Assembly: GCA_001799735.1 (NCBI GenBank)
Contig: MGUA01000012.1
Location: 97,108-161,107 of the forward strand
Reading direction: 5' to 3'
Source: Elusimicrobia bacterium GWB2_63_22
Lineage (GTDB): Bacteria; Elusimicrobiota; Elusimicrobia; Elusimicrobiales; UBA9959
Length of the DNA: 64,000 nt
Below, piece after piece: positions 1 to 64,000 of the stretch. A model generated the notes under the pieces. That model worked only from the letters and a program-made list of their open reading frames with translations, ran no database searches and was not told the DNA's origin. The first letter of the stretch is position 1. Each line of letters begins with the position of its first letter. The position numbers were made by a program, and so were the translations under genes.

Positions 1-902
1 TCCGCCAGGGCGAAGCCCAGGTAGACGGCGGCGAAGACGGCGAAGCCGAAAGCCATGGTCTTGATCTTGCCCAGCCGGTCGGAGAGCCAGCCGGCCGGGG
101 AGGCCAGCAGGGCGTAGACCAGGTTGTAGCCGGTGTAGGCGAGGATGATCCCGGTGAGGCTGAACCCCAGCTCCCTGGCTTTCATGATCAGGAAAACGTC
201 GCTGGAATTGCCCAGTGCGAAGACGGCGTAAAGGGCCACGAAAGTCTTGAAGTCCCGGCTCATAGGCTCGGGAGCGGGAGCGGGCGCGCCGGCGGGACGG
301 GGGCGGACGCCTTCCTTTACGAAATACACCAGCACACCTACGCCCAGCAGGGCCGGCACGAAGGCCGCCAGGAAGATGAACCGGTAATCCGGTTTTTCCG
401 AGCCCATGAAGTGTATCATCGCCAGCGCCGTGAGCGGGCCCAGCGCGGCGCCCAGCGTGTCCATGGCGCGGTGGAAGCCGAAGGCCTTGCCCCAGTGCGC
501 CTTGTCGACGGAGCCGGCGATCAGCGCGTCGCGCGCCGAGGTGCGCAGGCCCTTGCCTACGCGGTCGATAAAGCGCGAGAACAGCACGAAGTGCCAGCCC
601 GCGGCCAGCGCGAGCAGGGGTTTGGAAATGGCCGAGAGGGAGTAGCCGGCTACCACGAAAGGCTTGCGGACGTTGTACCGGTCCGAGAGGCGGCCGCCGA
701 GGATCTTGACGAAGCTGGCCGTGGCCTCGGCCACGCCCTCTATCAGGCCCACCACCTGCATGGGGGCGCCGAGCACCGAGGTCAGGAAGACCGGCACTAT
801 GGGGTAGAGCATCTCGCTGGAGATGTCGGTGAGGCCGCTGACCACGCCGAGAAAAGTGACGTTGCGGCTGAGCCCGCTCCTCATGTCCTTGAAAAAGCCC
901 AT
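1..902 (-). CDS. MFS transporter, N-terminal ~300 aa (gene continues past the left window edge)
   Basis: Absent from the ORF track because it has no stop inside the window. Manual minus-strand translation from ATG at 902-900 gives MGFFKDMRSGLSRNVTFLGVVSGLTDISSEMLYPIVPVFLTSVLGAPMQVVGLIEGVAEATASFVKILGGRLSDRYNVRKPF... This shows successive hydrophobic helices and the MFS loop motif G-x-L-S-D-R. The start lies 2 nt after the feoB stop, so co-transcription is likely. The + strand ORFs 406-645 and 411-908 are antisense shadows. Confidence 0.75.
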   Translation of the reverse strand, partial: MGFFKDMRSGLSRNVTFLGVVSGLTDISSEMLYPIVPVFLTSVLGAPMQVVGLIEGVAEATASFVKILGGRLSDRYNVRKPFVVAGYSLSAISKPLLALAAGWHFVLFSRFIDRVGKGLRTSARDALIAGSVDKAHWGKAFGFHRAMDTLGAALGPLTALAMIHFMGSEKPDYRFIFLAAFVPALLGVGVLVYFVKEGVRPRPAGAPAPAPEPMSRDFKTFVALYAVFALGNSSDVFLIMKARELGFSLTGIILAYTGYNLVYALLASPAGWLSDRLGKIKTMAFGFAVFAAVYLGFALA

Positions 903-904
903 AG

Positions 905-2872
905 CTAGATGAATTTTACCAGGAGGTTGAGGGCCGAGGCCAGCAGCAGCGCCGCGGCGAAGTTCATGGCGAAAACTTTAGAGGAATCCGCCGCGCCCAG
1001 CTCGCGCAGCGTGACCATGAAGCTGCCCAGGCAGGGCAGGTACAGGCTCAGGAAGACGCTGGCCACCACGATGGACGCCGGGGCCAGCGCGAACGGCGCC
1101 AGCATGGCGATGGAGACGTCCTTGCGCAGGAAGCCGAGCACCATGACGGAGACGGTCTCCTCCGGCAGGCCCAGCAGGCCCGTGACGGCCGGCCGGAAGA
1201 ACCGCGCCGCGCCCTCCAGCAGGCCGCTGTAGTCCAGCAGGCTGATCACCAGCACGCCGAAAACTATCATCGGCACCGCCTCGGTCAGGAAATCCTTTAT
1301 ACGGAAATAAAGTTTTTTCGCCAGGATATTGCAGCAGGGCGCCTGGTAAGGGGGGATCTCCAGGAACAGCTCCGGGGTCTCGCCTTTGAGCAGGCGGCTG
1401 AGCAGCAGCGAACTGACGATGCCCGCCGCCGCGATGGCCCCGAAGGCGGCGAGCGTGTACTTGATGCTGTAGGGCGCCAGCAGGCTGAGGATCATGGCCG
1501 TCTGCGGCATGCAGGGCGCCAGGCCCAGCGTCAGGGCTGTGGCGATCACCCTTTCGCGCCGGGTCTCCAGCACCCTTGTGGCCAGGATGGCCGGCACCTT
1601 GCAGCCCAGGCCCAGCATCAGCGGGATAGTGCCGTAGCCGTGCAGCCCCAGGCGGTGCATGGAACTGTCGAGCATCACCGCCAGGCGCGGCAGGTAGCCG
1701 ATGTCCTCCAGCAGGCCCAGCGCCGCGTAGAAGGAAACGATATAGGGCAGCACCGTGACGAAGGGGATATAGAGGCCCGTGGTCAGCAGGCCGAAGGATT
1801 CCATCGGGGCCGGGGTGGCGCCCAGCAGCATTACCTTGAAGAAAGTCCCGTCCTGCAGGCCGGAGAGAGCCGCGGTGACCAGCGGCATCCAGAGCGACTG
1901 GAACAGCGGGTCGAGCACGTGGTTGATGAGGCCTTCGCCGATAAAGCGGATTGTCCAGAAGACGGCCAGCATCACCAGGGCCGCGAAAGGCAGGCCGGTG
2001 TTGGGGCGGGAGGTGACGTCTTCGAGCTTCTCCAGTAGCGTGGCGTGCTTGTGGGTGATCTTCTGGCAGGCGGCCGAGATGCGCCCGATCAGGGCCCATT
2101 TCTCGTCGGGGTCGGCCGGCACTCCGGCGGGCGCGGGCAGGCGGCCGGCGTTAAAGTCCTCTACGGCGGTCTTAAGCCCGGAGAGGCCCTCGCCGGTGGT
2201 GGCTACGAAAGGCACTACGCGCAGGCCCAGCTGGCGCTCGAGCGCTGCGGCGTCAATGTCCACGCCGCGCCGGCGGGCGACGTCCCATTTGTTGAGCAGG
2301 ATCACCGTCGGGACGCCCAGGGCGGCCAGCTCCAGGGTGTAGAACAGGTTGCGCTCCAGGTTGGTGGCGTCGATGACGTTGAGTATGAGCGCTTTGTCCG
2401 GCTGAGCCAGGAGTTCCCGGGCCACTTCCTCGGCCTTGTTGGTGGCGGCGTGGCTGTAGGCGCCGGGCACGTCCACCACGGTAAAGCGTTCTCCGGCGAG
2501 CACGGTGTGCCCGGCCGTATATTCCACGGTGGTGCCGGGATAGTTGGAGGAGATCACCTCCAGCCCGGTGAGGCGGGAGAAGACTACGCTCTTGCCGACG
2601 TTGGGGTTGCCGGCCAGCAGCACTCTGCGGGACCTGGTCTTGACAGAGATCTTGCCGGCCATGCCGCGGCCCAGGGCGACGCGCGTGCCCATGACCTCCA
2701 CTACCACCGGCCCGCCCGAGCCTTCATGGGAGCGCTTGGTGATGTGCCGCCCGGCGTAAAGGCCCATCGCCTTCAGCTTGGCCTGGAAATTCTCTCCGCC
2801 GGCGACTTCGAAGATGTAGCCGGACTCGTTCTCGCGCATGGCGATCAGCGTGATCGGGGGGGAGGGCTTCAT
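905..2872 (-). CDS. feoB: Ferrous iron transporter FeoB with fused N-terminal FeoA domain
   Basis: 655-aa ORF. N-terminal FeoA-like SH3 segment (GYIFEVAGGENFQAKLKAMGLYAGRHI...VEVMGTRVALGRGMAGKISV). G-domain motifs GNPNVGKS, DVPG and NKWD, followed by a long polytopic membrane domain. ATGA overlap with the upstream regulator gene. Confidence 0.9.
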   Translation of the reverse strand: MKPSPPITLIAMRENESGYIFEVAGGENFQAKLKAMGLYAGRHITKRSHEGSGGPVVVEVMGTRVALGRGMAGKISVKTRSRRVLLAGNPNVGKSVVFSRLTGLEVISSNYPGTTVEYTAGHTVLAGERFTVVDVPGAYSHAATNKAEEVARELLAQPDKALILNVIDATNLERNLFYTLELAALGVPTVILLNKWDVARRRGVDIDAAALERQLGLRVVPFVATTGEGLSGLKTAVEDFNAGRLPAPAGVPADPDEKWALIGRISAACQKITHKHATLLEKLEDVTSRPNTGLPFAALVMLAVFWTIRFIGEGLINHVLDPLFQSLWMPLVTAALSGLQDGTFFKVMLLGATPAPMESFGLLTTGLYIPFVTVLPYIVSFYAALGLLEDIGYLPRLAVMLDSSMHRLGLHGYGTIPLMLGLGCKVPAILATRVLETRRERVIATALTLGLAPCMPQTAMILSLLAPYSIKYTLAAFGAIAAAGIVSSLLLSRLLKGETPELFLEIPPYQAPCCNILAKKLYFRIKDFLTEAVPMIVFGVLVISLLDYSGLLEGAARFFRPAVTGLLGLPEETVSVMVLGFLRKDVSIAMLAPFALAPASIVVASVFLSLYLPCLGSFMVTLRELGAADSSKVFAMNFAAALLLASALNLLVKFI

Positions 2873-3306
2873 GCCTTCCTCCCGGCCAGGGCTTTCCTCG
2901 CCGAGAGCAGCAGCGCGCGGCGCCCCGGGGCTTTAAGGAACAGGGCCAGCGCGCCCACGCGCCCCAGCGCTTCGGGGCTGAGCGCGTGCTCGGCCCGGCA
3001 GGCGTCGCGCTCCGCCAGGCCGGGCGGCATGGCCAGCACTTCCACGAAGAAATCTTTCAGCAGGGCGTGGCGGCGCGCTATTTCTCCGCCGGCCTTCTGC
3101 CCCGCGGGCGTCAGGCTGACGGCGCCGTAGCGCTGCTGGCAGAGCAGGCCGCGGGCGGCCAGGGTCTTGACGGCGGCGTTCACCGACGGCTTTGAGACGC
3201 GCAGCAGGCGGCTGATGGCGCTGGGCTTGGCGTAGCCGGTCTCAAGGGCGAGGCTATAGGCGGCTTCCAGGTAGTCTTCGAGGCTGGAGGAAAGTTTGTT
3301 CGGCAT
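2869..3306 (-). CDS. DtxR/MntR-family metal-dependent transcriptional repressor
   Basis: 145 aa. N-terminal winged HTH plus metal-binding helix pattern typical of the DtxR/IdeR/MntR family (LEDYLEAAYSLALETGYAKPSAISRLLRVSKPSVNAAVKTL...RRHALLKDFFVEVL). First gene of the operon, 4-nt overlap with feoB. Confidence 0.85.
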   Translation of the reverse strand: MPNKLSSSLEDYLEAAYSLALETGYAKPSAISRLLRVSKPSVNAAVKTLAARGLLCQQRYGAVSLTPAGQKAGGEIARRHALLKDFFVEVLAMPPGLAERDACRAEHALSPEALGRVGALALFLKAPGRRALLLSARKALAGRKA

Positions 3307-3324
3307 AAGTTAGGTGAGGATAAC

Positions 3325-3346
3325 AAAGTTAGCTCAACCTAACTTT
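3325..3346. promoter_or_regulatory. Candidate DtxR-type operator (perfect 8-bp inverted repeat AAAGTTAG-N6-CTAACTTT)
   Basis: AAAGTTAGCTCAACCTAACTTT lies 19-40 bp upstream of the regulator start codon (3306, minus strand). It shares the GTTAG...CTAAC core of known DtxR/IdeR boxes. A further half-site-like AAGTTAGGT sits at 3307-3315. Confidence 0.45.
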
Positions 3347-3395
3347 AGCAAAACAAGGGGGCCGTGCGCAAGCCGGCCCGTATGCGGGGCGCCGG

Positions 3396-3581
3396 TTAGC
3401 TGCAGGCGCCCGTCAGGCAGGGGATGTAGGAGGGGAAGTTGACGACTATAAGGTACAGGGCGCCCGCGCAGGCGGCGAAGATGGCCAGGGAAAGGACCAG
3501 GCCGATCAGCGGGTGCCGTTTTATGAAATTCCAGTAGATTTGCAGCAGCTGCGCTATGTTTTTCCTCATAATGTCGCTCAC
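3396..3581 (-). CDS. Small hypothetical membrane protein (61 aa)
   Basis: One clear hydrophobic helix (LIGLVLSLAIFAACAGALYLIVV) and a Cys-containing tail. 4-nt overlap with the stop of the upstream dehydrogenase gene suggests translational coupling. No recognisable family. Confidence 0.4.
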   Translation of the reverse strand: MSDIMRKNIAQLLQIYWNFIKRHPLIGLVLSLAIFAACAGALYLIVVNFPSYIPCLTGACS

Positions 3582-4462
3582 CTCAGGGGTTCGGTCAGGT
3601 TGGAGAGGATCACGCTCAGGTCCTTCTCGCCGTAGCCGCTATTATAGGATTTAGAGAGCAGGCTTTCCACGGCGGCGGTCACCGGCAGCTCCATTTTCTT
3701 CTTCGCGGCCTCGGCCAGCATGAACCGGGCGTCCTTGAGCATGTGCTTGAGCGGGAAAGCCGGGGGGAAGTCCTTGTTGAGGATATTGTCCTTCTTGAGC
3801 GCGAAATAGCCGCAGTTCATGACGGGGTTCTTCTCCAGGGCTTCGAACACCAGAGCTGGCGCTATGCCCTGCGCCTCGGCCAGCGCGGCCGCCTCGGCCA
3901 GGGCCGTGGTGAGCTGCGCCACCACCAGGTTGACGCAGAGCTTGAGCGCGGTGCCGGCGGGGGGCTGTCCGGCGTAGATTATTGCCCGGCTCATGGCTTT
4001 CAGCACCGGGGAGAGTTTTTCCAGCAGCGGCTTTTCGCCGGCGGCCAGCAGCACCAGCTGGGCCTTTTCGGCGGCGCCCTTGGAGCCGGAGACCGGGCAG
4101 TCGAGGAATCCCACGCCGGCCGTGTAGCATTTCTTCGCCAGCGCGGCGGTGTAATCCGGCGAGAGGGTGCTCATGTTGATCAGGGTGTTGCCGCCGGCGA
4201 AGGCGGAGATGACGCCCTCCGGGCCTTCCATCACGGCGTCCATGGCGGCGTTGTCGGCCACCATGGTGATCACCAGGTCGCACATCTTGGCCAGCGCGCG
4301 CGGCGTGGAGGCCGTCTGGCAGCCGAGGTCGGCGAACTCCGTGGTGCGCTGGCGGGTGCGGTTGTAGACCGAGACCTGGAAGCCGGCCTTGACGAGGTTG
4401 AGGGCCATGGCCCTGCCCATGATGCCGAGGCCGATAAAACCTATCCGGGGGGGAACGCTCAT
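3578..4462 (-). CDS. NAD(P)-dependent beta-hydroxyacid dehydrogenase (3-hydroxyisobutyrate / 6-phosphogluconate dehydrogenase-like)
   Basis: 294 aa. N-terminal Rossmann motif IGFIGLGIMGRAMALNLVKAGFQVSVYNRT and a C-terminal all-helical domain typical of the family. AAGGAG RBS 7 nt upstream of the ATG. Confidence 0.85.
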   Translation of the reverse strand: MSVPPRIGFIGLGIMGRAMALNLVKAGFQVSVYNRTRQRTTEFADLGCQTASTPRALAKMCDLVITMVADNAAMDAVMEGPEGVISAFAGGNTLINMSTLSPDYTAALAKKCYTAGVGFLDCPVSGSKGAAEKAQLVLLAAGEKPLLEKLSPVLKAMSRAIIYAGQPPAGTALKLCVNLVVAQLTTALAEAAALAEAQGIAPALVFEALEKNPVMNCGYFALKKDNILNKDFPPAFPLKHMLKDARFMLAEAAKKKMELPVTAAVESLLSKSYNSGYGEKDLSVILSNLTEPLR

Positions 4463-4477
4463 ATTAAGCTCCTTATC

Positions 4478-5038
<561 letters not shown>

Positions 5039-5090
5039 CTGGATCGGCGGCCTCCCCGAAAGGCCTCCCTAAATGTTATTATATTTTATC

Positions 5091-6233
5091 ATGAGTTACT
5101 CGTTCATCGATAAACAGAAAGATTTTGACGAACTGTGCGTCAAGCTCGCCTCCCATAAGTACATCTCCATAGACACCGAGTCTAACAGCCTCTACGCCTA
5201 CAAGGAGAAGTTCTGCCTGATGCAGCTCTCCAGCGAGCATTCCAACGCGGTGATAGACACGCTCGCCGTGGACATCAGCCCCATCCTGCCTATTTTCGCC
5301 GACCCGGCGGTGGAGAAGATCTTCCACTCGGCCGATTCCGATATCCGCGTCTTCAAGGCCGCGATAAAGTGCTCCTTCGTCAATATTTTCGACGTGATGG
5401 TGGCGGCCAAGTACCTCGGCATCATAAAGTGCGGCCTCGACAATATGGTGAAGGAGTTCTTCAAGACGGAACTGAACAAGAAGTTCCAGAAGGCCGACTG
5501 GGGCCGCCGCCCGCTGACAAAAGAGATGCTGGACTACGCCAGCTGCGATACGGTGTATCTCAAGAAGCTGCGCGACCTGCTGGGCGCAGAGCTGGAAAAG
5601 AAGGGCCGCATGGAAGAGGCGATGAGCCAGTTCGCCCAGATTTGCAAGATCGAGCCTACCCCCATGCGCTTCGACGAGAGCGGCTTCCTGACGCTCAAAA
5701 GTGCGCGGCAGCTCAACGGGCGCGGCCTGGCCGTGCTGCGCGAGCTCTACATCGCCCGCGAGGTGGCGGCGATAAAGAAGAACACGCCGTCTTTCAAGGT
5801 GATCAGCGAGGACCTGATGCTGCGCCTGTCGGTGGCGCCGCGCGAGGGCCTGACCAATCTTTCTATTTTCAAGGGCGTCAGCGGCTACGTGCTGGCCAAC
5901 CACGGCGCCTGGATCCGCGAGGCGCTGCAGCGGGGCCTGAAGGCGCCGGAATACAACGTGCCGCGCCGGGAGATCTCCCGCGAGAAGCGCGCCTATTTCG
6001 AGTCCATCAAGACCCGTTTCAAGACCCTCAAGCTCTGGCGCAAGGAGACGGCGGTCCGCCGCAACATGCTGCCGGAGTCTATCCTGGGCAACGACGTGCT
6101 GGAGCGGGTGGCCCTGTCCCAGCCCAAGTCGCTCGAGGACCTGCTGGCCATCAAAGGCCTCGGCGCCGAAAAAGTCTCCCTCTACGGCTCCGAACTCCTC
6201 GCCTTCGTCAAAAAACACCACCCCAATAAATAG
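5091..6233 (+). CDS. rnd: Ribonuclease D (DEDDy 3'-5' exonuclease + HRDC domain)
   Basis: ExoI motif ISIDTESNSL, ExoII HSADSDIRVF, ExoIII YASCDTVYL, and a C-terminal HRDC-like helical region (ILGNDVLERVALSQPKSLEDLLAIKGLG). The track starts the ORF at 5073. ATG at 5091 (MSYSFIDKQ) is equally possible. Confidence 0.8.
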   Translation: MSYSFIDKQKDFDELCVKLASHKYISIDTESNSLYAYKEKFCLMQLSSEHSNAVIDTLAVDISPILPIFADPAVEKIFHSADSDIRVFKAAIKCSFVNIFDVMVAAKYLGIIKCGLDNMVKEFFKTELNKKFQKADWGRRPLTKEMLDYASCDTVYLKKLRDLLGAELEKKGRMEEAMSQFAQICKIEPTPMRFDESGFLTLKSARQLNGRGLAVLRELYIAREVAAIKKNTPSFKVISEDLMLRLSVAPREGLTNLSIFKGVSGYVLANHGAWIREALQRGLKAPEYNVPRREISREKRAYFESIKTRFKTLKLWRKETAVRRNMLPESILGNDVLERVALSQPKSLEDLLAIKGLGAEKVSLYGSELLAFVKKHHPNK

Positions 6234-6429
6234 CCTCGCGGTCAGGCTTGCCGCTCGCTCATAAGCGGGCGCGGCCGAAGAGGGCCTGCGGTCCTCCGCC
6301 GGCCTCGAACTCGCTCGGCACACAGTGCCTCGCTCAAACAATCTCGGCCGCAGCCCTAATGATAGGCTGTCCGCTGCGGACCTTGGCCCTGCGCCCTAAA
6401 ATCGCTCACGTCAAGCCTGACCGCGAGGC
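6233..6429. repeat. Perfect 18-bp long-range inverted repeat enclosing nested hairpins (noncoding)
   Basis: GCCTCGCGGTCAGGCTTG (6233-6250, begins in the rnd stop codon) is the exact reverse complement of CAAGCCTGACCGCGAGGC (6412-6429). Inside are smaller hairpins (GGCAC-ACA-GTGCC; CCGCAGC...GCTGCGG containing CCTA-ATGA-TAGG) and four TCGCTC motifs (6255, 6311, 6330, 6402). Confidence 0.6.
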
Positions 6430-6461
6430 ACCCTCCAACTATGGCGGTTCCGGCCTGACGC

Positions 6462-6576
6462 GGGTATAGGGGGTGGCAAAACCCTGTCGGAGGCCGAGGC
6501 TTGCGTAAGCGCCGAGGCCGAGACGGGGAGTGGCGAGCACGGTGTGCGAGACCACGTTTTTGACAACCCCTATGCC
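6462..6576. repeat. Imperfect ~21-bp inverted repeat enclosing a GC-rich structured segment (noncoding)
   Basis: GGGTATAGGGGGTGGCAAAAC (6462-6482) pairs with GTTTTTGACAACCCCTATGCCC (6556-6576) with 3 mismatches or wobbles. The interior has a GCTT-GCGT-AAGC hairpin flanked by duplicated GCCGAGGC. Confidence 0.45.
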
Positions 6577-6600
6577 CGTGGCAGGCCTGGCCCAGGCAGA

Positions 6601-8367
6601 TTAAAGTAACTTCTTTATGAGGTCCGGGCGGTTGATTTCGCGGAGGGCTTTGGTGATGAGGGGGCGGTTCTCGGGTTTGTAGTACTGGAGGAGCGCGCGC
6701 TGCATGCGGCGCTCGGTTTCTTTTTTGGGGACGTAGACCGGTTCGAGGGTGAAGGGGTCGAGGCCGGTGAAATAGATGGAGGTGGCGTATTCCATGGGGG
6801 CCGGCAGGAAGTCGTTGATCTGCTGCGGCCGGATGTTGCGTTCCTTCAGGAACACGGCGAGGTCGGCCATGTCCGCCAGCGTGGAGCCCGGGTGGGCCGA
6901 GATGAAATAGAGCACCAGGTACTGCTCCTTGCCGGCCTTCTTGGACTCGGCCAGGAACCTGTCCGCGAATTCCTTGAAGACCTCCACGGAGGGCTTCTTC
7001 ATCACCGACAGCACCTTCGGGGAGATGTGCTCCGGCGCGACCTTCAGCAGGCCGCCGGTGTGGAAGCGCGCGATCTCGGAGATATACTCACCGCATTTAA
7101 GCGCCAGGTCCATCCGGATGCCGCTGGCCACGAAAGCTTTCTTCAGACCCTTCACTCCGCGGATGCGGCGCATCAGCGCCAGCAGCGGCTTGTGGTCCGT
7201 GTTGAGGTTGGGGCAGATGACGGGGTGCACGCAGGATAATTTGCGGCAGGCGTGGCAGACTTTCATGTCCCGCCCGCGCATCTCGTACATGTTGGCCGAC
7301 GGGGCGCCCAGGTCCGAGATATTGCCCGGGTGGCGCGGGGTCTTAAGCAGGCGCTGCGCCTCCTGCTCCACCGACGCCGGAGAGCGGCTCTGGATGAAGC
7401 GGCCCTGGTGCAGCGTCAGCGAGCAGAACGAGCAGCCGCCGAAGCAGCCGCGGTGCAGCACGATGGAATCCTTGATCATCTCCAGCGCCGGGATGGGCTG
7501 CCGGTACGACGGGTGCGCGAGCTTGGTGAAAGGCAGCCCGTAGATAAAATCCATCTCTTCCGTGGACAGCGGCAGGGCGGGGGGATTCTGCACCACGGCC
7601 TTGCCCTCGCTCTTCTGCACCAGCACCGCCGCGTTGAAAGGGTTGGAATTCTCGTAGATAAGGCGGGTGGCCGTGGAGAATTTTATGCGGTCGCCCGCGA
7701 CCTCCCCGGCGGTAGGCAGCTCCACTGCGCCCGGTATGGCCAGGGCCGCGGTTTCCCTGGCGCCCAGCGGATAGGCCGTGCCGCGGATGTCGCGCAAATT
7801 AAGTATTGTGTCCCCGGAATTCAGGCGGGTGGAGATTTCGCGGATCTGGCGCTCGCCCATGCCGTAGACGAGGAGGTCGGCCTTGGAGTCCAGCAGCACG
7901 CTGTGGCGCACCTTGTCCGACCAGTAATCGTAATGCGCGAAGCGCCGCATGGTGGCTTCGATGCCGCCGATGATTACCGGCGCGTCCGGGTAGGCTTCCC
8001 GCGCCCGCTGCGAATAGATGATGGTGGCCCGGTCGGGGCGCAGGTTGGGGAGGGCGCCGGGGGAAAAATCGTCCGTGGACCGCAGCTTGCGGTTGTGGGT
8101 GTACTTGTTGATCATCGAGTCCATGTTCCCGGCTGAAACGCCGAAGAACAGGCGGGGCTTGCCGAATTTCCTGAAATCCGCGCAGTTGTCCCAGCGCGGC
8201 TGGGCGAGGATGGCCACCCGCAGGCCTTCGGCCTCCAGCACGCGGCCCACCAGGGCCATGGCGAAAGAAGGATGGTCCACGTATGCGTCACCGGTGACCA
8301 GGACCACGTCCACGGCGTCCCAGCCGAGGGCTTTGACTTCCTGAGGCGTAGCGGGAAGGAAACTCAT
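6601..8367 (-). CDS. ygiQ: YgiQ-family radical SAM protein (UPF0313)
   Basis: 588 aa. N-terminal VDVVLVTGDAYVDHPSFAMALVGRVLEAEGLRVAILAQPRW, characteristic of the YgiQ N-domain. Radical-SAM cluster motif CFGGCSFCS. Family-typical conserved C-terminal extension. Confidence 0.9.
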   Translation of the reverse strand: MSFLPATPQEVKALGWDAVDVVLVTGDAYVDHPSFAMALVGRVLEAEGLRVAILAQPRWDNCADFRKFGKPRLFFGVSAGNMDSMINKYTHNRKLRSTDDFSPGALPNLRPDRATIIYSQRAREAYPDAPVIIGGIEATMRRFAHYDYWSDKVRHSVLLDSKADLLVYGMGERQIREISTRLNSGDTILNLRDIRGTAYPLGARETAALAIPGAVELPTAGEVAGDRIKFSTATRLIYENSNPFNAAVLVQKSEGKAVVQNPPALPLSTEEMDFIYGLPFTKLAHPSYRQPIPALEMIKDSIVLHRGCFGGCSFCSLTLHQGRFIQSRSPASVEQEAQRLLKTPRHPGNISDLGAPSANMYEMRGRDMKVCHACRKLSCVHPVICPNLNTDHKPLLALMRRIRGVKGLKKAFVASGIRMDLALKCGEYISEIARFHTGGLLKVAPEHISPKVLSVMKKPSVEVFKEFADRFLAESKKAGKEQYLVLYFISAHPGSTLADMADLAVFLKERNIRPQQINDFLPAPMEYATSIYFTGLDPFTLEPVYVPKKETERRMQRALLQYYKPENRPLITKALREINRPDLIKKLL

Positions 8368-8476
8368 AGAATAATGATAGCAAAAACCGGGAAAGGGCCG
8401 GGGGTTCCAATATTAATTTAATTATGTAATAATAGATATGGGGAACGCACAGTTCTCCGCACTTCTAGGAGGGAAA

Positions 8477-9214
8477 ATGAAAAAAATACTGCTTTCGCTG
8501 TGCCTGCTGCCGCTGCTCGCGGCCGGGGCCAAGGCCGATCCTTTTGAGGATTTCAAGGCTATTATCGCCGCCCAGGGCGAGGGCCTTCTTAAGCCTTTCG
8601 CCGCCGACCTCGGCGGCCTGATAGGCGCCAATGACTTCAATTCCGGCCGCTCGCTGGGCTTCCCCGGCTTCGAAGCCGGCCTGGCCGCCACCGTGCAGGC
8701 CAAGCCCAGCTCCGACAACCGCATTCTGCGCGACGCGGACGTGAAAGCGTTCGGCGTGCCGATGCTGCACGCGGGCGCGGCCCTGCCCCTGGTGGGCGCC
8801 GACGTGATGGTGCGCGCTACCGGCTACTCCGGCTTCTCCATAATCGGCGGCGGCCTGCGCTACGGCCTCATCAAGAGCGGCACGCTGACCAAGTTCATCC
8901 CGGACGTCGCGCTGTCGGCCTACTACGACGTGATCACCTACGACTATTTCAAGGGCAGCCATATGTCCTTCGACGCGTCGGCCTCTTTCGACATCCCGGT
9001 GATAAAGCCGTATGTCGGCGTGGGCATAGACCGCACCACCCTGGAGATAAAGAACGTCAACGCCGCCCTTAACGGCGTGGACGCCACCATCTCCAAGCCG
9101 CGTTATACCATCGGCGTGCGCCTTTCGCCGCTGCCGCTGCTCTACGTCTACGGCGCTTACAACATCCTGCACGGCCAGACCGGGTATTCCCTGGGCGCCG
9201 GCGCGAAGTTTTAA
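8477..9214 (+). CDS. Hypothetical outer-membrane beta-barrel protein with signal peptide
   Basis: MKKILLSLCLLPLLAAGAKA signal peptide preceded by AGGAGGG. Alternating hydrophobic beta-strand pattern, aromatic girdle residues and a C-terminal ...GAGAKF (terminal Phe), typical of OMPs. The track start at 8438 lacks an RBS. Confidence 0.55.
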   Translation: MKKILLSLCLLPLLAAGAKADPFEDFKAIIAAQGEGLLKPFAADLGGLIGANDFNSGRSLGFPGFEAGLAATVQAKPSSDNRILRDADVKAFGVPMLHAGAALPLVGADVMVRATGYSGFSIIGGGLRYGLIKSGTLTKFIPDVALSAYYDVITYDYFKGSHMSFDASASFDIPVIKPYVGVGIDRTTLEIKNVNAALNGVDATISKPRYTIGVRLSPLPLLYVYGAYNILHGQTGYSLGAGAKF

Positions 9215-9277
9215 AAAGAGTTGGGAGGCTGGCAGCCTTAAAACGCAGGGCCGCTCCACTAAAAAAGGAGACCAACA

Positions 9278-10489
9278 ATGGACACTAACACCGAAAATAC
9301 CGAAAGCCGCAAGCTCATAGAGGTGGCCGAGAAGTACGGGGCCAACAACTATCACCCGCTTCCCATAGTTATTTCCACCGCCAAGGGCGTGTGGGTGAAG
9401 GACCCGGAGGGGAACAAGTACATGGACATGCTCAGCGCCTACTCGGCGCTGAACCACGGCCACAGGCACCCGCGCGTGCTCAAGGCGCTGACCGAGCAGG
9501 CCAAACTTGTTACGCTTACCTCCCGCGCCTTCAATAACGCCCAGCTGGGCCCGTTCCTCAAGGAGCTGTGCGAGTTCTCCGGCTACGAGATGGCCCTGCC
9601 CATGAACACCGGCGCCGAGGCCGTAGAGACCGCGCTGAAAGCGGTGCGCAAGTGGGGCTACAAGGTGAAGGGTGTGGCTGCCGACCAGGCCGAGATCATC
9701 ACCTGCTCCAATAACTTCCACGGCCGGACGATAAGCACCATCTCGTTCTCCACCGAGCCGCAGTACAAGGACGGCTTCGGGCCGTTCACCCCGGGCTTTA
9801 AGACCGTGGAGTACGGCAACATAGAGGCGCTCAAGGCCGCGATCACCCCGAACACCGTGGCTTTCATGCTGGAGCCCATCCAGGGCGAGGCCGGCATCAT
9901 AGTGCCCCCGGCGGGCTACCTGAAGGCCGCCTACGACCTGTGCAAGGCCAACAGGGTGCTGTTCGTCGCCGACGAGATCCAGACCGGCTTCGGCCGCACC
10001 GGCAAAAAGTTCGCCTGCGACTACGAGAACGTCAAGCCCGACATGATCACCATGGGCAAAGCCCTCGGCGGCGGCGTGCTGCCGATCTCGGCCGTAGTGT
10101 CCTCCAAGGAAGTGCTCGGCGTCTTCAACCCCGGCGACCACGGCAGCACGTTCGGTGGCAACCCGCTGGCCTGCGCGGTGGCGCGCGAGGCGCTGAAGGT
10201 GCTGACGGAAGAAAAGCTCGTGGAAAATTCCTACGAGATGGGTAAGTATTTCACCGACAAGCTGCGCTCCATCAAGGGCAAGCATATCAAGGAAGTCCGC
10301 GGCAAAGGCCTGCTGATCGGCGTGGAGATGGACTGCGCGGCCCGCCCGTACTGCGAGCAGCTGATGGCCCTGGGCCTGCTGGCCAAAGAGACCCACGACC
10401 ACGTGATCCGCTTCGCCCCGCCGCTCGTGATCACGCAGAAAGAAATAGACTGGGCTTTCCGCCGCATAAAGAAAGTCCTGTCCAAGTAA
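9278..10489 (+). CDS. rocD: Ornithine aminotransferase (class-III PLP aminotransferase)
   Basis: 403 aa. [61 protein letters not shown]-lysine context [10 protein letters not shown] and [14 protein letters not shown] are strongly RocD/OAT-like. AAGGAG RBS. Confidence 0.9.
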
Positions 10490-10501
10490 GCGTTGCTTCA
10501 G

Positions 10502-10541
10502 AAGCCCCGTCAGCCGGTTTGCCGCGCTGGCGGGGCTTTTT
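10502..10541 (+). terminator. Probable intrinsic terminator after rocD
   Basis: AAGCCCCG ... CGGGGCTT stem with inner CAGC/GCTG and CGG/CCG pairs, followed by TTTTT (10537-10541). Confidence 0.5.
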
Positions 10542-10548
10542 AGCGCCG

Positions 10549-11478
10549 ATGAGCACCAACGATAAAAACAATAATTGGCTTTACTTCCAGGTGGTCGTCG
10601 CCGCCGCCGTGTGGGGCGCCGCCTACCCGTTCACCAAGATCCTCGTCGCCGAGCTCTCCCCGCTTTCCATCGTCACCTTCCGCGCCCTTACCGGCGCGCT
10701 CCTGCTCCTGGTCTTCAGCGGTTCCCGCTTCGAACTGAAAGATTTCAGGCCCGCCATTCTCTGGCGGCTCCTCGTCATGTCGGCGCTGGGGATCTCCTCC
10801 CAGCAGTACATGCAGTCCTACGCCCTCAAGTACACGGAGGCCTCCCACGCCGGCTGGCTGATCGCCTCCACGCCTATCATAGTGGCCGGCCTGATGGCCG
10901 CGCTGGGTGAGAAGATAGGCGCCCTCAAATTGACGGCTTTCCTGCTGGGCTTCGCCGGCGCCATGCTGGTGGTCTTCGCGAAGGCCGGGACCGGCGCCTT
11001 CGCCCTGCCCTCTACCCGGGGGGACCTGATCCTGCTGTTCACCTGCCTGACCTGGGCCTTCTACGTGCTGTGCGCTAAAAAGTGGCTGACCTCCTGGCGG
11101 CCCGCCAAGGTTACCACGGCCACCATGCTGGTGGCCCTGGCGAGCGTGCTGCCCTTCTGGTTCGCCGCCGGCGGCCCGGCCGAGTTCGCCAACGTCTCGG
11201 CGGCCGGCTGGCTGAGCCTCGGCTACCTGGGCGTGCTCTCCTCCGCGCTGGGCTACCTGTTCTGGAACAACGCCGTGGAAGGCCTCGGCGCGGTCAAAGC
11301 TTCGTATTTCATCAACGTCGAGCCTTTCTCCACGCTGCTCTCGGCCTACCTGCTGCTCGGCGAGCGGGCTACCCTTGCGGCTTTCGCCGGGGGCCTGCTG
11401 ATCATGGCCGGGGTGTACCTGGTTAACATGAAAGAAGGCCGCGCCGGGGCGTTAAAAGGAGCCTCTATCAATGCCTGA
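10549..11478 (+). CDS. EamA/DMT-family transporter
   Basis: About 10 hydrophobic helices in two EamA-like halves (WGAAYPFTKILV..., GYLGVLSSALGYLFWNNAVEGLGA). I prefer ATG 10549 (MSTNDK) to the track's TTG 10519, which lies inside the rocD terminator hairpin. Confidence 0.85.
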   Translation: MSTNDKNNNWLYFQVVVAAAVWGAAYPFTKILVAELSPLSIVTFRALTGALLLLVFSGSRFELKDFRPAILWRLLVMSALGISSQQYMQSYALKYTEASHAGWLIASTPIIVAGLMAALGEKIGALKLTAFLLGFAGAMLVVFAKAGTGAFALPSTRGDLILLFTCLTWAFYVLCAKKWLTSWRPAKVTTATMLVALASVLPFWFAAGGPAEFANVSAAGWLSLGYLGVLSSALGYLFWNNAVEGLGAVKASYFINVEPFSTLLSAYLLLGERATLAAFAGGLLIMAGVYLVNMKEGRAGALKGASINA

Positions 11479-12367
11479 TTATTCCCCGCTTAAAGACCGG
11501 TTCGGGGAGCATTGCCGCTTCGGCGAAGGAGCGGCCGGCTTTACCACCTACCGGGCGGGAGGGGCCGCCGAGGTGACGGTGCGCCCGGGCACTACGGAGG
11601 AACTGCTGTGGCTGGCCGGCTGGTGCCGCGCCGCCGCCGTGCCTTTTCTGGTGCTGGGCCGCGGCTCCAACGTGCTGGTGAGCGACCGGGGCCTGCCCGG
11701 CGTGACGGCCCTCACGGAGCGCCTCGACAGAATAACTATTTCAGGCGGAGCCATAGAGGCCCAGGCCGGGGCGGCCTGGGACGAGGTGGCGCGCCTCTCC
11801 GCGGAGGCCGGCCTGGCCGGCTTTGAGAAGACCTCCGGGATACCCGGCTCGGTAGGCGGGGCCGTGCGCATGAACGCCGGGGCTTTCGGCCAGGAAACTT
11901 TCGACAGGCTGGTTTCCCTCGACGCCTTTGACCGGCAGGGTAAACCGGTGCGGCTGCCCAAGGCCGGCATCAAGTTCGGCTACCGCTCCGTCGGGGGCCT
12001 GGACGGCCTCACCGTCCTGTCGGCGCGCTTTGAACTGCCGGCGGGGGACAAGGCCGTGCTGATACAGGACCGCTCCTGCGTGCTGGCCGCCAGGGCGGCC
12101 AAGCAGCCTCTGGACCACCCGTCGGCCGGCAGCGTGTTCAAGCGCCCGCCCGGGGATTACGCTTCCCGCCTGATAGACGCCGCCGGCCTTAAAGGCCTGC
12201 GGATAGGCGGCGCCGAGGTTTCTGGCGTGCACGCCGGCTTCATCGTCAACGCCGGCGGGGCCACCGCCGCCGATATCTACGCCCTGATGCAGGAAGTGCG
12301 CGCGCGGGTGAAGGCCGGGACCGGGGTGGAGCTGGAGCTGGAGCAGATACTGCTCGGGGAATTTTAA
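11471..12367 (+). CDS. murB: UDP-N-acetylenolpyruvoylglucosamine reductase
   Basis: 298 aa. FAD-binding domain motifs TTYRAGGAAE and LVLGRGSNVLVSD. C-terminal MurB motifs PSAGSVFKRPPG, GGAEVSGVHAGFIVN and EQILLGEF. Confidence 0.9.
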   Translation: MPDYSPLKDRFGEHCRFGEGAAGFTTYRAGGAAEVTVRPGTTEELLWLAGWCRAAAVPFLVLGRGSNVLVSDRGLPGVTALTERLDRITISGGAIEAQAGAAWDEVARLSAEAGLAGFEKTSGIPGSVGGAVRMNAGAFGQETFDRLVSLDAFDRQGKPVRLPKAGIKFGYRSVGGLDGLTVLSARFELPAGDKAVLIQDRSCVLAARAAKQPLDHPSAGSVFKRPPGDYASRLIDAAGLKGLRIGGAEVSGVHAGFIVNAGGATAADIYALMQEVRARVKAGTGVELELEQILLGEF

Positions 12368-12384
12368 GGGTTACGGGGGGAAGA

Positions 12385-15300
12385 ATGAAACTGCTGCTTT
12401 CCATACTGCTGCTTATGCCCGGGTTCTGTTACGGAGCTGGCCTGCCGGAAGCCGACCGCTTTTTTGAAAAAGGACTTTACGAAGAAGCGCTGAAGATCTA
12501 CTCCTCGTCCGCCGCCGCCGCGGGGCCGGAGGCCCTGAAGGCCGCCTACCGCGCGGCCGAATGCGAAGCGCTGCTTTTCCGCTACGCCGAGGCTGCCGGG
12601 CGCCTGAACGCGCTTAAGCTGCCGCCGGACCCGCTCTGGCAGGGCCGCCTGCTCCTCCTGCGCGCCGGCGCCGGCGAGCAATTCCTCGCCCATTACGGCT
12701 ATTCGCTGCCGGCCGACGAGCAGAAGGGCACCCGGGACGTCACCAAGTTCACCAGGGCTCAGTGGGACAGGCTGATAGACGCCGATTACGCCTCCCTCTG
12801 GCCGCTGCGCCACGAGCTTCTCAAATACCCGCTCGCCAAACAGGGCTATTTCATCGGCCTGAAGGACGCCACGCTGGACTATACGCCCACCCTGTGGCAT
12901 TTCGCCGTGCTGCGTTGGGGCGAGCGCCTGCTGTCTTCCGTGGGCTACGTCGACACCCTGCCCGAGGCGGCCCTCTTCGTCGCGCCGGAGTATAGCCGCG
13001 ACTATTCTCCCTCCGCCTCTCCCGCCGAGCGCGCGGCCGCCTTGTTCGAATCGCTGGCGGCCGGCGAAGGCTTCGCCGCCGAGCATTGGCGCCTGCGCCG
13101 GCTGCTGATCGCCATAGAGCACAGCGGCGCCGTGCCCAGCCCAGTAGAGAAAACGGTGCGCGCGGCCGCGGAAGAAAAGGCGGTGCGCGCCGCCGCGCTG
13201 GCCACGCTGAAAGGCTGGGGCCGGACCTTTAAAACCCCGCTCGGCCGGGCCTGGGCGCTGCTGCGCGCCGCCTGGCTGCTCAACGAAGGAGAGGAATTTA
13301 AAGAAGCGGTGGACCTCTGCCTGAAGGCCGAGAAGGAGGCCCCCGGTTCCAACCCGGCGGCCCATTGCGCCGGGCTGCGCCTGAGCATTGAGACCCCCGA
13401 ACTGGCACTGATCCCTTCTTTCTCCCTGCCGCCCGGCAAGGGCGCCGTAAAGGTGCGGGCCCGCAACCTGCCCGAGGTGTATCTCCGTGCCTACCGCACC
13501 ACGCCGGAGGAGCTGGCCTCCCTGTCCAGGGACCGGGGCAACGGCTGGGGCGCGCTGCGCTACCTGGGTGCCGAGGCCGCGCGCGCTTTCCTGGCGCGCA
13601 CGCCGGACCTGCGCTGGAGCGTCCGCCCGCAGTACCCCGCGCCGTACCAGCGCCGGGAGCAGGCGGCACCGCCGCCTCCGATGAAGAAGGGCGTCTACGT
13701 GGTGATCGCCTCCGGCGACTCCGGCTTCGAGGACGGCTCCTCGCTGCTCAGCGCCGCCTCGGTGAATATCACCGACGTGCTGCTGATGGGCACCGCCGGC
13801 CTGGCCGGCGACCCCGAGGCTTTTCTCTACGATCCCGCGCTGCCCGCCCGGCAGTCTGGCGGGGACCTGTTCCGGCTTTACGCCGTGGACGCCGTGAGCG
13901 GCCGCCCTCTGGCCGGCGCCCCGATAGACGCCTACCTTAACAGGGCGCACGGCGACTGGGAGCGCGTGCCGCTGCGCACCGGGCCCGACGGCGCGGCCGG
14001 GCTGTCGGCGCCCCTGCGGCTGGCCTATCCCGCCCATCAGAGTTTCTCGCTGGACCCGCTGCTCGAGCACGCCGGCGCCTACGCCTACTGGGGCAATTAC
14101 GCTTCGGCTTCTTTCTCCCTGCCGCAGCCGGTGTCCCTCTTCCTGGAGACCGACAGGCCGGTCTACCGGCCGGGCCAGGAGGTGAAGTTCAAGGTTACGG
14201 CCCTGCTGCGCGAGCCGCGCGGCTACCGCGTCTACGACGGGAGAGAACAACTGGCCGTGACGGTGCGCGACGCCAACTGGCAGGAACTTTATTCAAAGAA
14301 ACTTCCGGTGACCGGCCTCGGCAGCGCCGCCGGCTCGTTCACGGTGCCGGCCGGCCGGCTGCTGGGCCGCTACACCGTTACGGCGACCCTGCGCGAGTAC
14401 GGCTATAACTTCAGCGGCTCGGCTACCTTCGGCGTGGAGGAGTACAAGCGCCCCGAGTTCGAGGTGCAGCTGGCCGCCGCGGAGAAGCCCTACCGCTACG
14501 GCGTCCCCGCCGAGATAACCGGCTCCGCTAAATATTATTTCGGCTCGCCGGTGCCCGGGGCCGCGGTGAAATATCGCGTGACCCGCCACCGCTATATCCC
14601 CTGGTACTGCTGGTACTGGCGCTGGTTCTACTCCGATACCGGCCCTGTGGAGGCCGCCGCGGGGGAGACTAAAACCGGCGACGACGGCAAGTTCTCCTTC
14701 AGCTTTACGCCCGCGCCCGAGAGCGGCGCCTACGCCGACTACCCGGCCGCCTATACGGTGGAGGTGGAGGCCCGGGACGCCGGCGGCAGGACCATAAAGG
14801 ACAGCCGTTCCTACCGCGCCGGCGCCAAGGCTTATGCTTTCGACGTGACGCCGGAGGCCGGCTTTTTTACTCCCGGCAAGCCGGCCGCCCTGAAGGCCCG
14901 CCTGATGGACCTCAACGACGCGCCGCAGGATGGCAGCGCGCGCTATTACGTCTATAAACTGGAAGGGGAGCCTGCCGAAGCCCCTGCCCGGTCCCGGCTG
15001 AGCCGGTATCTCTCTTTCGACCAGAACCCGTCGCTGGAACAGGCTTTCTCCAAAGTCCCCGACGGCCCGCTGGCCGACTCGGGGGAGATAAAGTTCTCCA
15101 AGGACGCGCCGGCCCGGCTGAACCTCAAAGCCCTGCCGCCGGGGGCCTACCGCCTGCGGCTGAAGGCCGGAGACCCGTGGGGCGGCGAGAGCGCCTCCGA
15201 GCTGGTAATAGTTTCCGCCGCCAGGGAGGCCGGCCGGAACAGGGCGCTTAAGCTGCCGCCGGTGGCACTGTTCGAGTACGGCTCGTATAAGCCCGGCGAG

Positions 15301-18300
15301 ACCGCCAGGGTGCTGATAGGCGCCTCCGCGCTGAAGGGAGCTAAATTCGTGGAGCTGACGGCCGGCGCTTTTGTGCTGGCGCGCGAAACCCTGGCCGAGG
15401 GCGGGCTTTCCGTCTACGGCGTTAAGGTGGGAGCGCAGCACGCCGGCGGTTTCGGCCTGCGCTGGCTGGGCGCCGGGGATTTTAAATTCTACTCCGCGGT
15501 GTCCGACGCCCGCGTGCCGCGCGACGACAGGGGGCTGTCGCTGGAGATGGACTATGCCAAGGTGCTGGCCCCCGGCCAGCGGGCCAACTGGGCGCTGAAA
15601 GCCAGGGACGCCGCCGGCCGGCCAGTTTCCGGCGAGGCGCTGGTAAAGATCTTCGACCGCTCGCTGGAGTACTACGCCGCCGACGCCGGCTTCTGGGGAG
15701 CTGTGCTCTACCCGGACCGGCGCACTTCCGGAGCCGGGCAGTCTTCCCTTTTTACACCGCACGCGCTGCAGCTGCCGGTAAAGGACAGGGTAGCGTCGCG
15801 CTACCGCGCTTTGCGCGCCGCGGTCTTGGCGGAAAACCTGCCGTCCCTGCGCCTCGCCCGGGCCGGTTACAGCGCCGGGGGCGGGGGCAGGATGTACGCC
15901 AAAGGCCTGATGATGGAGGCCGACGGGGCTTCCCTCTCCGGCGGCTTCGCCGCCAGGGAGAACAGCGTGGGCGCCGTACGCGGCTCCATGGCCAAGGCCA
16001 CGATGGCGGCCCCCGGCAGCCCGGCTGACGAGGTGCAGGAGCTGGGAGCGATCAGGGACACATCCTGGGCCCCGGAGCCCGAAGTGCAGGCCCGCAAGGA
16101 CTTCTCCGAGACCGCCTACTACGAACCCCAACTGAAGGTGCTTAACGGGGAGGGGAAATTCTCTTTCAAGATCCCCGAGCGGCTCACCGCCTGGAAAATA
16201 TCCTCGTACGTGCTGACGCGCAGCGCCGCGCGCGGCTCTTTCTCGGCCGAAACCGTAACGAAGAAAGACCTGATGGTCCGCCTCGACATCCCCCGCTTCT
16301 TCCGCGAGGGAGACCGCTCCCGCCTGACCGCGCTGGTCACCAACGACACGGCGGAGAACCTGGCCGGGGAAGTCACCCTGGCTATAACTCTCGACGGTGA
16401 GGACGCCGCCGGCAGGTTCAAGGCCGGCGAGGCCCGCCTGCCTTTCACGGTAAAGCCGCACGGCACCGCCTCCGTGTACTGGGAGATAGAGGCGCCGCGC
16501 GGCACGGCCGCCTACAAGGTGCGGGCGGTGGCCCGCTCCGGGCGGCTGGCCGACGCGCAGGAGAACGACCTGCCGGTGCTGCCGTCGCGCGAGCGCCTGA
16601 TCGCTTCCTCGGTGGCCGCGCTGGACGGCGCCGCCTCTAAAACTTTCCGGCTGGCCGAACTGGAGGCCGCCGACAGTTCGCGGGAGGTGGAGTCCCTGCA
16701 CCTGGAGGTGCAGCCGCAGCTTATCCTCACCGTGCTCAACAGCCTGCCCGCGCTGGTGCGCTATCCCTACGAGTGCACCGAGCAGCTGATGAACCGCTAC
16801 GTACCGCTGGCCATAGTGAACGGCTTCTACAACAAGTACCCGGCGCTGCGCGCCGCGGCCGCCAAGGTGCCCAGACGCACAACCCTTACCCCGGCGTGGG
16901 AGCGGGACAATCCCGTGCGCCTGATGGCGCTGATGGAAACACCCTGGGAGCAGGACTCCAAGGGGCGCAGTTCACGCCTGGACGCTACCGATATGCTGGA
17001 CCCGAAGCTGGTGGGAGGAGAGCGCGAGGCCGCCTTCGCCAAGCTGAAGACCTACCAGAACGCAGACGGCTCCTTCCCGTGGTTCCCCGGAGGGCGCCCC
17101 AGCCTCTACATGACCCTCTACGCGCTGGAGGGGCTGGCCGAGGCCTCGCGCTACGGCGTGGCTATACCGGAGGACATGGCCCGGCGCGCGCTGGCCTACG
17201 TTATCTCCGAGATCCCGGCCCACATGAAGGCGGACGAAGAGCATCTCTCCCTGTCCCTGTACGGGGCTTACGTGATCACCTCGTTCCCCAAAGCCTGGCC
17301 CGAAAGCCGGACGGCCCTGGCCTACGCCAAGAGCTGGGCCGACTACGCCGACAAGCATGCCGCCGCCCTGACGGCTTTCGGCAAGGCCTACGCGGCCTAT
17401 GTCTACCTGCGCCTCGGCGAGAAAGCCAAGGCCGGGAGCTACCTGGACCGCGCCATGGACGGGGCCCGCTCCGACGATATAGCCGGCGTGTACTGGACCC
17501 CGGAGAAGATCTCCTGGCTGTGGTATAACGACACGGTGGAAAAGCACGCCTTCATCCTGAGGACCCTGCTGGCGCTGCGGCCCGCCGACCCGAAGATCCC
17601 CGGGCTGGTGCGCTGGCTCCTCTTCAACCGCAAGGCCGGCGAGTGGAAGTCCACCAAGGCCTCGGCGGCGGCCATCTACTCGCTGCTCGACGTCATGAAG
17701 ACCAGGGGCGCCCTGGATAACCCCGACAGCTACGCGGTTAAATTCGGAAAAACCGACCAGGCGCTGGAACTGCAGCCTTTCGACTGGATAGGCAGCCCGC
17801 TGCGCTGGTCCAAGTACGGCGCCGAGACCGCCGAGAAAGGCGCCCTGCGGCCTTCCGTCTCCAAGCGAGGACCGGGCCTCGCCTTCGCGTCCTTTACCGG
17901 CATCTATACCACGGAAAAACCGGCGGAAGAATCTCCCGCCGGCATGATGAACGTGTCGCGCTCCTACTTCCTGCGCGAAAAAGACGGCAAAGGCTACTCC
18001 CTAAAGCCCTTGGCCTCCGGAGACACCGTGGCCGTGGGCGACCAGGTGGAAGTGCAGCTTACCGTCGCCACCCGCAGCCAGTTCGAGTACGTGCACCTCA
18101 AGGACCCCAAGCCGGCCGGCTTCGAGGCGGAGGAACTCAACAGCGGCTGGAAATGGGAACAGCTGTCCCGCTACGAGGAGCCGCGCGACTCGCTGACCAA
18201 CTTCTTCATGGAATGGCTGCCGCACGGCGAGTACGTGCTCAAATACCGCCTGCGCCCCACCGTCCCCGGCAAGTTCCGGCTCGGCGCCGCCGTAATGCAG

Positions 18301-18360
18301 TCCATGTACGCCCCCGAGTTCGCCGCCCACTCCGCCGGCATGCTCATCAACGTGAAGTAG
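12385..18360 (+). CDS. Bacterial alpha-2-macroglobulin family protein (thioester-containing, 1991 aa)
   Basis: Signal peptide MKLLLSILLLMPGFCYGA. ~450-aa helical/TPR-like N-terminal extension. Multiple macroglobulin-like beta domains (e.g. VSLFLETDRPVYRPGQEVKFKV). Thioester motif C-T-E-Q in YPYECTEQLMNRY. Alpha/alpha-toroid TED region and a C-terminal MG8-like domain. Confidence 0.9.
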   Translation: MKLLLSILLLMPGFCYGAGLPEADRFFEKGLYEEALKIYSSSAAAAGPEALKAAYRAAECEALLFRYAEAAGRLNALKLPPDPLWQGRLLLLRAGAGEQFLAHYGYSLPADEQKGTRDVTKFTRAQWDRLIDADYASLWPLRHELLKYPLAKQGYFIGLKDATLDYTPTLWHFAVLRWGERLLSSVGYVDTLPEAALFVAPEYSRDYSPSASPAERAAALFESLAAGEGFAAEHWRLRRLLIAIEHSGAVPSPVEKTVRAAAEEKAVRAAALATLKGWGRTFKTPLGRAWALLRAAWLLNEGEEFKEAVDLCLKAEKEAPGSNPAAHCAGLRLSIETPELALIPSFSLPPGKGAVKVRARNLPEVYLRAYRTTPEELASLSRDRGNGWGALRYLGAEAARAFLARTPDLRWSVRPQYPAPYQRREQAAPPPPMKKGVYVVIASGDSGFEDGSSLLSAASVNITDVLLMGTAGLAGDPEAFLYDPALPARQSGGDLFRLYAVDAVSGRPLAGAPIDAYLNRAHGDWERVPLRTGPDGAAGLSAPLRLAYPAHQSFSLDPLLEHAGAYAYWGNYASASFSLPQPVSLFLETDRPVYRPGQEVKFKVTALLREPRGYRVYDGREQLAVTVRDANWQELYSKKLPVTGLGSAAGSFTVPAGRLLGRYTVTATLREYGYNFSGSATFGVEEYKRPEFEVQLAAAEKPYRYGVPAEITGSAKYYFGSPVPGAAVKYRVTRHRYIPWYCWYWRWFYSDTGPVEAAAGETKTGDDGKFSFSFTPAPESGAYADYPAAYTVEVEARDAGGRTIKDSRSYRAGAKAYAFDVTPEAGFFTPGKPAALKARLMDLNDAPQDGSARYYVYKLEGEPAEAPARSRLSRYLSFDQNPSLEQAFSKVPDGPLADSGEIKFSKDAPARLNLKALPPGAYRLRLKAGDPWGGESASELVIVSAAREAGRNRALKLPPVALFEYGSYKPGETARVLIGASALKGAKFVELTAGAFVLARETLAEGGLSVYGVKVGAQHAGGFGLRWLGAGDFKFYSAVSDARVPRDDRGLSLEMDYAKVLAPGQRANWALKARDAAGRPVSGEALVKIFDRSLEYYAADAGFWGAVLYPDRRTSGAGQSSLFTPHALQLPVKDRVASRYRALRAAVLAENLPSLRLARAGYSAGGGGRMYAKGLMMEADGASLSGGFAARENSVGAVRGSMAKATMAAPGSPADEVQELGAIRDTSWAPEPEVQARKDFSETAYYEPQLKVLNGEGKFSFKIPERLTAWKISSYVLTRSAARGSFSAETVTKKDLMVRLDIPRFFREGDRSRLTALVTNDTAENLAGEVTLAITLDGEDAAGRFKAGEARLPFTVKPHGTASVYWEIEAPRGTAAYKVRAVARSGRLADAQENDLPVLPSRERLIASSVAALDGAASKTFRLAELEAADSSREVESLHLEVQPQLILTVLNSLPALVRYPYECTEQLMNRYVPLAIVNGFYNKYPALRAAAAKVPRRTTLTPAWERDNPVRLMALMETPWEQDSKGRSSRLDATDMLDPKLVGGEREAAFAKLKTYQNADGSFPWFPGGRPSLYMTLYALEGLAEASRYGVAIPEDMARRALAYVISEIPAHMKADEEHLSLSLYGAYVITSFPKAWPESRTALAYAKSWADYADKHAAALTAFGKAYAAYVYLRLGEKAKAGSYLDRAMDGARSDDIAGVYWTPEKISWLWYNDTVEKHAFILRTLLALRPADPKIPGLVRWLLFNRKAGEWKSTKASAAAIYSLLDVMKTRGALDNPDSYAVKFGKTDQALELQPFDWIGSPLRWSKYGAETAEKGALRPSVSKRGPGLAFASFTGIYTTEKPAEESPAGMMNVSRSYFLREKDGKGYSLKPLASGDTVAVGDQVEVQLTVATRSQFEYVHLKDPKPAGFEAEELNSGWKWEQLSRYEEPRDSLTNFFMEWLPHGEYVLKYRLRPTVPGKFRLGAAVMQSMYAPEFAAHSAGMLINVK
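16774..16785 (+). other. Thioester-forming CTEQ codons of the alpha-2-macroglobulin
   Basis: tgc acc gag cag, in frame with the start at 12385. CxEQ is the established thioester motif of A2M/C3 family proteins. Confidence 0.8.
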
Positions 18361-18381
18361 GAGCAAGCATTTAAACCAGCG

Positions 18382-18496
18382 GGCTGGCCGGGGTATCACC
18401 CCGGGCACCCGTTGGGGAAGGGGGGCCCCGCTTCGGGGGGGAACCGCGCAACGGTTCCCTGCAGTCCGGGTGAACGGGGTGATACCCCGGTCAGCC
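18382..18496 (+). repeat. Structured intergenic element, copy 1 (22-bp closing stem + conserved 56-nt core)
   Basis: 5' arm GGCTGGCCGGGGTATCACCCCG (18382-18403) pairs with 3' arm CGGGGTGATACCCCGGTCAGCC (18475-18496), with one G-T position. The core 18412-18467 is identical to 40879-40934. An outer TTTAAAC/GTTTAAA extension lies at 18370-18376 and 18504-18510. Located 22 nt after the A2M stop. Confidence 0.7.
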
Positions 18497-18505
18497 CCAG
18501 ACTGT

Positions 18506-18841
18506 TTAAAAGCGGCGGAAGATGAAGGTGTTCTTGGAACCGAAAGAGAGGAATTTGAACAGCACGAAGAAGAGGGCGGCGCCGGCGAGCAGCAGCGGTA
18601 TGCCCAGGATGGCGCCGATCACCGTGGAGGTCAGCAGCGCCCCGGCCATCACCAGGCCCAGCGCCAGCAGCCCCACCCCGGCGGCGACCAGCATCTTGAG
18701 CCGCGTGAACAGCCCCGGCTTTTCGGGAGGGGGAAAACCCCGCCCCGGGCCCGGGCCGGCGGAACGGAAGCCGCCTTCGCCCGGGCGCACCAGCTCCGGC
18801 TCCACGCAGTCTTCGGTCACCGTCACGCGCCTGTCAGTCAT
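18506..18841 (-). CDS. Small hypothetical membrane protein (111 aa)
   Basis: I use the internal ATG at 18841 (MTDRRVTVTEDC...). The upstream part of the 205-aa track ORF runs antisense through the AT-rich promoter gap and into the start of the + strand gene at 18918. The C-terminal half contains two hydrophobic helices (MLVAAGVGLLALGLVMAGALL; GAILGIPLLLAGAALFFVLF). Confidence 0.5.
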   Translation of the reverse strand: MTDRRVTVTEDCVEPELVRPGEGGFRSAGPGPGRGFPPPEKPGLFTRLKMLVAAGVGLLALGLVMAGALLTSTVIGAILGIPLLLAGAALFFVLFKFLSFGSKNTFIFRRF

Positions 18842-18917
18842 TAAGACTATTTTATCAAAACGCGCAACAATTCCGTTATATACCGCGGTTAGAATATAGA
18901 GACCCGGAGAACATGAC

Positions 18918-19907
18918 ATGAACCTGAAAAAAATTACGCTGCGCCCGGCCCTCCTGCTGGCCGCCCTGCTGTATTGCCTGCCGGCCGAGGCGGCGCGCCC
19001 GGAGCCGGCCAACGCCCTCCTCGTCGTGCCCTCTGGCCAGGTAGTCTTCAATCCCAAGTTCCAGGAATTCATGGACGCCAGGGGCGCCCGCCTGCTGGAG
19101 TTCTTCCAGCCCAACGTTTTCATCGGCTACATCCCCCAGGGCATAGAGAAAGACCTGGAGCGCACCTTCGGGGCCCAGGTCTACCGCGGCAAGATAGACG
19201 ACTGGAGCTCCTTCGCCCGCTACGGCGAAAGGGCCGTGCTCGGAGTAAATTCCTGGAACAAGCGCTTCGTGGAGGACCCGCCGGAGGCCCCGCTGGTAGT
19301 CAGCTCCAGGGTGCAGAAGGCCGGCAAGAAGGGGGACTCCTTCCTGTTCACCTGGAACCAGGTCATGAAAGCCGCCTCCTACCGGCTGCAGATAAGCTCC
19401 TCACCGGATTTTTCCTACCCGCTGCTGGACACCCTGGTCGCGCGCAACAGCTACCGCCTGGTGCCGGCCTTCTGGCGGGACGGCGTGTACTACTGGCGCG
19501 TGGCAGGCCTCATGCGGCTAAACAGCGGCGAAACCCGCGACGGCGCTTTTTCCAAGCCCGCTCCCTTCGCCGTCTCCAACGGCGCCCGCCCCCGCGGCGC
19601 CAGGCTGGGCAAGCCGCCCGTGCCCCCGAGAGCAGCCGTCAAGGACCGGCCCCTGTCCTGGGCCTCGCCCGTGGCCTTCAAGTATTACCGCCTCCAGATC
19701 TCCGACGCCGCCGATTTCAGCTCGCCGCTGGTGGACGTCTTCACCGATACCTGCACCTACCGGCTTTACGGCCTGGGTTTCAGCCCCATGACCCCGTACT
19801 ACATGCGCGTCATGGGTTCGGACGGCGTTTCCGCCGGGGACTGGTCCGGGCCTTCCGAATTCACCCTGGAACCGCTGGAGAGCGAGGAGGCGGGAAAGAA
19901 CCGCTAG
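18918..19907 (+). CDS. Secreted hypothetical protein with two FN3-like 'YR' beta-sandwich domains
   Basis: Signal peptide MNLKKITLRPALLLAALLYCLPAEA. Two internal repeats (FLFTWNQVMKAASYRLQISSSPDFSYPLLDTLV...YYWRVAG and LSWASPVAFKYYRLQISDAADFSSPLVDVF...YYMRVMG). Its stop lies 3 nt before the next start. Confidence 0.7.
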   Translation: MNLKKITLRPALLLAALLYCLPAEAARPEPANALLVVPSGQVVFNPKFQEFMDARGARLLEFFQPNVFIGYIPQGIEKDLERTFGAQVYRGKIDDWSSFARYGERAVLGVNSWNKRFVEDPPEAPLVVSSRVQKAGKKGDSFLFTWNQVMKAASYRLQISSSPDFSYPLLDTLVARNSYRLVPAFWRDGVYYWRVAGLMRLNSGETRDGAFSKPAPFAVSNGARPRGARLGKPPVPPRAAVKDRPLSWASPVAFKYYRLQISDAADFSSPLVDVFTDTCTYRLYGLGFSPMTPYYMRVMGSDGVSAGDWSGPSEFTLEPLESEEAGKNR

Positions 19908-19910
19908 CCT

Positions 19911-22900
19911 ATGGGCAACAGCCGCTCCACACCTCCGCTTAACCCCTTCAGAGCCCTGTGCCTCTGCGCCCTGGCCGCCCTTGCCCTGCGCGGCGCAGCC
20001 TGGGCCGTGCCTGCCCACCCGCGGCCCATGCAGGCCGAACAGCCCGACGGCGCAAAGATCCCGGTCGCCCTGAAGGGCGACGAATACCACCACTGGCACG
20101 AGGACGCGGCGGGTTACACCATAATCAAGGACGCCGGCAGCAAAGCCTGGTTCTACGCCGAGAAGGACGCGGCGGGAACCTTGCGCCCCGGCGCGCACCG
20201 GGTAGGCGCCGCCGACCCTGAGAAACTGGGCATTAAAAAAAATCTGCGCGACGAGCGCCGGGTAAAAGCCGGCGCCGCCCGCCGCGCCAGGGCGGATTCG
20301 GTAAGGCGCAAACGGGCAGCGTCCGCGCCGTCGCGCGTCTCCTCCACGGTCTCCTCCGTCTCCGGCGCCAGCGCTCCGCCTTCCCGGGTCTATACCCCCA
20401 TAGCCAGCGGCACCATGAAGAACCTGGTGATCCTGGCCAGGTTCTCCGACACACCCAACATTTATTCCTCCGCCCTCATCAATAACCTTTTTAACACCGT
20501 GGGCTATTCTTACGACGGAGCCCTGGGCTCGGTGAAGGATTACTTCCAGGAAGTATCCTACGGCGGGCTTAACGTGGACTCCGTGGTTTCGGTCTGGGTC
20601 GACCTGCCTGGTACCGCGGCCTACTACGGAGCGAACGACGCTGAAGGCTGGGACCTGCGGCCGCAGCAGATGGTCATAGACGCCATAAATGCGCTGGATG
20701 CGGCCGGTTTTAATTTTGCCCAATGCGACGGCAATGGCGACGGATGGGTGGACGGCCTGACCATCATACACTCCGGCCGGGCCGAGGAGATGGGGGGTAA
20801 TGACCCGGATTATATCTGGTCCCATCAGTGGGAGCTGGATACGCCGCTGGTAAAAGACGGCGTCTCCATGCAGGTGTACCATACCGAGGCCGAGCAGCGC
20901 GGCTGGGACGCTTACGTCGATACTTGGGGCCTTGCCCGCATAGGCACCATCTGCCACGAGACCGGCCACTTCCTCGGTCTGCCTGACCTTTACGATACCG
21001 ACGGGGGCAGCAGCGGCCTGGGCGAGTTCTGCCTGATGTCCGGCGGTTCCTGGAACGGTCCCGACTATCCCGACGATTCCGGCGACGGCGCCTCGCCGGC
21101 GCACCCGAGCGCCTGGCCAAAGAAATATCTGGGCTGGGCTACGGCCACGCAGCTTACCACGGTAGGCACCAAGTTCCTCAACCGCATAGAGGACAACGCC
21201 TCCGCCCTCTACAAACTGCGCGACAGCGCCTTTCCGGCCAATGAATACTTCCTGGTGGAGAACCGGCAGGGCTACGGCTTCGACGCCTATCTGCCCGGCA
21301 TGGACCGCGGCCTGCTGATCTGGCACGTGGACGAGGGCCAGGACGGCAATACCGACCCCGCGCATTACCTGGTGGACCTGGAGGAGGCCAGCGGCGTGCA
21401 GCACCTGACTTCCGGAGAGAATGTGTACGGCAACGACCTGGACTATTACCGCGCCGGGAATAACGCTTTCAGCGACGCCAGCACGCCCAACAGCAGGAGC
21501 TACTCGGGTCTGGCCCTGAAGCTTGTCCTGGAAGGCGTGTCGCCTACCGGTTCCCCGATGAGTTTCGAGCTGGGCAGCACCGACACCTCGCCGCCTACGG
21601 CGCCCGGCGCCGTTAACGACGGCCTGACGCCCCCCGATATCAATAAGACCGGCTCCACCTCCCAGCTGTCGGCCAACTGGACCGCCTCCGGCGATCCCGA
21701 GACCGGCATTTCGGCCTACTACTACGCCATCGGCACCACGGCGGGCAGCGATAATTTTGTCGGCTGGACCACCAACGGCCTGGCCCTTTCCGTTACCCGC
21801 TCCGCCCTGGCCCTGGCCAACGGCACTACCTATTACTTCGGCGTTAAGGCCCTGAGCGGCGTGGGCGTTTTTTCTGCAGCGGCCTGGTCCAATGGCCAGT
21901 ACGTGGACCTTAATTCCCCGGCCGACGTCACCTACGTTAACGACGGCACCGGAGCCGACGTGGATTATGTCTCCTCCGAGGGCCGGCTTTACGCCAACTG
22001 GGGAGCCTCGCCTTCGCCGGGGATAGCCAGCTACTGGTACGCCATCGGCACCACGCCGGGGGGAACTAATAAGCTTGGCTGGACCACCGCCAATTTGAAC
22101 ACTTCGGTCGCCACCACCGGCCTGACCTTCCTGGAGGGGACTACCTATTACTTCTCGGTAAAGGCGCGCAACGCCTCCGGCTTCGACTCCTCGCCCGTCT
22201 CTTCCGACGGCCAGCTGGTGGACGTTACCAGCCCCACCGCCCGCATCCTTTACACCTCGGCCCAGCCGGCCAGGCCCGGCGCCTTCTCCGCCAAACTGGT
22301 GATCTCGGAGGTCAACCCCCTGTACGGCTCGCCGCAGCTGCGGCTGAGGACTTCCGGCGGCGTGTATGTTCCGCTGACGGTCAGCCACCTGATCTACTCC
22401 ACCTGGACGGTTTCGGCGAACCTGGAATCCTATCACTCCAGCGGCACGGCTACTTTCTCCCTCACCGTCGCCGACCAGGCGGGCAATAATTGCACGGGCA
22501 TCGCCCCCGGCGGGACTTTTTCCATCCAGACCTCGGTGTCCGGCACTTCGGGCGGGAGCATAGCCAATACCGACGGCATGGCGGTGGCCGTGCCGGCCGG
22601 CAGCTACGCGGGGGACCTGTTTATAACGGTTTCCACGGTGCCGGACTCGCGCGTCAGCTCCGCCGACTCCGCCTCTCCCGGTTCCTCCAAGCTGTTCACC
22701 TACGACCTGGCCCGGGAGTTCAGGGCGGTCAACGCCGCCGGCACGCCGGTCGCCGTCTTCTCGCACCCGCTGACCATAACCCTGGCCTATCCCGACGCCA
22801 ACGACGACGGCCGCATAGACGGGGACCTGGTGCGCGAAAGCCTGGCCTGGATCTATTACCTCGACGAAACCCTTGGCAGATGGACCCCCGTGCAGGGCGT

Positions 22901-23279
22901 CGTCAAGAACGCCTCCGCCAACACGCTTACCGCGCAGGTGCCGCATTTCTCCGTCTACTCGGTCAGGGCCGCGCCGGGCGCGGATGCCGGGCTGGGCGGG
23001 CTTAAGGCCTATCCCAACCCCGTCGACCTGCGCACGGTGCCGGCGCTGACCATAGCGGGCATTCCCGCCGACGCGGCCGACCCGCGCGTCTACATCTACA
23101 ACGAGGCGGCGGAACTGGTGCGCACGCTCTCGCCCGGCGACGGCCTGGACGCGCTGAACACCGCCTCCTGGGACGGCCGGCTTAAGAACGGCTCCCGGGC
23201 GGCTACCGGGCTGTACCTCTACCTGGTCCGGACCACGAATTACGGTAAAGGGAAGGGGAAGTTCTTCCTTATCTGGTGA
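19911..23279 (+). CDS. M6 (InhA-like) zinc metalloprotease with FN3-like repeats and C-terminal T9SS/FlgD-Ig-type sorting domain (1122 aa)
   Basis: Signal peptide. Catalytic context TICHETGHFLGLPDLYD (HExxH at 20955-20969), typical of M6 immune-inhibitor-A peptidases. Two ~95-aa FN3-like repeats (ISAYYYAIGTT.../IASYWYAIGTT...). C-terminal domain at 23001-23276. Confidence 0.85.
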   Translation: MGNSRSTPPLNPFRALCLCALAALALRGAAWAVPAHPRPMQAEQPDGAKIPVALKGDEYHHWHEDAAGYTIIKDAGSKAWFYAEKDAAGTLRPGAHRVGAADPEKLGIKKNLRDERRVKAGAARRARADSVRRKRAASAPSRVSSTVSSVSGASAPPSRVYTPIASGTMKNLVILARFSDTPNIYSSALINNLFNTVGYSYDGALGSVKDYFQEVSYGGLNVDSVVSVWVDLPGTAAYYGANDAEGWDLRPQQMVIDAINALDAAGFNFAQCDGNGDGWVDGLTIIHSGRAEEMGGNDPDYIWSHQWELDTPLVKDGVSMQVYHTEAEQRGWDAYVDTWGLARIGTICHETGHFLGLPDLYDTDGGSSGLGEFCLMSGGSWNGPDYPDDSGDGASPAHPSAWPKKYLGWATATQLTTVGTKFLNRIEDNASALYKLRDSAFPANEYFLVENRQGYGFDAYLPGMDRGLLIWHVDEGQDGNTDPAHYLVDLEEASGVQHLTSGENVYGNDLDYYRAGNNAFSDASTPNSRSYSGLALKLVLEGVSPTGSPMSFELGSTDTSPPTAPGAVNDGLTPPDINKTGSTSQLSANWTASGDPETGISAYYYAIGTTAGSDNFVGWTTNGLALSVTRSALALANGTTYYFGVKALSGVGVFSAAAWSNGQYVDLNSPADVTYVNDGTGADVDYVSSEGRLYANWGASPSPGIASYWYAIGTTPGGTNKLGWTTANLNTSVATTGLTFLEGTTYYFSVKARNASGFDSSPVSSDGQLVDVTSPTARILYTSAQPARPGAFSAKLVISEVNPLYGSPQLRLRTSGGVYVPLTVSHLIYSTWTVSANLESYHSSGTATFSLTVADQAGNNCTGIAPGGTFSIQTSVSGTSGGSIANTDGMAVAVPAGSYAGDLFITVSTVPDSRVSSADSASPGSSKLFTYDLAREFRAVNAAGTPVAVFSHPLTITLAYPDANDDGRIDGDLVRESLAWIYYLDETLGRWTPVQGVVKNASANTLTAQVPHFSVYSVRAAPGADAGLGGLKAYPNPVDLRTVPALTIAGIPADAADPRVYIYNEAAELVRTLSPGDGLDALNTASWDGRLKNGSRAATGLYLYLVRTTNYGKGKGKFFLIW
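23001..23276 (+). other. C-terminal sorting-type domain (T9SS type-A CTD / FlgD Ig-like pattern) of the M6 protease
   Basis: LKAYPNPVDL...RVYIYNEAAELVRTL...ASWDGRLKNGSRAATGLYLYLVRT...GKFFLIW. This is the AYPNP...IY...G..V..L...W.G...G...A.G.Y.Y pattern shared with the C-terminus of the 1568-aa protein (50755-51027). Confidence 0.65.
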
Positions 23280-24328
23280 TTATGAGACTCCTCGCGCCGC
23301 TGCTCCTCCTGACGCTGGCCGCGCCGCCCTTAACGGCGGAGACGGGGACTACCGCTTTGCCTTTCCTGAAGCTGGACGCCGGCGCGCGGGCGGCCGCCCT
23401 GGCCGGCGCGTACTGCGCCGCCGGGGACGACGCCCTGGCGGTTTTCTACAACCCCGCCGGCACGGCCCTGGCCGAGCGCAAGGAGATCCTGCTGGGGCAT
23501 AACGAGTGGCTGGGCGGGCTCAGGAACGAGACCGCGGCCTACGTGCATCCTTTCGAAAGCGGGCTCTCGGTCTTCGGCGGGGTCAACGCGCTTTTCAGCG
23601 GCGAGATGGATAAGTACGACGCGGCGGGCGCGGCCCGGGGCTCTTTCAGCTCCAGGGAAGGCGCGGCTTCGGCCGGAGCGTCGGCCCGGCTGGGGCGGGG
23701 GTACTACGGCGGGCTGGCGGTAAAGGGGCTTTACCAGTCGGCCGACGGGACGAGCGCCATGGCCTGGGCGGGAGACGCCGGCCTGCTGAAGACCCACGGC
23801 CGGTGGCGGCTGGGGCTTTCGGCCTCTAATTTCGGGGGGAGCATGAAACTAGGCTCCAAAGCCTTCTCCCTGCCGCTCATGCTGCGGGGCGGCGTTTCCG
23901 CCGAAGTTGTGGAGCATGTACGGCTCTCTGCCGACGCCGTGAAACCCGGAGAGGGAGTCCTGCAGGGGGCTTTCGGGGCGGAGGCCGAGCTGCCGGCCAA
24001 CCCGAAAGAAGCTTTCTACCTGCGCGCCGGCTACCGCACCGGGCGCGGAGCCAACTCCGGGCCGGGGTTGTCGGCCGGGCTGGGGTTCCGCAACGGGGAC
24101 CTGCGGCTGGATTACTCTTTCGTCCCCTACGGGGACCTTGGCGATTCGCACCGCATCACCGTAGCCGTGGGGTTCGGGAGCGTGCGCCTGGCACCGGAAG
24201 AAAAGAGGGCGTATAAAATAGTGGCCCCGCGCAAACCCGGCCAAAAGAAAGCGCCGCCGGCCCGGCGGCAGGAGAAACAGAAAAAGGCCGGGTCCGGGGG
24301 GAGCGAGCCGGTTTATTTTATGTGGTAG
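23276..24328 (+). CDS. PorV/PorQ-family (FadL-like) outer-membrane beta-barrel protein, copy 1
   Basis: Signal peptide MIMRLLAPLLLLTLAAPPLTA. N-terminal family motif ALPFLKLDAGARAAALAGAYCAAGDDALAVFYNPAG. Amphipathic beta-strand pattern. GTG start overlaps the protease stop (GTGA). Basic, low-complexity C-terminal tail. Confidence 0.7.
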   Translation: MIMRLLAPLLLLTLAAPPLTAETGTTALPFLKLDAGARAAALAGAYCAAGDDALAVFYNPAGTALAERKEILLGHNEWLGGLRNETAAYVHPFESGLSVFGGVNALFSGEMDKYDAAGAARGSFSSREGAASAGASARLGRGYYGGLAVKGLYQSADGTSAMAWAGDAGLLKTHGRWRLGLSASNFGGSMKLGSKAFSLPLMLRGGVSAEVVEHVRLSADAVKPGEGVLQGAFGAEAELPANPKEAFYLRAGYRTGRGANSGPGLSAGLGFRNGDLRLDYSFVPYGDLGDSHRITVAVGFGSVRLAPEEKRAYKIVAPRKPGQKKAPPARRQEKQKKAGSGGSEPVYFMW

Positions 24329-25535
24329 CGCCTTTCTCCAGCAGGTCCCGCCAGCGCGGCACGGCCTTTGAAAGTTCGAAGTCGGCGGCGCGCGCCAGGG
24401 AGGCGCGGGAATACTTTTCCAACAGAGCCTTGTCGGCCAGCAGGCCGGCTATTTTTTCAGCCCAGACTTTTTCGTGCGCCAGCGCCGGGGTCCCGGCCGG
24501 GAGCCTGTCCGCCGTCAGCGGCGGCATCAGCACGCCGAAGGGCGCGTCTTCCGGGGCGGCGGCGCGCCTGGCGAACGGCGCGGCCGGCGCCAGTATTTCG
24601 CGCGGGCCGGAGTCGCAGTCAGCGGAGATGACGGGGGTCCCGCAGGCCATGGCCTCGAGGAGCGAGTTGGGGAAACCTTCCCAGACCGAAGTGAAAGCGA
24701 AAAGAGCGGCGTTGGCGATGAACGGGTAGGGGTTCTCGCGGAAGCCGGCAAAATAGACGTCCGCGTCCGGCGGGGGCTCGCCGGGGCCCGCGTAAGTTTT
24801 TAAACCCAGGTCTGCCGAGAGGCCCGCGAGATAACCCCGCAGCCCGCCTTCACCGGCCAGCACCAGGGCCGCGCCGGGCACCGCGGCCTTCACTTCGCGG
24901 AAGAGCCTGAGCAGGTGCCACTGGCCCTTGGCGGCGGTCAGCCTGCCGCTGGTGCAGATCACCGGCCTGGCGTAAACCCGGGCCCAGGCCGCGTCCAGGG
25001 GCAGTCGGGCCAGCGCGGCTATCGCCCCGGTATCGCAGCCGTTATTTATGACCGTGATCTTCGCGGGGGGGACGTCGAAATTAAGTTCCAGGTCCGCCTT
25101 TACTCCGAGGGAGTTGGCCGCTATGGCCGCGGCTTCCGGATAGAATTTCCGGATAAGCGGGCGCATCAGCGCGCCGCGCAGGCCGGAGAACTCTCCCGAA
25201 GGGCGGGTGCGCTCGCAGATCACCGCCCGGTGGCCGGAGCGCCTGGCCGCGAGGACGTTCACCAGGTTGGCCCGCTCCATGAAGGAGAGCACCGTGTCTC
25301 CCGGGCCGGCCAGCGCGGCCAGGCGGCGGGCGTAGGCGGGGATGGCGGCGGTCTTGAGGAAAGAAGGCGTGGCGGCGGTATGGGAGGACAGGAAAACGGG
25401 GGTGCCGGGCAGCGGCAGGGAAACTTCGTTCTCGAGCAGGACCAGGGCGTCGTGCGGCAGCAGGGCGGCCAGGGCCGCGAACTGTTTTTCGGCCCCGCCC
25501 CTGAACAGCGAGTTTATCAGAAGCTTTACTCCCAT
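24318..25535 (-). CDS. Glycosyltransferase family 4 (GT-B fold)
   Basis: 405 aa. N-terminal GGAEKQ sugar-acceptor domain. C-terminal GT1/GT4 signature with EGFPNSLLEAMACGTPVIS (E-x7-E). Its 3' end overlaps the convergent PorV-like gene by 11 bp. Confidence 0.85.
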   Translation of the reverse strand: MGVKLLINSLFRGGAEKQFAALAALLPHDALVLLENEVSLPLPGTPVFLSSHTAATPSFLKTAAIPAYARRLAALAGPGDTVLSFMERANLVNVLAARRSGHRAVICERTRPSGEFSGLRGALMRPLIRKFYPEAAAIAANSLGVKADLELNFDVPPAKITVINNGCDTGAIAALARLPLDAAWARVYARPVICTSGRLTAAKGQWHLLRLFREVKAAVPGAALVLAGEGGLRGYLAGLSADLGLKTYAGPGEPPPDADVYFAGFRENPYPFIANAALFAFTSVWEGFPNSLLEAMACGTPVISADCDSGPREILAPAAPFARRAAAPEDAPFGVLMPPLTADRLPAGTPALAHEKVWAEKIAGLLADKALLEKYSRASLARAADFELSKAVPRWRDLLEKGATT

Positions 25536-25637
25536 AAGCCAATTCTAGAATATTTTTGCCGGGGCCGCTTTGAAAGGGCCCCGGCATAGTGTAAAATGTA
25601 AGCGTTAGCCGTCTTTGGCGGCAGGGAGGGTTCGGGG

Positions 25638-26570
25638 ATGAATATATTATTGTCTTTGTTGCTGTTCTCGTGCGCGGCCTATGGCGCGGACGCGCCCGCG
25701 CGGGTCCTTTCCGGCCATTCCGCCGGCGTGCAGGCCCTTGCTTTTTCACCGGACGGCCAATACCTGGCCTCCGGCGGCATGGACCTGAACGTGGCGCTCT
25801 GGAGCGTTAAGACCGGCAAGCTAAAAAAGGTCATGGTCGGGCACAGGACCGGCGTGACCGGGGTGGATTTTTCCCCGGAAGGCGACTACCTGGCTTCCGT
25901 GGATACCAAGGGCATAGAGGTCTGGAAGGTTCCGGGCGGCAAGAATTTCAAGAGCGTCACCGGGCACAGCCATACCCTCTTCAGCGTGCGCTTCTCCGCG
26001 GGCGGCGAGTACCTGACCGCCGGCGGTTACGGCGGGGTGGGCGTCTGGACCTTCCCGGAAGGCGAACTGCTGCGCAATATGAAAGCGCAGGTGGAGAGCG
26101 CCAACGCGGTGGCCTTCCTGCCTAACGGCCACTACGTGGTGTCGGGCAACAGCAACGGCACCGTAACGGTGTGGAACCGCAACGACGGCAAGATCACCCG
26201 CACCATAGCCGCCCATAAGGACGCGGTGCGCGGCCTGGCCCTGACCACCGACGGGGGGCACGCGGTCTCCGCCGGCATGGACGGCGAGGTGAAGGTGTGG
26301 CGGCTGGTGGACGGCTTCCTGGCCGGCGCTTTTACGGCGCACGCCGGCGGCGTCAAGGCCGTGGCCGTCTCTCCCGACGGCAAGCGTGTCGCCAGCGGCG
26401 GCCTGGATAATTCGGTCAAGCTCTGGGCGCTCACCGGCATGCAGAAGGCCCCGATCAAGGAATTTAAAGGGCACAAGGACAGCGTAGAGGCTCTGGCCTT
26501 CTCCCCGGACGGCAGGACCCTGGCCTCGGGTTCCAAGGACAAGACTATCCGGATCTGGAAAATTAAATAA
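25638..26570 (+). CDS. Exported WD40-repeat beta-propeller protein
   Basis: Signal peptide MNILLSLLLFSCAAYGA, then seven WD40 units (GHSAGVQALAFSPDGQYLASGGMDLNVALWSV ... GHKDSVEALAFSPDGRTLASGSKDKTIRIWKI). Confidence 0.85.
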   Translation: MNILLSLLLFSCAAYGADAPARVLSGHSAGVQALAFSPDGQYLASGGMDLNVALWSVKTGKLKKVMVGHRTGVTGVDFSPEGDYLASVDTKGIEVWKVPGGKNFKSVTGHSHTLFSVRFSAGGEYLTAGGYGGVGVWTFPEGELLRNMKAQVESANAVAFLPNGHYVVSGNSNGTVTVWNRNDGKITRTIAAHKDAVRGLALTTDGGHAVSAGMDGEVKVWRLVDGFLAGAFTAHAGGVKAVAVSPDGKRVASGGLDNSVKLWALTGMQKAPIKEFKGHKDSVEALAFSPDGRTLASGSKDKTIRIWKIK

Positions 26571-26591
26571 GCCGGCGGGGGAAAAGAAAAA

Positions 26592-26617
26592 GGGCGGACA
26601 AGGTCCGCCCTTTTTTT
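26592..26617. terminator. Bidirectional intrinsic terminator between convergent genes
   Basis: GGGCGGAC-AAG-GTCCGCCC, preceded by an A-run and followed by TTTTTTT. Confidence 0.75.
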
Positions 26618-26634
26618 ATTGCCCGGGCCGCTCG

Positions 26635-27879
26635 CTAGATGAGGATGCCGGCGATGGTGGCCGACAGGAAGCCGGCCAGGGAGCTGGCAAGCAGGGCGTA
26701 CAGGCCGAGCTTGGCCAGGTCGTGGCGCCGCTCGGGCGCCATGGCGCCTATGCCGCCTATCTGTATGGCGATGGAGAGGAAGTTGGCGAAGCCGCAGAGG
26801 GCGTAGGAGGCCATGGCGACGGAGCGCTCGCTCATAACGCCTGGGTTGGCCTTCAGGTAGGTGGCCATGTTCAGGTAGGCCACGAACTCGTTGAGCACGG
26901 TCTTCTGGCCCATCCAGCTGGCAACCTGCGGCACTTCGTGCGAGGGCACGCCCATCACCCAGGCCAGCGGGGTGAAGATCCAGCCGAAGATCCTCTCGAA
27001 AGTCATGCCCTGTATGCCGGCGTAACCGGCGCCCAGCCCAAGGAGGTAGTTCGCCATGGCGAGGATGGCCATGAAAGCCACCAGGCAGGCGGCCACGTTG
27101 ATGGCCAGCTGCATGCCCACGGAGGAGCCGTTGGCCGCGGCGTCGATGACGTTGGCGTCGGTGATCTCAAGCTGCAGCTTGACTATCCCCTTGGTCTCGG
27201 GCTCTTCGGTCTCGGGGACGAGGATCTTGGCCATCACCAGGCCGGCCGGGGCCGCCATGATGGAGGCGGCCAGCAGGTGGCCGGCGATATTCGGAATGGA
27301 CTCGACCAGCAGCCCGACGTAGGCGGCCATGATGCCGCCGGAGATGGTGGCCATGCCGCCGGTCATGATGGCCATCAGTTCGGACTGGGTCATGCTGGCC
27401 ACGTAGGGGCGCACCACCAGGGGGGCCTCCGTCTGGCCGACGAAGATGTTGGCGCTGGCGGAGAGGGATTCCGCGCCGGAAGTGCCCATCAGTTTGGCCA
27501 TGATCCTGGCGAAGAAGAGCACTACTTTCTGCATGATGCCCAGGTAGTAGAGCACCGCCATGATGGAGGAGACGAAGATGATGGTGGGCAGCACGCGCAC
27601 CGCGAAGATGAAGCCCATCGACGGGTTGGTCACCAGGCCGCCGAAGACGAACTCCGCGCCCTTGTCCGAGAAGGACAGCAGCTTCACGATCACGTCGTTC
27701 ATGAAGGAGAAGAAGTACCTGCCCCAGGGCAGCTTGAGCACGATCACCGCGAAGGTGATCTGCAGCAGCAGGCCGGCGAGCACGGTCTTGTAATTTATAG
27801 CCCTCTTGTTCTTGCTGAAGGCCCAGGCGATGCCCAGCAGCACGAAAACTCCGAAGAAACCGATTATCTTAGGTGACAT
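26635..27879 (-). CDS. nupC: NupC/NupG-family concentrative nucleoside transporter
   Basis: 414 aa polytopic protein. Family-typical segments GAEFVFGGL, FAVRVLPTIIFVSSIMAVLYYLGIMQ, NIFVGQTEAPLVVRPY, GGMATISGG and GFANFLSIAIQIGG. Confidence 0.9.
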   Translation of the reverse strand: MSPKIIGFFGVFVLLGIAWAFSKNKRAINYKTVLAGLLLQITFAVIVLKLPWGRYFFSFMNDVIVKLLSFSDKGAEFVFGGLVTNPSMGFIFAVRVLPTIIFVSSIMAVLYYLGIMQKVVLFFARIMAKLMGTSGAESLSASANIFVGQTEAPLVVRPYVASMTQSELMAIMTGGMATISGGIMAAYVGLLVESIPNIAGHLLAASIMAAPAGLVMAKILVPETEEPETKGIVKLQLEITDANVIDAAANGSSVGMQLAINVAACLVAFMAILAMANYLLGLGAGYAGIQGMTFERIFGWIFTPLAWVMGVPSHEVPQVASWMGQKTVLNEFVAYLNMATYLKANPGVMSERSVAMASYALCGFANFLSIAIQIGGIGAMAPERRHDLAKLGLYALLASSLAGFLSATIAGILI

Positions 27880-27932
27880 TTCCGCTCCTTTCTGTCTTGA
27901 AACCGAAGATTAATTATACAAATAAACAATTC

Positions 27933-28448
27933 TCAATAGATGCCGCGCACGCGGCCGGTAACCGAGGCGAGGGGGAGGAAATGGAGCGGTTCCCCGGTGG
28001 ACGGGTCCCGCCAGGACGCGGAGTCGTTGGAATTGTCTCGGTTGTCGCCCAGCACGAAGACCGCTCCCCCGGGAACCGTCAGCGGTCCCAGGCTGTCCCC
28101 GGCGAGGGCTTCGTCCGGCCGGGCGTAATAGGCGTAGATCTCCAGCTGCGCCTCGCCGTTGAGGTGAACCTTCTTCTGGCGCAGTTCCACGGTGTCCCCG
28201 GCCACGGCTATGACGCGCTTGACGGATTCATGGTCCTCGCCGACGGGCGACTTGAAGGCCAGGATCTCGCCGCGCAGCGGCGCGCGGAAGCGGTAGGTGA
28301 CCTTGTCGAGCAGGAGGTGGTGCCCCTTGGTCAGGGTGGGGGCCATGGAGTCGCTGGCTATGTAGATGGGCTCGCCGAGCCAGCGGCGCGCGGCCAGCAC
28401 GGAGACCACTGTTATTATTACGATGAGCGTCGTTCTTAAGGGCTTCAT
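27933..28448 (-). CDS. lepB: Signal peptidase I
   Basis: N-terminal anchor helix. Catalytic Ser box SDSMAPTL, Lys box KRVIAVAGDTV, and GDNRDNSNDS box. Confidence 0.85.
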   Translation of the reverse strand: MKPLRTTLIVIITVVSVLAARRWLGEPIYIASDSMAPTLTKGHHLLLDKVTYRFRAPLRGEILAFKSPVGEDHESVKRVIAVAGDTVELRQKKVHLNGEAQLEIYAYYARPDEALAGDSLGPLTVPGGAVFVLGDNRDNSNDSASWRDPSTGEPLHFLPLASVTGRVRGIY

Positions 28449-28455
28449 AGGCGTC

Positions 28456-30057
28456 CTATTTAGGCAGGGTGACGGGCAGCCTGCCCGCGGGCTTAAACAG
28501 CCCGGCCAGGGCTTCGCCGGCGGCGGCCATGGACGGGGCGGTCATGCCGTAGAGCGCCATGGTGCAGGCGGCCTGCGGGTAGCCGGCCAGGTCGTAGGGG
28601 TTCATCAGGCTTATCAGTACCGACGGCTTGCCGGCGGCGAGCAGGCGGTTTATGGTCTCACGCTGGGTGGCGTTCTGCGCGCCGGCCCATTGGAAACTGC
28701 CTATCACCAGGATGTCGGCCTCGCGGGCCGCGGCCAGGATCTTCCTGGCGTCCGCGCCGTCCACTCCGATGTCGTAGAAATACTGGCTGGCCGGGTAGCC
28801 GTTCTCGAGCAGCGCGCGGTAGAGGTGGATGGAGTTAGAGGCGAAGCGCTGGGGGGCGAACATTATGACGGCTATCTTCTTGTCCTTGGGCAGCGGGAGC
28901 GAGCAGCCCGCGCCGGCGAGCGTGACGGCCTGGCGGGACAGGGCGGCGGTGATCTCCAGGTAGGCCTTGTCGAAGGGCGTCGGGGCCTCGGGCGGGTCGA
29001 AAAGCCCGGCGGCCCGCTTGGCGGCCAGGACTTTGTGGTAGGCGTCGTTGAGCCGGGTCTCGTTGATCCTGCCGGAGCGCACCTGCGCCGCTATCTCCCT
29101 CACCGCACGGCGCGGGTCGCCCCTGCCTATGAGCAGCAGGTCCGCCCCCGACCGAAGAGCTTCGGCCGCCGCCCTGTGTATGGACAGGCGCGAGGTGATA
29201 GCGCTCATGTCCAGGCTGTCGGTGATCACCAGGCCGCGGTAGCCCAGGTCTTTCTTCAGCAGGCCGCCGAGCACGGCGCGCGACAAGGTGGCCGGCCTTT
29301 TGGCGTCCAGGGCCGGGTAGCGGATATGGGCGGTCATGATGCCGGGGACGCCGAGCTCTATGGCCCGCTTGAAGGGGACCAGGTGGGCGGTGTGCAGTTC
29401 CGCCGTGGAGAGGGAGATCTCGGGCAGGGTCTTGTGCGAGTCCTGCAGGGCCGCGCCGTGGCCCGGGAAGTGCTTGCCCACGGCGATGACGCCGGCGGCC
29501 TTAAGGCCGTTGATAACGGCCCCGCCGAGCAGGGCTACCCTCTGCGGGTCCGAGCCGAAGGAGCGGATGCCGATGATGGGGTTCTTTGGATTGGTGTTGA
29601 CGTCGAGCACCGGCCCGAAAGCCACGTTGATGCCGGCGCGCTTGAGCTCCTTGCCGGCGAGGTAGAACAGCATGGCCGTATTGTTCTCGTCGGCGGCCGC
29701 GCCGAGCATCATGTTGGTGGGAAGTTCCAGCAGGCCGAGGGTGGTGGGGACGTAGACGCTGCCGCCCTCGTAGTCCACCGCGATGAACAGCGGCGTGCCG
29801 GAGGGGGAGGCCGCGGCTTCGGCCTGCAGGCTGTCGGCCAGCCGGCGGGTCTGCTCCAGCGAGTACGAGCCCCACTGCAGCTGTACGCCGCCCAGCCCTT
29901 CCCGGGCCGCGGCGGCCGCGGTGGAAACGTCGGCCGCCTCGGCGGAGACGATCAAGAGCTGGGCCGCCTTCTCCTCTATAGAGGGTTCGGCGGCCCATGA
30001 CCGGGATGCGGGGGCCAGGAGAAACGCGAGGAGTAAAAGTCCGCCCGGGATCTTCAT
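28456..30057 (-). CDS. Glycoside hydrolase family 3 protein (beta-N-acetylhexosaminidase / NagZ-like, exported)
   Basis: Signal peptide. GH3 N-domain motifs (GINVAFGPVLDVN, KHFPGHGAA, GIMTAHIRYPALD, VITDSLDM) followed by an additional alpha/beta domain. Confidence 0.8.
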   Translation of the reverse strand: MKIPGGLLLLAFLLAPASRSWAAEPSIEEKAAQLLIVSAEAADVSTAAAAAREGLGGVQLQWGSYSLEQTRRLADSLQAEAAASPSGTPLFIAVDYEGGSVYVPTTLGLLELPTNMMLGAAADENNTAMLFYLAGKELKRAGINVAFGPVLDVNTNPKNPIIGIRSFGSDPQRVALLGGAVINGLKAAGVIAVGKHFPGHGAALQDSHKTLPEISLSTAELHTAHLVPFKRAIELGVPGIMTAHIRYPALDAKRPATLSRAVLGGLLKKDLGYRGLVITDSLDMSAITSRLSIHRAAAEALRSGADLLLIGRGDPRRAVREIAAQVRSGRINETRLNDAYHKVLAAKRAAGLFDPPEAPTPFDKAYLEITAALSRQAVTLAGAGCSLPLPKDKKIAVIMFAPQRFASNSIHLYRALLENGYPASQYFYDIGVDGADARKILAAAREADILVIGSFQWAGAQNATQRETINRLLAAGKPSVLISLMNPYDLAGYPQAACTMALYGMTAPSMAAAGEALAGLFKPAGRLPVTLPK

Positions 30058-30060
30058 TCC

Positions 30061-31620
30061 TTATTTAGAGAACTTGTAGCCGCGCCTGGTGGCCTGCCGG
30101 CGGATGGTGTCGATCATGGCCTTGTCGAGGGTGTTGGCGCCGGCCTGCTTCTTCTCCTCCTGGGCGATGTAGACCTTGCGCTGGGCCTGCAGGCTGTTGA
30201 TCTCTTCTTTTATCTTCTTGCGCTCGGCCAGCTTCTCGTCGAGGTATTTCTCGCGCGCTTTTTTGTCCAGCTTGCGGACTTCCTCGGGCAGCTGCTCGGC
30301 GTCGATGTCCTCTTTTTTCATGGCGCCGCTCTCCAGGGCGGAGACCGCGTCCCAGGAGGCTTCGGACGCCACCTGCGCCGGGGCCGCCGAGGCCTGGAAG
30401 GCCGCGCGCTCCGCGACTACAGCCCTGCCGGCGCTTTTGGCGGCGCCGTACGCGCCGCGCTTGGCCTCTATCCGGCCGCCGGCCCCGGCGCCGTAGCCCA
30501 CGTAGGTGTCGTTGAGCCGGCCGCTGAGCGCGGCTATCTTGTCGTCCTGCGGGGCGGCGATGGCGTAGTCGCGCAGGGACTGGTCGATGTTGGCGTAGTC
30601 GCCCTCGGCCAGCTCCGCGCCGGTTTTCCACTGCTCCGCCAGGCCCTGCTGGCGCGCGCCGCAGTAGATGGTGTTGACGAAAATATTCTTGGCCTTGGCC
30701 CTGGCGACCGCGTCCTGGAACGGCACCGGGCCCTGGGTGAACGGCTCGTTGCCGGCGATGAAGATGGCCTTGTACACGTCGGACTTGGGGCTCCACTTCA
30801 GGTCTTTGACGGCTTCCCCGATGACCTGGCCGCAGTACTCGTCGCCGCCGTTGGTCTTGAGCGCGAAAAGTTCCTGGGCGACCTTGTCGAGGTCGGCGGT
30901 GAACGGCAGCACCCGGCGTATCCAGCCGCCCTCCCGGGGGAGCGACGAGTTGCCGTATTCGTAGAGGGCTACTTCGATGAGGGGCTTGGAACCGCTCTTT
31001 TCCGAGGAGACCAGCTCGTTGACGATCTTCCAGACCTGGGTGCGGGCCTGGTTTATGAGGCCGTCCATGGAATTGGAGGTGTCGAGCAGGATGGCCACCT
31101 GCACCAGCGGCTTGGAGCCGTAGTCCTGCGGGCGGGGCCCGACGGGAGCGGTATCCTTCCAGGTCTTTTCGACGTTAGAGGAGGCGGCGGCGAGGATCTT
31201 GCCGGTTTCGGTCTCCACTACGCGGGCGTTGATCTCGGTCTCGGTCTCTTTCAGGTCGTTGAGCGTGCCGGTGACGACAGCGTCGGCGCCGAGCATCTTG
31301 CCCAGTTTCTTGGCCGTCTCGTCGTCTATGGCGCCGGAAGACTGCAGGTTGAGCTCGCCCATTACCTTCTTAAGGAGGCCGCGCTCTATCAGGGTTATTT
31401 TCTTGTTCTGGGCCAGGGCGGTGGTGAGGCGCTCCTGCACTATGACCGGGCCGTCGGAGGCCCTGCCGCCGGCGTAGGGGAATTCCAGCACCGCCAGCTT
31501 TATGGCCGGGCGGTCCTTGATCCCGTTAGAAAGCCGGCCCGCCAGTTTTTCCAGCGGCTGCGCCCAGGCTCCGCCGCAGAGGGTGCCGAGCAGTAGCGCC
31601 GAGGTTAAAAGTTTTTTCAT
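30061..31620 (-). CDS. Exported VWA-domain protein with LpoB/CsgG/FlgO-like N-terminal domain and charged coiled-coil tail
   Basis: Signal peptide. N-domain LAVLEFPYAGG...LTTALAQNKKITLIERGLLKKVMGELNLQSSG...GADAVVTGTL. VWA MIDAS motif VAILLDTSNSMDG. K/E-rich helical C-terminus. Confidence 0.75.
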   Translation of the reverse strand: MKKLLTSALLLGTLCGGAWAQPLEKLAGRLSNGIKDRPAIKLAVLEFPYAGGRASDGPVIVQERLTTALAQNKKITLIERGLLKKVMGELNLQSSGAIDDETAKKLGKMLGADAVVTGTLNDLKETETEINARVVETETGKILAAASSNVEKTWKDTAPVGPRPQDYGSKPLVQVAILLDTSNSMDGLINQARTQVWKIVNELVSSEKSGSKPLIEVALYEYGNSSLPREGGWIRRVLPFTADLDKVAQELFALKTNGGDEYCGQVIGEAVKDLKWSPKSDVYKAIFIAGNEPFTQGPVPFQDAVARAKAKNIFVNTIYCGARQQGLAEQWKTGAELAEGDYANIDQSLRDYAIAAPQDDKIAALSGRLNDTYVGYGAGAGGRIEAKRGAYGAAKSAGRAVVAERAAFQASAAPAQVASEASWDAVSALESGAMKKEDIDAEQLPEEVRKLDKKAREKYLDEKLAERKKIKEEINSLQAQRKVYIAQEEKKQAGANTLDKAMIDTIRRQATRRGYKFSK

Positions 31621-31729
31621 AAGCCTCCCTGACCTGTCCCCAAAAGGATACCAAAAAATCCGAATTTATGGCTATTGAAGTTTATACGGTAAAATTGTAA
31701 TTTAATCCTATAGAAGCATAGGGGGAAAT

Positions 31730-32743
31730 GTGAACCGAACCTGTTATAAGCTCCCGCTGGTGATTTTCGCCGTCATGCTCGCCGCCTGCGGCCGGAAGGA
31801 GCCGGCCGCCTACGAACAGACCGCTTTTATCATGAACGTGCCCGCCCAGGTTAAAGTTTACGGGGCGGACGGAGCCGCCGGCAAGGCCGTGGCCGACGCC
31901 GTGCTGGGGGAATGGCGGCGCATCTCCGACGAGTTCAGCTTCAGCGAACCGTACAGCCAGACCACGCTGGTGAATAAAAAAGCCTACGGGGACTGGGTGA
32001 AGGTGGAGCCGGAGATGTTCTACCTGCTGCAGCTGTCGATGGATTACTACAAGCTTACGGGGGGGGCTTTCGACATAACCTTCGCCCCGCTCTGGCCGAT
32101 CTGGAAGGACGCCGCTTCCACCCGCAAGATGCCTGCCCGGGAGGACATCCAGAAGGCCCTGACCAACATGGGCGCGGGTTACGTGCAGCTGGACCCGGCC
32201 CGGCGGATGGTGCGGTTTACGAAGCCGGTGCAGATCAACATGGGCGGGATCATGCGCGGCTACTGTTTTGTAAGGGCGGCGCGGCTCCTTAAAGAACTGG
32301 CGCCGGCCTACCCGGTGGAACTGCGCCTGGGCGGCAATATGCTGGCCTACGGCGCCCGGAGCTGGGACTACACCATAGAAGATCCGTTTCACGACGACAG
32401 GGTGTTCGGCAAGTTCTCCTTCCCCGGCGGGGTGGTCATGTCCTCCTCGGGGCGGGACAAGTTCGTGCAGATAGAGGGCAAACTCTACTCCCACATCCTC
32501 GACCTGAAGACCGGCTACCCGATAGAGGACTTTTCCAACCTTGTGGTGTATTTTCCGGACCTCGGCAACGAGAACTTTATCCCGTCCGCGGTGCTCGCGG
32601 TGATGGGGCAGGAGAAGGCGTTCGCCCTGCTCTCGAAGATGAAAGGGACCGCCGCCGTCTGGCTGGACGGGGCGGGCAAGGATACCGTCTTTACGGCCCC
32701 GGAGTCCAAAGCCTCCTGGGCGAAGACCCGGCGCCTGTTCTGA
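31730..32743 (+). CDS. apbE: FAD:protein FMN transferase (ApbE family lipoprotein)
   Basis: GTG start. Lipobox-like VMLAAC. ApbE motifs GGAFDITFAPLW, GGIMRGYC, SSSGRDKF and YSHILDLKTGYP. Confidence 0.85.
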   Translation: MNRTCYKLPLVIFAVMLAACGRKEPAAYEQTAFIMNVPAQVKVYGADGAAGKAVADAVLGEWRRISDEFSFSEPYSQTTLVNKKAYGDWVKVEPEMFYLLQLSMDYYKLTGGAFDITFAPLWPIWKDAASTRKMPAREDIQKALTNMGAGYVQLDPARRMVRFTKPVQINMGGIMRGYCFVRAARLLKELAPAYPVELRLGGNMLAYGARSWDYTIEDPFHDDRVFGKFSFPGGVVMSSSGRDKFVQIEGKLYSHILDLKTGYPIEDFSNLVVYFPDLGNENFIPSAVLAVMGQEKAFALLSKMKGTAAVWLDGAGKDTVFTAPESKASWAKTRRLF

Positions 32744-32767
32744 GGCCCTTTTTTGAGGAAATAAAAA

Positions 32768-32790
32768 AGCCCGGCACGCCGGGCTTTTTT
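32768..32790. terminator. Bidirectional intrinsic terminator
   Basis: AAAAAA-GCCCGGC-ACGC... The sequence AGCCCGGCACGCCGGGCT forms a hairpin flanked by an A-run and TTTTTT, between convergent apbE and the asparaginase-like gene. Confidence 0.75.
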
Positions 32791-32807
32791 GTTCGCAGGC
32801 GCGGTGC

Positions 32808-33296
32808 TTACTTTATCTCTTCGAATTCGCCCTTGGCCTTGTTCTTGCGGACGTTGTACCAGTTGAAATACCTGCCGTTCATGGCGATATAGACGCCGGG
32901 GGGGAGGGTCTGCGAGAAGGAGAGTGCCGAGCCGAGGTTGAACATCCCGTCGGAGGAGCCGAATTTGTACGGGATCATGGCCCCGGTAAGGATGACGGTC
33001 TTGTTCTTGATGGCCGGGCCCAGCAGGCGGGCGGTTTCGGGCATGGTGTCGGTGCCGTGCGTGACGACCAGGCTGCGCTCTTTGGAGGCCAGGCATTCCC
33101 GCAGGATCTTTTTGCGGTGGGCCGCCGTCATGAAAAGGCTGTCTATCATCAGCAGCGTCTTTACGGCTATCTTCAGGCGGGAACGGCCGAGGGCCAGCAT
33201 CTCTTTGACGTGGCTCTCCCGGAAGAAGAGCTCGCCGTTGAGCTCGTTGTATTCCTTGTCGAAAGTGCCGCCGGTTATTATAAGTTTTATGCTCAT
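32808..33296 (-). CDS. Asparaginase-domain protein (stand-alone N-terminal domain, 162 aa)
   Basis: Active-site threonine motifs ITGGTFDK and VVTHGTDTM of the L-asparaginase/GatD N-domain. Only about half the length of a canonical type I asparaginase. Confidence 0.7.
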   Translation of the reverse strand: MSIKLIITGGTFDKEYNELNGELFFRESHVKEMLALGRSRLKIAVKTLLMIDSLFMTAAHRKKILRECLASKERSLVVTHGTDTMPETARLLGPAIKNKTVILTGAMIPYKFGSSDGMFNLGSALSFSQTLPPGVYIAMNGRYFNWYNVRKNKAKGEFEEIK

Positions 33297-33384
33297 ATTT
33301 TAAGGGTTTGGGACTCTCAGAACTGAAAATCAGGCCGCAGAACTTATATTAGCATTTTTAGCATTTTGCTATGATTGTAGGGCG

Positions 33385-34593
33385 ATGGACAATCCTAAAT
33401 ACGCCCGCCGGGTGATGCTGCTGGTCTTCTGCCTCAGCCTTTTTAATTACATAGACCGCCAGGTGCTCTACGCGGTTTTCCCGCTGATCAAGGCCGACCT
33501 GCACCTGAGCGACGCCAAGCTGGGCTTCCTCGCGTCCTCGTTCATGCTGGTCTACATGTGCTTCGCGCCTTTTGTGGGCTACTTCGGAGACCGAGTGCGC
33601 CGGCCGCTGATAATAGGCGTGAGCGCGATCTTCTGGAGCGTCTCCACGCTGTTCAGCGGCCTGGTGAAGAATTACGGCCAGCTGCTGGCCACGCGCTCCG
33701 CGGTGGGCATAGGCGAGGCCGGCTACGGCACGGTCTGCCCGTCTTTCCTGGCCGAGTGGTTCCCGACCGAGCGGCGCGCCCGCGTGATGGCGCTGTACGC
33801 GCTGGCCATCCCGGCCGGCAGCGCCGTCGGCTACCTGCTCGGCGGTTTCCTGGGCCAGCATTTCGGCTGGCGCAACGCTTTCTTCATTGTGGCCGTGCCC
33901 GGCATGCTGCTGGGCGTCATCGCCCTGTTCCTCCGGGAGACGCCGGAAAAGCTGCAGCGCGCGGAGCATATCTCCTTCGGAGGCTATAAAGCCCTGCTCA
34001 AGAACCGCACCTTCCTGCTGATCTGCCTGGCGCAGTCCATCGGCACCTTTTCGGTGGGCGGGCTCGCGGCCTGGATGCCGTCCTACTTTGTCCGCGCCTT
34101 CGGCGTGTCGGTGGGCAAGGCCGGGTTCCTGTTCGGCGCCGTTACGGTGGTGGCCGGCCTGCTGGGCAACTTCGCCGGGGGCTGGGCCGCGGACTGGCTG
34201 CACAAGCGCACAAAGCGGGCCTACTTCGTGGTGGGCTACATGAGTTTTTTCCTGAGCATCCCGTTCGGCGTGTCGGCCATCTTTACCGACGATCTTAATA
34301 CGTGCCTGGCTATGATCTTCTTCGCCGAGTTCTTTATCTTCGCCTACTCGGGCCCCTACCACGCGGCCATCGTGGAGACGGTGCCTGTTACCATGCGCTC
34401 CATGGCCTTCGCGCTGGATATCTTCATCATCCACGCGCTGGGCGACGCCGTCTCGCCTTTCCTGCTCGGCGTAGTGTCGGACTCGGCCGGCCTGCCCGTG
34501 GCCATCTTTATCGCCATGATCTACCTGCTCGCCGGCGGGGTGATCTCTATCCTGGCCGGCGAAGCTTACAAAAAGGACTTCCACGCCGCATGA
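33385..34593 (+). CDS. MFS transporter (Spinster-like)
   Basis: 402 aa, 12 predicted helices. MFS motifs NYIDRQVL, GYFGDRVRRP and RSAVGIGEAGY. Confidence 0.85.
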   Translation: MDNPKYARRVMLLVFCLSLFNYIDRQVLYAVFPLIKADLHLSDAKLGFLASSFMLVYMCFAPFVGYFGDRVRRPLIIGVSAIFWSVSTLFSGLVKNYGQLLATRSAVGIGEAGYGTVCPSFLAEWFPTERRARVMALYALAIPAGSAVGYLLGGFLGQHFGWRNAFFIVAVPGMLLGVIALFLRETPEKLQRAEHISFGGYKALLKNRTFLLICLAQSIGTFSVGGLAAWMPSYFVRAFGVSVGKAGFLFGAVTVVAGLLGNFAGGWAADWLHKRTKRAYFVVGYMSFFLSIPFGVSAIFTDDLNTCLAMIFFAEFFIFAYSGPYHAAIVETVPVTMRSMAFALDIFIIHALGDAVSPFLLGVVSDSAGLPVAIFIAMIYLLAGGVISILAGEAYKKDFHAA

Positions 34594-35240
34594 AACCAGA
34601 CGCTATCGAAATAGTGCGCGAGACCCCGGAACTGCTGGTGGTCAACAAGCCCTCGGGCCTGCTGACCATGCCGGCGCGCGGCGACCTGGCCAAGGCCAAG
34701 CACCTCGTGGGCCTGCTGCACCAGCGCTTCGGCCGGGTGTACGTTACGCACCGCCTGGACCGGGACGCCAGCGGCCTCATCATCTTCGCCCGCAATCCCG
34801 AGGCGCACCGCTATTATTCCGGGCTTTTCGAGACGCGCGCGGTGGAAAAGAAATACCTGGTCGTGGTGGAGGGGAAGGTGGCCGACGACCGGGGCGAGAT
34901 AGACAAGCCGCTCAAGGAGCGGGGCTCCGGGCGGATGTCGGTGGTCTTCGACGGTAAGCCTTCGCTTACCCGGTACAAGGTGCTGGAGCGGCTTAAGGGC
35001 GCGACCGTGCTGGAGGTCTCCATCGTTACGGGCCGCCGGCACCAGATCCGGGCGCACCTCTATTCCATAGGCAACCCGGTGCTGGGCGACAGCATGTACG
35101 GGGACGCCGTCAAGCAGAGTAAATTCCCGCGCCTGATGCTGCATTCCTGGAAGCTGCGGTTTACCGATACGGCCGGGAAAGTGATGTCGCTGGAGGCCGA
35201 CCCGCCGGACGATTTCATGGGCGTGCTCAAGGTGCTATAA
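34590..35240 (+). CDS. RluA-family pseudouridine synthase
   Basis: The true start is ATG 34590 (MKPDAIEIV...), overlapping the MFS stop (ATGA). The first 96 aa of the track ORF 34302-35240 are an off-frame read-through of the MFS gene. Motifs LLVVNKPSGLL, HRLDRDASGLIIFA (catalytic Asp), GRRHQIRAH and LHSW. Confidence 0.85.
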   Translation: MKPDAIEIVRETPELLVVNKPSGLLTMPARGDLAKAKHLVGLLHQRFGRVYVTHRLDRDASGLIIFARNPEAHRYYSGLFETRAVEKKYLVVVEGKVADDRGEIDKPLKERGSGRMSVVFDGKPSLTRYKVLERLKGATVLEVSIVTGRRHQIRAHLYSIGNPVLGDSMYGDAVKQSKFPRLMLHSWKLRFTDTAGKVMSLEADPPDDFMGVLKVL

Positions 35241-35267
35241 TCTAGGCTCATCGTAAGGCTTCCCAAT

Positions 35268-35297
35268 AAGGCATCCGTTCCGGGTGCCTTTTTGTTT
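35268..35297 (+). terminator. Intrinsic terminator after the RluA-family gene
   Basis: AAGGCATCCG-TTC-CGGGTGCCTT (10 bp including one G-U), followed by TTTGTTT. Confidence 0.6.
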
Positions 35298-35358
35298 AGG
35301 TGAAACTTTCAGCCGACCTCGGCATCTAACAAGGAAGGGATAAAAAGGAGTGATCGCT

Positions 35359-36006
35359 ATGACTTTCATGGACCAGCAGACCGCCGACGAAGTCAGGAAA
35401 CGCCTCGAGACGCTGGAGGCGGAGGTAAAAATAGTCTATTTCAAGGAATCGCTGCTCTGCCAGACCTGCGGGCCGGCCGAGGATTTCTATAAGGAAGTGG
35501 CCGCGCTCTCGCCCAAGGTGAAGCTGGAGGTGTACAACCGGGTGACGGATACGGAGAAGGCCGCGGCCTACGGCGTAAGCCTGACCCCTGCGGCGGTGAT
35601 AGAAGGGGGCAAAGGCGCCCGGGTGCGTTTTTACGGCATACCCGCCGGCTACGAGTTCGTCTCCCTGCTGGAGGCGCTCAAGAACTCGGCTGCTCCCGCG
35701 CAGGAGCTGCAGCCCGAGACCCTGGCCGCCCTGGGCGCGCTGACCGCGCCGGTGAACATAAAGGTGTTCGTCACGCCCACCTGCCCTTATTGCCCGCCGG
35801 CGGTGGTGCTGGCGCATAAGTTCGCGCTGGCCTCCCCGCAGGTCACGGCCGAGATGATAGAGTCGAGCGAATTTCCTGAGCTGGCGGCCAAGTACGAGGT
35901 GTCGGGCGTGCCGCAGATAGTGGTCAACGAGAAGACCACGCTGGTGGGCGCGCAGCCGGAAGCGGCCCTGCTGAAGGCCGTGCTGGACAGCGTGGCCGCG
36001 GCGTAG
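35359..36006 (+). CDS. Two-domain thioredoxin-fold protein disulfide oxidoreductase (glutaredoxin-like PDO)
   Basis: N-domain CQTC and C-domain CPYC (VTPTCPYCPPAV...VSGVPQIVVN) redox motifs. AAGGAG RBS 8 nt upstream of ATG 35359. The track's GTG 35350 overlaps the RBS. Confidence 0.75.
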   Translation: MTFMDQQTADEVRKRLETLEAEVKIVYFKESLLCQTCGPAEDFYKEVAALSPKVKLEVYNRVTDTEKAAAYGVSLTPAAVIEGGKGARVRFYGIPAGYEFVSLLEALKNSAAPAQELQPETLAALGALTAPVNIKVFVTPTCPYCPPAVVLAHKFALASPQVTAEMIESSEFPELAAKYEVSGVPQIVVNEKTTLVGAQPEAALLKAVLDSVAAA

Positions 36007-36023
36007 GTCTTACTGGAGGAAAT

Positions 36024-36233
36024 ATGATAACCAAGAATGTCGGCGGGATAGACAGGGTGATACGGCTGGTGGCGGGGCTCGCCCTGGCCTACGCGGCTTA
36101 CGTCACTTCGGGGCCGGCGGCCTACATACTGTGGGCGGCGGCGGCGATGGCCGTTTTTACCGGCCTGGTGGGCTGGTGCGGGATCTACCGGCTGTTCGGC
36201 CTGAACACCTGCGAGATAGCCGATAAGCCCTGA
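36024..36233 (+). CDS. DUF2892/YgaP-like small membrane protein
   Basis: 69 aa. N-terminal GGIDRVIRLVAGL motif and two helices, ending in WCGIYRLFGLNTC, typical of DUF2892. GGAGG RBS. Confidence 0.7.
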   Translation: MITKNVGGIDRVIRLVAGLALAYAAYVTSGPAAYILWAAAAMAVFTGLVGWCGIYRLFGLNTCEIADKP

Positions 36234-36236
36234 CCG

Positions 36237-39200
36237 CTACCTGGAGCCCAGCTCCAGCTCGGCGGCGGTTTCTTTTCCTCCGGAGAGGAAGGTGATGCTT
36301 ACCTTCTGCCCGGGGGAAAACTTTTTGAGGGCTTCGGAATACGCCTTAAGCCCCTCGACGGGGACGCCGCCGATGGCCGTTACCACGTCGCCGGCCTTGA
36401 AGGCGGTCCTGGAGAGCGGGGAGCCGGGGGTCACTTCCTGCGCTCGCACGCCGGGGCCGGCAAAGGAAAAATCCGGGACCAGCCCGGTGGAGGCCCGGCG
36501 CGGGCCGGACCCGCTGCCCGCCGCCGGCGCGCCGGAAGGGCGGGTCAGGAAGTCGGACTCTCCGGCCAGGTAGTCTATGATCTCTTTTGCGAACTCGGCC
36601 TGCCGCACTATGCCGGCGGCGTCTATCCTGTCGGCCGTATCCGACGGCTTGTGGTAGTCGGCGTGCGGCCCGCTGAAGAACTGCACGGCCGGGATGCCCG
36701 CCTCTATGAAGCTGGCCTGGTCGCTGGAGTCCAGGTCCTCCTTGACCAGGTCGTAGGCCGAGCCGGTAACAAAGCCCGCCCCGCGGAAGATATGGACCCA
36801 TTTGTCAGAAGAGCCGGAGCCGAGCACTAAGATTTTCCCGCTCCCGAGGCGGCCGACCGTGTCAAAGTTGAGCGCCGCGTTGACCTTGGCCTTGCCGTCG
36901 GGCGGCAGCGCCTTCAGGAAAGCCCTGGAGCCCAGGCGCCCGCCCTCCTCCCCGTCGAAAGCCGCGAATATTATGGAGCGCTCGGGCCTGCGGGCGCCGT
37001 AGTAGCGCGCCAGCTCCAGCAGCAGCGCCACACCGGAGGCGTTGTCGTCCGCGCCGGGAAAGACCTGCCCGTCCTTAGCCGGCAGGTGGTCGTAATGAGC
37101 GGAGAGTACGACGTACTCATCTTTTTTTGAGGTTCCTTCTACGACCCCGACGACATTGCCCTGCCCTGACCTGGCGTACGGCTTGAGCCCGGCTTTGACT
37201 AGCGCGGCGTTCACTGATTTTTTCGCCGCCAGGTGGCCCGGGGTGCCGGGGGCCCTGCCGCCCTTGACCGAGGAGAGGGCGCGCACGTCGGCCAGGACGC
37301 GGCTTGCCGAGAAGAGAGAGGGAAGTTCCGCCAGCGGGGCGCGTGCGGGATAATTGCGGGCCGGTGCTCCGCCGGGCCCCGGGAGGGGCACGGCCAGCGG
37401 CGAACCGGCGGCGGTCCAGACGCCGGAGGCGGCGGCGGCCATGTTCTCGTCGAAGACCAGCCAGGAGTACTTGCCGTAATGCGGCAGCTTGGCGGCCAGC
37501 AGGGGCAGCTTCTCCGGCGTGCCGGAGACAACCAGGGCCCCCGAGAAGGCCGGGTCGGCCTGGTTAAAGGCCGCGAAGACGAAGGTGTGCCCCGCGCGCG
37601 GGAAGCGGCGGTTCTCGAGCGTGACGGAGTCGGGAGTAAAGACGGCCCCGTAAGCGCCGAGGGCGGCCTCGAAAGCAGGCGCCAGGAGGTTGCCGCCGCC
37701 GAAGATCCAGTAGGACGAGGCCGGGGGAGCGGAACTCTCGTCGTCGCCGGAGACGGCCGGGAGGTTCTCTTTATCCTTGTTCCAGGCGGCGGCCAGCGCG
37801 CGCCACGGGGCGCCCGCCGCGCCGGCGGGTACGATGACGTCCGGCTTGACCGCGCCCAGCAGGCGCGAGAGCGTGGGAGGAGTTTCCAGGGGGCTGAGCC
37901 GCCGGAACAGGTCGAATTCAGGGTCTATCTCCAGGCGCACGGGGCGCAGCAGGGCCGAATTGTAATGGTAGGTTTCCTCTTTGGACTTCATCGTGAGGGT
38001 CTTCATCCGGGGGGCCTCGACGCCCTCCAGGTAGATGACGGACGGAACTTCCAGCTCGTAGGCTGGTCCGTCCTGCGTCTGGGCCAGGGTGAACTCCAGG
38101 TCGTAGCCGAACTGGCCCTTGGTCAGGTTGACGCTCTTTATGGCCAGCGCCGGCGCGCCCGCGCGCGCGGTCCACTGCTCGAAGAAAGGCTTAAGCCGGC
38201 CTGGGCCGGTGACTTTTTCAAAAGCCTGGCGCAGCTGGGCGAACCCCGCGGTATTGAATTTATTGGCGGCGTAAAAACCGCGCAGGCCCTTGCGGAAGCC
38301 CTCGTCGCCCAGCAGGCGGCGCAGCATATGGTAGAACATCAGGGCTTTGCCGTAGCCGACGGCTTCCGATGCCGAGGAATGGCGCGAGCGGAATTCCGTA
38401 AGCGGGAAATCCTTGCCCCCGCGCACGTAGTCCGAATACTTCTGCAGGGTGGTCATCCTGTAGTCGGTCCCCTTGCCTCTGTTCTCGGCTATAAGGTAGT
38501 CGGCCAGGTAGGCGGTCAGCCCTTCGCACCAATTGCCCTTCTCGTAGTCCACAAAAACGCCGTTGCCCCACCAGTTATGCAGGATCTCGTGCGGGTAGGA
38601 GCTGTTGATGATGAAAGGCAGGCGCAGCACCTTGGTCCCGAGCAGGGTAAAAGAGGGCATGCCGTAGCCGGTCTCCCAGAAATTCTCGACGAGGGCGAAC
38701 TTCCCGTAAGGATACGGTCCGATCAGGCCGGAATAGAGCTTGATATAGCGGCCGGTGGCCTCCAGGTATTTGTCGGCCAGCGCCTTGTCCGGCGTGAGCA
38801 GAAAGGCCTGGGAGGTAACCGGGCCCCCGTCCAGGGAGTACTCCGCGTAGCGGCCGCAGGTGAGGGTTATCTCGTCCTGCGGGGCCGCCGTCTCCCAGAC
38901 GGAAACGTTACTGCCGGCCAGAGACTTCCGAGAAGAGCGCGCGCCGCCGGCCACCGAGTCGTAGGGCGCCGGGAGCTCGGTCCTGAGGCGGAAAGAGACC
39001 AGCTCTTTTTCGAAGACCGGGTACCAGCCGGAGGAGCCGGAGAGGTAGCAGCCGGCGGGGGAGATGACTCCGGGAGTTTCGGAGAAGCTGCGCGCGTAAT
39101 CCTGCGCCTGCTCGCCGGGCGCGTGGCTGATGACGCCGGAATAGTTGAGTGTAAAACGGTCCGCCGGCGCGGGCAGGGTAAGGCGGTAGGCGGAGTAGAG

Positions 39201-39461
39201 GCCGGCGGCGGAGGAGAAGTTTATGCCGTAGGAGGCGGCCGCGGCCAGGCCCAGCTCTTCCAGTTTTCCGGCGCTTGCGGACGGGGCCAGCCCCTTGTGC
39301 AGGGAGAAGACATGCTCGGCCGAGGGGGAGGGGAAGGAGACCGTGTCCTTGGCGGTTATCCCGCCGGAGGCCGGGTCCAGGCTGACGCTGAGGTCGTGGC
39401 GGACGGCGGCCGCGGCGGGCAGGGCGCAAAGCAGCAGGAGGGACGGGAGAAAAAATTTCAT
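36237..39461 (-). CDS. Exported tri-domain peptidase: M1 aminopeptidase-like + M28 aminopeptidase-like + PDZ (1074 aa)
   Basis: True start is ATG 39461 (MKFFLPSLLLLCALPAAAA signal peptide). M1 gluzincin signature HEILHNWWGNGVFVDYEKGNWCE (HExxH-x18-E, HEILH at 38577-38591). M28 motifs VLSAHYDHL, DDNASGVALLLELAR and FDGEEGGRLGS. C-terminal PDZ (GVRAQEVTPGSPLSRTAFKAGDVVTAIGG). The 1577-aa track ORF extends it artificially, antisense through deoB. Confidence 0.85.
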   Translation of the reverse strand: MKFFLPSLLLLCALPAAAAVRHDLSVSLDPASGGITAKDTVSFPSPSAEHVFSLHKGLAPSASAGKLEELGLAAAASYGINFSSAAGLYSAYRLTLPAPADRFTLNYSGVISHAPGEQAQDYARSFSETPGVISPAGCYLSGSSGWYPVFEKELVSFRLRTELPAPYDSVAGGARSSRKSLAGSNVSVWETAAPQDEITLTCGRYAEYSLDGGPVTSQAFLLTPDKALADKYLEATGRYIKLYSGLIGPYPYGKFALVENFWETGYGMPSFTLLGTKVLRLPFIINSSYPHEILHNWWGNGVFVDYEKGNWCEGLTAYLADYLIAENRGKGTDYRMTTLQKYSDYVRGGKDFPLTEFRSRHSSASEAVGYGKALMFYHMLRRLLGDEGFRKGLRGFYAANKFNTAGFAQLRQAFEKVTGPGRLKPFFEQWTARAGAPALAIKSVNLTKGQFGYDLEFTLAQTQDGPAYELEVPSVIYLEGVEAPRMKTLTMKSKEETYHYNSALLRPVRLEIDPEFDLFRRLSPLETPPTLSRLLGAVKPDVIVPAGAAGAPWRALAAAWNKDKENLPAVSGDDESSAPPASSYWIFGGGNLLAPAFEAALGAYGAVFTPDSVTLENRRFPRAGHTFVFAAFNQADPAFSGALVVSGTPEKLPLLAAKLPHYGKYSWLVFDENMAAAASGVWTAAGSPLAVPLPGPGGAPARNYPARAPLAELPSLFSASRVLADVRALSSVKGGRAPGTPGHLAAKKSVNAALVKAGLKPYARSGQGNVVGVVEGTSKKDEYVVLSAHYDHLPAKDGQVFPGADDNASGVALLLELARYYGARRPERSIIFAAFDGEEGGRLGSRAFLKALPPDGKAKVNAALNFDTVGRLGSGKILVLGSGSSDKWVHIFRGAGFVTGSAYDLVKEDLDSSDQASFIEAGIPAVQFFSGPHADYHKPSDTADRIDAAGIVRQAEFAKEIIDYLAGESDFLTRPSGAPAAGSGSGPRRASTGLVPDFSFAGPGVRAQEVTPGSPLSRTAFKAGDVVTAIGGVPVEGLKAYSEALKKFSPGQKVSITFLSGGKETAAELELGSR

Positions 39462-39533
39462 GCGGGCTCCGTGTTTTAAATGACCGCTTAACTTATTACA
39501 ATATATTACAACTTTCAGCCGAACGGAGGCTTC

Positions 39534-40763
39534 ATGAAGCATAAACAGCAGACGGCCCTTCTGATGGTCATAGACGCGGTGGGCCTTTCCACCCTGGAGT
39601 ACCTGCTCGACAAGTTCCCGGGCAAGGTGAAGCTCCCCAACCTTTCGCGCCTCGGCCTCGGCGAGATCGTGCGCCCGGAGTATAGAAAGCGCTTCCCGGT
39701 GAAATCCGCCGGCAAAGCCTATGCCGCCCGCGTCAGCCAGGTTTCGGCCACCGCCGACAGCCTGGTGGGGCACCGCGAGATGATGGGCGTGCTGGACGAC
39801 CGCACCTACGACCTTTTTCCGGACGGGTTCGACAAGAAGTACCTGGCCGAGCTGGCCAAGCGCATAGGCCGCAAGACCTTCTTCAACAAGATGGCCGCCG
39901 GCATGGAGGCCATAGAGCTCAACGCCGCCGAGCACGAGCGCACGGGCTCGCCGATAGCCTACGCCAGCAAATGCGACCCGCTGATCCAGCTGGCCATGAA
40001 CGAGGCCGTCATCCCGGTGCACGAGCAGCATAAGATCGCCGATACCGCCTTCGCGCTGGCGATGGAGATGGGCATCCCGATAACCCGCGCCATCGCCCGG
40101 TCCTACGTGAAGAACGCGCAGGGCGAGATCATCCGCACCTCCAACCGCCACGACGCGGTGCTGCCGATAGGGCAGGATACGCTGGTGGACATCCTGCACG
40201 ACAACGCGGTGTGGACCGTGGCCGTGGGCAAGACCAGCGACCTGGTGAACACCGCCTACCACGCCAAGGTGAAGCTCAATCATGAGATCTTCATCGACCC
40301 GTCGCTGGGGCTGCGCTTCGTGCACCCGAAGAAGAAGGACACCAATCCCTTCTCCATCCAGGGCACCATCAACGCCCTCGAAGCCGCCCACTCGGTCTAC
40401 CGCCCGAAAGGCACCTTCATCTTCACCAACCTCGTCGACACCGACAGCGTCTACGGCCACACCCGCGACATAGAAGGCGCCCTCCGCTCTCTCGAAGAGA
40501 TCGACCGCACCCTGCCGCTGATAGAGAAAAATCTGGCCAAGGGCGACCTGCTCGGCCTCACGGCCGACCACGGCATGCTGCACCGCGAGGACTACGGCTA
40601 CCACAACAACGAGCCGCTGCCCTTCATCGCCTGGCGCAAAGGCTATGACCGCAAGCTCGGCGGGCTCAAGACCGGCACCATGCCCGGCCTGGCCGACATC
40701 GGCAGCGTCTTCGCCCAATACTTCGGCCTCCACGCCGAGTATAAAAAGATCGTGAAGCTCTAA
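39534..40763 (+). CDS. deoB: Phosphopentomutase (alkaline-phosphatase superfamily)
   Basis: 409 aa. N-terminal metal-site motif LLMVIDAVG, GHREMMG, NLVDTDSVYGHTRD and TADHG are colinear with DeoB. Confidence 0.8.
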   Translation: MKHKQQTALLMVIDAVGLSTLEYLLDKFPGKVKLPNLSRLGLGEIVRPEYRKRFPVKSAGKAYAARVSQVSATADSLVGHREMMGVLDDRTYDLFPDGFDKKYLAELAKRIGRKTFFNKMAAGMEAIELNAAEHERTGSPIAYASKCDPLIQLAMNEAVIPVHEQHKIADTAFALAMEMGIPITRAIARSYVKNAQGEIIRTSNRHDAVLPIGQDTLVDILHDNAVWTVAVGKTSDLVNTAYHAKVKLNHEIFIDPSLGLRFVHPKKKDTNPFSIQGTINALEAAHSVYRPKGTFIFTNLVDTDSVYGHTRDIEGALRSLEEIDRTLPLIEKNLAKGDLLGLTADHGMLHREDYGYHNNEPLPFIAWRKGYDRKLGGLKTGTMPGLADIGSVFAQYFGLHAEYKKIVKL

Positions 40764-40848
40764 TTGGCACGTCCGCCAAGGGGGTCGGAACGCAAAAACG
40801 TGGTCCAGAAGGTGTCGCTTCGCTCCACACGCACACCGAGCGCTCCAA

Positions 40849-40964
40849 GGTCCGGCCAGGGGGAGGTCCCGAGCGACTTTGGGGAAGGGGGGCCCCGCTT
40901 CGGGGGGGAACCGCGCAACGGTTCCCTGCAGTCCAGGAGCGCGGGACCTCCCCCTGGTTGGACC
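40849..40964 (+). repeat. Structured intergenic element, copy 2 (23-bp closing stem + conserved 56-nt core)
   Basis: 5' arm GGTCCGGCCAGGGGGAGGTCCCG (40849-40871) pairs with 3' arm CGGGACCTCCCCCTGGTTGGACC (40942-40964), with two adjacent G-T positions. The core 40879-40934 is identical to 18412-18467. Lies 86 nt after the deoB stop and upstream of the terminator at 40993. Confidence 0.7.
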
Positions 40965-40992
40965 GGGCACTTGCCAGCCTGCACAAAATAAA

Positions 40993-41025
40993 AGAGACCG
41001 GTATTTGCCGGTCTCTTTTCTTTTT
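40993..41025. terminator. Bidirectional intrinsic terminator
   Basis: AGAGACCGG-TATTTG-CCGGTCTCT, flanked by AAAATAAA and TTTTCTTTTT, between convergent deoB and the hydrolase gene. Confidence 0.75.
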
Positions 41026-41039
41026 AAGCCTTCGAGGTG

Positions 41040-42161
41040 TTATTTGTAGTCGGGGTCGACGAAGGCGCGGTAGGACTGGGGGGTGAGGGCCGCCCAGGTG
41101 TAGCGGTTGCCGGCGTTCCACAGCACCCAGCTCTCCAGGTGGTTGAGCCGCGTAGCCATGATCTGCGCGCGCACTTCCGACGGGCCGTAAGTATGGCCCA
41201 GCGAGAAGTCCTGCAGATAGGGCCGCAGACGGGCGTAGCTGGTGCCCAGCTTGCCCATGGCGTCCTTCAGCCCCCGGTTTATCACCTTGAACGGGCTGGC
41301 ATTGGGGCTCTTCAGGTTGTACTCGCCGGGATTGTAATGCGACGGGTACATCATCGGGTACACGTAGTCCGCGCCCTCCGCGAGGATCTTGATGTCCTGG
41401 CCGATGCCCATGTCGTCCTTCACCGAAGTCGTAAGTCCGAACACGTCGGCGGAGATCTTCACCTTGTACGGCGCCAGGCGGCGGCGCGAGTAATCCAGGA
41501 AATCCTTCAGGTTGCGGGCCGCGGCCGCGCGGTTGTGCGTCTTGGAGTAGCGGCACAGCGAGGTGTTGCCCTCCGAGGGGTAGCGGATGTAGTCGAACTG
41601 GATCTCGTCGAAGCCCAGCTTCGCGCAGAGCTCGGCCAGGTCCAGGTTATAGTCCCAGACCTCCCTGTGGTAGGGGTCCACCCAGGTAGCGCCGTTGCGG
41701 CTGCGCCAGAGGCTCCCGTCGGGGTTGCGCACCGCCAGGTCAGGCCTGGTCCGGGGGACCACTTTATCCTTGAAGACCACTATCCGCGCCACGGTGTACA
41801 TGCCGGCGGCTTTAAAATCCTTCAGCATCCCGGCCGGGTCGCCGATAGCTGCCTGGTACGTGCCGAACTTGTGGGCCTTGTCCACTCCGGGGATATAGAC
41901 CTTGCCGTCGGTCTCCTTGATGGCGATGACCACCGTGTTGATGACCGAACCCGAGATCTTCTTGATCATTTCCCGGCGCAGTTTGGTGGAGCCGGCGCCC
42001 CAGGAGGTGAGGTGGATGCCGCGCACCCGGCGGTCGGCGAGGACCAGCTCACGGATGGCCGTGGTGGAAACTGCGACCTTGGCCGTATCGGTTGCGGCGG
42101 CAACTCCGGCGGCGGCGCAGGGCTGAGAAGCGAGCAGTAAAAATAGCGCTGTATGGAGCAT
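41040..42161 (-). CDS. Putative glycoside hydrolase, TIM-barrel (DUF4015-like), exported
   Basis: Signal peptide. Colinear motifs RGIHLTSW, NTVVIAIKETDGKVY, ARIVVFKD and WVDPYHREVWDYNLDLAELCAKLGFDEIQFDYIRYP, as I recall for the DUF4015 putative-glycosidase family. Confidence 0.65.
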   Translation of the reverse strand: MLHTALFLLLASQPCAAAGVAAATDTAKVAVSTTAIRELVLADRRVRGIHLTSWGAGSTKLRREMIKKISGSVINTVVIAIKETDGKVYIPGVDKAHKFGTYQAAIGDPAGMLKDFKAAGMYTVARIVVFKDKVVPRTRPDLAVRNPDGSLWRSRNGATWVDPYHREVWDYNLDLAELCAKLGFDEIQFDYIRYPSEGNTSLCRYSKTHNRAAAARNLKDFLDYSRRRLAPYKVKISADVFGLTTSVKDDMGIGQDIKILAEGADYVYPMMYPSHYNPGEYNLKSPNASPFKVINRGLKDAMGKLGTSYARLRPYLQDFSLGHTYGPSEVRAQIMATRLNHLESWVLWNAGNRYTWAALTPQSYRAFVDPDYK

Positions 42162-42203
42162 ATGGATATATTTTACAATTTACATGTCGCTAAGGGGACC
42201 TAA

Positions 42204-44693
42204 ATGAAATTTCTGCTGATTCTGCTTACCGGAGCCATACTTATGCCGCCGAGCCTGCACGCCGCCGACAAACTGGTGATACATTACAACCGCCTGGACA
42301 AGGTCTATTCCGGCTGGAACCTCTGGGTCTGGAACGACGAGGAAAAAACCCCGGGGTTCGAACTGCCCCAGGCCGGCAACGGCCCTTTCGGGGTCTTTTT
42401 TGAGCTGGACCTGGACGCCTCCGGGCTGTCCGGGAAGCGCGCAGGTTTTCTGCCGCGGCAGGGCAACTGGACCAACAAGGATGCGCCAGACCGGGTGCTG
42501 CCGGCGGCCCGGCAGGGCGAGGTGTACCTGCTGGAAGGCGACGCCAAAGTTTACGCCGCCCCGCCAGCCGTGTCCACCGCCGTGACCGGGGCCTGGCTGG
42601 ACGGGGAGAACGTGGTGCGCGCCGCTTTCACCCGCCCGCTTGGAGAGGCTTTCCTGAGAGAGCAGGCTTTCTATCTTAAACGGGGGGAGAAAGAATTTAA
42701 AGCCGTGTCAGCCGTGCCCGTGGACGGGCCCTATTCCCGCGCGGCCCGCCTGACGTTCAAAGACCTGAAGGCCGACTACGCGGCCGCTAACGCCGGAGAG
42801 TACCGCCTCCTCTCTAAAACCCTGGAGCCCGTGACGGTGCGCCTGGGCGAGGCCGTCTACGGCGAAGAATTTTACAGCCCGCTGGAGATGGGGCTCTCCG
42901 GGGATAAGGCCCGGCCCGTATTCCGCCTGTTCGCGCCCTACGCGGTGGAAGCCGCCGTGCTGGTCTACGATAGCGCCGCGGGAGAGCCCGCCGTCTATCC
43001 GCTGGAGCGCCGGCCCGGCGGGGTCTGGAAAAAGCGTTTTGACGCCCCGCTGGAGGGGAAATATTACCGCATCCGCACCAGGCAGAACGGCCGGGTCTAC
43101 GAGGGGCTGGACCCCTACGCGCGCTCCGTCACCGGCGACGGCGGCAAGGCGCTGGTCCTTAAGGACGAGACCCCCATCGCGCCCGGGCCGGTCTTCGGCC
43201 TGCCGGAGGCGGTGGTCTACGAGGTGCACCTGCGCGACCTTACCTCCGACGAGTTCTCCGGGGTCCGGCGCAAGCGCGGCTACCTGGGCGCGGCCGAAAC
43301 CGGCACGCGCCATCCCAAGTTCCCGGACGTGGCCACCGCGCTCGACCATATCGCCGAGCTGGGCGTGAACACGGTGCATATCATGCCTTTCCAGGATTTC
43401 GAGAATCGCGACGACCCGGCGGTCTATAACTGGGGTTACATGCCGGTGAACTTCAACTCGCCGGAGGGCTCCTACGCCAGCAGCCCCGCGGACGGCTCGC
43501 GCGTGCGCGAGGCCAAGCTGATGATAGACGCCTTCCACCGCAAAGGCCTCAAGGTGATCCTCGACGTGGTCTACAACCATACCGCGGAAACCCGCGCCAC
43601 CACCTACAACTTCAACGCGGCGGCGCTGGACTACTATTACCGGGTCAATCCCGACGGCACCTACTCCAACGGCTCCGGCTGCGGCAACGAGCTGCGCACC
43701 GAGGCCCCGATGGCCCGAAAGTTCCTCATCGACAGCCTGCTGTACTGGGTGCGCGAGTATAAGGTGGACGGGTTCCGCTTCGACCTGATGGGCCTTATCG
43801 ACGAGGCCGCGGCCGCCGAAATTATGAAAGCCCTGAAGGCCGAGAAGCCGGATATCTTCGTCTACGGCGAGCCCTGGAAGGCCGGGTCCAGCCCGGTGAA
43901 GGGCGTGCAGAAGGGCAGCCAGCGCGGGCAGGGCTTCGCCGTCTTTAACGACGGGTTCCGCGACGCCATCAAGGGCAGCGTGTTCTCGGTGGCCGACCTG
44001 GGCTACGTGCAGGCCGCGCGCTACCGCGACGGGGTGCTGCGCGGCATCCGCGGCGCCGTGGACGATTTCGCCGACGGCCCGCTGGAGACCATGAACTACG
44101 TGTCCTGCCATGACAACCACACGCTGTGGGACAGGCTGGACCTGTCGGCCAAGGACGCGACGCATAAAGAGAAGGTGGCCATGGATAAGCTGGCCAACGC
44201 GCTGGTGCTGACCTCCCAGGGCATACCCTTCCTGCACGCCGGGGAAGAGTTCCTGCGCACCAAGAAGGGGGAGGAGAACTCCTACAACCTCCCCGACGAG
44301 ATCAACCGCCTGGACTGGACCCGCAAGAAGGAGAACTTCTCGGTCTACTCTTTCTACCGGGACCTGATCGCCCTGCGCAAGGCGCACCCCGCTTTCCGCA
44401 TGAAGACCGCCGCCGAAGTGCGCGATAACCTGAAGTTCTACGAGGAACTCGGGCTGAAGGTGGAGCCGCCGGCCATCGCCTACCAGCTGTACGGCGACAA
44501 GGCCGGGGACGCCTGGGCCCGCATCCTGGTGCTGGTGAACCCGGAAAGGACGGCGCATAAATTCGCCCTGCCGCCCGGCCGCTGGCTCAGGGCCTTCGAC
44601 GCGTCCGGCCTGGCCAGGGAGCCGGGGGCGCCCGTCACGGGGCATTTTACGGCGGAGCCGCTCTCCCTGACCGTGCTGCGCCTGGACCTTTAG
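42204..44693 (+). CDS. pulA: Type I pullulanase (GH13), exported
   Basis: 829 aa with signal peptide. N-terminal CBM-like domains (HYNRLDKVYSGWNLWVW). GH13 regions YNWGYMPVNFNSPEGSY, DVVYNHT, GFRFDLMG, YGEPW and YVSCHDN. Confidence 0.9.
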   Translation: MKFLLILLTGAILMPPSLHAADKLVIHYNRLDKVYSGWNLWVWNDEEKTPGFELPQAGNGPFGVFFELDLDASGLSGKRAGFLPRQGNWTNKDAPDRVLPAARQGEVYLLEGDAKVYAAPPAVSTAVTGAWLDGENVVRAAFTRPLGEAFLREQAFYLKRGEKEFKAVSAVPVDGPYSRAARLTFKDLKADYAAANAGEYRLLSKTLEPVTVRLGEAVYGEEFYSPLEMGLSGDKARPVFRLFAPYAVEAAVLVYDSAAGEPAVYPLERRPGGVWKKRFDAPLEGKYYRIRTRQNGRVYEGLDPYARSVTGDGGKALVLKDETPIAPGPVFGLPEAVVYEVHLRDLTSDEFSGVRRKRGYLGAAETGTRHPKFPDVATALDHIAELGVNTVHIMPFQDFENRDDPAVYNWGYMPVNFNSPEGSYASSPADGSRVREAKLMIDAFHRKGLKVILDVVYNHTAETRATTYNFNAAALDYYYRVNPDGTYSNGSGCGNELRTEAPMARKFLIDSLLYWVREYKVDGFRFDLMGLIDEAAAAEIMKALKAEKPDIFVYGEPWKAGSSPVKGVQKGSQRGQGFAVFNDGFRDAIKGSVFSVADLGYVQAARYRDGVLRGIRGAVDDFADGPLETMNYVSCHDNHTLWDRLDLSAKDATHKEKVAMDKLANALVLTSQGIPFLHAGEEFLRTKKGEENSYNLPDEINRLDWTRKKENFSVYSFYRDLIALRKAHPAFRMKTAAEVRDNLKFYEELGLKVEPPAIAYQLYGDKAGDAWARILVLVNPERTAHKFALPPGRWLRAFDASGLAREPGAPVTGHFTAEPLSLTVLRLDL

Positions 44694-44777
44694 GCCCGGG
44701 CCGCGGTAGGTCTAAAGGCGCTTACGGAGCGCCCCGCGCGGGAGTACAATATTACGGTATAGTCCTTAGGAGGGTTA

Positions 44778-45434
44778 ATGAAAAAACTCATATTAGCGCT
44801 GCTCTCGGTCGCCTGCGTTTCCACCGCCTACTCCCTTGATTTCTCCCTTGAAAAGATGAAGGCCTCCTCGTTCGACGTGAAGGCCGCCGCCGTGCCCGTG
44901 CCCGCGGCCCCGGTTAAAGAGGATGCCCAGGTGCCGCAGGACCTGGTCTACAAGTTCAACCAGGCCAAGAACGACCTGTGGCGCCTCGAGAGCGACACCA
45001 CCTGGCTGCGCTCCGACATAGACCGCCTCGAGAACACGGCCCGCCGCATAGTCCAGACCAACAGCGCCGACGCTTTCTTCCAGCACGACCTGCAGCGCAT
45101 GGCCTCCGACATCAGCCGCTATAACAACGACGCCGGCCGCGTGCGCGACCAGGTTAAAAACCTGCTGCAGCTCGCGCAGAAGAGCCAGGACCTCAACCGC
45201 ATAGCGCGCGACATCGACATGGACGCCCGTACCCTGCTCAACCGCGCGCAGTTCGACATTGAGAACTCGGCGCAGCGCCTGGAATGGGCCGTGCGCGGCG
45301 CCAAGTCGGAACTTGTCGGCTATAACGCCCAGTGGCAGGCTATGGACATCTCACGCTACAGCCGGGACTTCACCTGGAAGGCGCGGGACCTTTCCTTCGA
45401 CGCGCAGTCGCTGGTCAACCAGACCCGGCCCTGA
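44778..45434 (+). CDS. Secreted hypothetical helical protein (218 aa)
   Basis: Signal peptide MKKLILALLSVACVSTAYS with AGGAGGG RBS. The remainder is predicted helical/coiled-coil with internal repeats (..DISRY..D......RD...). No recognisable family. Confidence 0.6.
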   Translation: MKKLILALLSVACVSTAYSLDFSLEKMKASSFDVKAAAVPVPAAPVKEDAQVPQDLVYKFNQAKNDLWRLESDTTWLRSDIDRLENTARRIVQTNSADAFFQHDLQRMASDISRYNNDAGRVRDQVKNLLQLAQKSQDLNRIARDIDMDARTLLNRAQFDIENSAQRLEWAVRGAKSELVGYNAQWQAMDISRYSRDFTWKARDLSFDAQSLVNQTRP

Positions 45435-45453
45435 CCGGCGTCCCAAAACGGAA

Positions 45454-45478
45454 AAGGCCGCGACGAGCGGCCTTTTTT
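45454..45478 (+). terminator. Intrinsic terminator
   Basis: AAGGCCGC-GACGA-GCGGCCTT with a TTTTTT run. Confidence 0.65.
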
Positions 45479-45505
45479 CGGCCCCGCCGAGCTAGAGGTA
45501 ATACA

Positions 45506-46144
45506 ATGGACGAAAACAAGAAAGCCTTCGGACTTAAAGCGCTGGACTGCGCGGCCGCCGCGCTCCGGAAAAACAATTTCGGCGCCGAGGTTTACCCCGA
45601 CGGGGCCGCGGCCGCGGCGGCCCTGCTGGCCCTGGCCGGCACGGGCAAAAAGATCGGCCTCGGCGGCTCGGTGACGGTCAGCGAGCTGGGCCTGCCCGCG
45701 CGCCTGGCCGCCGCCGGCAACGAAGTGATAACCCACGCCCCCGGCATGCCGCCGGAGGAGCGCCGCCGGGTCTGGCTGGCCGCGCTCGCCTCCGACATCT
45801 ACCTGGCTTCGCCGCAAGCGGTCACCAGCGACGGAAAACTTATACTGGTGGACGGCAACGGCAACCGCTGCGCCGCCGTCACCTGGGGCCCGCGCCGGAT
45901 AATCCTGCTGGCCGGGGTAAACAAGCTGGCCCGGAACCAGGAGGAGGGGCTCTGGCGCGCCCGCAACACGGCCGCCATCGCCAACAACCTCCGCCTTAAA
46001 AAGGACAATCCCTGCGTAAAGGCCGGCCGCTGCCTGGACTGCGCCTCGCCCTCGCGCATCTGCAACGTGGCCACGGTGCTCTGGAAGAAGCCGCCGGTCA
46101 GCGACATCCTGGTGCTGCTCATCAACGAAGAACTCGGTTATTGA
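45506..46144 (+). CDS. LUD-domain (lactate-utilisation LutB/C-like, YkgG family) protein
   Basis: True start is ATG 45506 (MDENKKAFGLKALD...). Motifs IGLGGSVTVSELGL, SPQAVTSDGKLILVDGNGNR, and a C-terminal PCVKAGRCLDCASPSRICN...ILVLLINEELGY tail, typical of LUD-domain proteins. Confidence 0.7.
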   Translation: MDENKKAFGLKALDCAAAALRKNNFGAEVYPDGAAAAAALLALAGTGKKIGLGGSVTVSELGLPARLAAAGNEVITHAPGMPPEERRRVWLAALASDIYLASPQAVTSDGKLILVDGNGNRCAAVTWGPRRIILLAGVNKLARNQEEGLWRARNTAAIANNLRLKKDNPCVKAGRCLDCASPSRICNVATVLWKKPPVSDILVLLINEELGY

Positions 46145-46323
46145 CCCCCGCGCCCTCGTTTTCGCGGGGGGGGGGCCTGCGTTTATCAATGTAAACCCCG
46201 TCACAGTTGACCAATATCACCTTACGGGCTCTTATATTATTAACTATAATATAACTTGGTACGGAAAATCCCCTGCTGCCAGGGGATACTTTTTGCTTTC
46301 TACGGGGGCGAAAGAATAAGGCA

Positions 46324-49300
46324 ATGGGCTGCATTAACCGGTTAAAACCTTATACACGCACCGCAAGGGGAATATTCCTCCTGGCGGCGCTGGTTTTTGC
46401 CTGTTTTGCCTCCGCGGGGGCGACCGGCTTTACCGGGAAGGTCACCGGGGAGGACGGCGTCACCCCCATAGCGGGGATTTCCGTGCAGGCGGTCGATCCT
46501 AACGGCGACGCCATATTGGCCTCGGCTGTCACGGCCGGGGACGGCACTTATTCCCTTACTTCCATCTCTCCCGGCACCTATCACCTCCAGGTCGACCCGC
46601 CCGGCTACTTCCCGAGCGTCCGCAGCAGCCATACCGTGGCCTCCGGCCAGGACCTGCAGGTGAATTTCGCGCTGCAGTGGAGCGGCGAGACCTGGCGCGA
46701 CACTTTCGCCACCGATACCTGGAGCGTCTTCATCTCGGCCGACAGGAAGAGCACCAACGGCAACGTGCTGCGCTTCGGCACGGTGTCCACCGGCGGCGGG
46801 GACTATGACAGCATCCGTAAAACGGCCGCCATCAGTTACGCGTTACACCCTTACGTGACCATCCGCAACAAGTACAAGGTCAACTCCGGCACCATGGGCA
46901 ACGTCAACTTTATCGTGGACACCATGGGAGACTGGAGCAACCGGCTGATCCTGGTTAACGATTATTCGGTGTCCTGGCCCTGGCAGGAGCGCACGTATAC
47001 CATAGGCGAGGATATGACCTGGGCCTCGTTCCTGCAGGGGGACGCGGCAGGCGACGTGGACCATTATTTCGACTACCTCATTTTCCATTCCGCGGACCGC
47101 GGCTACGTGGCGGGGCAGGTGAAGACCCCGGCCGGCACGCCCCTGCCGGACACCCGGGTGCAGCTGCTCAAGGGCTCGGCTGTCATAGGCGAGGCCCTTT
47201 CCGACGGGGCGGGCAATTATTCCATCTGGGCCGCCACCTCTACGGGGGGGTACACGGTATACGCCTCAACGGTCAACGGGGCGCAGTTCAGCCAGGCTTC
47301 GGTATCCATAGGCGGCCGCGTCCAGACCACGGTGAACGTCACGCTCGACCCTTTCCCGCCGGCGGCGGTTCCCGGGGTCAGGTTCACCGCGACGACCGGG
47401 AATTCCGCTGGTGTCGCCTGGGACGCTTACGGCTATGCCGGGTACTGGATCGCTTTTTCGTCTGATCCCGCTTTCGAGGTCTGGCACGCCAGCCAGGCTA
47501 TCACGGCGGGTTCTCCTACTACTTTGGGGGTTTACAGCCTGGAGCCCGACACCACTTACTACTTCAAGGTCAAAAGCGCCGACCTGGACGACAGCTATTA
47601 TTCGACCGCGGTCTCCTCCGCCACGCCGCCGGTGCTGCCGGGGGCCGTCTCCTTCTCCGCCGTCTATATAACCAGCGCCGTGCTGCAGTGGGCGGACGGG
47701 GGGAACCCGCCGGGGACCTGGTATCAGGTAGAATACGCCATAGACGAGGGCTTCGTCTCCAACCTGGGTTTCAGCAGCGGCACGGCCCTTTCGGCCACCT
47801 TCGGGGCGCTCAACCCCAACACCACCTATTATTTCGGAGTGCGGGCCCTGGGCTTCGGCGGGCAGGATACGGCGGCTACGGTCCCGGTCTCCACTATAAC
47901 TCTGGCCGCTCCTCCCGCGGGCGAGGCCTACGCGCTGGTCGCCTCCACCGGGCTTTCTGTCTTCTGGAGCAATAACGGCAACCCGGACGGCACCCGCTAC
48001 GAGATCACCGAGGCCACCGCAGCGGCTTTCGCTACGCTCAATTATTCCAGCGTCACCCCCGGCAATTACTTCGAGGCCGGGGGCCTCCTCCCCAATACCA
48101 CGTATTATTACCGGGCGGCCGCCCTGAACGGTTCAGGGCTGCGCTCGGCCGTAACCGAGTTCGCCCCGGTGGTCACGCTTTCCGCTGTGCCGCTGCCCAT
48201 CCCCAACCCGACCTGGTCCCTGGGCCTGGTCACAGGCACTTCGGTGGAGACGTTCTGGCTGGTGAACAACAACCCTAACTATACCGAGTATTACGTCGGC
48301 GTCAGCACGGACGTGAACTTCAACGGCCTGGACTACGGCCCCCTCGCCTGGTTCGCCGCGCCCTCCTACAACGTTACCGGCCTGGAGTCGGGCCTGACCT
48401 ACCATTTCAGGGTTAAAACCAGGGACGTCCTGAACCGGTCCAGCGCCTGGCTGTACCTGGGGACCGCCCAGACAGAGGCCGGGGCGGACAATACCCCGCC
48501 GTCGGTGAACGACCTGCAGGGGGGCGACGACGCCTGGCGCGGCGCCGCCGGCGGCGCCTACATGGTCCACTTCTCAGACCTCGGTTCCGGCCTGGACAAG
48601 TTCCAGGTGCAGGTGACCTCGGGGTTGTCGGCTAACGGGATAATCGTGCACGCCTGGGCCGACGCCGTGACCGGGATAAATGCCGCCGACTACGAGCAGG
48701 ACTGGGTGCTGCCCCAGGCGGTTTTCGAAACGATACTGGAGAACGTCACCAGCTACGTCTCCGTGAAAGCTTTCGACCTGGCCGGCAATTCCACCATTTA
48801 CCCCGACGCCTTCTATGTCAGGCGCGACACTACCCCGCCTACGATAACCAGTTACGCCTCTTCCCCGGCCGGCTGGCTGGCCGCCGACCCCGGGGCGGTC
48901 TTCGACGTGGATTTTGCCGACGCCCTCTCCGGCCTTGCGCAGGTGCTCTACAGCGCCAGCAACCAGCCGGCCCTGGCCGACGCCAACGTGCTGGGCTGGA
49001 CCCCGGTGGACGCCATAGTATCGAGCCCGTCGGTAACCGCGCTCTGGGGCGTTAACTTCGGCCTCCTGGCCGACGGCGCCAGCAATTATATCAGCGTCAA
49101 GGCCGTGGACGCGGCGGGAAATTATACCGTGCTCCAGGACGTGTTCCGTATCCTCAAGAACACGGTGGGCCCGGCCGTAGCCATAGCCGCCCCGCAGGCG
49201 GGCTACGTTTCCACCGCGGCCGTCCTGTCCGGTTCGGCTTCGGCGATGAACGAGGCCTCCCCGGTGGCCGGCAGCGAGGTGGCCATACAGGAACTGACCG

Positions 49301-51030
49301 GGAGCCAGTATTACGACGGAACGGCTTTCGCCTCCGGGGCCCCGGTCTGGCTGGCGGCCTCCGGCCTGGCCTCCTGGTCCTATAACGCCTCCACCGTGCC
49401 TTTTGCGGCCGGGACGCAGTATAAAGTTTACGCGCGGTCCCGGGACGTGAACTCTTTCGTGACGCCCATCCCTTATCCCAGCGTGACCTTCCAGCTGGAC
49501 CAGGACGCCCCGACCGTCTGGGTCTCCACCCCGGCCGTCGCCTCCCTTGTCTACGCCTTCGACGCCGTGGAGGGTACAGCCGCCGACACCGGCGGCGCCG
49601 GCCTGGCCAACGCGGAGGTGTACCTGATGCGCCTGGTGGACGGGCGGTGGTGGAACTTCCAGACCGACGCCTGGGGGGATGTGCCGGTCTCCAGCGCGGC
49701 GGCCCCGGGCGCCGCCTGGGCCTTCTCGCCCGGCCTGAAGCTGCGCGGCGGTCTGGTGCACGGCCAGCAATATTACGTCGGGGGCGCGGCCAGGGACGCG
49801 GCTTCCCCGGCCAACGTTTCGGCTTTCGGCTCGGCGGGCTCTACCTTTACCTGGGTGGACGCCTATGCGCCCGAGGCGGTAGCCCAGTTCGCCCCGTCCA
49901 CGGGCACGGCCCCGGGCCGCGTCAACCTGGCCTGGACCTTCCCCGGCGACGACGGCGGCGCCTTCCCGCTCACCTTCGGCCGCTACGCCGTGCAGTACTC
50001 CACCTACCCGGAGGCGGTGTTCAGCACGCAGGCGGCGCAGGTAATGATCTCCACGGGGCTGGTGCTCGCGGCCGCGCCCCAGGCCTACACCGTGGCCGGG
50101 CTAAACCCGGCCGCCACCTATTATTTCCGCCTGTGGACCGAGGACGACGCCGGCCTCTGGTCCGGCCCCTCGCCCCTGGCCTCCACGCTGTCCGGCGAGG
50201 CCCTCGACGACATGATCTCCGGCTCGGTGAAGAACCCGGCCGGGCAGGGCATTACCGGCGTCATGGTGGAGGCCATAACCAATAGCGGCCTCGTAGTCGC
50301 CTCGGTCTATACGCTCGACGACGGCTTCGGCTCCTTCACCCTGCCGGGGCTGCCCGACGGCCTCTACCGGGTGCAGGCCACCTGGCTCGAGGACGGGTTC
50401 TCCAGCTCCATCGCCAAGGACCAGATCCCGATGGGCTACGCCGACGCCAACTTCGAACTTTCCGTGGCCTACGAACTGGCCAGCGTGTCCGGCTCCGTGC
50501 CGGCCTCCGCGCCGTCCGCCCTGCGGCCTTCCGCCGCCGGGGCCGCGGGCGTACAGCTGTGGCAGGGCACGCGCCTGATAGCTTCCGCCTCGCCCGACGC
50601 CTCCGGCAGGTTCTCCATACGCAACCTGCTGCCGGGGAGCTACACGCTCAGGGCGGCCGGGACCGACGGCGTCTGGAAGAGTTTTACCATACAGCTGGCC
50701 GGCGGCGAGGACCTGCAGGTGACGCCGCTCGGCGCGCTGCTGCGCCAGGCTTCCGCCTACGCGTACCCGAACCCGGCGCGCGGCTTTGTGAAGTTCCGGC
50801 TTTATACCGAGGTCGCCCCGGTGCGGTTCAGCCTGGCGGTCTACTCTTTGGACGGTTCGCAGGTTAAAGCGGCGGAGGAGACTTTTAGCGGCACCGGCGT
50901 CAACGAGTACCTCTGGACTTTCACCGGCGGCCGGCCGGCCAGCGGGGTGTATTTCTACACGCTGCGGCTGAAGTACCCTTTCAGCGGGGAAACCGAAAGC
51001 GTCAGGGGTAAATTCGCGGTGATAAGGTGA
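46324..51030 (+). CDS. Giant secreted surface protein: CarboxypepD_reg-like + multiple FN3-like domains + T9SS/FlgD-Ig-type C-terminal domain (1568 aa)
   Basis: Signal peptide (GIFLLAALVFACFASAGA). N-terminal GKVTGEDGVTPIAGISVQAVDPNGD...GTYSLTSISPGTYHLQV (carboxypeptidase-regulatory-like). At least five FN3-like repeats ending in ...NTTYYF.V.A. More CarboxypepD_reg-like units near the C-terminus (GSVKNPAGQGITGVMVEA..., GSYTLRA). C-terminal domain at 50755-51027. Confidence 0.85.
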   Translation: MGCINRLKPYTRTARGIFLLAALVFACFASAGATGFTGKVTGEDGVTPIAGISVQAVDPNGDAILASAVTAGDGTYSLTSISPGTYHLQVDPPGYFPSVRSSHTVASGQDLQVNFALQWSGETWRDTFATDTWSVFISADRKSTNGNVLRFGTVSTGGGDYDSIRKTAAISYALHPYVTIRNKYKVNSGTMGNVNFIVDTMGDWSNRLILVNDYSVSWPWQERTYTIGEDMTWASFLQGDAAGDVDHYFDYLIFHSADRGYVAGQVKTPAGTPLPDTRVQLLKGSAVIGEALSDGAGNYSIWAATSTGGYTVYASTVNGAQFSQASVSIGGRVQTTVNVTLDPFPPAAVPGVRFTATTGNSAGVAWDAYGYAGYWIAFSSDPAFEVWHASQAITAGSPTTLGVYSLEPDTTYYFKVKSADLDDSYYSTAVSSATPPVLPGAVSFSAVYITSAVLQWADGGNPPGTWYQVEYAIDEGFVSNLGFSSGTALSATFGALNPNTTYYFGVRALGFGGQDTAATVPVSTITLAAPPAGEAYALVASTGLSVFWSNNGNPDGTRYEITEATAAAFATLNYSSVTPGNYFEAGGLLPNTTYYYRAAALNGSGLRSAVTEFAPVVTLSAVPLPIPNPTWSLGLVTGTSVETFWLVNNNPNYTEYYVGVSTDVNFNGLDYGPLAWFAAPSYNVTGLESGLTYHFRVKTRDVLNRSSAWLYLGTAQTEAGADNTPPSVNDLQGGDDAWRGAAGGAYMVHFSDLGSGLDKFQVQVTSGLSANGIIVHAWADAVTGINAADYEQDWVLPQAVFETILENVTSYVSVKAFDLAGNSTIYPDAFYVRRDTTPPTITSYASSPAGWLAADPGAVFDVDFADALSGLAQVLYSASNQPALADANVLGWTPVDAIVSSPSVTALWGVNFGLLADGASNYISVKAVDAAGNYTVLQDVFRILKNTVGPAVAIAAPQAGYVSTAAVLSGSASAMNEASPVAGSEVAIQELTGSQYYDGTAFASGAPVWLAASGLASWSYNASTVPFAAGTQYKVYARSRDVNSFVTPIPYPSVTFQLDQDAPTVWVSTPAVASLVYAFDAVEGTAADTGGAGLANAEVYLMRLVDGRWWNFQTDAWGDVPVSSAAAPGAAWAFSPGLKLRGGLVHGQQYYVGGAARDAASPANVSAFGSAGSTFTWVDAYAPEAVAQFAPSTGTAPGRVNLAWTFPGDDGGAFPLTFGRYAVQYSTYPEAVFSTQAAQVMISTGLVLAAAPQAYTVAGLNPAATYYFRLWTEDDAGLWSGPSPLASTLSGEALDDMISGSVKNPAGQGITGVMVEAITNSGLVVASVYTLDDGFGSFTLPGLPDGLYRVQATWLEDGFSSSIAKDQIPMGYADANFELSVAYELASVSGSVPASAPSALRPSAAGAAGVQLWQGTRLIASASPDASGRFSIRNLLPGSYTLRAAGTDGVWKSFTIQLAGGEDLQVTPLGALLRQASAYAYPNPARGFVKFRLYTEVAPVRFSLAVYSLDGSQVKAAEETFSGTGVNEYLWTFTGGRPASGVYFYTLRLKYPFSGETESVRGKFAVIR
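50755..51027 (+). other. C-terminal sorting-type domain (T9SS type-A CTD / FlgD Ig-like pattern)
   Basis: AYAYPNPARGFVKFRLYTEVAPVRFSLAVYSLDGSQVKAAE...YLWTFTGGRPASGVYFYTLRL...GKFAVIR. Same pattern as 23001-23276. Confidence 0.65.
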
Positions 51031-51043
51031 CAGGAGAGAACAG

Positions 51044-52798
51044 ATGAAAACTATCTATTTCGCGGCGGTCCTGGCCGCGCTATTGCCGGCGGCGGGCTAC
51101 GCCCAGAACCTGACCCCCCAGGGGGCTTCCGTGCACGACTCGGCGGGCACCCTGCGCTCGGACGCCTCCCGTACCGGCAGCTTCACCACGGCGGAGTCCG
51201 TTACGCTGCGCCAGAGCGTGAGCAACTCCGTCACCAGCCTGAACCCCATAGTCTTCACGTTCAAGATCAAGAACCCGGCCGGGGCCGAGGTGTTCACCCA
51301 CTCCGGCAACTCCGCCCCCGGCACGGCCGGCACGGCGCAGACCCAGCTGGCCGGCATAGCCATCTCTTCTTTCTACTCCGCCCCCGGCAACTACACCTTT
51401 GTGGGGACGGCCTCCCTGGACGGCGACACCGTGACCCAGCAGGCCGTGTTCATGATCTCCAGCCCCAACATCACGCTCATCTACCCGCCCTACGGGGCGC
51501 GCGGCCTGTCCGACAAGCCGCTGACCTTCCGCTGGACGGCCAGCGGCGCCGCGCGCTACCGCGTTACCGTAGCCGAGAACGCCGGGCTCTACAACCCGGT
51601 GCACATGGCCCTGAACGCCGGGGAAAGTTACTATTCCTACCCGGCCAGCCCGGCGGAGCCGCGGGAGCAGCTGGTGGCCGACCAGGTCTATCACTGGAAG
51701 GTGGAAGGCCTGGACGGCAGCAACAACAAGATCTCCGAGAGCAGCGTGTACAACTTCTCCATGAAGTCCCTCGCCTCGGCGCAGACCCGCAACATAGCGA
51801 TAACCCTGCTCGAGCTCAGCGCGCCGATCCTGGATTTCGAAAAGCCGGTAAACATGAAGGCCACGCTGTACAACAGCGGCTCCATCACCGAATCCAATAT
51901 CGCGGTCAAGCTGTCGCTGGGGGGGATAGCCGCGCAGGATTCGCCCAAGCAGGTGCTCTCCATAGCGCCGGGGGAGAAACAGGTCCTCGCTTTCACGGCG
52001 TTCATGCCCGGCGGGCAGGAGCAGGGGCTGGCCGTGGCCTGCGCCGACCTGTTCGACGACAATATCCCGGACAACTGCAAGACCATGCTGCTGTCCAAGA
52101 GCTCCGGCGACGCCTCGGCGCCGACCGCCAGGAAGAAGCTCAGCTACGACGAGATGTTCCAGGAGATCCTCAAGCGGCTAGGCCCGGAGGCCGCCAAAGC
52201 CCTGGAGGGTTACACTTTCGAGAGCCTCACCTGCGGCGGCTGCACGCAGGATGACCTGTCGGCCATCATCGCCGCCCTGATCAGCGGCGAGGCGCAGCTG
52301 GTGGACGCCTCCGTGCTCGACGACGGCACTGGCGCGGCGCCCTCGCCCGCGGCCCAGACCGCCGCCTCCTCCGCTTCCGGCGGCGAGGCGCCCGGGGACA
52401 TCAGCGAGAGCTCCCTGGACCTGGCGCCGGTGCGGCATGAAACCCCGGGCGAATGGACCGGCTTCATGGAGCCGCCCAGCGCCAAGGCGCCCTCTTTCTT
52501 CGTGGTGCGCGACCGCAAGGAATGGCGGAAGGTCTGGAAACTCCTCTCCCCGGAGGAGGACCTGCCGGACGTGGATTTTAAGACCAAGATGGTGGTGGGC
52601 GTGGTGGCCGCCCCGCAGGACCGGGCCGAGACCGTGCGCATGCTCGGCAAGCGCAAGACGGACGAAGGAATAGCGTTTGATTACTATGTCATCGAGGCGG
52701 CGGACGGGCAGAAGCCCTCGCTGGCCGCCTATATCTTCAGGATCTACGACAGGTCGGAGGACAAAGCCGACTTCAAGCGGTTGGACGTGAAGAAGTGA
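51044..52798 (+). CDS. Secreted hypothetical protein with 'YR' beta-sandwich and CARDB-like domains (584 aa)
   Basis: Signal peptide MKTIYFAAVLAALLPAAGYA. PLTFRWTASGAARYRVTVAENAGLYNPV...VYHWKVEGLD resembles the repeats of the 329-aa protein at 18918. NIAITLLELSAPILDFEKPVNMKATLYNSGSITESNIAVKLSLGG...LSIAPGEKQVLAF looks CARDB-like. GGAGAG RBS, 13 nt after the upstream stop. Confidence 0.7.
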   Translation: MKTIYFAAVLAALLPAAGYAQNLTPQGASVHDSAGTLRSDASRTGSFTTAESVTLRQSVSNSVTSLNPIVFTFKIKNPAGAEVFTHSGNSAPGTAGTAQTQLAGIAISSFYSAPGNYTFVGTASLDGDTVTQQAVFMISSPNITLIYPPYGARGLSDKPLTFRWTASGAARYRVTVAENAGLYNPVHMALNAGESYYSYPASPAEPREQLVADQVYHWKVEGLDGSNNKISESSVYNFSMKSLASAQTRNIAITLLELSAPILDFEKPVNMKATLYNSGSITESNIAVKLSLGGIAAQDSPKQVLSIAPGEKQVLAFTAFMPGGQEQGLAVACADLFDDNIPDNCKTMLLSKSSGDASAPTARKKLSYDEMFQEILKRLGPEAAKALEGYTFESLTCGGCTQDDLSAIIAALISGEAQLVDASVLDDGTGAAPSPAAQTAASSASGGEAPGDISESSLDLAPVRHETPGEWTGFMEPPSAKAPSFFVVRDRKEWRKVWKLLSPEEDLPDVDFKTKMVVGVVAAPQDRAETVRMLGKRKTDEGIAFDYYVIEAADGQKPSLAAYIFRIYDRSEDKADFKRLDVKK

Positions 52799-52824
52799 AA
52801 ATTCGGTAACTTACGGGAGGACAT

Positions 52825-53559
52825 ATGACCAAGACAATGAAACTGATGGCGGCGGCGGCTGTGGTGGCCGCGGCGTCGCTGGCGGGTTGGGGGCAGGCCG
52901 CTTTCTGCGCGCCTAAGATAGCGGCGGTGACGGTGTATATCACCGGCGAAGTGCAGGTGAAGCGCACGGGCGAGAAAGCCTTCGCGGAGCTCAAGGTGAA
53001 CGACATGCTCTACCCCGGGGACAACATCAAGACGGGTCCCGGCGCCAGGGCGGGCCTGGTAACCAAGGGCGGAGCCGAGGTGCGCCTGAACGAGAACTCG
53101 AACTTCGAGATCTCCGGGGCGGGCAAGCTGCGCGAGATGCTTAACCTCTCGGTCGGGCAGCTGTGGACCAGGATGCTGCACAAGATGGCCAAGATCAACG
53201 TGCGCACCCCGTCGGCCGTCTGCGCCGTGCGCGGCACCGAGGCCGACATCGAGCAGCGCAGCCTCCTGACCGTCAAGGTGTACGAGGGGCACGTGGACGT
53301 GCAGAACTCGCTGGGCAAGCAGTCGCTCAAGGCGGGCCAGATGACCACCGTGGCCGGCGCCAACGCCGCGCCCGAAGCGGCCAAGGCCATGTCGGGCGGC
53401 GACGCCGGCAAATGGCAGGAAGACGTGAAGGTCAGCGACTACGACAAGTTCGTCAAACTGATGGAAGAGAGCGCCGCGTCCGGCAAGAAGCTCAAGACCT
53501 CGGTCAAGATGCCCGACGGCACCGTGAAGCAGATAGAAGGCGGCCTGAAGAAGAAGTAA
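52825..53559 (+). CDS. FecR-domain protein, exported
   Basis: Signal peptide. FecR-domain pattern GEVQVKRTGEKAFAELKVNDMLYPGDNIKTGPGARAGLVTKGGAEVRLNENSNFEI...VRTPSAVCAVRGTE...VKVYEGHVDV. GGAGG RBS. Confidence 0.8.
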   Translation: MTKTMKLMAAAAVVAAASLAGWGQAAFCAPKIAAVTVYITGEVQVKRTGEKAFAELKVNDMLYPGDNIKTGPGARAGLVTKGGAEVRLNENSNFEISGAGKLREMLNLSVGQLWTRMLHKMAKINVRTPSAVCAVRGTEADIEQRSLLTVKVYEGHVDVQNSLGKQSLKAGQMTTVAGANAAPEAAKAMSGGDAGKWQEDVKVSDYDKFVKLMEESAASGKKLKTSVKMPDGTVKQIEGGLKKK

Positions 53560-53601
53560 GCCGAAGCCGCGTCCGCGGCCGGCTTAGCCGGCCGCGGGGC
53601 A

Positions 53602-54537
53602 ATGGAGGAGCGAATGAGAGTCTTAATGCTGGCCGCCGCCCTGCTGTGGCAGGCGCCGGCCCTTAACGCCGCGGAAAGTTCCGCCGCCCAGTTCCTGAGC
53701 CTCGGTTTCGGGGCCAGGGCGCTGGGCATGGGCGAGGCCTACACCGCGGTGGCGGACGACATCTCGAGCGTCTACTATAACCCGGCCGGGCTGGCCGCGG
53801 GGGACGCGGGCAGGGAGGTTTCTTTCTCCCACGCCTGGCACGTGCAGGACACCGCGGTTTCGCAGCTGGCCTACATGCGCCGGCCGTACGCCTTTCTGGT
53901 CACCTACTTTTCGGCGGGGGACCTGGAAGGGCGCGACGACGCCGGCAGTCCCACGGGGGACTTTACGGCGCGCGACCTGGCGCTGCAGGCCTCCCGCGGG
54001 GTGAGGCTGGGGCCGCTGCAGGCGGGCGCTTCGGTCAAGCTGATCAGCCAGCGGATCAAGTCCAGCGGGGCGACGTCATTCGCCGCCGACCTGGGCCTGC
54101 TCTACCGGCCGGAGGGCTCGCCGTATTCGCTGGGCGCGGCGCTCACGAACTTCGGCACTAAAGTGAAGTTCGAGGAAGAGAGCTACCCGCTGCCGCTCAA
54201 GTTAAAGGCCGGCGCCGCCGCGGCGCTGTCCGAAGGGCGGCTGCTGCTGGCGCTGGACGCCGAGTTCCCCAACGACGGGCCGGCCGCGGCGCGGGCGGGG
54301 GCCGAGTACAAGGGCATAGAGGGTATAGCCCTGCGCCTGGGCTACAGGACGTACCCGAAGGGACAGCGGGACGCGGTGCTGGCCGAAGGGTTCGGCGGCG
54401 TTTCCGGGGTTTCGTCCATGTACGGCTTCTTCGCGGGCGTCGGGTTCGCGTATGCCGGCTTTACGCTGGATTACGCCCTGCTGCCATACGGGGACCTGGG
54501 CAGCGCGCACAGGTTCTCGCTGGGGATGAAGTTCTGA
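53602..54537 (+). CDS. PorV/PorQ-family (FadL-like) outer-membrane beta-barrel protein, copy 2
   Basis: Signal peptide (MRVLMLAAALLWQAPALNA). Family motif AAQFLSLGFGARALGMGEAYTAVADDISSVYYNPAGLA. Beta-strand pattern, ending ...AHRFSLGMKF (terminal Phe). Paralogous to 23276-24328. An alternative start lies at 53614. Confidence 0.75.
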   Translation: MEERMRVLMLAAALLWQAPALNAAESSAAQFLSLGFGARALGMGEAYTAVADDISSVYYNPAGLAAGDAGREVSFSHAWHVQDTAVSQLAYMRRPYAFLVTYFSAGDLEGRDDAGSPTGDFTARDLALQASRGVRLGPLQAGASVKLISQRIKSSGATSFAADLGLLYRPEGSPYSLGAALTNFGTKVKFEEESYPLPLKLKAGAAAALSEGRLLLALDAEFPNDGPAAARAGAEYKGIEGIALRLGYRTYPKGQRDAVLAEGFGGVSGVSSMYGFFAGVGFAYAGFTLDYALLPYGDLGSAHRFSLGMKF

Positions 54538-54649
54538 CCCGGCCCGGGATCCCCGGGCCGGCGGTCGGCTTTGAAATAAGCGCAGGAGCCACGGCTGCCG
54601 CGCATATTTGAACGCACGACGGAGTCAGCTGTTTTACGGAGGCGGTCTT

Positions 54650-57600
54650 ATGAAGAAAAACATACTCGCTATCTCTATTTTCCTGCTCGGCTGGGCGGCC
54701 CCGCTGCCGGCGGAGATCATCACCTACCAGGGCCGGCTGAAAGAAGCCAGCCTGCCCGTCAATGACAACCGCCTCTTCCTTTTTGAATTCTGCGATGACG
54801 AATCCGCCGGGGCCTGCACTGCGTCGCCCTCCGGCGCGCAGCCTTTCGCTGTGCAGAACGGTCTCTTTAAATCCACCTTCACCGCGCCCGCCGTAAATCT
54901 GACTTCCGGCCAGTGGTATCTCAAGGTGTCCGTGGCGGGCACCCCTCTGACCCCCCGCGAGCGCCTTACCGCGGTGCCGTACGCCGTTTACGCTTCCTCC
55001 TCCGCCTATTCCTCCATGTCCGTCCAGAAGACGGGGGATACCATGTCCGGGCAGCTGACCCTGGACGGCTCGACACTTACCGTTACCGGCAACGAATTCT
55101 CCGTGGGCGGTTCTACCCTGACGGTAAAATACGGAAATGTCGGCGTAGGCACGCAGAACCCTTTGGGCGCCCTGCACGTGGACCGCGCCGTTAACGCCCC
55201 GCTGCTGGTAGGCGGCCCCACCGTTTCGTACACCGCGGCGGACGCCGCCATACAGGACAGCGGGTCCCTGCTGCTGCGGTCAGCGCTGCTTGCAGGTATC
55301 GGCAGCGAGGCGGATATCGTGGCCGTAGGCAAGGTGACCGGTTGTTTTAATTCCACTCTTTCGCTGTGGACGCGTCCCGACGGCTGTGCCGGGGTAAGCC
55401 CGGTCCGCAGGATGATCGTCAACGAATTCGGCAACGTGGGCATCAGCACCTTCACTCCCCAGGCCCGCCTGGATGTGCTGGCGGCGGGCGCCTCACCGGA
55501 CGCCATCGCCCAGATCTGGCGCGATTCTTCCGGCGTCGTGGTCTCTTCCGTCAGCGCCACCGGCATGGTGATGGGCGTCAAGTTTATCGGCGACGGCTCG
55601 GGCCTTATCAACGTGGCCGCGACCACCGGCGTGGACGCGACCAAAGTGGCCAAGGCCGGGGATACCATGACCGGGCAGCTGACCTTGGACGCCTCCACGC
55701 TGACGGTCACCGGCAACGCCTTCAGCGTGTCCGGCTCCACCCTGGTGGTGGCGGACGGCAAGGTCGGTATCGGGGCCGAAGTCCCCCAGGCCAAGCTGCA
55801 CATAAGTTCCGGCGGGATGATAATAGACGGCGATGTCGCGGGGGTCATGCTGCACGTAAAAGCTCCGCCCAGCGGGACCACCACCCGCATCAGCCTGGAA
55901 GGCTCCGACAGCAACAGCTTCCAGGCCTACGAATTAAAACAGCCGAGCCGGACCTGGTGGATAGCGCAGAACCTTGGCAATTTCAGCGACGGCCGCCTGC
56001 AGATCTTCGACGCCTCCGCCTCCAATTACCGGGCCGTCTTCTTTGCCACCGGCGACATCGGGTTGGGGGGGACCGACGCGCAGACCGCCCCGGTCCTGAT
56101 GGTGAAGCCTTCCGGCCTTGTCGGCATAGGCGCGAATTCCCCCGGGGCCGCTTTGGACGTGCGGGCCCCCGGCACGATTGACATGGCGCAGATCTGGCGC
56201 GATCCCGCCGGCACCGTAGTCAGTTCCGTCTCCGTCTCCGGAGTTATGCGGGCGATACAGTTCGTTGGCGACGGCTCGGGGCTGACCAACGTGGCCGCGG
56301 CCACCGGCGTGGACGCCAGCAAGGTGGCCAAGGCCGGCGACACCATGACCGGCCAGCTGACGCTGGCCGCTTCCACGCTGACAGTTACAGGCAACGCCTT
56401 CAGCGTGGGCGGCTCCACGCTGGTAGTGGACGGCGGCAATGTCGGTATCGGCGTGGCCTCCCCCTGGTCCAGGCTTACTATAGCGGGCGGCGTCGGCAAC
56501 GAGATAGAGATCCCTTCCGCCGGCACCAACGTGCAGATCCTGGGCACCGGCTCTCCGGCCCAGTTCCAGATAGGCGGAGGCACCTCCTTCGAGGCCTTGA
56601 TCGGGGCCACTCCCCGCCTGGTCATCGACGGCGCCGGCAACACTTCCGTCAGCACCCTCGCCGCCTCCGGCAGCATCACCGCGGCGCGCTACCAGATAAA
56701 TGGCGCCAACGTGCTTGCGCTGTTGCCCGGCATAGACAGCCTGGGGGTGGGAAAGTTCGCCGGGCTTGTAAACACCGGGGACAGCAACGTGTTTCTCGGC
56801 TATGCTGCGGGTTACTACAACACTACGGCGGCCCAAAACACCTTCATCGGCTATGAGGCCGGGTATTCCAATGTCAGCGGAGGTAATAATTCTTTCCTTG
56901 GCTATAAAGCCGGAGCCTCCAACCTTACAGGCGGTAACAATTCGCTTGTGGGCTATCAGACGGCCTATTTTAACCAGACGGGTTCTGCTAACGCCATCTT
57001 CGGCAACGACGCCGGTGGTTTCGGCAGCGCGGCCTCGAACTCTTTCTCCAGTTCGACTATTGTCGGGTACAGGGGTGGTTACAACCTGACTACGGGCTCG
57101 GATAACACTTTTCTCGGCTGGCAGTCCGGATATAACGTCACTACCGGCAACGGCAATATAATCATCGGCTACGGCCAGAACGCGCAGGCCGCCGGCGCCA
57201 ACAGTTCTCTCAACATCGGCGGGGTGCTGTTCGGCGACCTGGCCGCCGGGACCATAGGTATCTCCACGGGGAACCCGCAGGCCGCGCTGGACATGGTTTC
57301 CACCGCCACGGACCCCAATGTGTACGCGCAGCTCTGGCGCAACAGCGCGGGCGTTATCGTGGGGTCGATGTCCTCTACCGGCAATATGACCGCCGTGCGT
57401 TACGCCGGCGACGGCTCCGGCCTGACCAACGTGGCGGCTACCACCGGCGTGGACGCCAGCAAGGTGGCCAAGGCCGGCGACACCATGACCGGGCAGCTGA
57501 CCCTGGCGGGCAGTTCCCTGACCATGCATACAGCCGGCGTCGTTAATTTTACCGCCGACGCGGCCGGGCATGTGGGCATAAACGGCTACCCTGACGCCGC

Positions 57601-60600
57601 GTCCGGGCTGCATATCTCGGGGACCGGCTCCTACGAAGCCGGGATCAGGCTGAACAACGGCGGCACGGTATGGAGCATGAGCAATACCGGCGGCCCGCTT
57701 TCATTCATAAAAGTGGATGGTTCCACGTACACGCCGTTCACGTTCTCCCAGACCGGAGTGCTTACGGCGGTCAGCAGCCCTGCGGGCAACAGTGAGGTCC
57801 ACGCCGACCGTTTTTACGGCAGCGGCGCTAACTTGACCGGGGTGCTGGACTCCACCAAACTTCCTCTCTCCGGGGGAACAATGAGCGGCGGTTTGATCAT
57901 AGGAGACGTGTCAGGGACGGCCTTCAGGGTGGGCGGCTCCACTCTTACCGTGACTAACGGCAGGGTCGGAATCAATACCGCCTCCCCCGCCGAGGCTCTG
58001 GATATCGGTTCCGGCAATCTGCGCCTGATGGCCGGAGGGATGCTGGAGTGGGGCAGCGCGGCTCTCTCCATTTTAGCCTCCGCCCCCGGCATGGCTTTTT
58101 ATGAAGGAGGCCAGGTGCGTCTCAACATCAGTTCCTTTGGCGGGTACACCTCCGTGGGCGCGGGCGATATTTTAGGCGTCAATATAGATACCACCTCCGC
58201 CCTGCACGTGGCGGCCAAGGCCAGCCCGGGCGCCGACGGCAGGGTGGCCGTTTTCGGCGATCTCCGCAGCAACGGTTCCGTCTCCGGCCAGTATCTGGCC
58301 TCCGGCAACTTTGAAACTACCATAGAGGGCGCGGACAGCGCGGACCTGGCCGCCGGCCTGCGCGCCGTTATCAGGCATGAGAATGCCGGGGTCGGAGTGG
58401 TTAAGAAAGCCTACGGGCTCATCGTGGATGACCTGCAGAACAGCGGGGGCACGATAGACACCACCTACGGCGTCTATATCGGAACGCAGACGGCGGGAGC
58501 GCAGGTCAATCCCCCGTACAGCCTGTACGCGGCCGACCAGGCAGCCTGGAATTATTTCGGCGGGCGCGTCGGCATCGGCACGGAGTCGCCCCAGGATATG
58601 CTGCACATGATCGGCGCCAACCCGTGGATACAGATAAGGGATACCGGCGGCACCAAGGGCGCCTCTATCGGCATGGACGTCAACAAGCTGCGCTTCGACG
58701 AATCGGGCATGGGTAACAGGATGGTCCTGGACCTCAACACTTCCCGCGTGGGCATCAACACGCTTGGCCCTAACTATACCCTGGACGTGCAGGGCGGCTA
58801 TGTTAACGCCTCGGGCGGTCTCTGCATAAACGATAACTGCGTCAGCGACTGGGGCAGCGCCGGCGTCTGGAGCAGGAACGGCTTGGTTGTGTCTCCCTCC
58901 AACGCCTCCAATAACGTGCTGATACAGTCCACGCTGACCGTGGCAGGCAACGCCTTCAGCGTGGGCGGGTCTACGCTGGTCGTCGACGCGGGAAGGGTCG
59001 GCATCGGCGTCCCGAACCCCACCGTCGCGCTGGACGTCAGCGGAGGGATAAACGCTACTACCATTTACGCGGGGAATTCCGTGTCGGCTGCCAGCATAGT
59101 GAAGGTGAACGGCGGCGGCATGGTCGCCCTGGAATCTGTGGCGGGGAACTCCAATATTTCCGCCACCGCCGCGGGCGCTAAGAACATGACCTTCACGACC
59201 GACTCGGTGGAGAGGATGCGCATAGACAGCAACGGGAGGGTAGGCGTGGGAACCGCTTTGCCGGCCTACGCGCTGCATGTTTCTTCCGGCGACGCTTCCG
59301 GCTGGAGGCCTGACGTGATGATAGAGAGTACGGCTTCAGGTACCCCGCAGCTCCTGCTGCAGTCAGGCGGGCACCAGGGCCGTATTGCGACCTCCGGCAG
59401 CAACGGCGGGACGTACATCGGCAGCATGACCAACGACTTCGTGAGCCTGCATACCAACGGCGTCGAAGTGATTCGCCTGGCTACGGACAAAAAAGTCGGT
59501 ATTGGCGCTACCTCTCCCGGAGCGCTCCTGGAGATCCGGGACAACGCCGCCGCCAATAGCTACATGTTATTGATCGGGACCGGGGCGTCCGGTTCCTTCG
59601 TAAGCATTTCGTCCATGGGCGTAGTCGGCATAGGCTACGGCAATCCTTCCACCAGTACCGTCCTGCACGCCCAGGCCGTGGCCACCAACCTCACCGCGGG
59701 CGAAGACGTGGCCGCCGGTCTTATAGGCAGCGCGCGCGCGATAGGCACCGGCCCCGAGGACGTGGCGGTGGGCGGTGACTTCCGGGCTGAAGCCGACGGC
59801 AACCAGAACCTGGCCTTCCTGGCGGGCCTGCACGCCAACGTGGAGCGCACCAGCGCCGGCACCGGCGTAATAGCCAACGCGGTGGGCCTCTATATCGACA
59901 TGCCGCGCAACGGCTCGTCCCCCGGAGGCTTCACTGATACCTACGGCATTTACATAGCCACCCAGACCTCCGGGAACCAGACCAACCTGCCGTACGCCGT
60001 CTATTCGGAGGACCAGAACGCCCGCGCCTATTTCGCGGGTAAGATGGGCCTTGGTACGGCCAGCCCCCGCTACGCGCTGGAGATCTCCAGCGCGGCCGGG
60101 AGTTCCGACCAGATGCTGGTGGTCTCCACCGGCACGGATATGGTCTTCGGCGTAAAGGGTAACGGCGAGGTCTACGGCGCCAAGTTCATCGGCGACGGTT
60201 CGGGGCTGGTCAACGTCGTTATGAACGGCGGCACTATGTCCCAGCCGCTCGTCATTAATGCGGATACGGCCGTCTATCCCTCCAATCTGGTGACTGCCGG
60301 GCTGGTCATCTCTACGTCGGGTGCGCTGCAGACCGCCGGCATGGGCAACGGCGGCATAGTCGGCAACCCGCGCGGTATCGGCGCGGTGGACCTGCAGACT
60401 AGCCGGTTAGCGGCTACCGAAGTGGCTTCCGCGGCGTACTCCGTGGTCGGCGGCGGCAAGGGGAACAAGGCGACGATTGCATTCGCGGTCGCTTCCGGCG
60501 GCAACAACAACATCGCCTCGGGCGGTTATTCTGTGGTAGGCGGCGGAGCCTCCAACACGTCCAGTAATGGCTGGACTACCGTTGGCGGCGGCTCTAGCAA

Positions 60601-62773
60601 CGTGGCTTCGCAGAATAACGCTACGGTCGGCGGAGGAAGTGCTAACATCGCTTCCGGCTATTCCGCCACCGTCGGCGGCGGCAGCAGTAACTTGGTTTCA
60701 GGGAACATTTCCGCCGTGGGCGGCGGCAGCAATAACTCGGTTTCAGGAATCATTTCGGCCGTGGGCGGCGGCGAGTACAACGTCGTCTCCGGCTCGGATT
60801 CAGCTGTCGCCGGCGGTTCCTATAATACCGTGGTCGGTACTTCCGCCGTGGTGGCGGGTGGTTATAACAACAAGGCCGGGGGGGTGTACTCCTTCATTGG
60901 CGGCGGTTCCGGAAATACGGCCCTGGATTACTCGCTGGTCGCCGGCGGGGCCTCCAACAACGCCATGGGCTACTATACCGCCATCGGCGGCGGCCGCGGC
61001 AACTATGGCGCCTACTTCGCGACCATAGGCGGCGGCTCCAACAACAGGGTCGAAGGGTACTTTGCGGTTGTTTCCGGAGGCGAGAATAACCTCTCCACCG
61101 CCCCGTATTCGGTGGTGGGCGGCGGCCTGTTCAATACCTCCAGCGGCACCTACTCCGGCGTGCTGGCCGGGCATATGAACGAGGCTTTAGGCACAGCGGC
61201 CGCCATCGGCGGCGGCCGCAGCAACAGGGCGACCGGCGAAAATTCCTTTGTCGGCGGCGGCAGCGGCAATATCGCCTTTGACCTCGGCACCACGGTGGCC
61301 GGCGGCGTCACTAATACCGCCAACGAGGCCTACTCGTTCGTGGGCGGCGGCAACCAGAACAACGCCGCGACAGGTTATACCGCTATAGCCGGCGGCTATC
61401 AGAACACTATCGGGACCGTCGGCGGGGACGGCGCCTACTCTTTCATCGGGGCCGGCTACAGCAACGAGACCCAGACCGATTACACCGTTATCGGCGGCGG
61501 TATAGATAACTACATCACTAACGCCGGCATGTACAGCGTGATCGGCGGCGGCGGCGGCAATACGGTCAGCGCGCAATACGCCGCCGTAGTGGGCGGCCTG
61601 AATAATTCCGCGAAGGGCCAGTATTCTTTCGTCGGCGGCGGCGGGCCTAACGCCACCATTACCGGCAACGAGGCCGCGGGGGACTTCTCTGCGGTGGTGG
61701 GCGGCAGTTCCAATACCGTGACGGCCCAGCTCGGCTTTGTCGGCGGCGGCGATGATAACCACGTGTACGGCGACAGGGGCGTGGCGGTGGGCGGCGCCAG
61801 GAACACGGCCGGCGTGACCGGGACCAAGTTCCATGCCGCGGTGGTGGGCGGCCAGGATAACAGGGCCATAGGCGAGGGCTCCTTCGTGGGCGGCGGCGCC
61901 GCCAACACGGCCTTCGGCAATTATTCCGTAGTGCCGGGCGGGCACAGCAACTGGGCCGGCGGCAGTAATTCTTTCGCGGCCGGCTATACTTCCACCGCGG
62001 CCGCCGACGGCTCTTTTGCCTGGAACGACGCCAGCGTGGATTCGCTCGTCAATACCTACACGAACCAGGTGCAGTTCAGGGCCACCGGCGGCTTCTGGGT
62101 GTCCACCGGGACCATACACGCGACGCCGGGTCTGTTTGTCAGCATGGCCAACTGGGTGGGTATGGGCACCGACGCGCCTGCCAAGATGCTGCATATTAAA
62201 AATCAGAACGTGGTGCCGGATATACGCCTGGAGCGCGGCTTCGGCGGGAATTATTGGGATATCGGCGGCCTTAGCGGGACGTATTTTAATATCGCCTATG
62301 GCGGCACCATGCACATAAGTGTCTCTGATAGCGGCGGCCAGGTGGGTATAGGCGTGAGTCCTACCACCAGCCGGCTCCAGATCAACGGAGACCTGGGCCT
62401 TGGCGACGGCACGGCGGTTGGCAATGCTCCGATAGTTATACGGCTTACAGCGGCGGCGGCGGTGCAGGACGGCGACGTGGTGGTAGCGAGCGGCGGCAAT
62501 CAGTTCAGCACTACACTTACCGGGAACGACTACCGGGCTATCGGGGTCGCGGTCGGGGCGACCGCCGGGGGGAGCGTCGGGAAGGTCGCGGTAGGTGGCG
62601 TGGCGCTGGTCAACTGTGCGGCTGGCCCTACCGCCGGTCAGCACGCTGTTGCCAGTGCGACGGCCGGGCAGGCCGCGGGAACGATCACCCCTGCAGCCGG
62701 GAGCAGCATCGGCCAATTCCTTACCAGCTGCGGGACCCCTTCGGCCGGCAAGGCTTACCTGTTGCTGAATTAA
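54650..62773 (+). CDS. Giant secreted fibre-like protein: tail-fibre-type modules + N-x-F-x-G-Y repeats + ~1.6 kb YadA-head-like G-G-G-x-x-N repeats (2707 aa from ATG 54650)
   Basis: I prefer ATG 54650 (MKKNILAISIFLLGWAAPLPAE, GGAGG RBS 8 nt upstream) to the track's TTG 54608. Five or six K-x-GDTM(T/S)GQLTL / LPLSGGTMSGGL motifs and at least a dozen (G/N)xVGIGTxxPxxxLxV motifs, both hallmarks of phage tail-fibre-like proteins. NTFIGYEAGYSN-type repeats. A long array of SVVGGGxxNxAxGxx units. No T9SS-type C-terminal domain. Confidence 0.85.
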   Translation: MKKNILAISIFLLGWAAPLPAEIITYQGRLKEASLPVNDNRLFLFEFCDDESAGACTASPSGAQPFAVQNGLFKSTFTAPAVNLTSGQWYLKVSVAGTPLTPRERLTAVPYAVYASSSAYSSMSVQKTGDTMSGQLTLDGSTLTVTGNEFSVGGSTLTVKYGNVGVGTQNPLGALHVDRAVNAPLLVGGPTVSYTAADAAIQDSGSLLLRSALLAGIGSEADIVAVGKVTGCFNSTLSLWTRPDGCAGVSPVRRMIVNEFGNVGISTFTPQARLDVLAAGASPDAIAQIWRDSSGVVVSSVSATGMVMGVKFIGDGSGLINVAATTGVDATKVAKAGDTMTGQLTLDASTLTVTGNAFSVSGSTLVVADGKVGIGAEVPQAKLHISSGGMIIDGDVAGVMLHVKAPPSGTTTRISLEGSDSNSFQAYELKQPSRTWWIAQNLGNFSDGRLQIFDASASNYRAVFFATGDIGLGGTDAQTAPVLMVKPSGLVGIGANSPGAALDVRAPGTIDMAQIWRDPAGTVVSSVSVSGVMRAIQFVGDGSGLTNVAAATGVDASKVAKAGDTMTGQLTLAASTLTVTGNAFSVGGSTLVVDGGNVGIGVASPWSRLTIAGGVGNEIEIPSAGTNVQILGTGSPAQFQIGGGTSFEALIGATPRLVIDGAGNTSVSTLAASGSITAARYQINGANVLALLPGIDSLGVGKFAGLVNTGDSNVFLGYAAGYYNTTAAQNTFIGYEAGYSNVSGGNNSFLGYKAGASNLTGGNNSLVGYQTAYFNQTGSANAIFGNDAGGFGSAASNSFSSSTIVGYRGGYNLTTGSDNTFLGWQSGYNVTTGNGNIIIGYGQNAQAAGANSSLNIGGVLFGDLAAGTIGISTGNPQAALDMVSTATDPNVYAQLWRNSAGVIVGSMSSTGNMTAVRYAGDGSGLTNVAATTGVDASKVAKAGDTMTGQLTLAGSSLTMHTAGVVNFTADAAGHVGINGYPDAASGLHISGTGSYEAGIRLNNGGTVWSMSNTGGPLSFIKVDGSTYTPFTFSQTGVLTAVSSPAGNSEVHADRFYGSGANLTGVLDSTKLPLSGGTMSGGLIIGDVSGTAFRVGGSTLTVTNGRVGINTASPAEALDIGSGNLRLMAGGMLEWGSAALSILASAPGMAFYEGGQVRLNISSFGGYTSVGAGDILGVNIDTTSALHVAAKASPGADGRVAVFGDLRSNGSVSGQYLASGNFETTIEGADSADLAAGLRAVIRHENAGVGVVKKAYGLIVDDLQNSGGTIDTTYGVYIGTQTAGAQVNPPYSLYAADQAAWNYFGGRVGIGTESPQDMLHMIGANPWIQIRDTGGTKGASIGMDVNKLRFDESGMGNRMVLDLNTSRVGINTLGPNYTLDVQGGYVNASGGLCINDNCVSDWGSAGVWSRNGLVVSPSNASNNVLIQSTLTVAGNAFSVGGSTLVVDAGRVGIGVPNPTVALDVSGGINATTIYAGNSVSAASIVKVNGGGMVALESVAGNSNISATAAGAKNMTFTTDSVERMRIDSNGRVGVGTALPAYALHVSSGDASGWRPDVMIESTASGTPQLLLQSGGHQGRIATSGSNGGTYIGSMTNDFVSLHTNGVEVIRLATDKKVGIGATSPGALLEIRDNAAANSYMLLIGTGASGSFVSISSMGVVGIGYGNPSTSTVLHAQAVATNLTAGEDVAAGLIGSARAIGTGPEDVAVGGDFRAEADGNQNLAFLAGLHANVERTSAGTGVIANAVGLYIDMPRNGSSPGGFTDTYGIYIATQTSGNQTNLPYAVYSEDQNARAYFAGKMGLGTASPRYALEISSAAGSSDQMLVVSTGTDMVFGVKGNGEVYGAKFIGDGSGLVNVVMNGGTMSQPLVINADTAVYPSNLVTAGLVISTSGALQTAGMGNGGIVGNPRGIGAVDLQTSRLAATEVASAAYSVVGGGKGNKATIAFAVASGGNNNIASGGYSVVGGGASNTSSNGWTTVGGGSSNVASQNNATVGGGSANIASGYSATVGGGSSNLVSGNISAVGGGSNNSVSGIISAVGGGEYNVVSGSDSAVAGGSYNTVVGTSAVVAGGYNNKAGGVYSFIGGGSGNTALDYSLVAGGASNNAMGYYTAIGGGRGNYGAYFATIGGGSNNRVEGYFAVVSGGENNLSTAPYSVVGGGLFNTSSGTYSGVLAGHMNEALGTAAAIGGGRSNRATGENSFVGGGSGNIAFDLGTTVAGGVTNTANEAYSFVGGGNQNNAATGYTAIAGGYQNTIGTVGGDGAYSFIGAGYSNETQTDYTVIGGGIDNYITNAGMYSVIGGGGGNTVSAQYAAVVGGLNNSAKGQYSFVGGGGPNATITGNEAAGDFSAVVGGSSNTVTAQLGFVGGGDDNHVYGDRGVAVGGARNTAGVTGTKFHAAVVGGQDNRAIGEGSFVGGGAANTAFGNYSVVPGGHSNWAGGSNSFAAGYTSTAAADGSFAWNDASVDSLVNTYTNQVQFRATGGFWVSTGTIHATPGLFVSMANWVGMGTDAPAKMLHIKNQNVVPDIRLERGFGGNYWDIGGLSGTYFNIAYGGTMHISVSDSGGQVGIGVSPTTSRLQINGDLGLGDGTAVGNAPIVIRLTAAAAVQDGDVVVASGGNQFSTTLTGNDYRAIGVAVGATAGGSVGKVAVGGVALVNCAAGPTAGQHAVASATAGQAAGTITPAAGSSIGQFLTSCGTPSAGKAYLLLN
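56783..57178 (+). repeat. Intragenic N-x-F-(L/I)-G-Y-x-A-G-x-x-N-x-(T/S)-G repeat block
   Basis: NVFLGYAAGYYNTTAAQNTFIGYEAGYSNVSGGNNSFLGYKAGASNLTGGNNSLVGYQTAYFNQTGSANAIFG...DNTFLGWQSGYNVTTGNGNIIIGYG. Confidence 0.7.
60431..61995 (+). repeat. Intragenic array of ~35-40 degenerate 14-15-aa units (x-S-x-V-G-G-G-x-x-N-x-A-x-G), YadA-head / beta-roll-like
   Basis: AYSVVGGGKGNKATIAFAVASGGNNNIASGGYSVVGGGASNTSSNGWTTVGGGSSNVASQNNATVGGGSANIASGYSATVGGGSSNLVSGNISAVGGGSNNSVSG..., continuing to ...NSFAAGYTS. Confidence 0.75.
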
Positions 62774-62816
62774 AATCTTGAAAGGATGGAATTAAGGAGA
62801 GCGTAGCGGACGCAGT

Positions 62817-64000
62817 ATGATAGCGCGAACGATGATGGCGGCGCTGCTTTTGCTGGCGCAAACAGCCGCCGCGGGGACTAAAAGCGCCGGAAACCTGGCC
62901 GTGCTCGGGGACTCCCACGAATTTTCTTCGGGGAGCCTGGGCCTGGCGGGGGGGCTTTATTCCCTGGACGGGGCCATCCCCGGCATAGCTCACGACGTTT
63001 CAGCGCCGGGCGTAACCGTCCTCGAGTCCGGCTTCTACTCGCGCCTGGTCTCTACGCCGGCCGCTCCCGGCTACGGTACCGTCTCCACCGCCGCCTACGC
63101 GCTGGGCTGGACCGGCAGCGGCGCGCCGGTAAGCAACCCCGCCGGTACCACCTACGGCCTGGCCGTCTCCACCTGGGCCCAGGCCGAGCCCTACATGGCC
63201 TTCTATACCACCGGCGCCGACGGCTACCCGGTGGAAACCCTGGCGCCTAATGCCAGCTACTACAATTTTATCTACGCCAATTACATGGACGGGGACTATT
63301 CCGGCCTCGCCTCCACTACCGCCGTCACCTACGCCGCCGTGCCTTCCTCCTGGTCGTTCACCTTCTCGGACGCCGGGCATAACACGGTCAGCCTCTCTTT
63401 CTCGGATTTCGAGAATACCCCGCCGTACACGGGGTCCGGCTGGGGGGAACTGACCGCCTCTTCGCTGGCCGCCGCCGGCTACGGGCAGGCCTCGGTGGTC
63501 TACGGCTCCCACGTTTTCATCTCGGGCGGCTTTAACGGCGTGTCTTTCTCCAGCGCGGTCTACCGCGCCTCGCTGGCCCCGGCTACCGGCCTGTCGGCCT
63601 GGGCGAGCGCCGGCTATATGCCCGCCGCTCGCTACGGCCACCAACTGGTCGCCGCCCGCGGGCGCCTGTACCTGCTGGGCGGCTACGATTCCGCCGGCTC
63701 CCACGCCGAGGTCTGGTCCGCCGACGTTTCCACCGCCGGCGAGCTGGGCGCCTGGACGCCCGAGACGTCCCTGCCCGAGCCCGTCTATTTCCACGCGGCC
63801 GTAGTGGCCGCGGACCGCATAATCGTTTCCGGCGGCTACCGCAGCGGCGTCGGCGTGCTGTCCGCGGTATACGCCAACCGGCCCTATGACGACGGTTCGC
63901 TGCAGGGCACCTGGGCGATCTCCGACCCGCTGCCTTCCCCCAGGTATTCCCACGGCATGACCCTGGCCGGCGGGCGCAGGCTCTACGTCACCGGCGGCCG
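62817..64000 (+). CDS. Exported Kelch-repeat (beta-propeller) protein, N-terminal 394 aa (continues past the right window edge)
   Basis: Not in the track (no stop in the window). Manual translation from ATG 62817: MIARTMMAALLLLAQTAAAGTKSAG... (signal peptide), later ...SHVFISGGFNGVSFSSAVYRA...ARYGHQLVAARGRLYLLGGYDSAGSHAEVWSA...VYFHAAVVAADRIIVSGGYRS...PRYSHGMTLAGGRRLYVTGG. These are repeated Kelch-type blades. Starts 43 nt after the giant gene. Confidence 0.7.
   Translation, partial: MIARTMMAALLLLAQTAAAGTKSAGNLAVLGDSHEFSSGSLGLAGGLYSLDGAIPGIAHDVSAPGVTVLESGFYSRLVSTPAAPGYGTVSTAAYALGWTGSGAPVSNPAGTTYGLAVSTWAQAEPYMAFYTTGADGYPVETLAPNASYYNFIYANYMDGDYSGLASTTAVTYAAVPSSWSFTFSDAGHNTVSLSFSDFENTPPYTGSGWGELTASSLAAAGYGQASVVYGSHVFISGGFNGVSFSSAVYRASLAPATGLSAWASAGYMPAARYGHQLVAARGRLYLLGGYDSAGSHAEVWSADVSTAGELGAWTPETSLPEPVYFHAAVVAADRIIVSGGYRSGVGVLSAVYANRPYDDGSLQGTWAISDPLPSPRYSHGMTLAGGRRLYVTGG

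What the first reader, a model, noticed from the sequence alone, without database searches (positions are those of the whole stretch)
54650..62773. 2707-aa signal-peptide protein that is a mosaic of phage-tail-fibre modules and a YadA-head-like repeat array, encoded directly after the PorV-like barrel
Read from the ORF:
- Recurrent ~60-aa modules [W]RD.(S/A)G.VVSSVS..G......F.GDGSGL.NVAA.TGVDA.KVAKAGDTMTGQLTL.ASTLTVTGNAFSV.GSTLVV..G.VGIG at about nt 55589-55775, 56267-56455 and 57407-57520. Partial versions occur at about 55020, 57820, 58920 and 60187.
- The related LPLSGGTMSGGL motif.
- At least a dozen xVGIGTxxPxxxLxV motifs.
- An NxFxGYxAG repeat block (56783-57178).
- About 1.6 kb of SxVGGGxxNxAxG units (60431-61995), followed by DGSFAWND...VQFRATGGFWVSTG.
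By established knowledge, K/L-x-GGTMTG-x-L and VGIGT..P motifs typify phage tail fibres and the 'tail fibre domain' proteins with endosialidase-chaperone ends. The GGG-x-x-N arrays resemble the left-handed beta-roll of trimeric autotransporter heads. Yet this protein has a Sec signal peptide, no phage genes around it, no autotransporter anchor and no T9SS-type C-terminal domain. Its position (PorV-like barrel, then fibre, then Kelch protein, with gaps of ~110 and 43 bp) suggests a cell-surface fibre or adhesin domesticated from phage receptor-binding proteins. It may use the adjacent barrel as its outer-membrane anchor. The last ~120 aa (DGDVVVASGG...IGVAVGATAGGSVGKVAVGGVALVNCAAG...) form a distinct Gly/Ala/Val-rich beta-type domain that I cannot assign.
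Basis: partly seen in the sequence, partly recalled or inferred. Interest (0 to 1): 0.65.

Follow-up and report, generated by a model that had tools for sequence, protein, structure and literature searches.

The report
Giant phage-like cell-surface fibre, Elusimicrobia
This gene encodes a 2,707-residue secreted protein that most likely forms a long three-stranded surface fibre built from phage-tail-fibre-like parts. It resembles the prey-binding fibres of the predator Bdellovibrio, and across dozens of Elusimicrobia genomes it sits next to an outer-membrane barrel gene that may be its anchor.

Summary
ORF 54650-62773 (+) encodes a 2,707-aa protein with a signal peptide, annotated only as a hypothetical protein (OGR65097.1, Elusimicrobia bacterium GWB2_63_22). 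It is not an assembly artefact.

Its layout matches the "mosaic adhesive trimer" (MAT) fibres described in Bdellovibrio in 2024:
- a conserved ~100-aa beta-sandwich domain directly after the signal peptide;
- a long stalk with 14 capping loops of the type G-pi-G-T-x-x-P-x-x-x-L, with sequence matches to Bd3182, Bd2133 and phage tail fibres;
- a 15-residue-period beta-roll array similar to the UspA1 head (E 3e-17);
- a swappable C-terminal tip.

Orthologues at the same locus carry other tips instead, including C1q, Lcl_C and an FGE-sulfatase (C-type-lectin) domain.

In 52 Elusimicrobia loci, 32 of 48 assessable fibre genes have a PorV/PorQ-family barrel gene directly upstream. This sometimes occurs as a bare two-gene pair. 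That supports the anchor or export-partner idea, but only by synteny.

The protein is not a trimeric autotransporter, not a T9SS C-terminal-signal cargo and not a prophage gene. Trimer formation, surface location and homology of the N-domain to the Bdellovibrio one remain untested.

The parts
54638..54642 (+). Ribosome-binding site GGAGG, 7 nt before the ATG at 54650
   Evidence: read from the sequence
54650..62773 (+). Fibre gene, 2,707 aa plus stop codon (OGR65097.1, annotated 'hypothetical protein A2X31_08050')
54650..54712 (+). Sec-type signal peptide MKKNILAISIFLLGWAAPLPA, with the likely cleavage before E22. There is no lipobox cysteine.
   Evidence: By inspection and hydropathy. The same leader is conserved in the giant relatives P0076-P0084.
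54713..55024 (+). Conserved N-terminal beta-sandwich domain (aa 22-125; motif TYQGRLK...NGLF...PRE.LT.VPYA). Proposed to be the cell-proximal base.
   Evidence: It sits directly after the signal peptide in about 50 relatives and in 478 profile hits. The AlphaFold2 model has pLDDT 88-97 over aa 21-110. There is no solved-structure relative. It was not found in phage records or viral contigs.
55412..55819 (+). Stalk module copy 1 (aa 255-390): capping loop, WRDxxG, GDGSGLxNV, KAGDTMTGQLTL, TVTGNAFSVxGSTLVV, VGIG
56096..56494 (+). Stalk module copy 2 (aa 483-615), 76-77% identical to copy 1
57245..57619 (+). Stalk module copy 3 (aa 866-990)
56783..57184 (+). Repeat block of about 17 residues per unit, N-x-F-x-G-Y-x-A-G (aa 712-845)
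   Evidence: It shows 37% identity to a phage protein annotated endo-N-acetylneuraminidase (H21).
58250..58609 (+). Internal duplicated domain, copy A (aa 1201-1320)
   Evidence: 34-47% identical (three overlapping segments) to aa 1691-1812. No Pfam hit.
59720..60085 (+). Internal duplicated domain, copy B (aa 1691-1812)
58535..59719 (+). Stalk region with repeated capping loops. This is the part most similar to phage tail fibres and to the Bdellovibrio MAT fibres Bd3182 and Bd2133.
   Evidence: tblastn against phages gives 24-31% identity with E 3e-8 to 1e-3. 8ojn matches at E 1e-6 and 8ond at E 1.9e-4.
60431..61966 (+). Array of about 30 units with a 15-residue period, S-x-V-G-G-G-x-x-N-x-A-x-G (aa 1928-2439). 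Predicted left-handed beta-roll of the UspA1/YadA-head type.
   Evidence: UspA1 head 3pr7 matches at E 3.2e-17, and the grass ice-binding beta-roll 3ult at E 0.013. Pfam LbR_Ice_bind matches at E 1.5e-4, below threshold. Periodicity is shown.
61967..62383 (+). Array-terminating segment (DGSFAWND...VQFRATGGFWVSTG) followed by the last two capping-loop turns (aa 2440-2578)
   Evidence: The region is conserved in the giant relatives. Its monomer model has low confidence.
62384..62770 (+). C-terminal tip domain (aa 2579-2707) with a phage capsid cement/decoration-like fold
   Evidence: PF09956 Phage_cement_2 matches at E 2.7e-4 with 21.7 bits, against a cut-off of 24. The AlphaFold2 model has pLDDT 85-98 for the last ~130 aa. 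Foldseek finds HFTV1 8qsy at E 2.6e-5 and phi29 gp8.5 N-base 6qyy at E 5.9e-5 (TM 0.69), plus the Pam3, TW1, T1 and XM1 decoration proteins, and many BFVD phage proteins.
53602..54537 (+). Upstream PorV/PorQ-family outer-membrane barrel gene (311 aa from ATG 53602; databases call it as 307 aa from 53614). Candidate anchor or export partner.
   Evidence: NF033709 scores 161.6 bits against a cut-off of 90. The PorV and PorQ equivalog models are both below their cut-offs. It lies directly upstream of the fibre gene in 32 of 48 assessable Elusimicrobia loci.
52825..53559 (+). FecR-domain protein (244 aa), a conserved member of the cluster
51044..52798 (+). 584-aa secreted protein of unknown function, a conserved member of the cluster
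46324..51030 (+). 1,568-aa surface protein (CarboxypepD_reg x4, fn3) with a T9SS type-A C-terminal domain. First gene of the cluster.
62817..64000 (+). Start of the 1,534-aa Kelch beta-propeller protein, which carries a Por_Secre_tail C-terminal domain. It runs off the window.

Best explanation
The gene encodes a very long, probably homotrimeric, cell-surface fibre (adhesin) of the Bdellovibrio MAT type, made by an Elusimicrobia bacterium.

Proposed mechanism:
1. The protein is exported by Sec through its signal peptide (read from the sequence).
2. The conserved ~100-aa N-terminal beta-sandwich forms the cell-proximal base (inferred).
3. That base docks to, or is exported with the help of, the PorV/PorQ-family outer-membrane barrel encoded directly upstream (inferred from gene order only).
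4. About 2,450 residues of stalk project the tip away from the cell. The stalk holds phage-tail-fibre-like segments with 14 capping loops, a 17-residue repeat block, two copies of an inserted domain and a ~510-aa UspA1-type beta-roll. Scaling from the published Bd3182 model (922 aa, ~550 A) gives a length on the order of 150 nm (inference).
5. The C-terminal knob, which has the fold of phage capsid cement/decoration proteins, is the distal ligand-binding tip (inferred).

Orthologues keep the N-terminal base and the locus but vary the stalk length (284-3,240 aa) and exchange the tip. This indicates diversifying selection on what the fibre binds.
For: Architecture:
- Signal peptide and RBS.
- The N-domain always follows the leader in relatives and is confidently modelled as a beta-sandwich.
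- There are 14 capping loops against 0.03 expected, matching the motif published for MAT fibres (PMC10769870).
- Direct sequence hits to Bd3182 (8ojn, E 1e-6) and Bd2133 (8ond, E 1.9e-4).
- Hits to phage tail fibres.
- UspA1 head hit at E 3e-17.
- Tip fold.
- Some N-domain relatives end in Peptidase_S74, as the S74 class of MATs does (P0022, P0045).

Tip swapping at the same locus:
- the cement-like tip in this window and in L014, L020, L023 and L061;
- C1q in L026 (27 bits, above the cut-off of 23.7), with similar ...VVKLN-type ends in five other loci;
- Lcl_C in L042 (44 bits), where it lies upstream of a different, unassigned terminal domain;
- FGE-sulfatase (C-type-lectin fold) in L056 (45.7 bits).

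The modules with solved relatives (UspA1 head, Bd3182 beta-helix, the phi29 head-fibre base) and the C1q tips of orthologues are, from established knowledge, obligate trimers.

Linkage to the barrel:
- All 52 related loci found are in Elusimicrobia genomes.
- A PorV/Q-like gene lies within 700 nt upstream on the same strand in 32 of 48 fibre genes with enough upstream sequence, mostly 43-143 nt away.
- In L045 and L031 the pair sits among housekeeping genes. The other cluster genes and detectable T9SS-CTD proteins are absent upstream, and downstream only weak p1568-like segments (L031) and an unassigned 1,248-aa protein (L045) are seen.

Context and integrity:
- The surrounding region is chromosomal and free of phage genes.
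- Closely spaced cysteine pairs (48/56, 232/246, 1392/1397, 2656/2694) fit an exported protein.
Against: - Trimer formation, surface exposure and adhesion are not shown. Only monomer models could be made.
- No Bdellovibrio protein was named among the top 120 profile hits.
- N-domain proteins outside the Elusimicrobia cluster usually lack an adjacent barrel gene. Sixteen of the 48 Elusimicrobia fibre genes also lack one directly upstream.
- In most loci T9SS-CTD proteins are in the same cluster, so the barrel might serve them instead.
- The UspA1 match has a large compositional-bias term, and Pfam Hep_Hag/YadA models do not hit.
- The tip's Pfam score is below the gathering threshold.
Confidence: 0.7

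Rival explanations
1. The protein is a type IX secretion cargo. Its C-terminal Gly/Ala/Val-rich domain would be a novel T9SS sorting signal recognised by the adjacent PorV-like shuttle, as for the flanking CTD-bearing proteins.
For: - The gene lies between two proteins with T9SS type-A C-terminal domains and next to a PorV/PorQ-family gene.
- The cement-like domain sits at the extreme C-terminus in most of its 89 carriers, with a median of 1 residue after it. Several carriers have Bacteroidota-style leaders.
- From established knowledge, giant T9SS adhesins paired with a dedicated barrel are known (SprB with SprF).
Against: - No match to TIGR04183/PF18962 or to any type-B CTD model.
- Orthologues in the same locus end in unrelated domains such as C1q, FGE-sulfatase and others. 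The C-terminus is therefore not the conserved, signal-like part; the N-terminus is.
- The domain's fold is that of capsid decoration proteins, not the Ig-like CTD.
- The N-domain is also unrelated to the CTD (hhalign probability 2%).
Confidence: 0.1
2. The protein is a trimeric autotransporter adhesin (type Vc) with an unusual or unrecognised anchor.
For: The ~510-aa array matches the UspA1 head (3pr7, E 3e-17; 3ntn, E 0.049). The protein also has a signal peptide and is very long.
Against: - No YadA_anchor, neck or coiled-coil stalk family hit, even at E up to 10.
- The C-terminal domain is a confidently modelled soluble beta-domain of cement type, not a 4-strand-per-chain barrel segment.
- Orthologues have other C-termini.
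Confidence: 0.03
3. The gene is a tail fibre of a prophage, tailocin or other phage-derived particle, not a cellular appendage.
For: - Sequence similarity to annotated phage tail fibres.
- A tip fold shared with phage capsid proteins and with long phage fibre-like proteins.
- A 170-aa homologue of the tip lies in a phage-like contig next to an SU10-type adaptor and an S74 fibre.
Against: - No phage structural, replication or lysis genes in 64 kb of window or in the 10 kb beyond it.
- The locus is syntenic across dozens of Elusimicrobia species.
- The protein has a Sec signal peptide.
- The N-domain, and close relatives of the tip, were not found in IMG/VR scans.
Confidence: 0.04
4. The ORF is an artefact: a repeat mis-assembly or a non-expressed pseudogene-like ORF in GC-rich DNA.
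For: The source is a short-read metagenome, the gene is repetitive, and long antisense ORFs overlap it.
Against: - The identical 2,707-aa product is found on 8 contigs from different assemblers and samples.
- A 99.8% identical variant has the same length.
- DNA repeats are divergent (64-84% identity, at most 294 nt).
- Intact relatives of 1,498-3,240 aa share both ends of the protein.
- A good RBS precedes the start codon.
Confidence: 0.02

Closest known systems
Bdellovibrio bacteriovorus MAT (mosaic adhesive trimer) fibres, e.g. Bd3182, Bd2133, Bd2439, Bd2740 (Caulton et al. 2024, PMC10769870)
   Same: - Signal peptide followed by a conserved beta-rich N-terminal domain.
- A long stalk with G-pi-G-T-x-x-P-x-x-x-L capping loops.
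- Direct sequence matches to Bd3182 and Bd2133.
- Variable C-terminal tips, including TNF/C1q-like and C-type-lectin-fold tips in orthologues.
- S74-ended relatives.
- The published view that the N-terminus is cell-proximal and binds an unidentified surface element.
   Different: - About 2.7 times longer than typical MATs (~1,000 aa).
- Contains a UspA1-type beta-roll array.
- The tip is a capsid cement/decoration fold, which is not among the tips that paper describes.
- The host is a groundwater Elusimicrobia bacterium that is not known to be a predator.
- It is genetically coupled to a PorV/PorQ-family barrel.
- Homology of the N-domain to the Bdellovibrio one is not tested.
Trimeric autotransporter adhesin heads (Moraxella UspA1, Yersinia YadA)
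   Same: An array of GGG-x-x-N-x-A-x-G units with a period of 14-16 residues, aligning in register with the UspA1 head over about 230 residues.
   Different: No membrane anchor, neck or coiled-coil stalk. No Pfam Hep_Hag/YadA hit. The array is an internal stalk segment, not the distal head.
Phage tail fibres and tailspikes with endosialidase-type stalks (phage T5 pb1/LTF, K1F endosialidase, cyanophage and pelagiphage tail fibres)
   Same: Capping-loop beta-helix segments, GxTMTGxL motifs and 24-31% identity over 200-370 aa.
   Different: The protein has a Sec leader, a cellular N-terminal base in place of a virion-attachment domain, and no S74 chaperone. It lies in a conserved chromosomal locus.
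Phage capsid cement/decoration proteins and the phi29 head-fibre base (PF09956 Phage_cement_2; HFTV1, Pam3, TW1, T1; phi29 gp8.5 N-base 6qyy)
   Same: The fold of the last 129 aa (TM 0.5-0.7 normalised to the target, E 1e-5 to 1e-3) and a near-threshold Pfam match.
   Different: Here the domain is the C-terminal end of a cellular fibre rather than a capsid-bound protein. Sequence identity is only 14-19%.
T9SS giant adhesins paired with a dedicated barrel (Flavobacterium SprB with SprF; PorV-PorU and PorQ-PorZ complexes)
   Same: A very large surface filament gene lies adjacent to a PorV/P/Q-type outer-membrane barrel gene. PorV-family barrels are known to hold partner proteins at the surface (PMC5562754; established knowledge).
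   Different: The fibre has no T9SS C-terminal domain. The conserved element is N-terminal. Whether Elusimicrobia have a T9SS core is unknown here.

Membership tests
MAT (mosaic adhesive trimer) fibre family | N-terminal signal peptide | tested here: met
   MKKNILAISIFLLGWAAPLPA|E, assessed by inspection and hydropathy. No dedicated signal-peptide predictor was available.
MAT (mosaic adhesive trimer) fibre family | [quoted passage not shown] | not testable with these tools
   A conserved ~100-aa beta-sandwich is present in exactly that position. No full-length Bdellovibrio sequence or AFDB library was available for comparison.
MAT (mosaic adhesive trimer) fibre family | Beta-helical stalk with capping loops G-pi-G-T-x-x-P-x-x-x-L | tested here: met
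   14 motifs against 0.03 expected. phmmer hits to Bd3182 (E 1e-6) and Bd2133 (E 1.9e-4).
MAT (mosaic adhesive trimer) fibre family | Variable C-terminal tip (S74 or an adhesive fold) exchanged between family members | tested here: met
   Orthologous loci carry cement-like, C1q, FGE-sulfatase or other ends; an Lcl_C domain lies near one C-terminus. S74-ended relatives P0022 and P0045 also exist.
MAT (mosaic adhesive trimer) fibre family | Homotrimeric fibre exposed on the cell surface | not testable with these tools
   Only monomer prediction was available. There are no experimental data.
Trimeric autotransporter adhesin (type Vc) | C-terminal YadA-type membrane anchor | tested here: not met
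   No YadA_anchor hit at E up to 10. The C-terminus is a cement-like soluble beta-domain.
Trimeric autotransporter adhesin (type Vc) | YadA/UspA1-type head repeats | tested here: inconclusive
   UspA1 head 3pr7 matches at E 3.2e-17 but with a high bias term. No Hep_Hag/YadA_head Pfam hit; only LbR_Ice_bind, below threshold.
T9SS cargo | Type-A (TIGR04183/PF18962) or type-B C-terminal sorting domain | tested here: not met
   No hit. The neighbouring proteins do hit. The C-terminus is not conserved among orthologues.
Phage or prophage tail fibre | Encoded within a phage structural gene module | tested here: not met
   No phage genes in the window or its flanks. The chromosomal locus is conserved in 52 Elusimicrobia loci.
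Phage_cement_2 (PF09956) for the C-terminal domain | Score at or above the Pfam gathering threshold | tested here: not met
   21.7 bits against a cut-off of 24 (E 2.7e-4), covering profile positions 6-96 of 103.
Phage_cement_2 (PF09956) for the C-terminal domain | Fold shared with capsid cement/decoration proteins | tested here: met
   Foldseek against PDB gives 11 hits at E <= 1e-3, all phage or archaeal-virus capsid decoration or head-fibre-base chains. BFVD gives 109 hits at E <= 1e-3.
PorV/PorQ family (upstream neighbour) | NCBIfam NF033709 at or above its cut-off | tested here: met
   161.6 bits against 90. The PorQ (110.9 against 220) and PorV (59.4 against 250) equivalog models are not met, so it is a family member but neither PorV nor PorQ proper.

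The most novel reading that the evidence does not exclude
The PorV/PorQ-family barrel and the conserved N-terminal beta-sandwich would together form a previously unrecognised two-gene module. This module would export and/or anchor trimeric phage-like fibres on the outer membrane without using a T9SS C-terminal signal. It would also point to the missing 'surface element' that holds MAT-type fibres, including those of Bdellovibrio.
Probability: 0.25. Interest if true: 0.8.

Novelty: new variant of a known kind. Interest (0 to 1): 0.6.

Why it matters
MAT fibres were described only in 2024, as the prey-recognition tools of Bdellovibrio. How they are anchored and exported is an open question.

This locus shows the same building plan in Elusimicrobia, a poorly known and mostly uncultured phylum, at nearly three times the size. 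It adds a new tip type borrowed from phage capsid decoration proteins and a trimeric-autotransporter-like beta-roll in the stalk.

The conserved pairing with a PorV/PorQ-family barrel gives a concrete, testable candidate for the anchor or export partner. The tip swapping at a fixed locus gives a natural series for studying what these bacteria bind. It also shows that phage fibre, phage capsid and bacterial adhesin modules are freely recombined in cellular genomes.

Tried and rejected
- A full-length protein search in the 5.8-billion-sequence database timed out. I used the N-terminal 330 aa, the C-terminal 268 aa and an N-domain profile instead.
- Pfam, NCBIfam and PHROGs on the whole protein gave nothing. 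Only segment-wise scans gave weak hits.
- Foldseek of the N-domain against PDB gave only generic beta-sandwiches (best E 0.066). A profile search against PDB sequences gave nothing meaningful.
- The broad N-domain alignment was too diverse for locus scanning, so I used a closer subset.
- The MAT paper's supplements held no sequences or relevant tables as text.
- A literature search for DUF2190/cement protein returned only barnacle papers. Searches for Elusimicrobia with T9SS, PorV or tail fibre found nothing relevant.
- IMG/VR scans for the N-domain and for close tip relatives were negative.
- The idea that the N-domain mimics a T9SS C-terminal domain was rejected (hhalign probability 2%).
- Promoter and terminator scans were at background level.
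- The idea that barrel adjacency is universal for the N-domain family was rejected. It is absent in four of five non-cluster contexts and in the two contexts with short N-domain proteins.


Full report
**1. The observation**

The ORF is real. It runs from 54608 to 62773 on the + strand. The ATG at 54650 has a GGAGG seven bases upstream and gives a 2,707-aa product.

- GDGSGLxNV occurs at nt 55589, 56267, 57407 and 60191.
- G(D/G)TM(S/T)GxL occurs five times, including LPLSGGTMSGGL at aa 1070-1082.
- There are 14 capping motifs of the VGIGTxxPxxxLxV type.
- There are four strict NxFxGYxAG units at 56786-57104.

In 2,000 composition-preserving shuffles, the capping motif occurred 0.03 times on average (maximum 2) and GxTMTGxL 0.001 times.

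Self-comparison shows three full modules (aa 255-390, 483-615, 866-990) that are 67-77% identical. Partial copies lie at aa 115-190, 1066-1130, 1424-1479 and 1797-1880.

The SxVGGGxxNxAxG array (aa 1928-2440) has a sharp 15-residue period. Residue identity is 0.35 at lag 15 and 0.30 at lag 30, against about 0.1 elsewhere.

**2. Source and integrity**

By exact match, the protein is OGR65097.1, "hypothetical protein A2X31_08050", of the MAG Elusimicrobia bacterium GWB2_63_22.

The same 2,707-aa sequence is encoded on 8 contigs from independent assemblies. A second variant differs by 5 substitutions and no gaps. DNA-level repeats within the gene are only 64-84% identical and at most 294 nt long. 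An assembly artefact is therefore very unlikely.

The window is ordinary chromosome. It carries FeoB, a YgiQ-type radical SAM enzyme, an aminotransferase, an alpha-2-macroglobulin, peptidases, a glycosyltransferase and a nucleoside transporter. No phage genes occur in the window or in the 10 kb beyond it.

**3. What the parts are**

Whole-protein scans against Pfam, NCBIfam and PHROGs gave nothing. Sequence comparison with solved structures was informative:
- The array at aa 1946-2178 aligns in register with the Moraxella UspA1 head (3pr7, E 3.2e-17). It also aligns weakly with the grass ice-binding left-handed beta-roll.
- Two stalk stretches (aa 1319-1384 and 1510-1562) match chain 8ojn_C. 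A further stretch matches 8ond.

Those two entries are Bd3182 and Bd2133 of Bdellovibrio bacteriovorus, founding members of the "mosaic adhesive trimer" (MAT) family (PMC10769870). That paper defines MATs by four features:
- a signal peptide;
- a conserved beta-rich N-terminal domain of ~130 aa;
- a meandering trimeric beta-helical fibre with capping loops of consensus G-pi-G-T-x-x-P-x-x-x-L;
- variable tips, either an S74 chaperone/protease or adhesive folds such as TNF-like and C-type-lectin domains.

tblastn against 50,697 phage records gave weak but significant matches (24-31% identity, E 3e-8 to 1e-3). They cover aa ~1296-1690 and hit annotated tail fibres of cyanophages and pelagiphages. 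One match covers the NxFxGY block. No phage match covers the N-terminal domain.

**4. The N-terminal domain**

Residues 22-125 are conserved directly after the signal peptide. The motif is TYQGRLK ... NGLF ... PRE.LT.VPYA. It is seen in about 50 retrieved relatives and in 478 profile hits from several phyla.

Two relatives (P0022, P0045) combine this domain with capping loops and a classical S74 end (...SDQRLK...). That is the architecture of the S74 class of MATs.

An AlphaFold2 model built on a 36-sequence alignment gives a confident beta-sandwich (pLDDT 88-97 over aa 21-110). It has no significant solved-structure neighbour (best E 0.066). This agrees with the published remark that the MAT N-domain has no PDB homologue.

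The domain was not found in IMG/VR viral contigs. I could not compare it directly with a Bdellovibrio N-domain, because no such sequence or model was reachable.

**5. The C-terminal domain**

Scanned alone, the last 129 aa match PF09956 (Phage_cement_2, formerly DUF2190) at E 2.7e-4 and 21.7 bits. This is just under the 24-bit cut-off and covers profile positions 6-96 of 103.

An exhaustive HMMER search with the last 268 aa found 219 relatives. Among the 89 of these that a BLASTP with the last 129 aa aligned, the domain almost always ends within one residue of the C-terminus, in proteins of 113 to 3,152 aa. A subset has the domain at the N-terminus instead.

With a 56-sequence alignment, AlphaFold2 models the last ~130 residues at pLDDT 85-98. 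Foldseek against the PDB returns only viral capsid accessory proteins at E <= 1e-3:
- the Haloferax tailed virus 1 decoration protein (E 2.6e-5);
- the N-terminal base of the phi29 head fibre gp8.5 (E 5.9e-5, TM 0.69, rmsd 3.5 A);
- the cement or decoration proteins of Pam3, TW1 and phiCD508, with T1 and XM1 following just above that threshold (E 1.4e-3 and 1.9e-3).

BFVD gives 109 hits at E <= 1e-3. They include short decoration-size proteins and long proteins annotated as tail-fibre-like.

A 170-aa homologue (P0075) lies in a phage-like contig next to an SU10-type adaptor and an S74 fibre.

**6. Relatives and the locus**

Ten or more giant relatives (1,498-3,152 aa) share the leader, the N-domain and the tip. 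They differ in their counts of capping loops, GGxxN units and GxTMTGxL modules.

A scan of one genome per species with the N-domain found 52 loci, all in Elusimicrobia MAGs. In most of them the gene order of the window is kept:
1. a 1,568-aa CarboxypepD_reg/fn3 protein with a T9SS C-terminal domain;
2. a 584-aa protein;
3. a FecR-domain protein;
4. a PorV/PorQ-family barrel;
5. the fibre;
6. a Kelch protein with a T9SS C-terminal domain.

Of 48 fibre genes with at least 1.2 kb of upstream sequence, 32 have a PorV/Q-like gene within 700 nt upstream on the same strand, mostly 43-143 nt away. Six more loci that are cut short upstream also show one.

In L045 and L031 the barrel-fibre pair stands among unrelated housekeeping genes: an M3 peptidase, DUF6901 and a rhomboid protease in one, a glycerate kinase and a histidine kinase in the other. 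The p584, FecR and Kelch genes are absent, and my searches detected no T9SS-CTD protein there; only weak p1568-like segments lie downstream in L031. The minimal conserved unit is therefore the pair.

Outside this cluster, N-domain proteins usually have no adjacent barrel. One metagenomic locus (L006) repeats the constellation in another order.

**7. Tip swapping**

At orthologous loci the fibre length ranges from 284 to 3,240 aa and the C-terminus changes:
- The cement-like tip is found in the window and in L014, L020, L023 and L061.
- C1q is found in L026 (27 bits, above threshold). Similar "...VVKLN"-type ends occur in L013, L018, L019, L022 and L033.
- Lcl_C (44 bits) occurs in L042, upstream of a different, unassigned terminal domain.
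- An FGE-sulfatase (C-type-lectin-fold) domain (45.7 bits) is found in L056.
- At least three further unassigned tips exist.

TNF/C1q-like and C-type-lectin tips are the types solved for the Bdellovibrio MATs.

This pattern, with a constant N-terminus and variable C-terminus, argues that the N-terminus is cell-proximal and the C-terminus is the distal binding end. It also argues against the C-terminal domain being a secretion signal.

**8. Most likely mechanism**

Shown from sequence and comparison:
- a Sec leader;
- a modular make-up;
- homology of stalk segments to trimeric fibres;
- the fold of the tip;
- conserved linkage to the barrel gene.

Inferred:
- The protein forms a homotrimer. The UspA1 head, the Bd3182 beta-helix, C1q and, I believe, most of these capsid decoration proteins are trimers (from established knowledge).
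- The N-domain forms a base held at the outer membrane, plausibly by the PorV/Q-family barrel. By analogy, PorV and PorQ hold PorU and PorZ, and SprF serves SprB (established knowledge; PMC5562754 for PorV).
- The stalk extends on the order of 150 nm, by scaling from Bd3182 (922 aa, ~550 A).
- The tip binds a ligand on a particle or on another cell.

How a folded trimer would cross the outer membrane is unknown here, as it is for the Bdellovibrio MATs.

**9. Rivals**

- *T9SS cargo.* No type-A or type-B C-terminal domain is present. The C-termini are not conserved among orthologues. The N-domain is unrelated to the CTD (hhalign probability 2%).
- *Trimeric autotransporter.* No anchor, neck or Hep_Hag hit is found, and the C-terminus is soluble.
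- *Prophage or tailocin fibre.* The locus is a conserved chromosomal region without phage genes, the protein has a signal peptide, and the N-domain was not found in viral collections.
- *Artefact.* Excluded, as set out in section 2.

**10. Comparison, novelty and score**

The protein works like a MAT fibre and meets three of the four sequence-level criteria. The fourth, homology of the N-domain, is met in position and character but is untested against a Bdellovibrio sequence.

It differs from the described MATs in five ways:
- its size;
- a TAA-type beta-roll in the stalk;
- a capsid-decoration-fold tip;
- its host phylum;
- the conserved pairing with a PorV/PorQ-family barrel inside a cluster of T9SS-CTD surface proteins.

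I found no paper describing these Elusimicrobia fibres. I rate it a new variant of a known kind, with interest 0.6.

The most novel reading still open is that the barrel plus the N-domain form a distinct anchoring or export module for trimeric fibres. That would also address the open question of what holds MAT fibres on the cell. I put its probability at about 0.25.

Noticed in passing
window 54539-54561: A perfect 10-bp GC-rich inverted repeat (CCGGCCCGGG ATC CCCGGGCCGG) lies immediately after the PorV/Q-like stop codon and 88 nt before the fibre start. It is not followed by a T-run, so it is not a canonical intrinsic terminator. It might modulate read-through or mRNA stability between the barrel and fibre genes.
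   Followed up: partly
L013, L018, L019, L022, L026, L033, L042, L056, L027/L049, L017/L025/L032, L029/L037/L039 (fibre gene 3' ends): Orthologous fibre genes in the same locus end in at least seven different tip domains. Those identified are C1q and an FGE-sulfatase (C-type-lectin) domain, plus an Lcl_C domain near the end of L042. Several are unassigned, for example ends reading ...ELWAFR, ...KFYSG..GG.RKK and ...GKWVIISGQGVWIAT.
   Followed up: partly
L034, L047, L048, L053: Some Elusimicrobia genomes carry two N-domain fibre genes in tandem. L047 also has two PorV/Q-like genes. This suggests local duplication of the module.
   Followed up: no
L009 167-679 (P0075): A 170-aa stand-alone homologue of the fibre tip sits in a phage-like contig, upstream of an SU10-type adaptor gene and near a Peptidase_S74 fibre gene. 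That is the position expected for a head decoration protein.
   Followed up: partly
L062 6001-6630, and a JGI 3300047160 contig (P0261): In other phyla the N-domain also occurs as short stand-alone proteins of 184-209 aa. In both cases it is followed by a ~379-aa and a ~520-570-aa protein, with SLH-domain proteins nearby. This may be another envelope-docking context for the same domain.
   Followed up: no
window 19911-23279 (+), 46324-51030 (+) and 62817->64000 (+): Several large secreted proteins in the window end in T9SS-like C-terminal domains: an M6 peptidase with a FlgD_ig-type end, the 1,568-aa CarboxypepD_reg/fn3 protein, and the Kelch protein. The phylum is not known for type IX secretion. 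Whether a T9SS core exists in this genome could not be checked.
   Followed up: no
window 12385-18360 (+) and 36237-40970 (-): Two other giant genes are present: a 1,991-aa bacterial alpha-2-macroglobulin and a 1,576-aa fusion of M1 and M28 peptidase domains with a C-terminal PDZ domain.
   Followed up: no
window 30061-31620 (-): A 518-aa protein combines CsgG/FlgO/LpoB-like N-terminal similarity with a VWA domain. This is an unusual lipoprotein-like architecture.
   Followed up: no
window 55934-57613 (-), 58172-59278 (-), 61187-62716 (-): Long antisense ORFs of 368-559 aa overlap the fibre gene. They are most likely by-products of GC-rich, Gly/Ala-rich coding sequence rather than genes.
   Followed up: no
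L007 3814-5631: In one relative, the gene directly downstream of an N-domain fibre encodes a Peptidase_C25 (gingipain/PorU-type) protein. This may be another link between these fibres and T9SS-like surface machinery.
   Followed up: no
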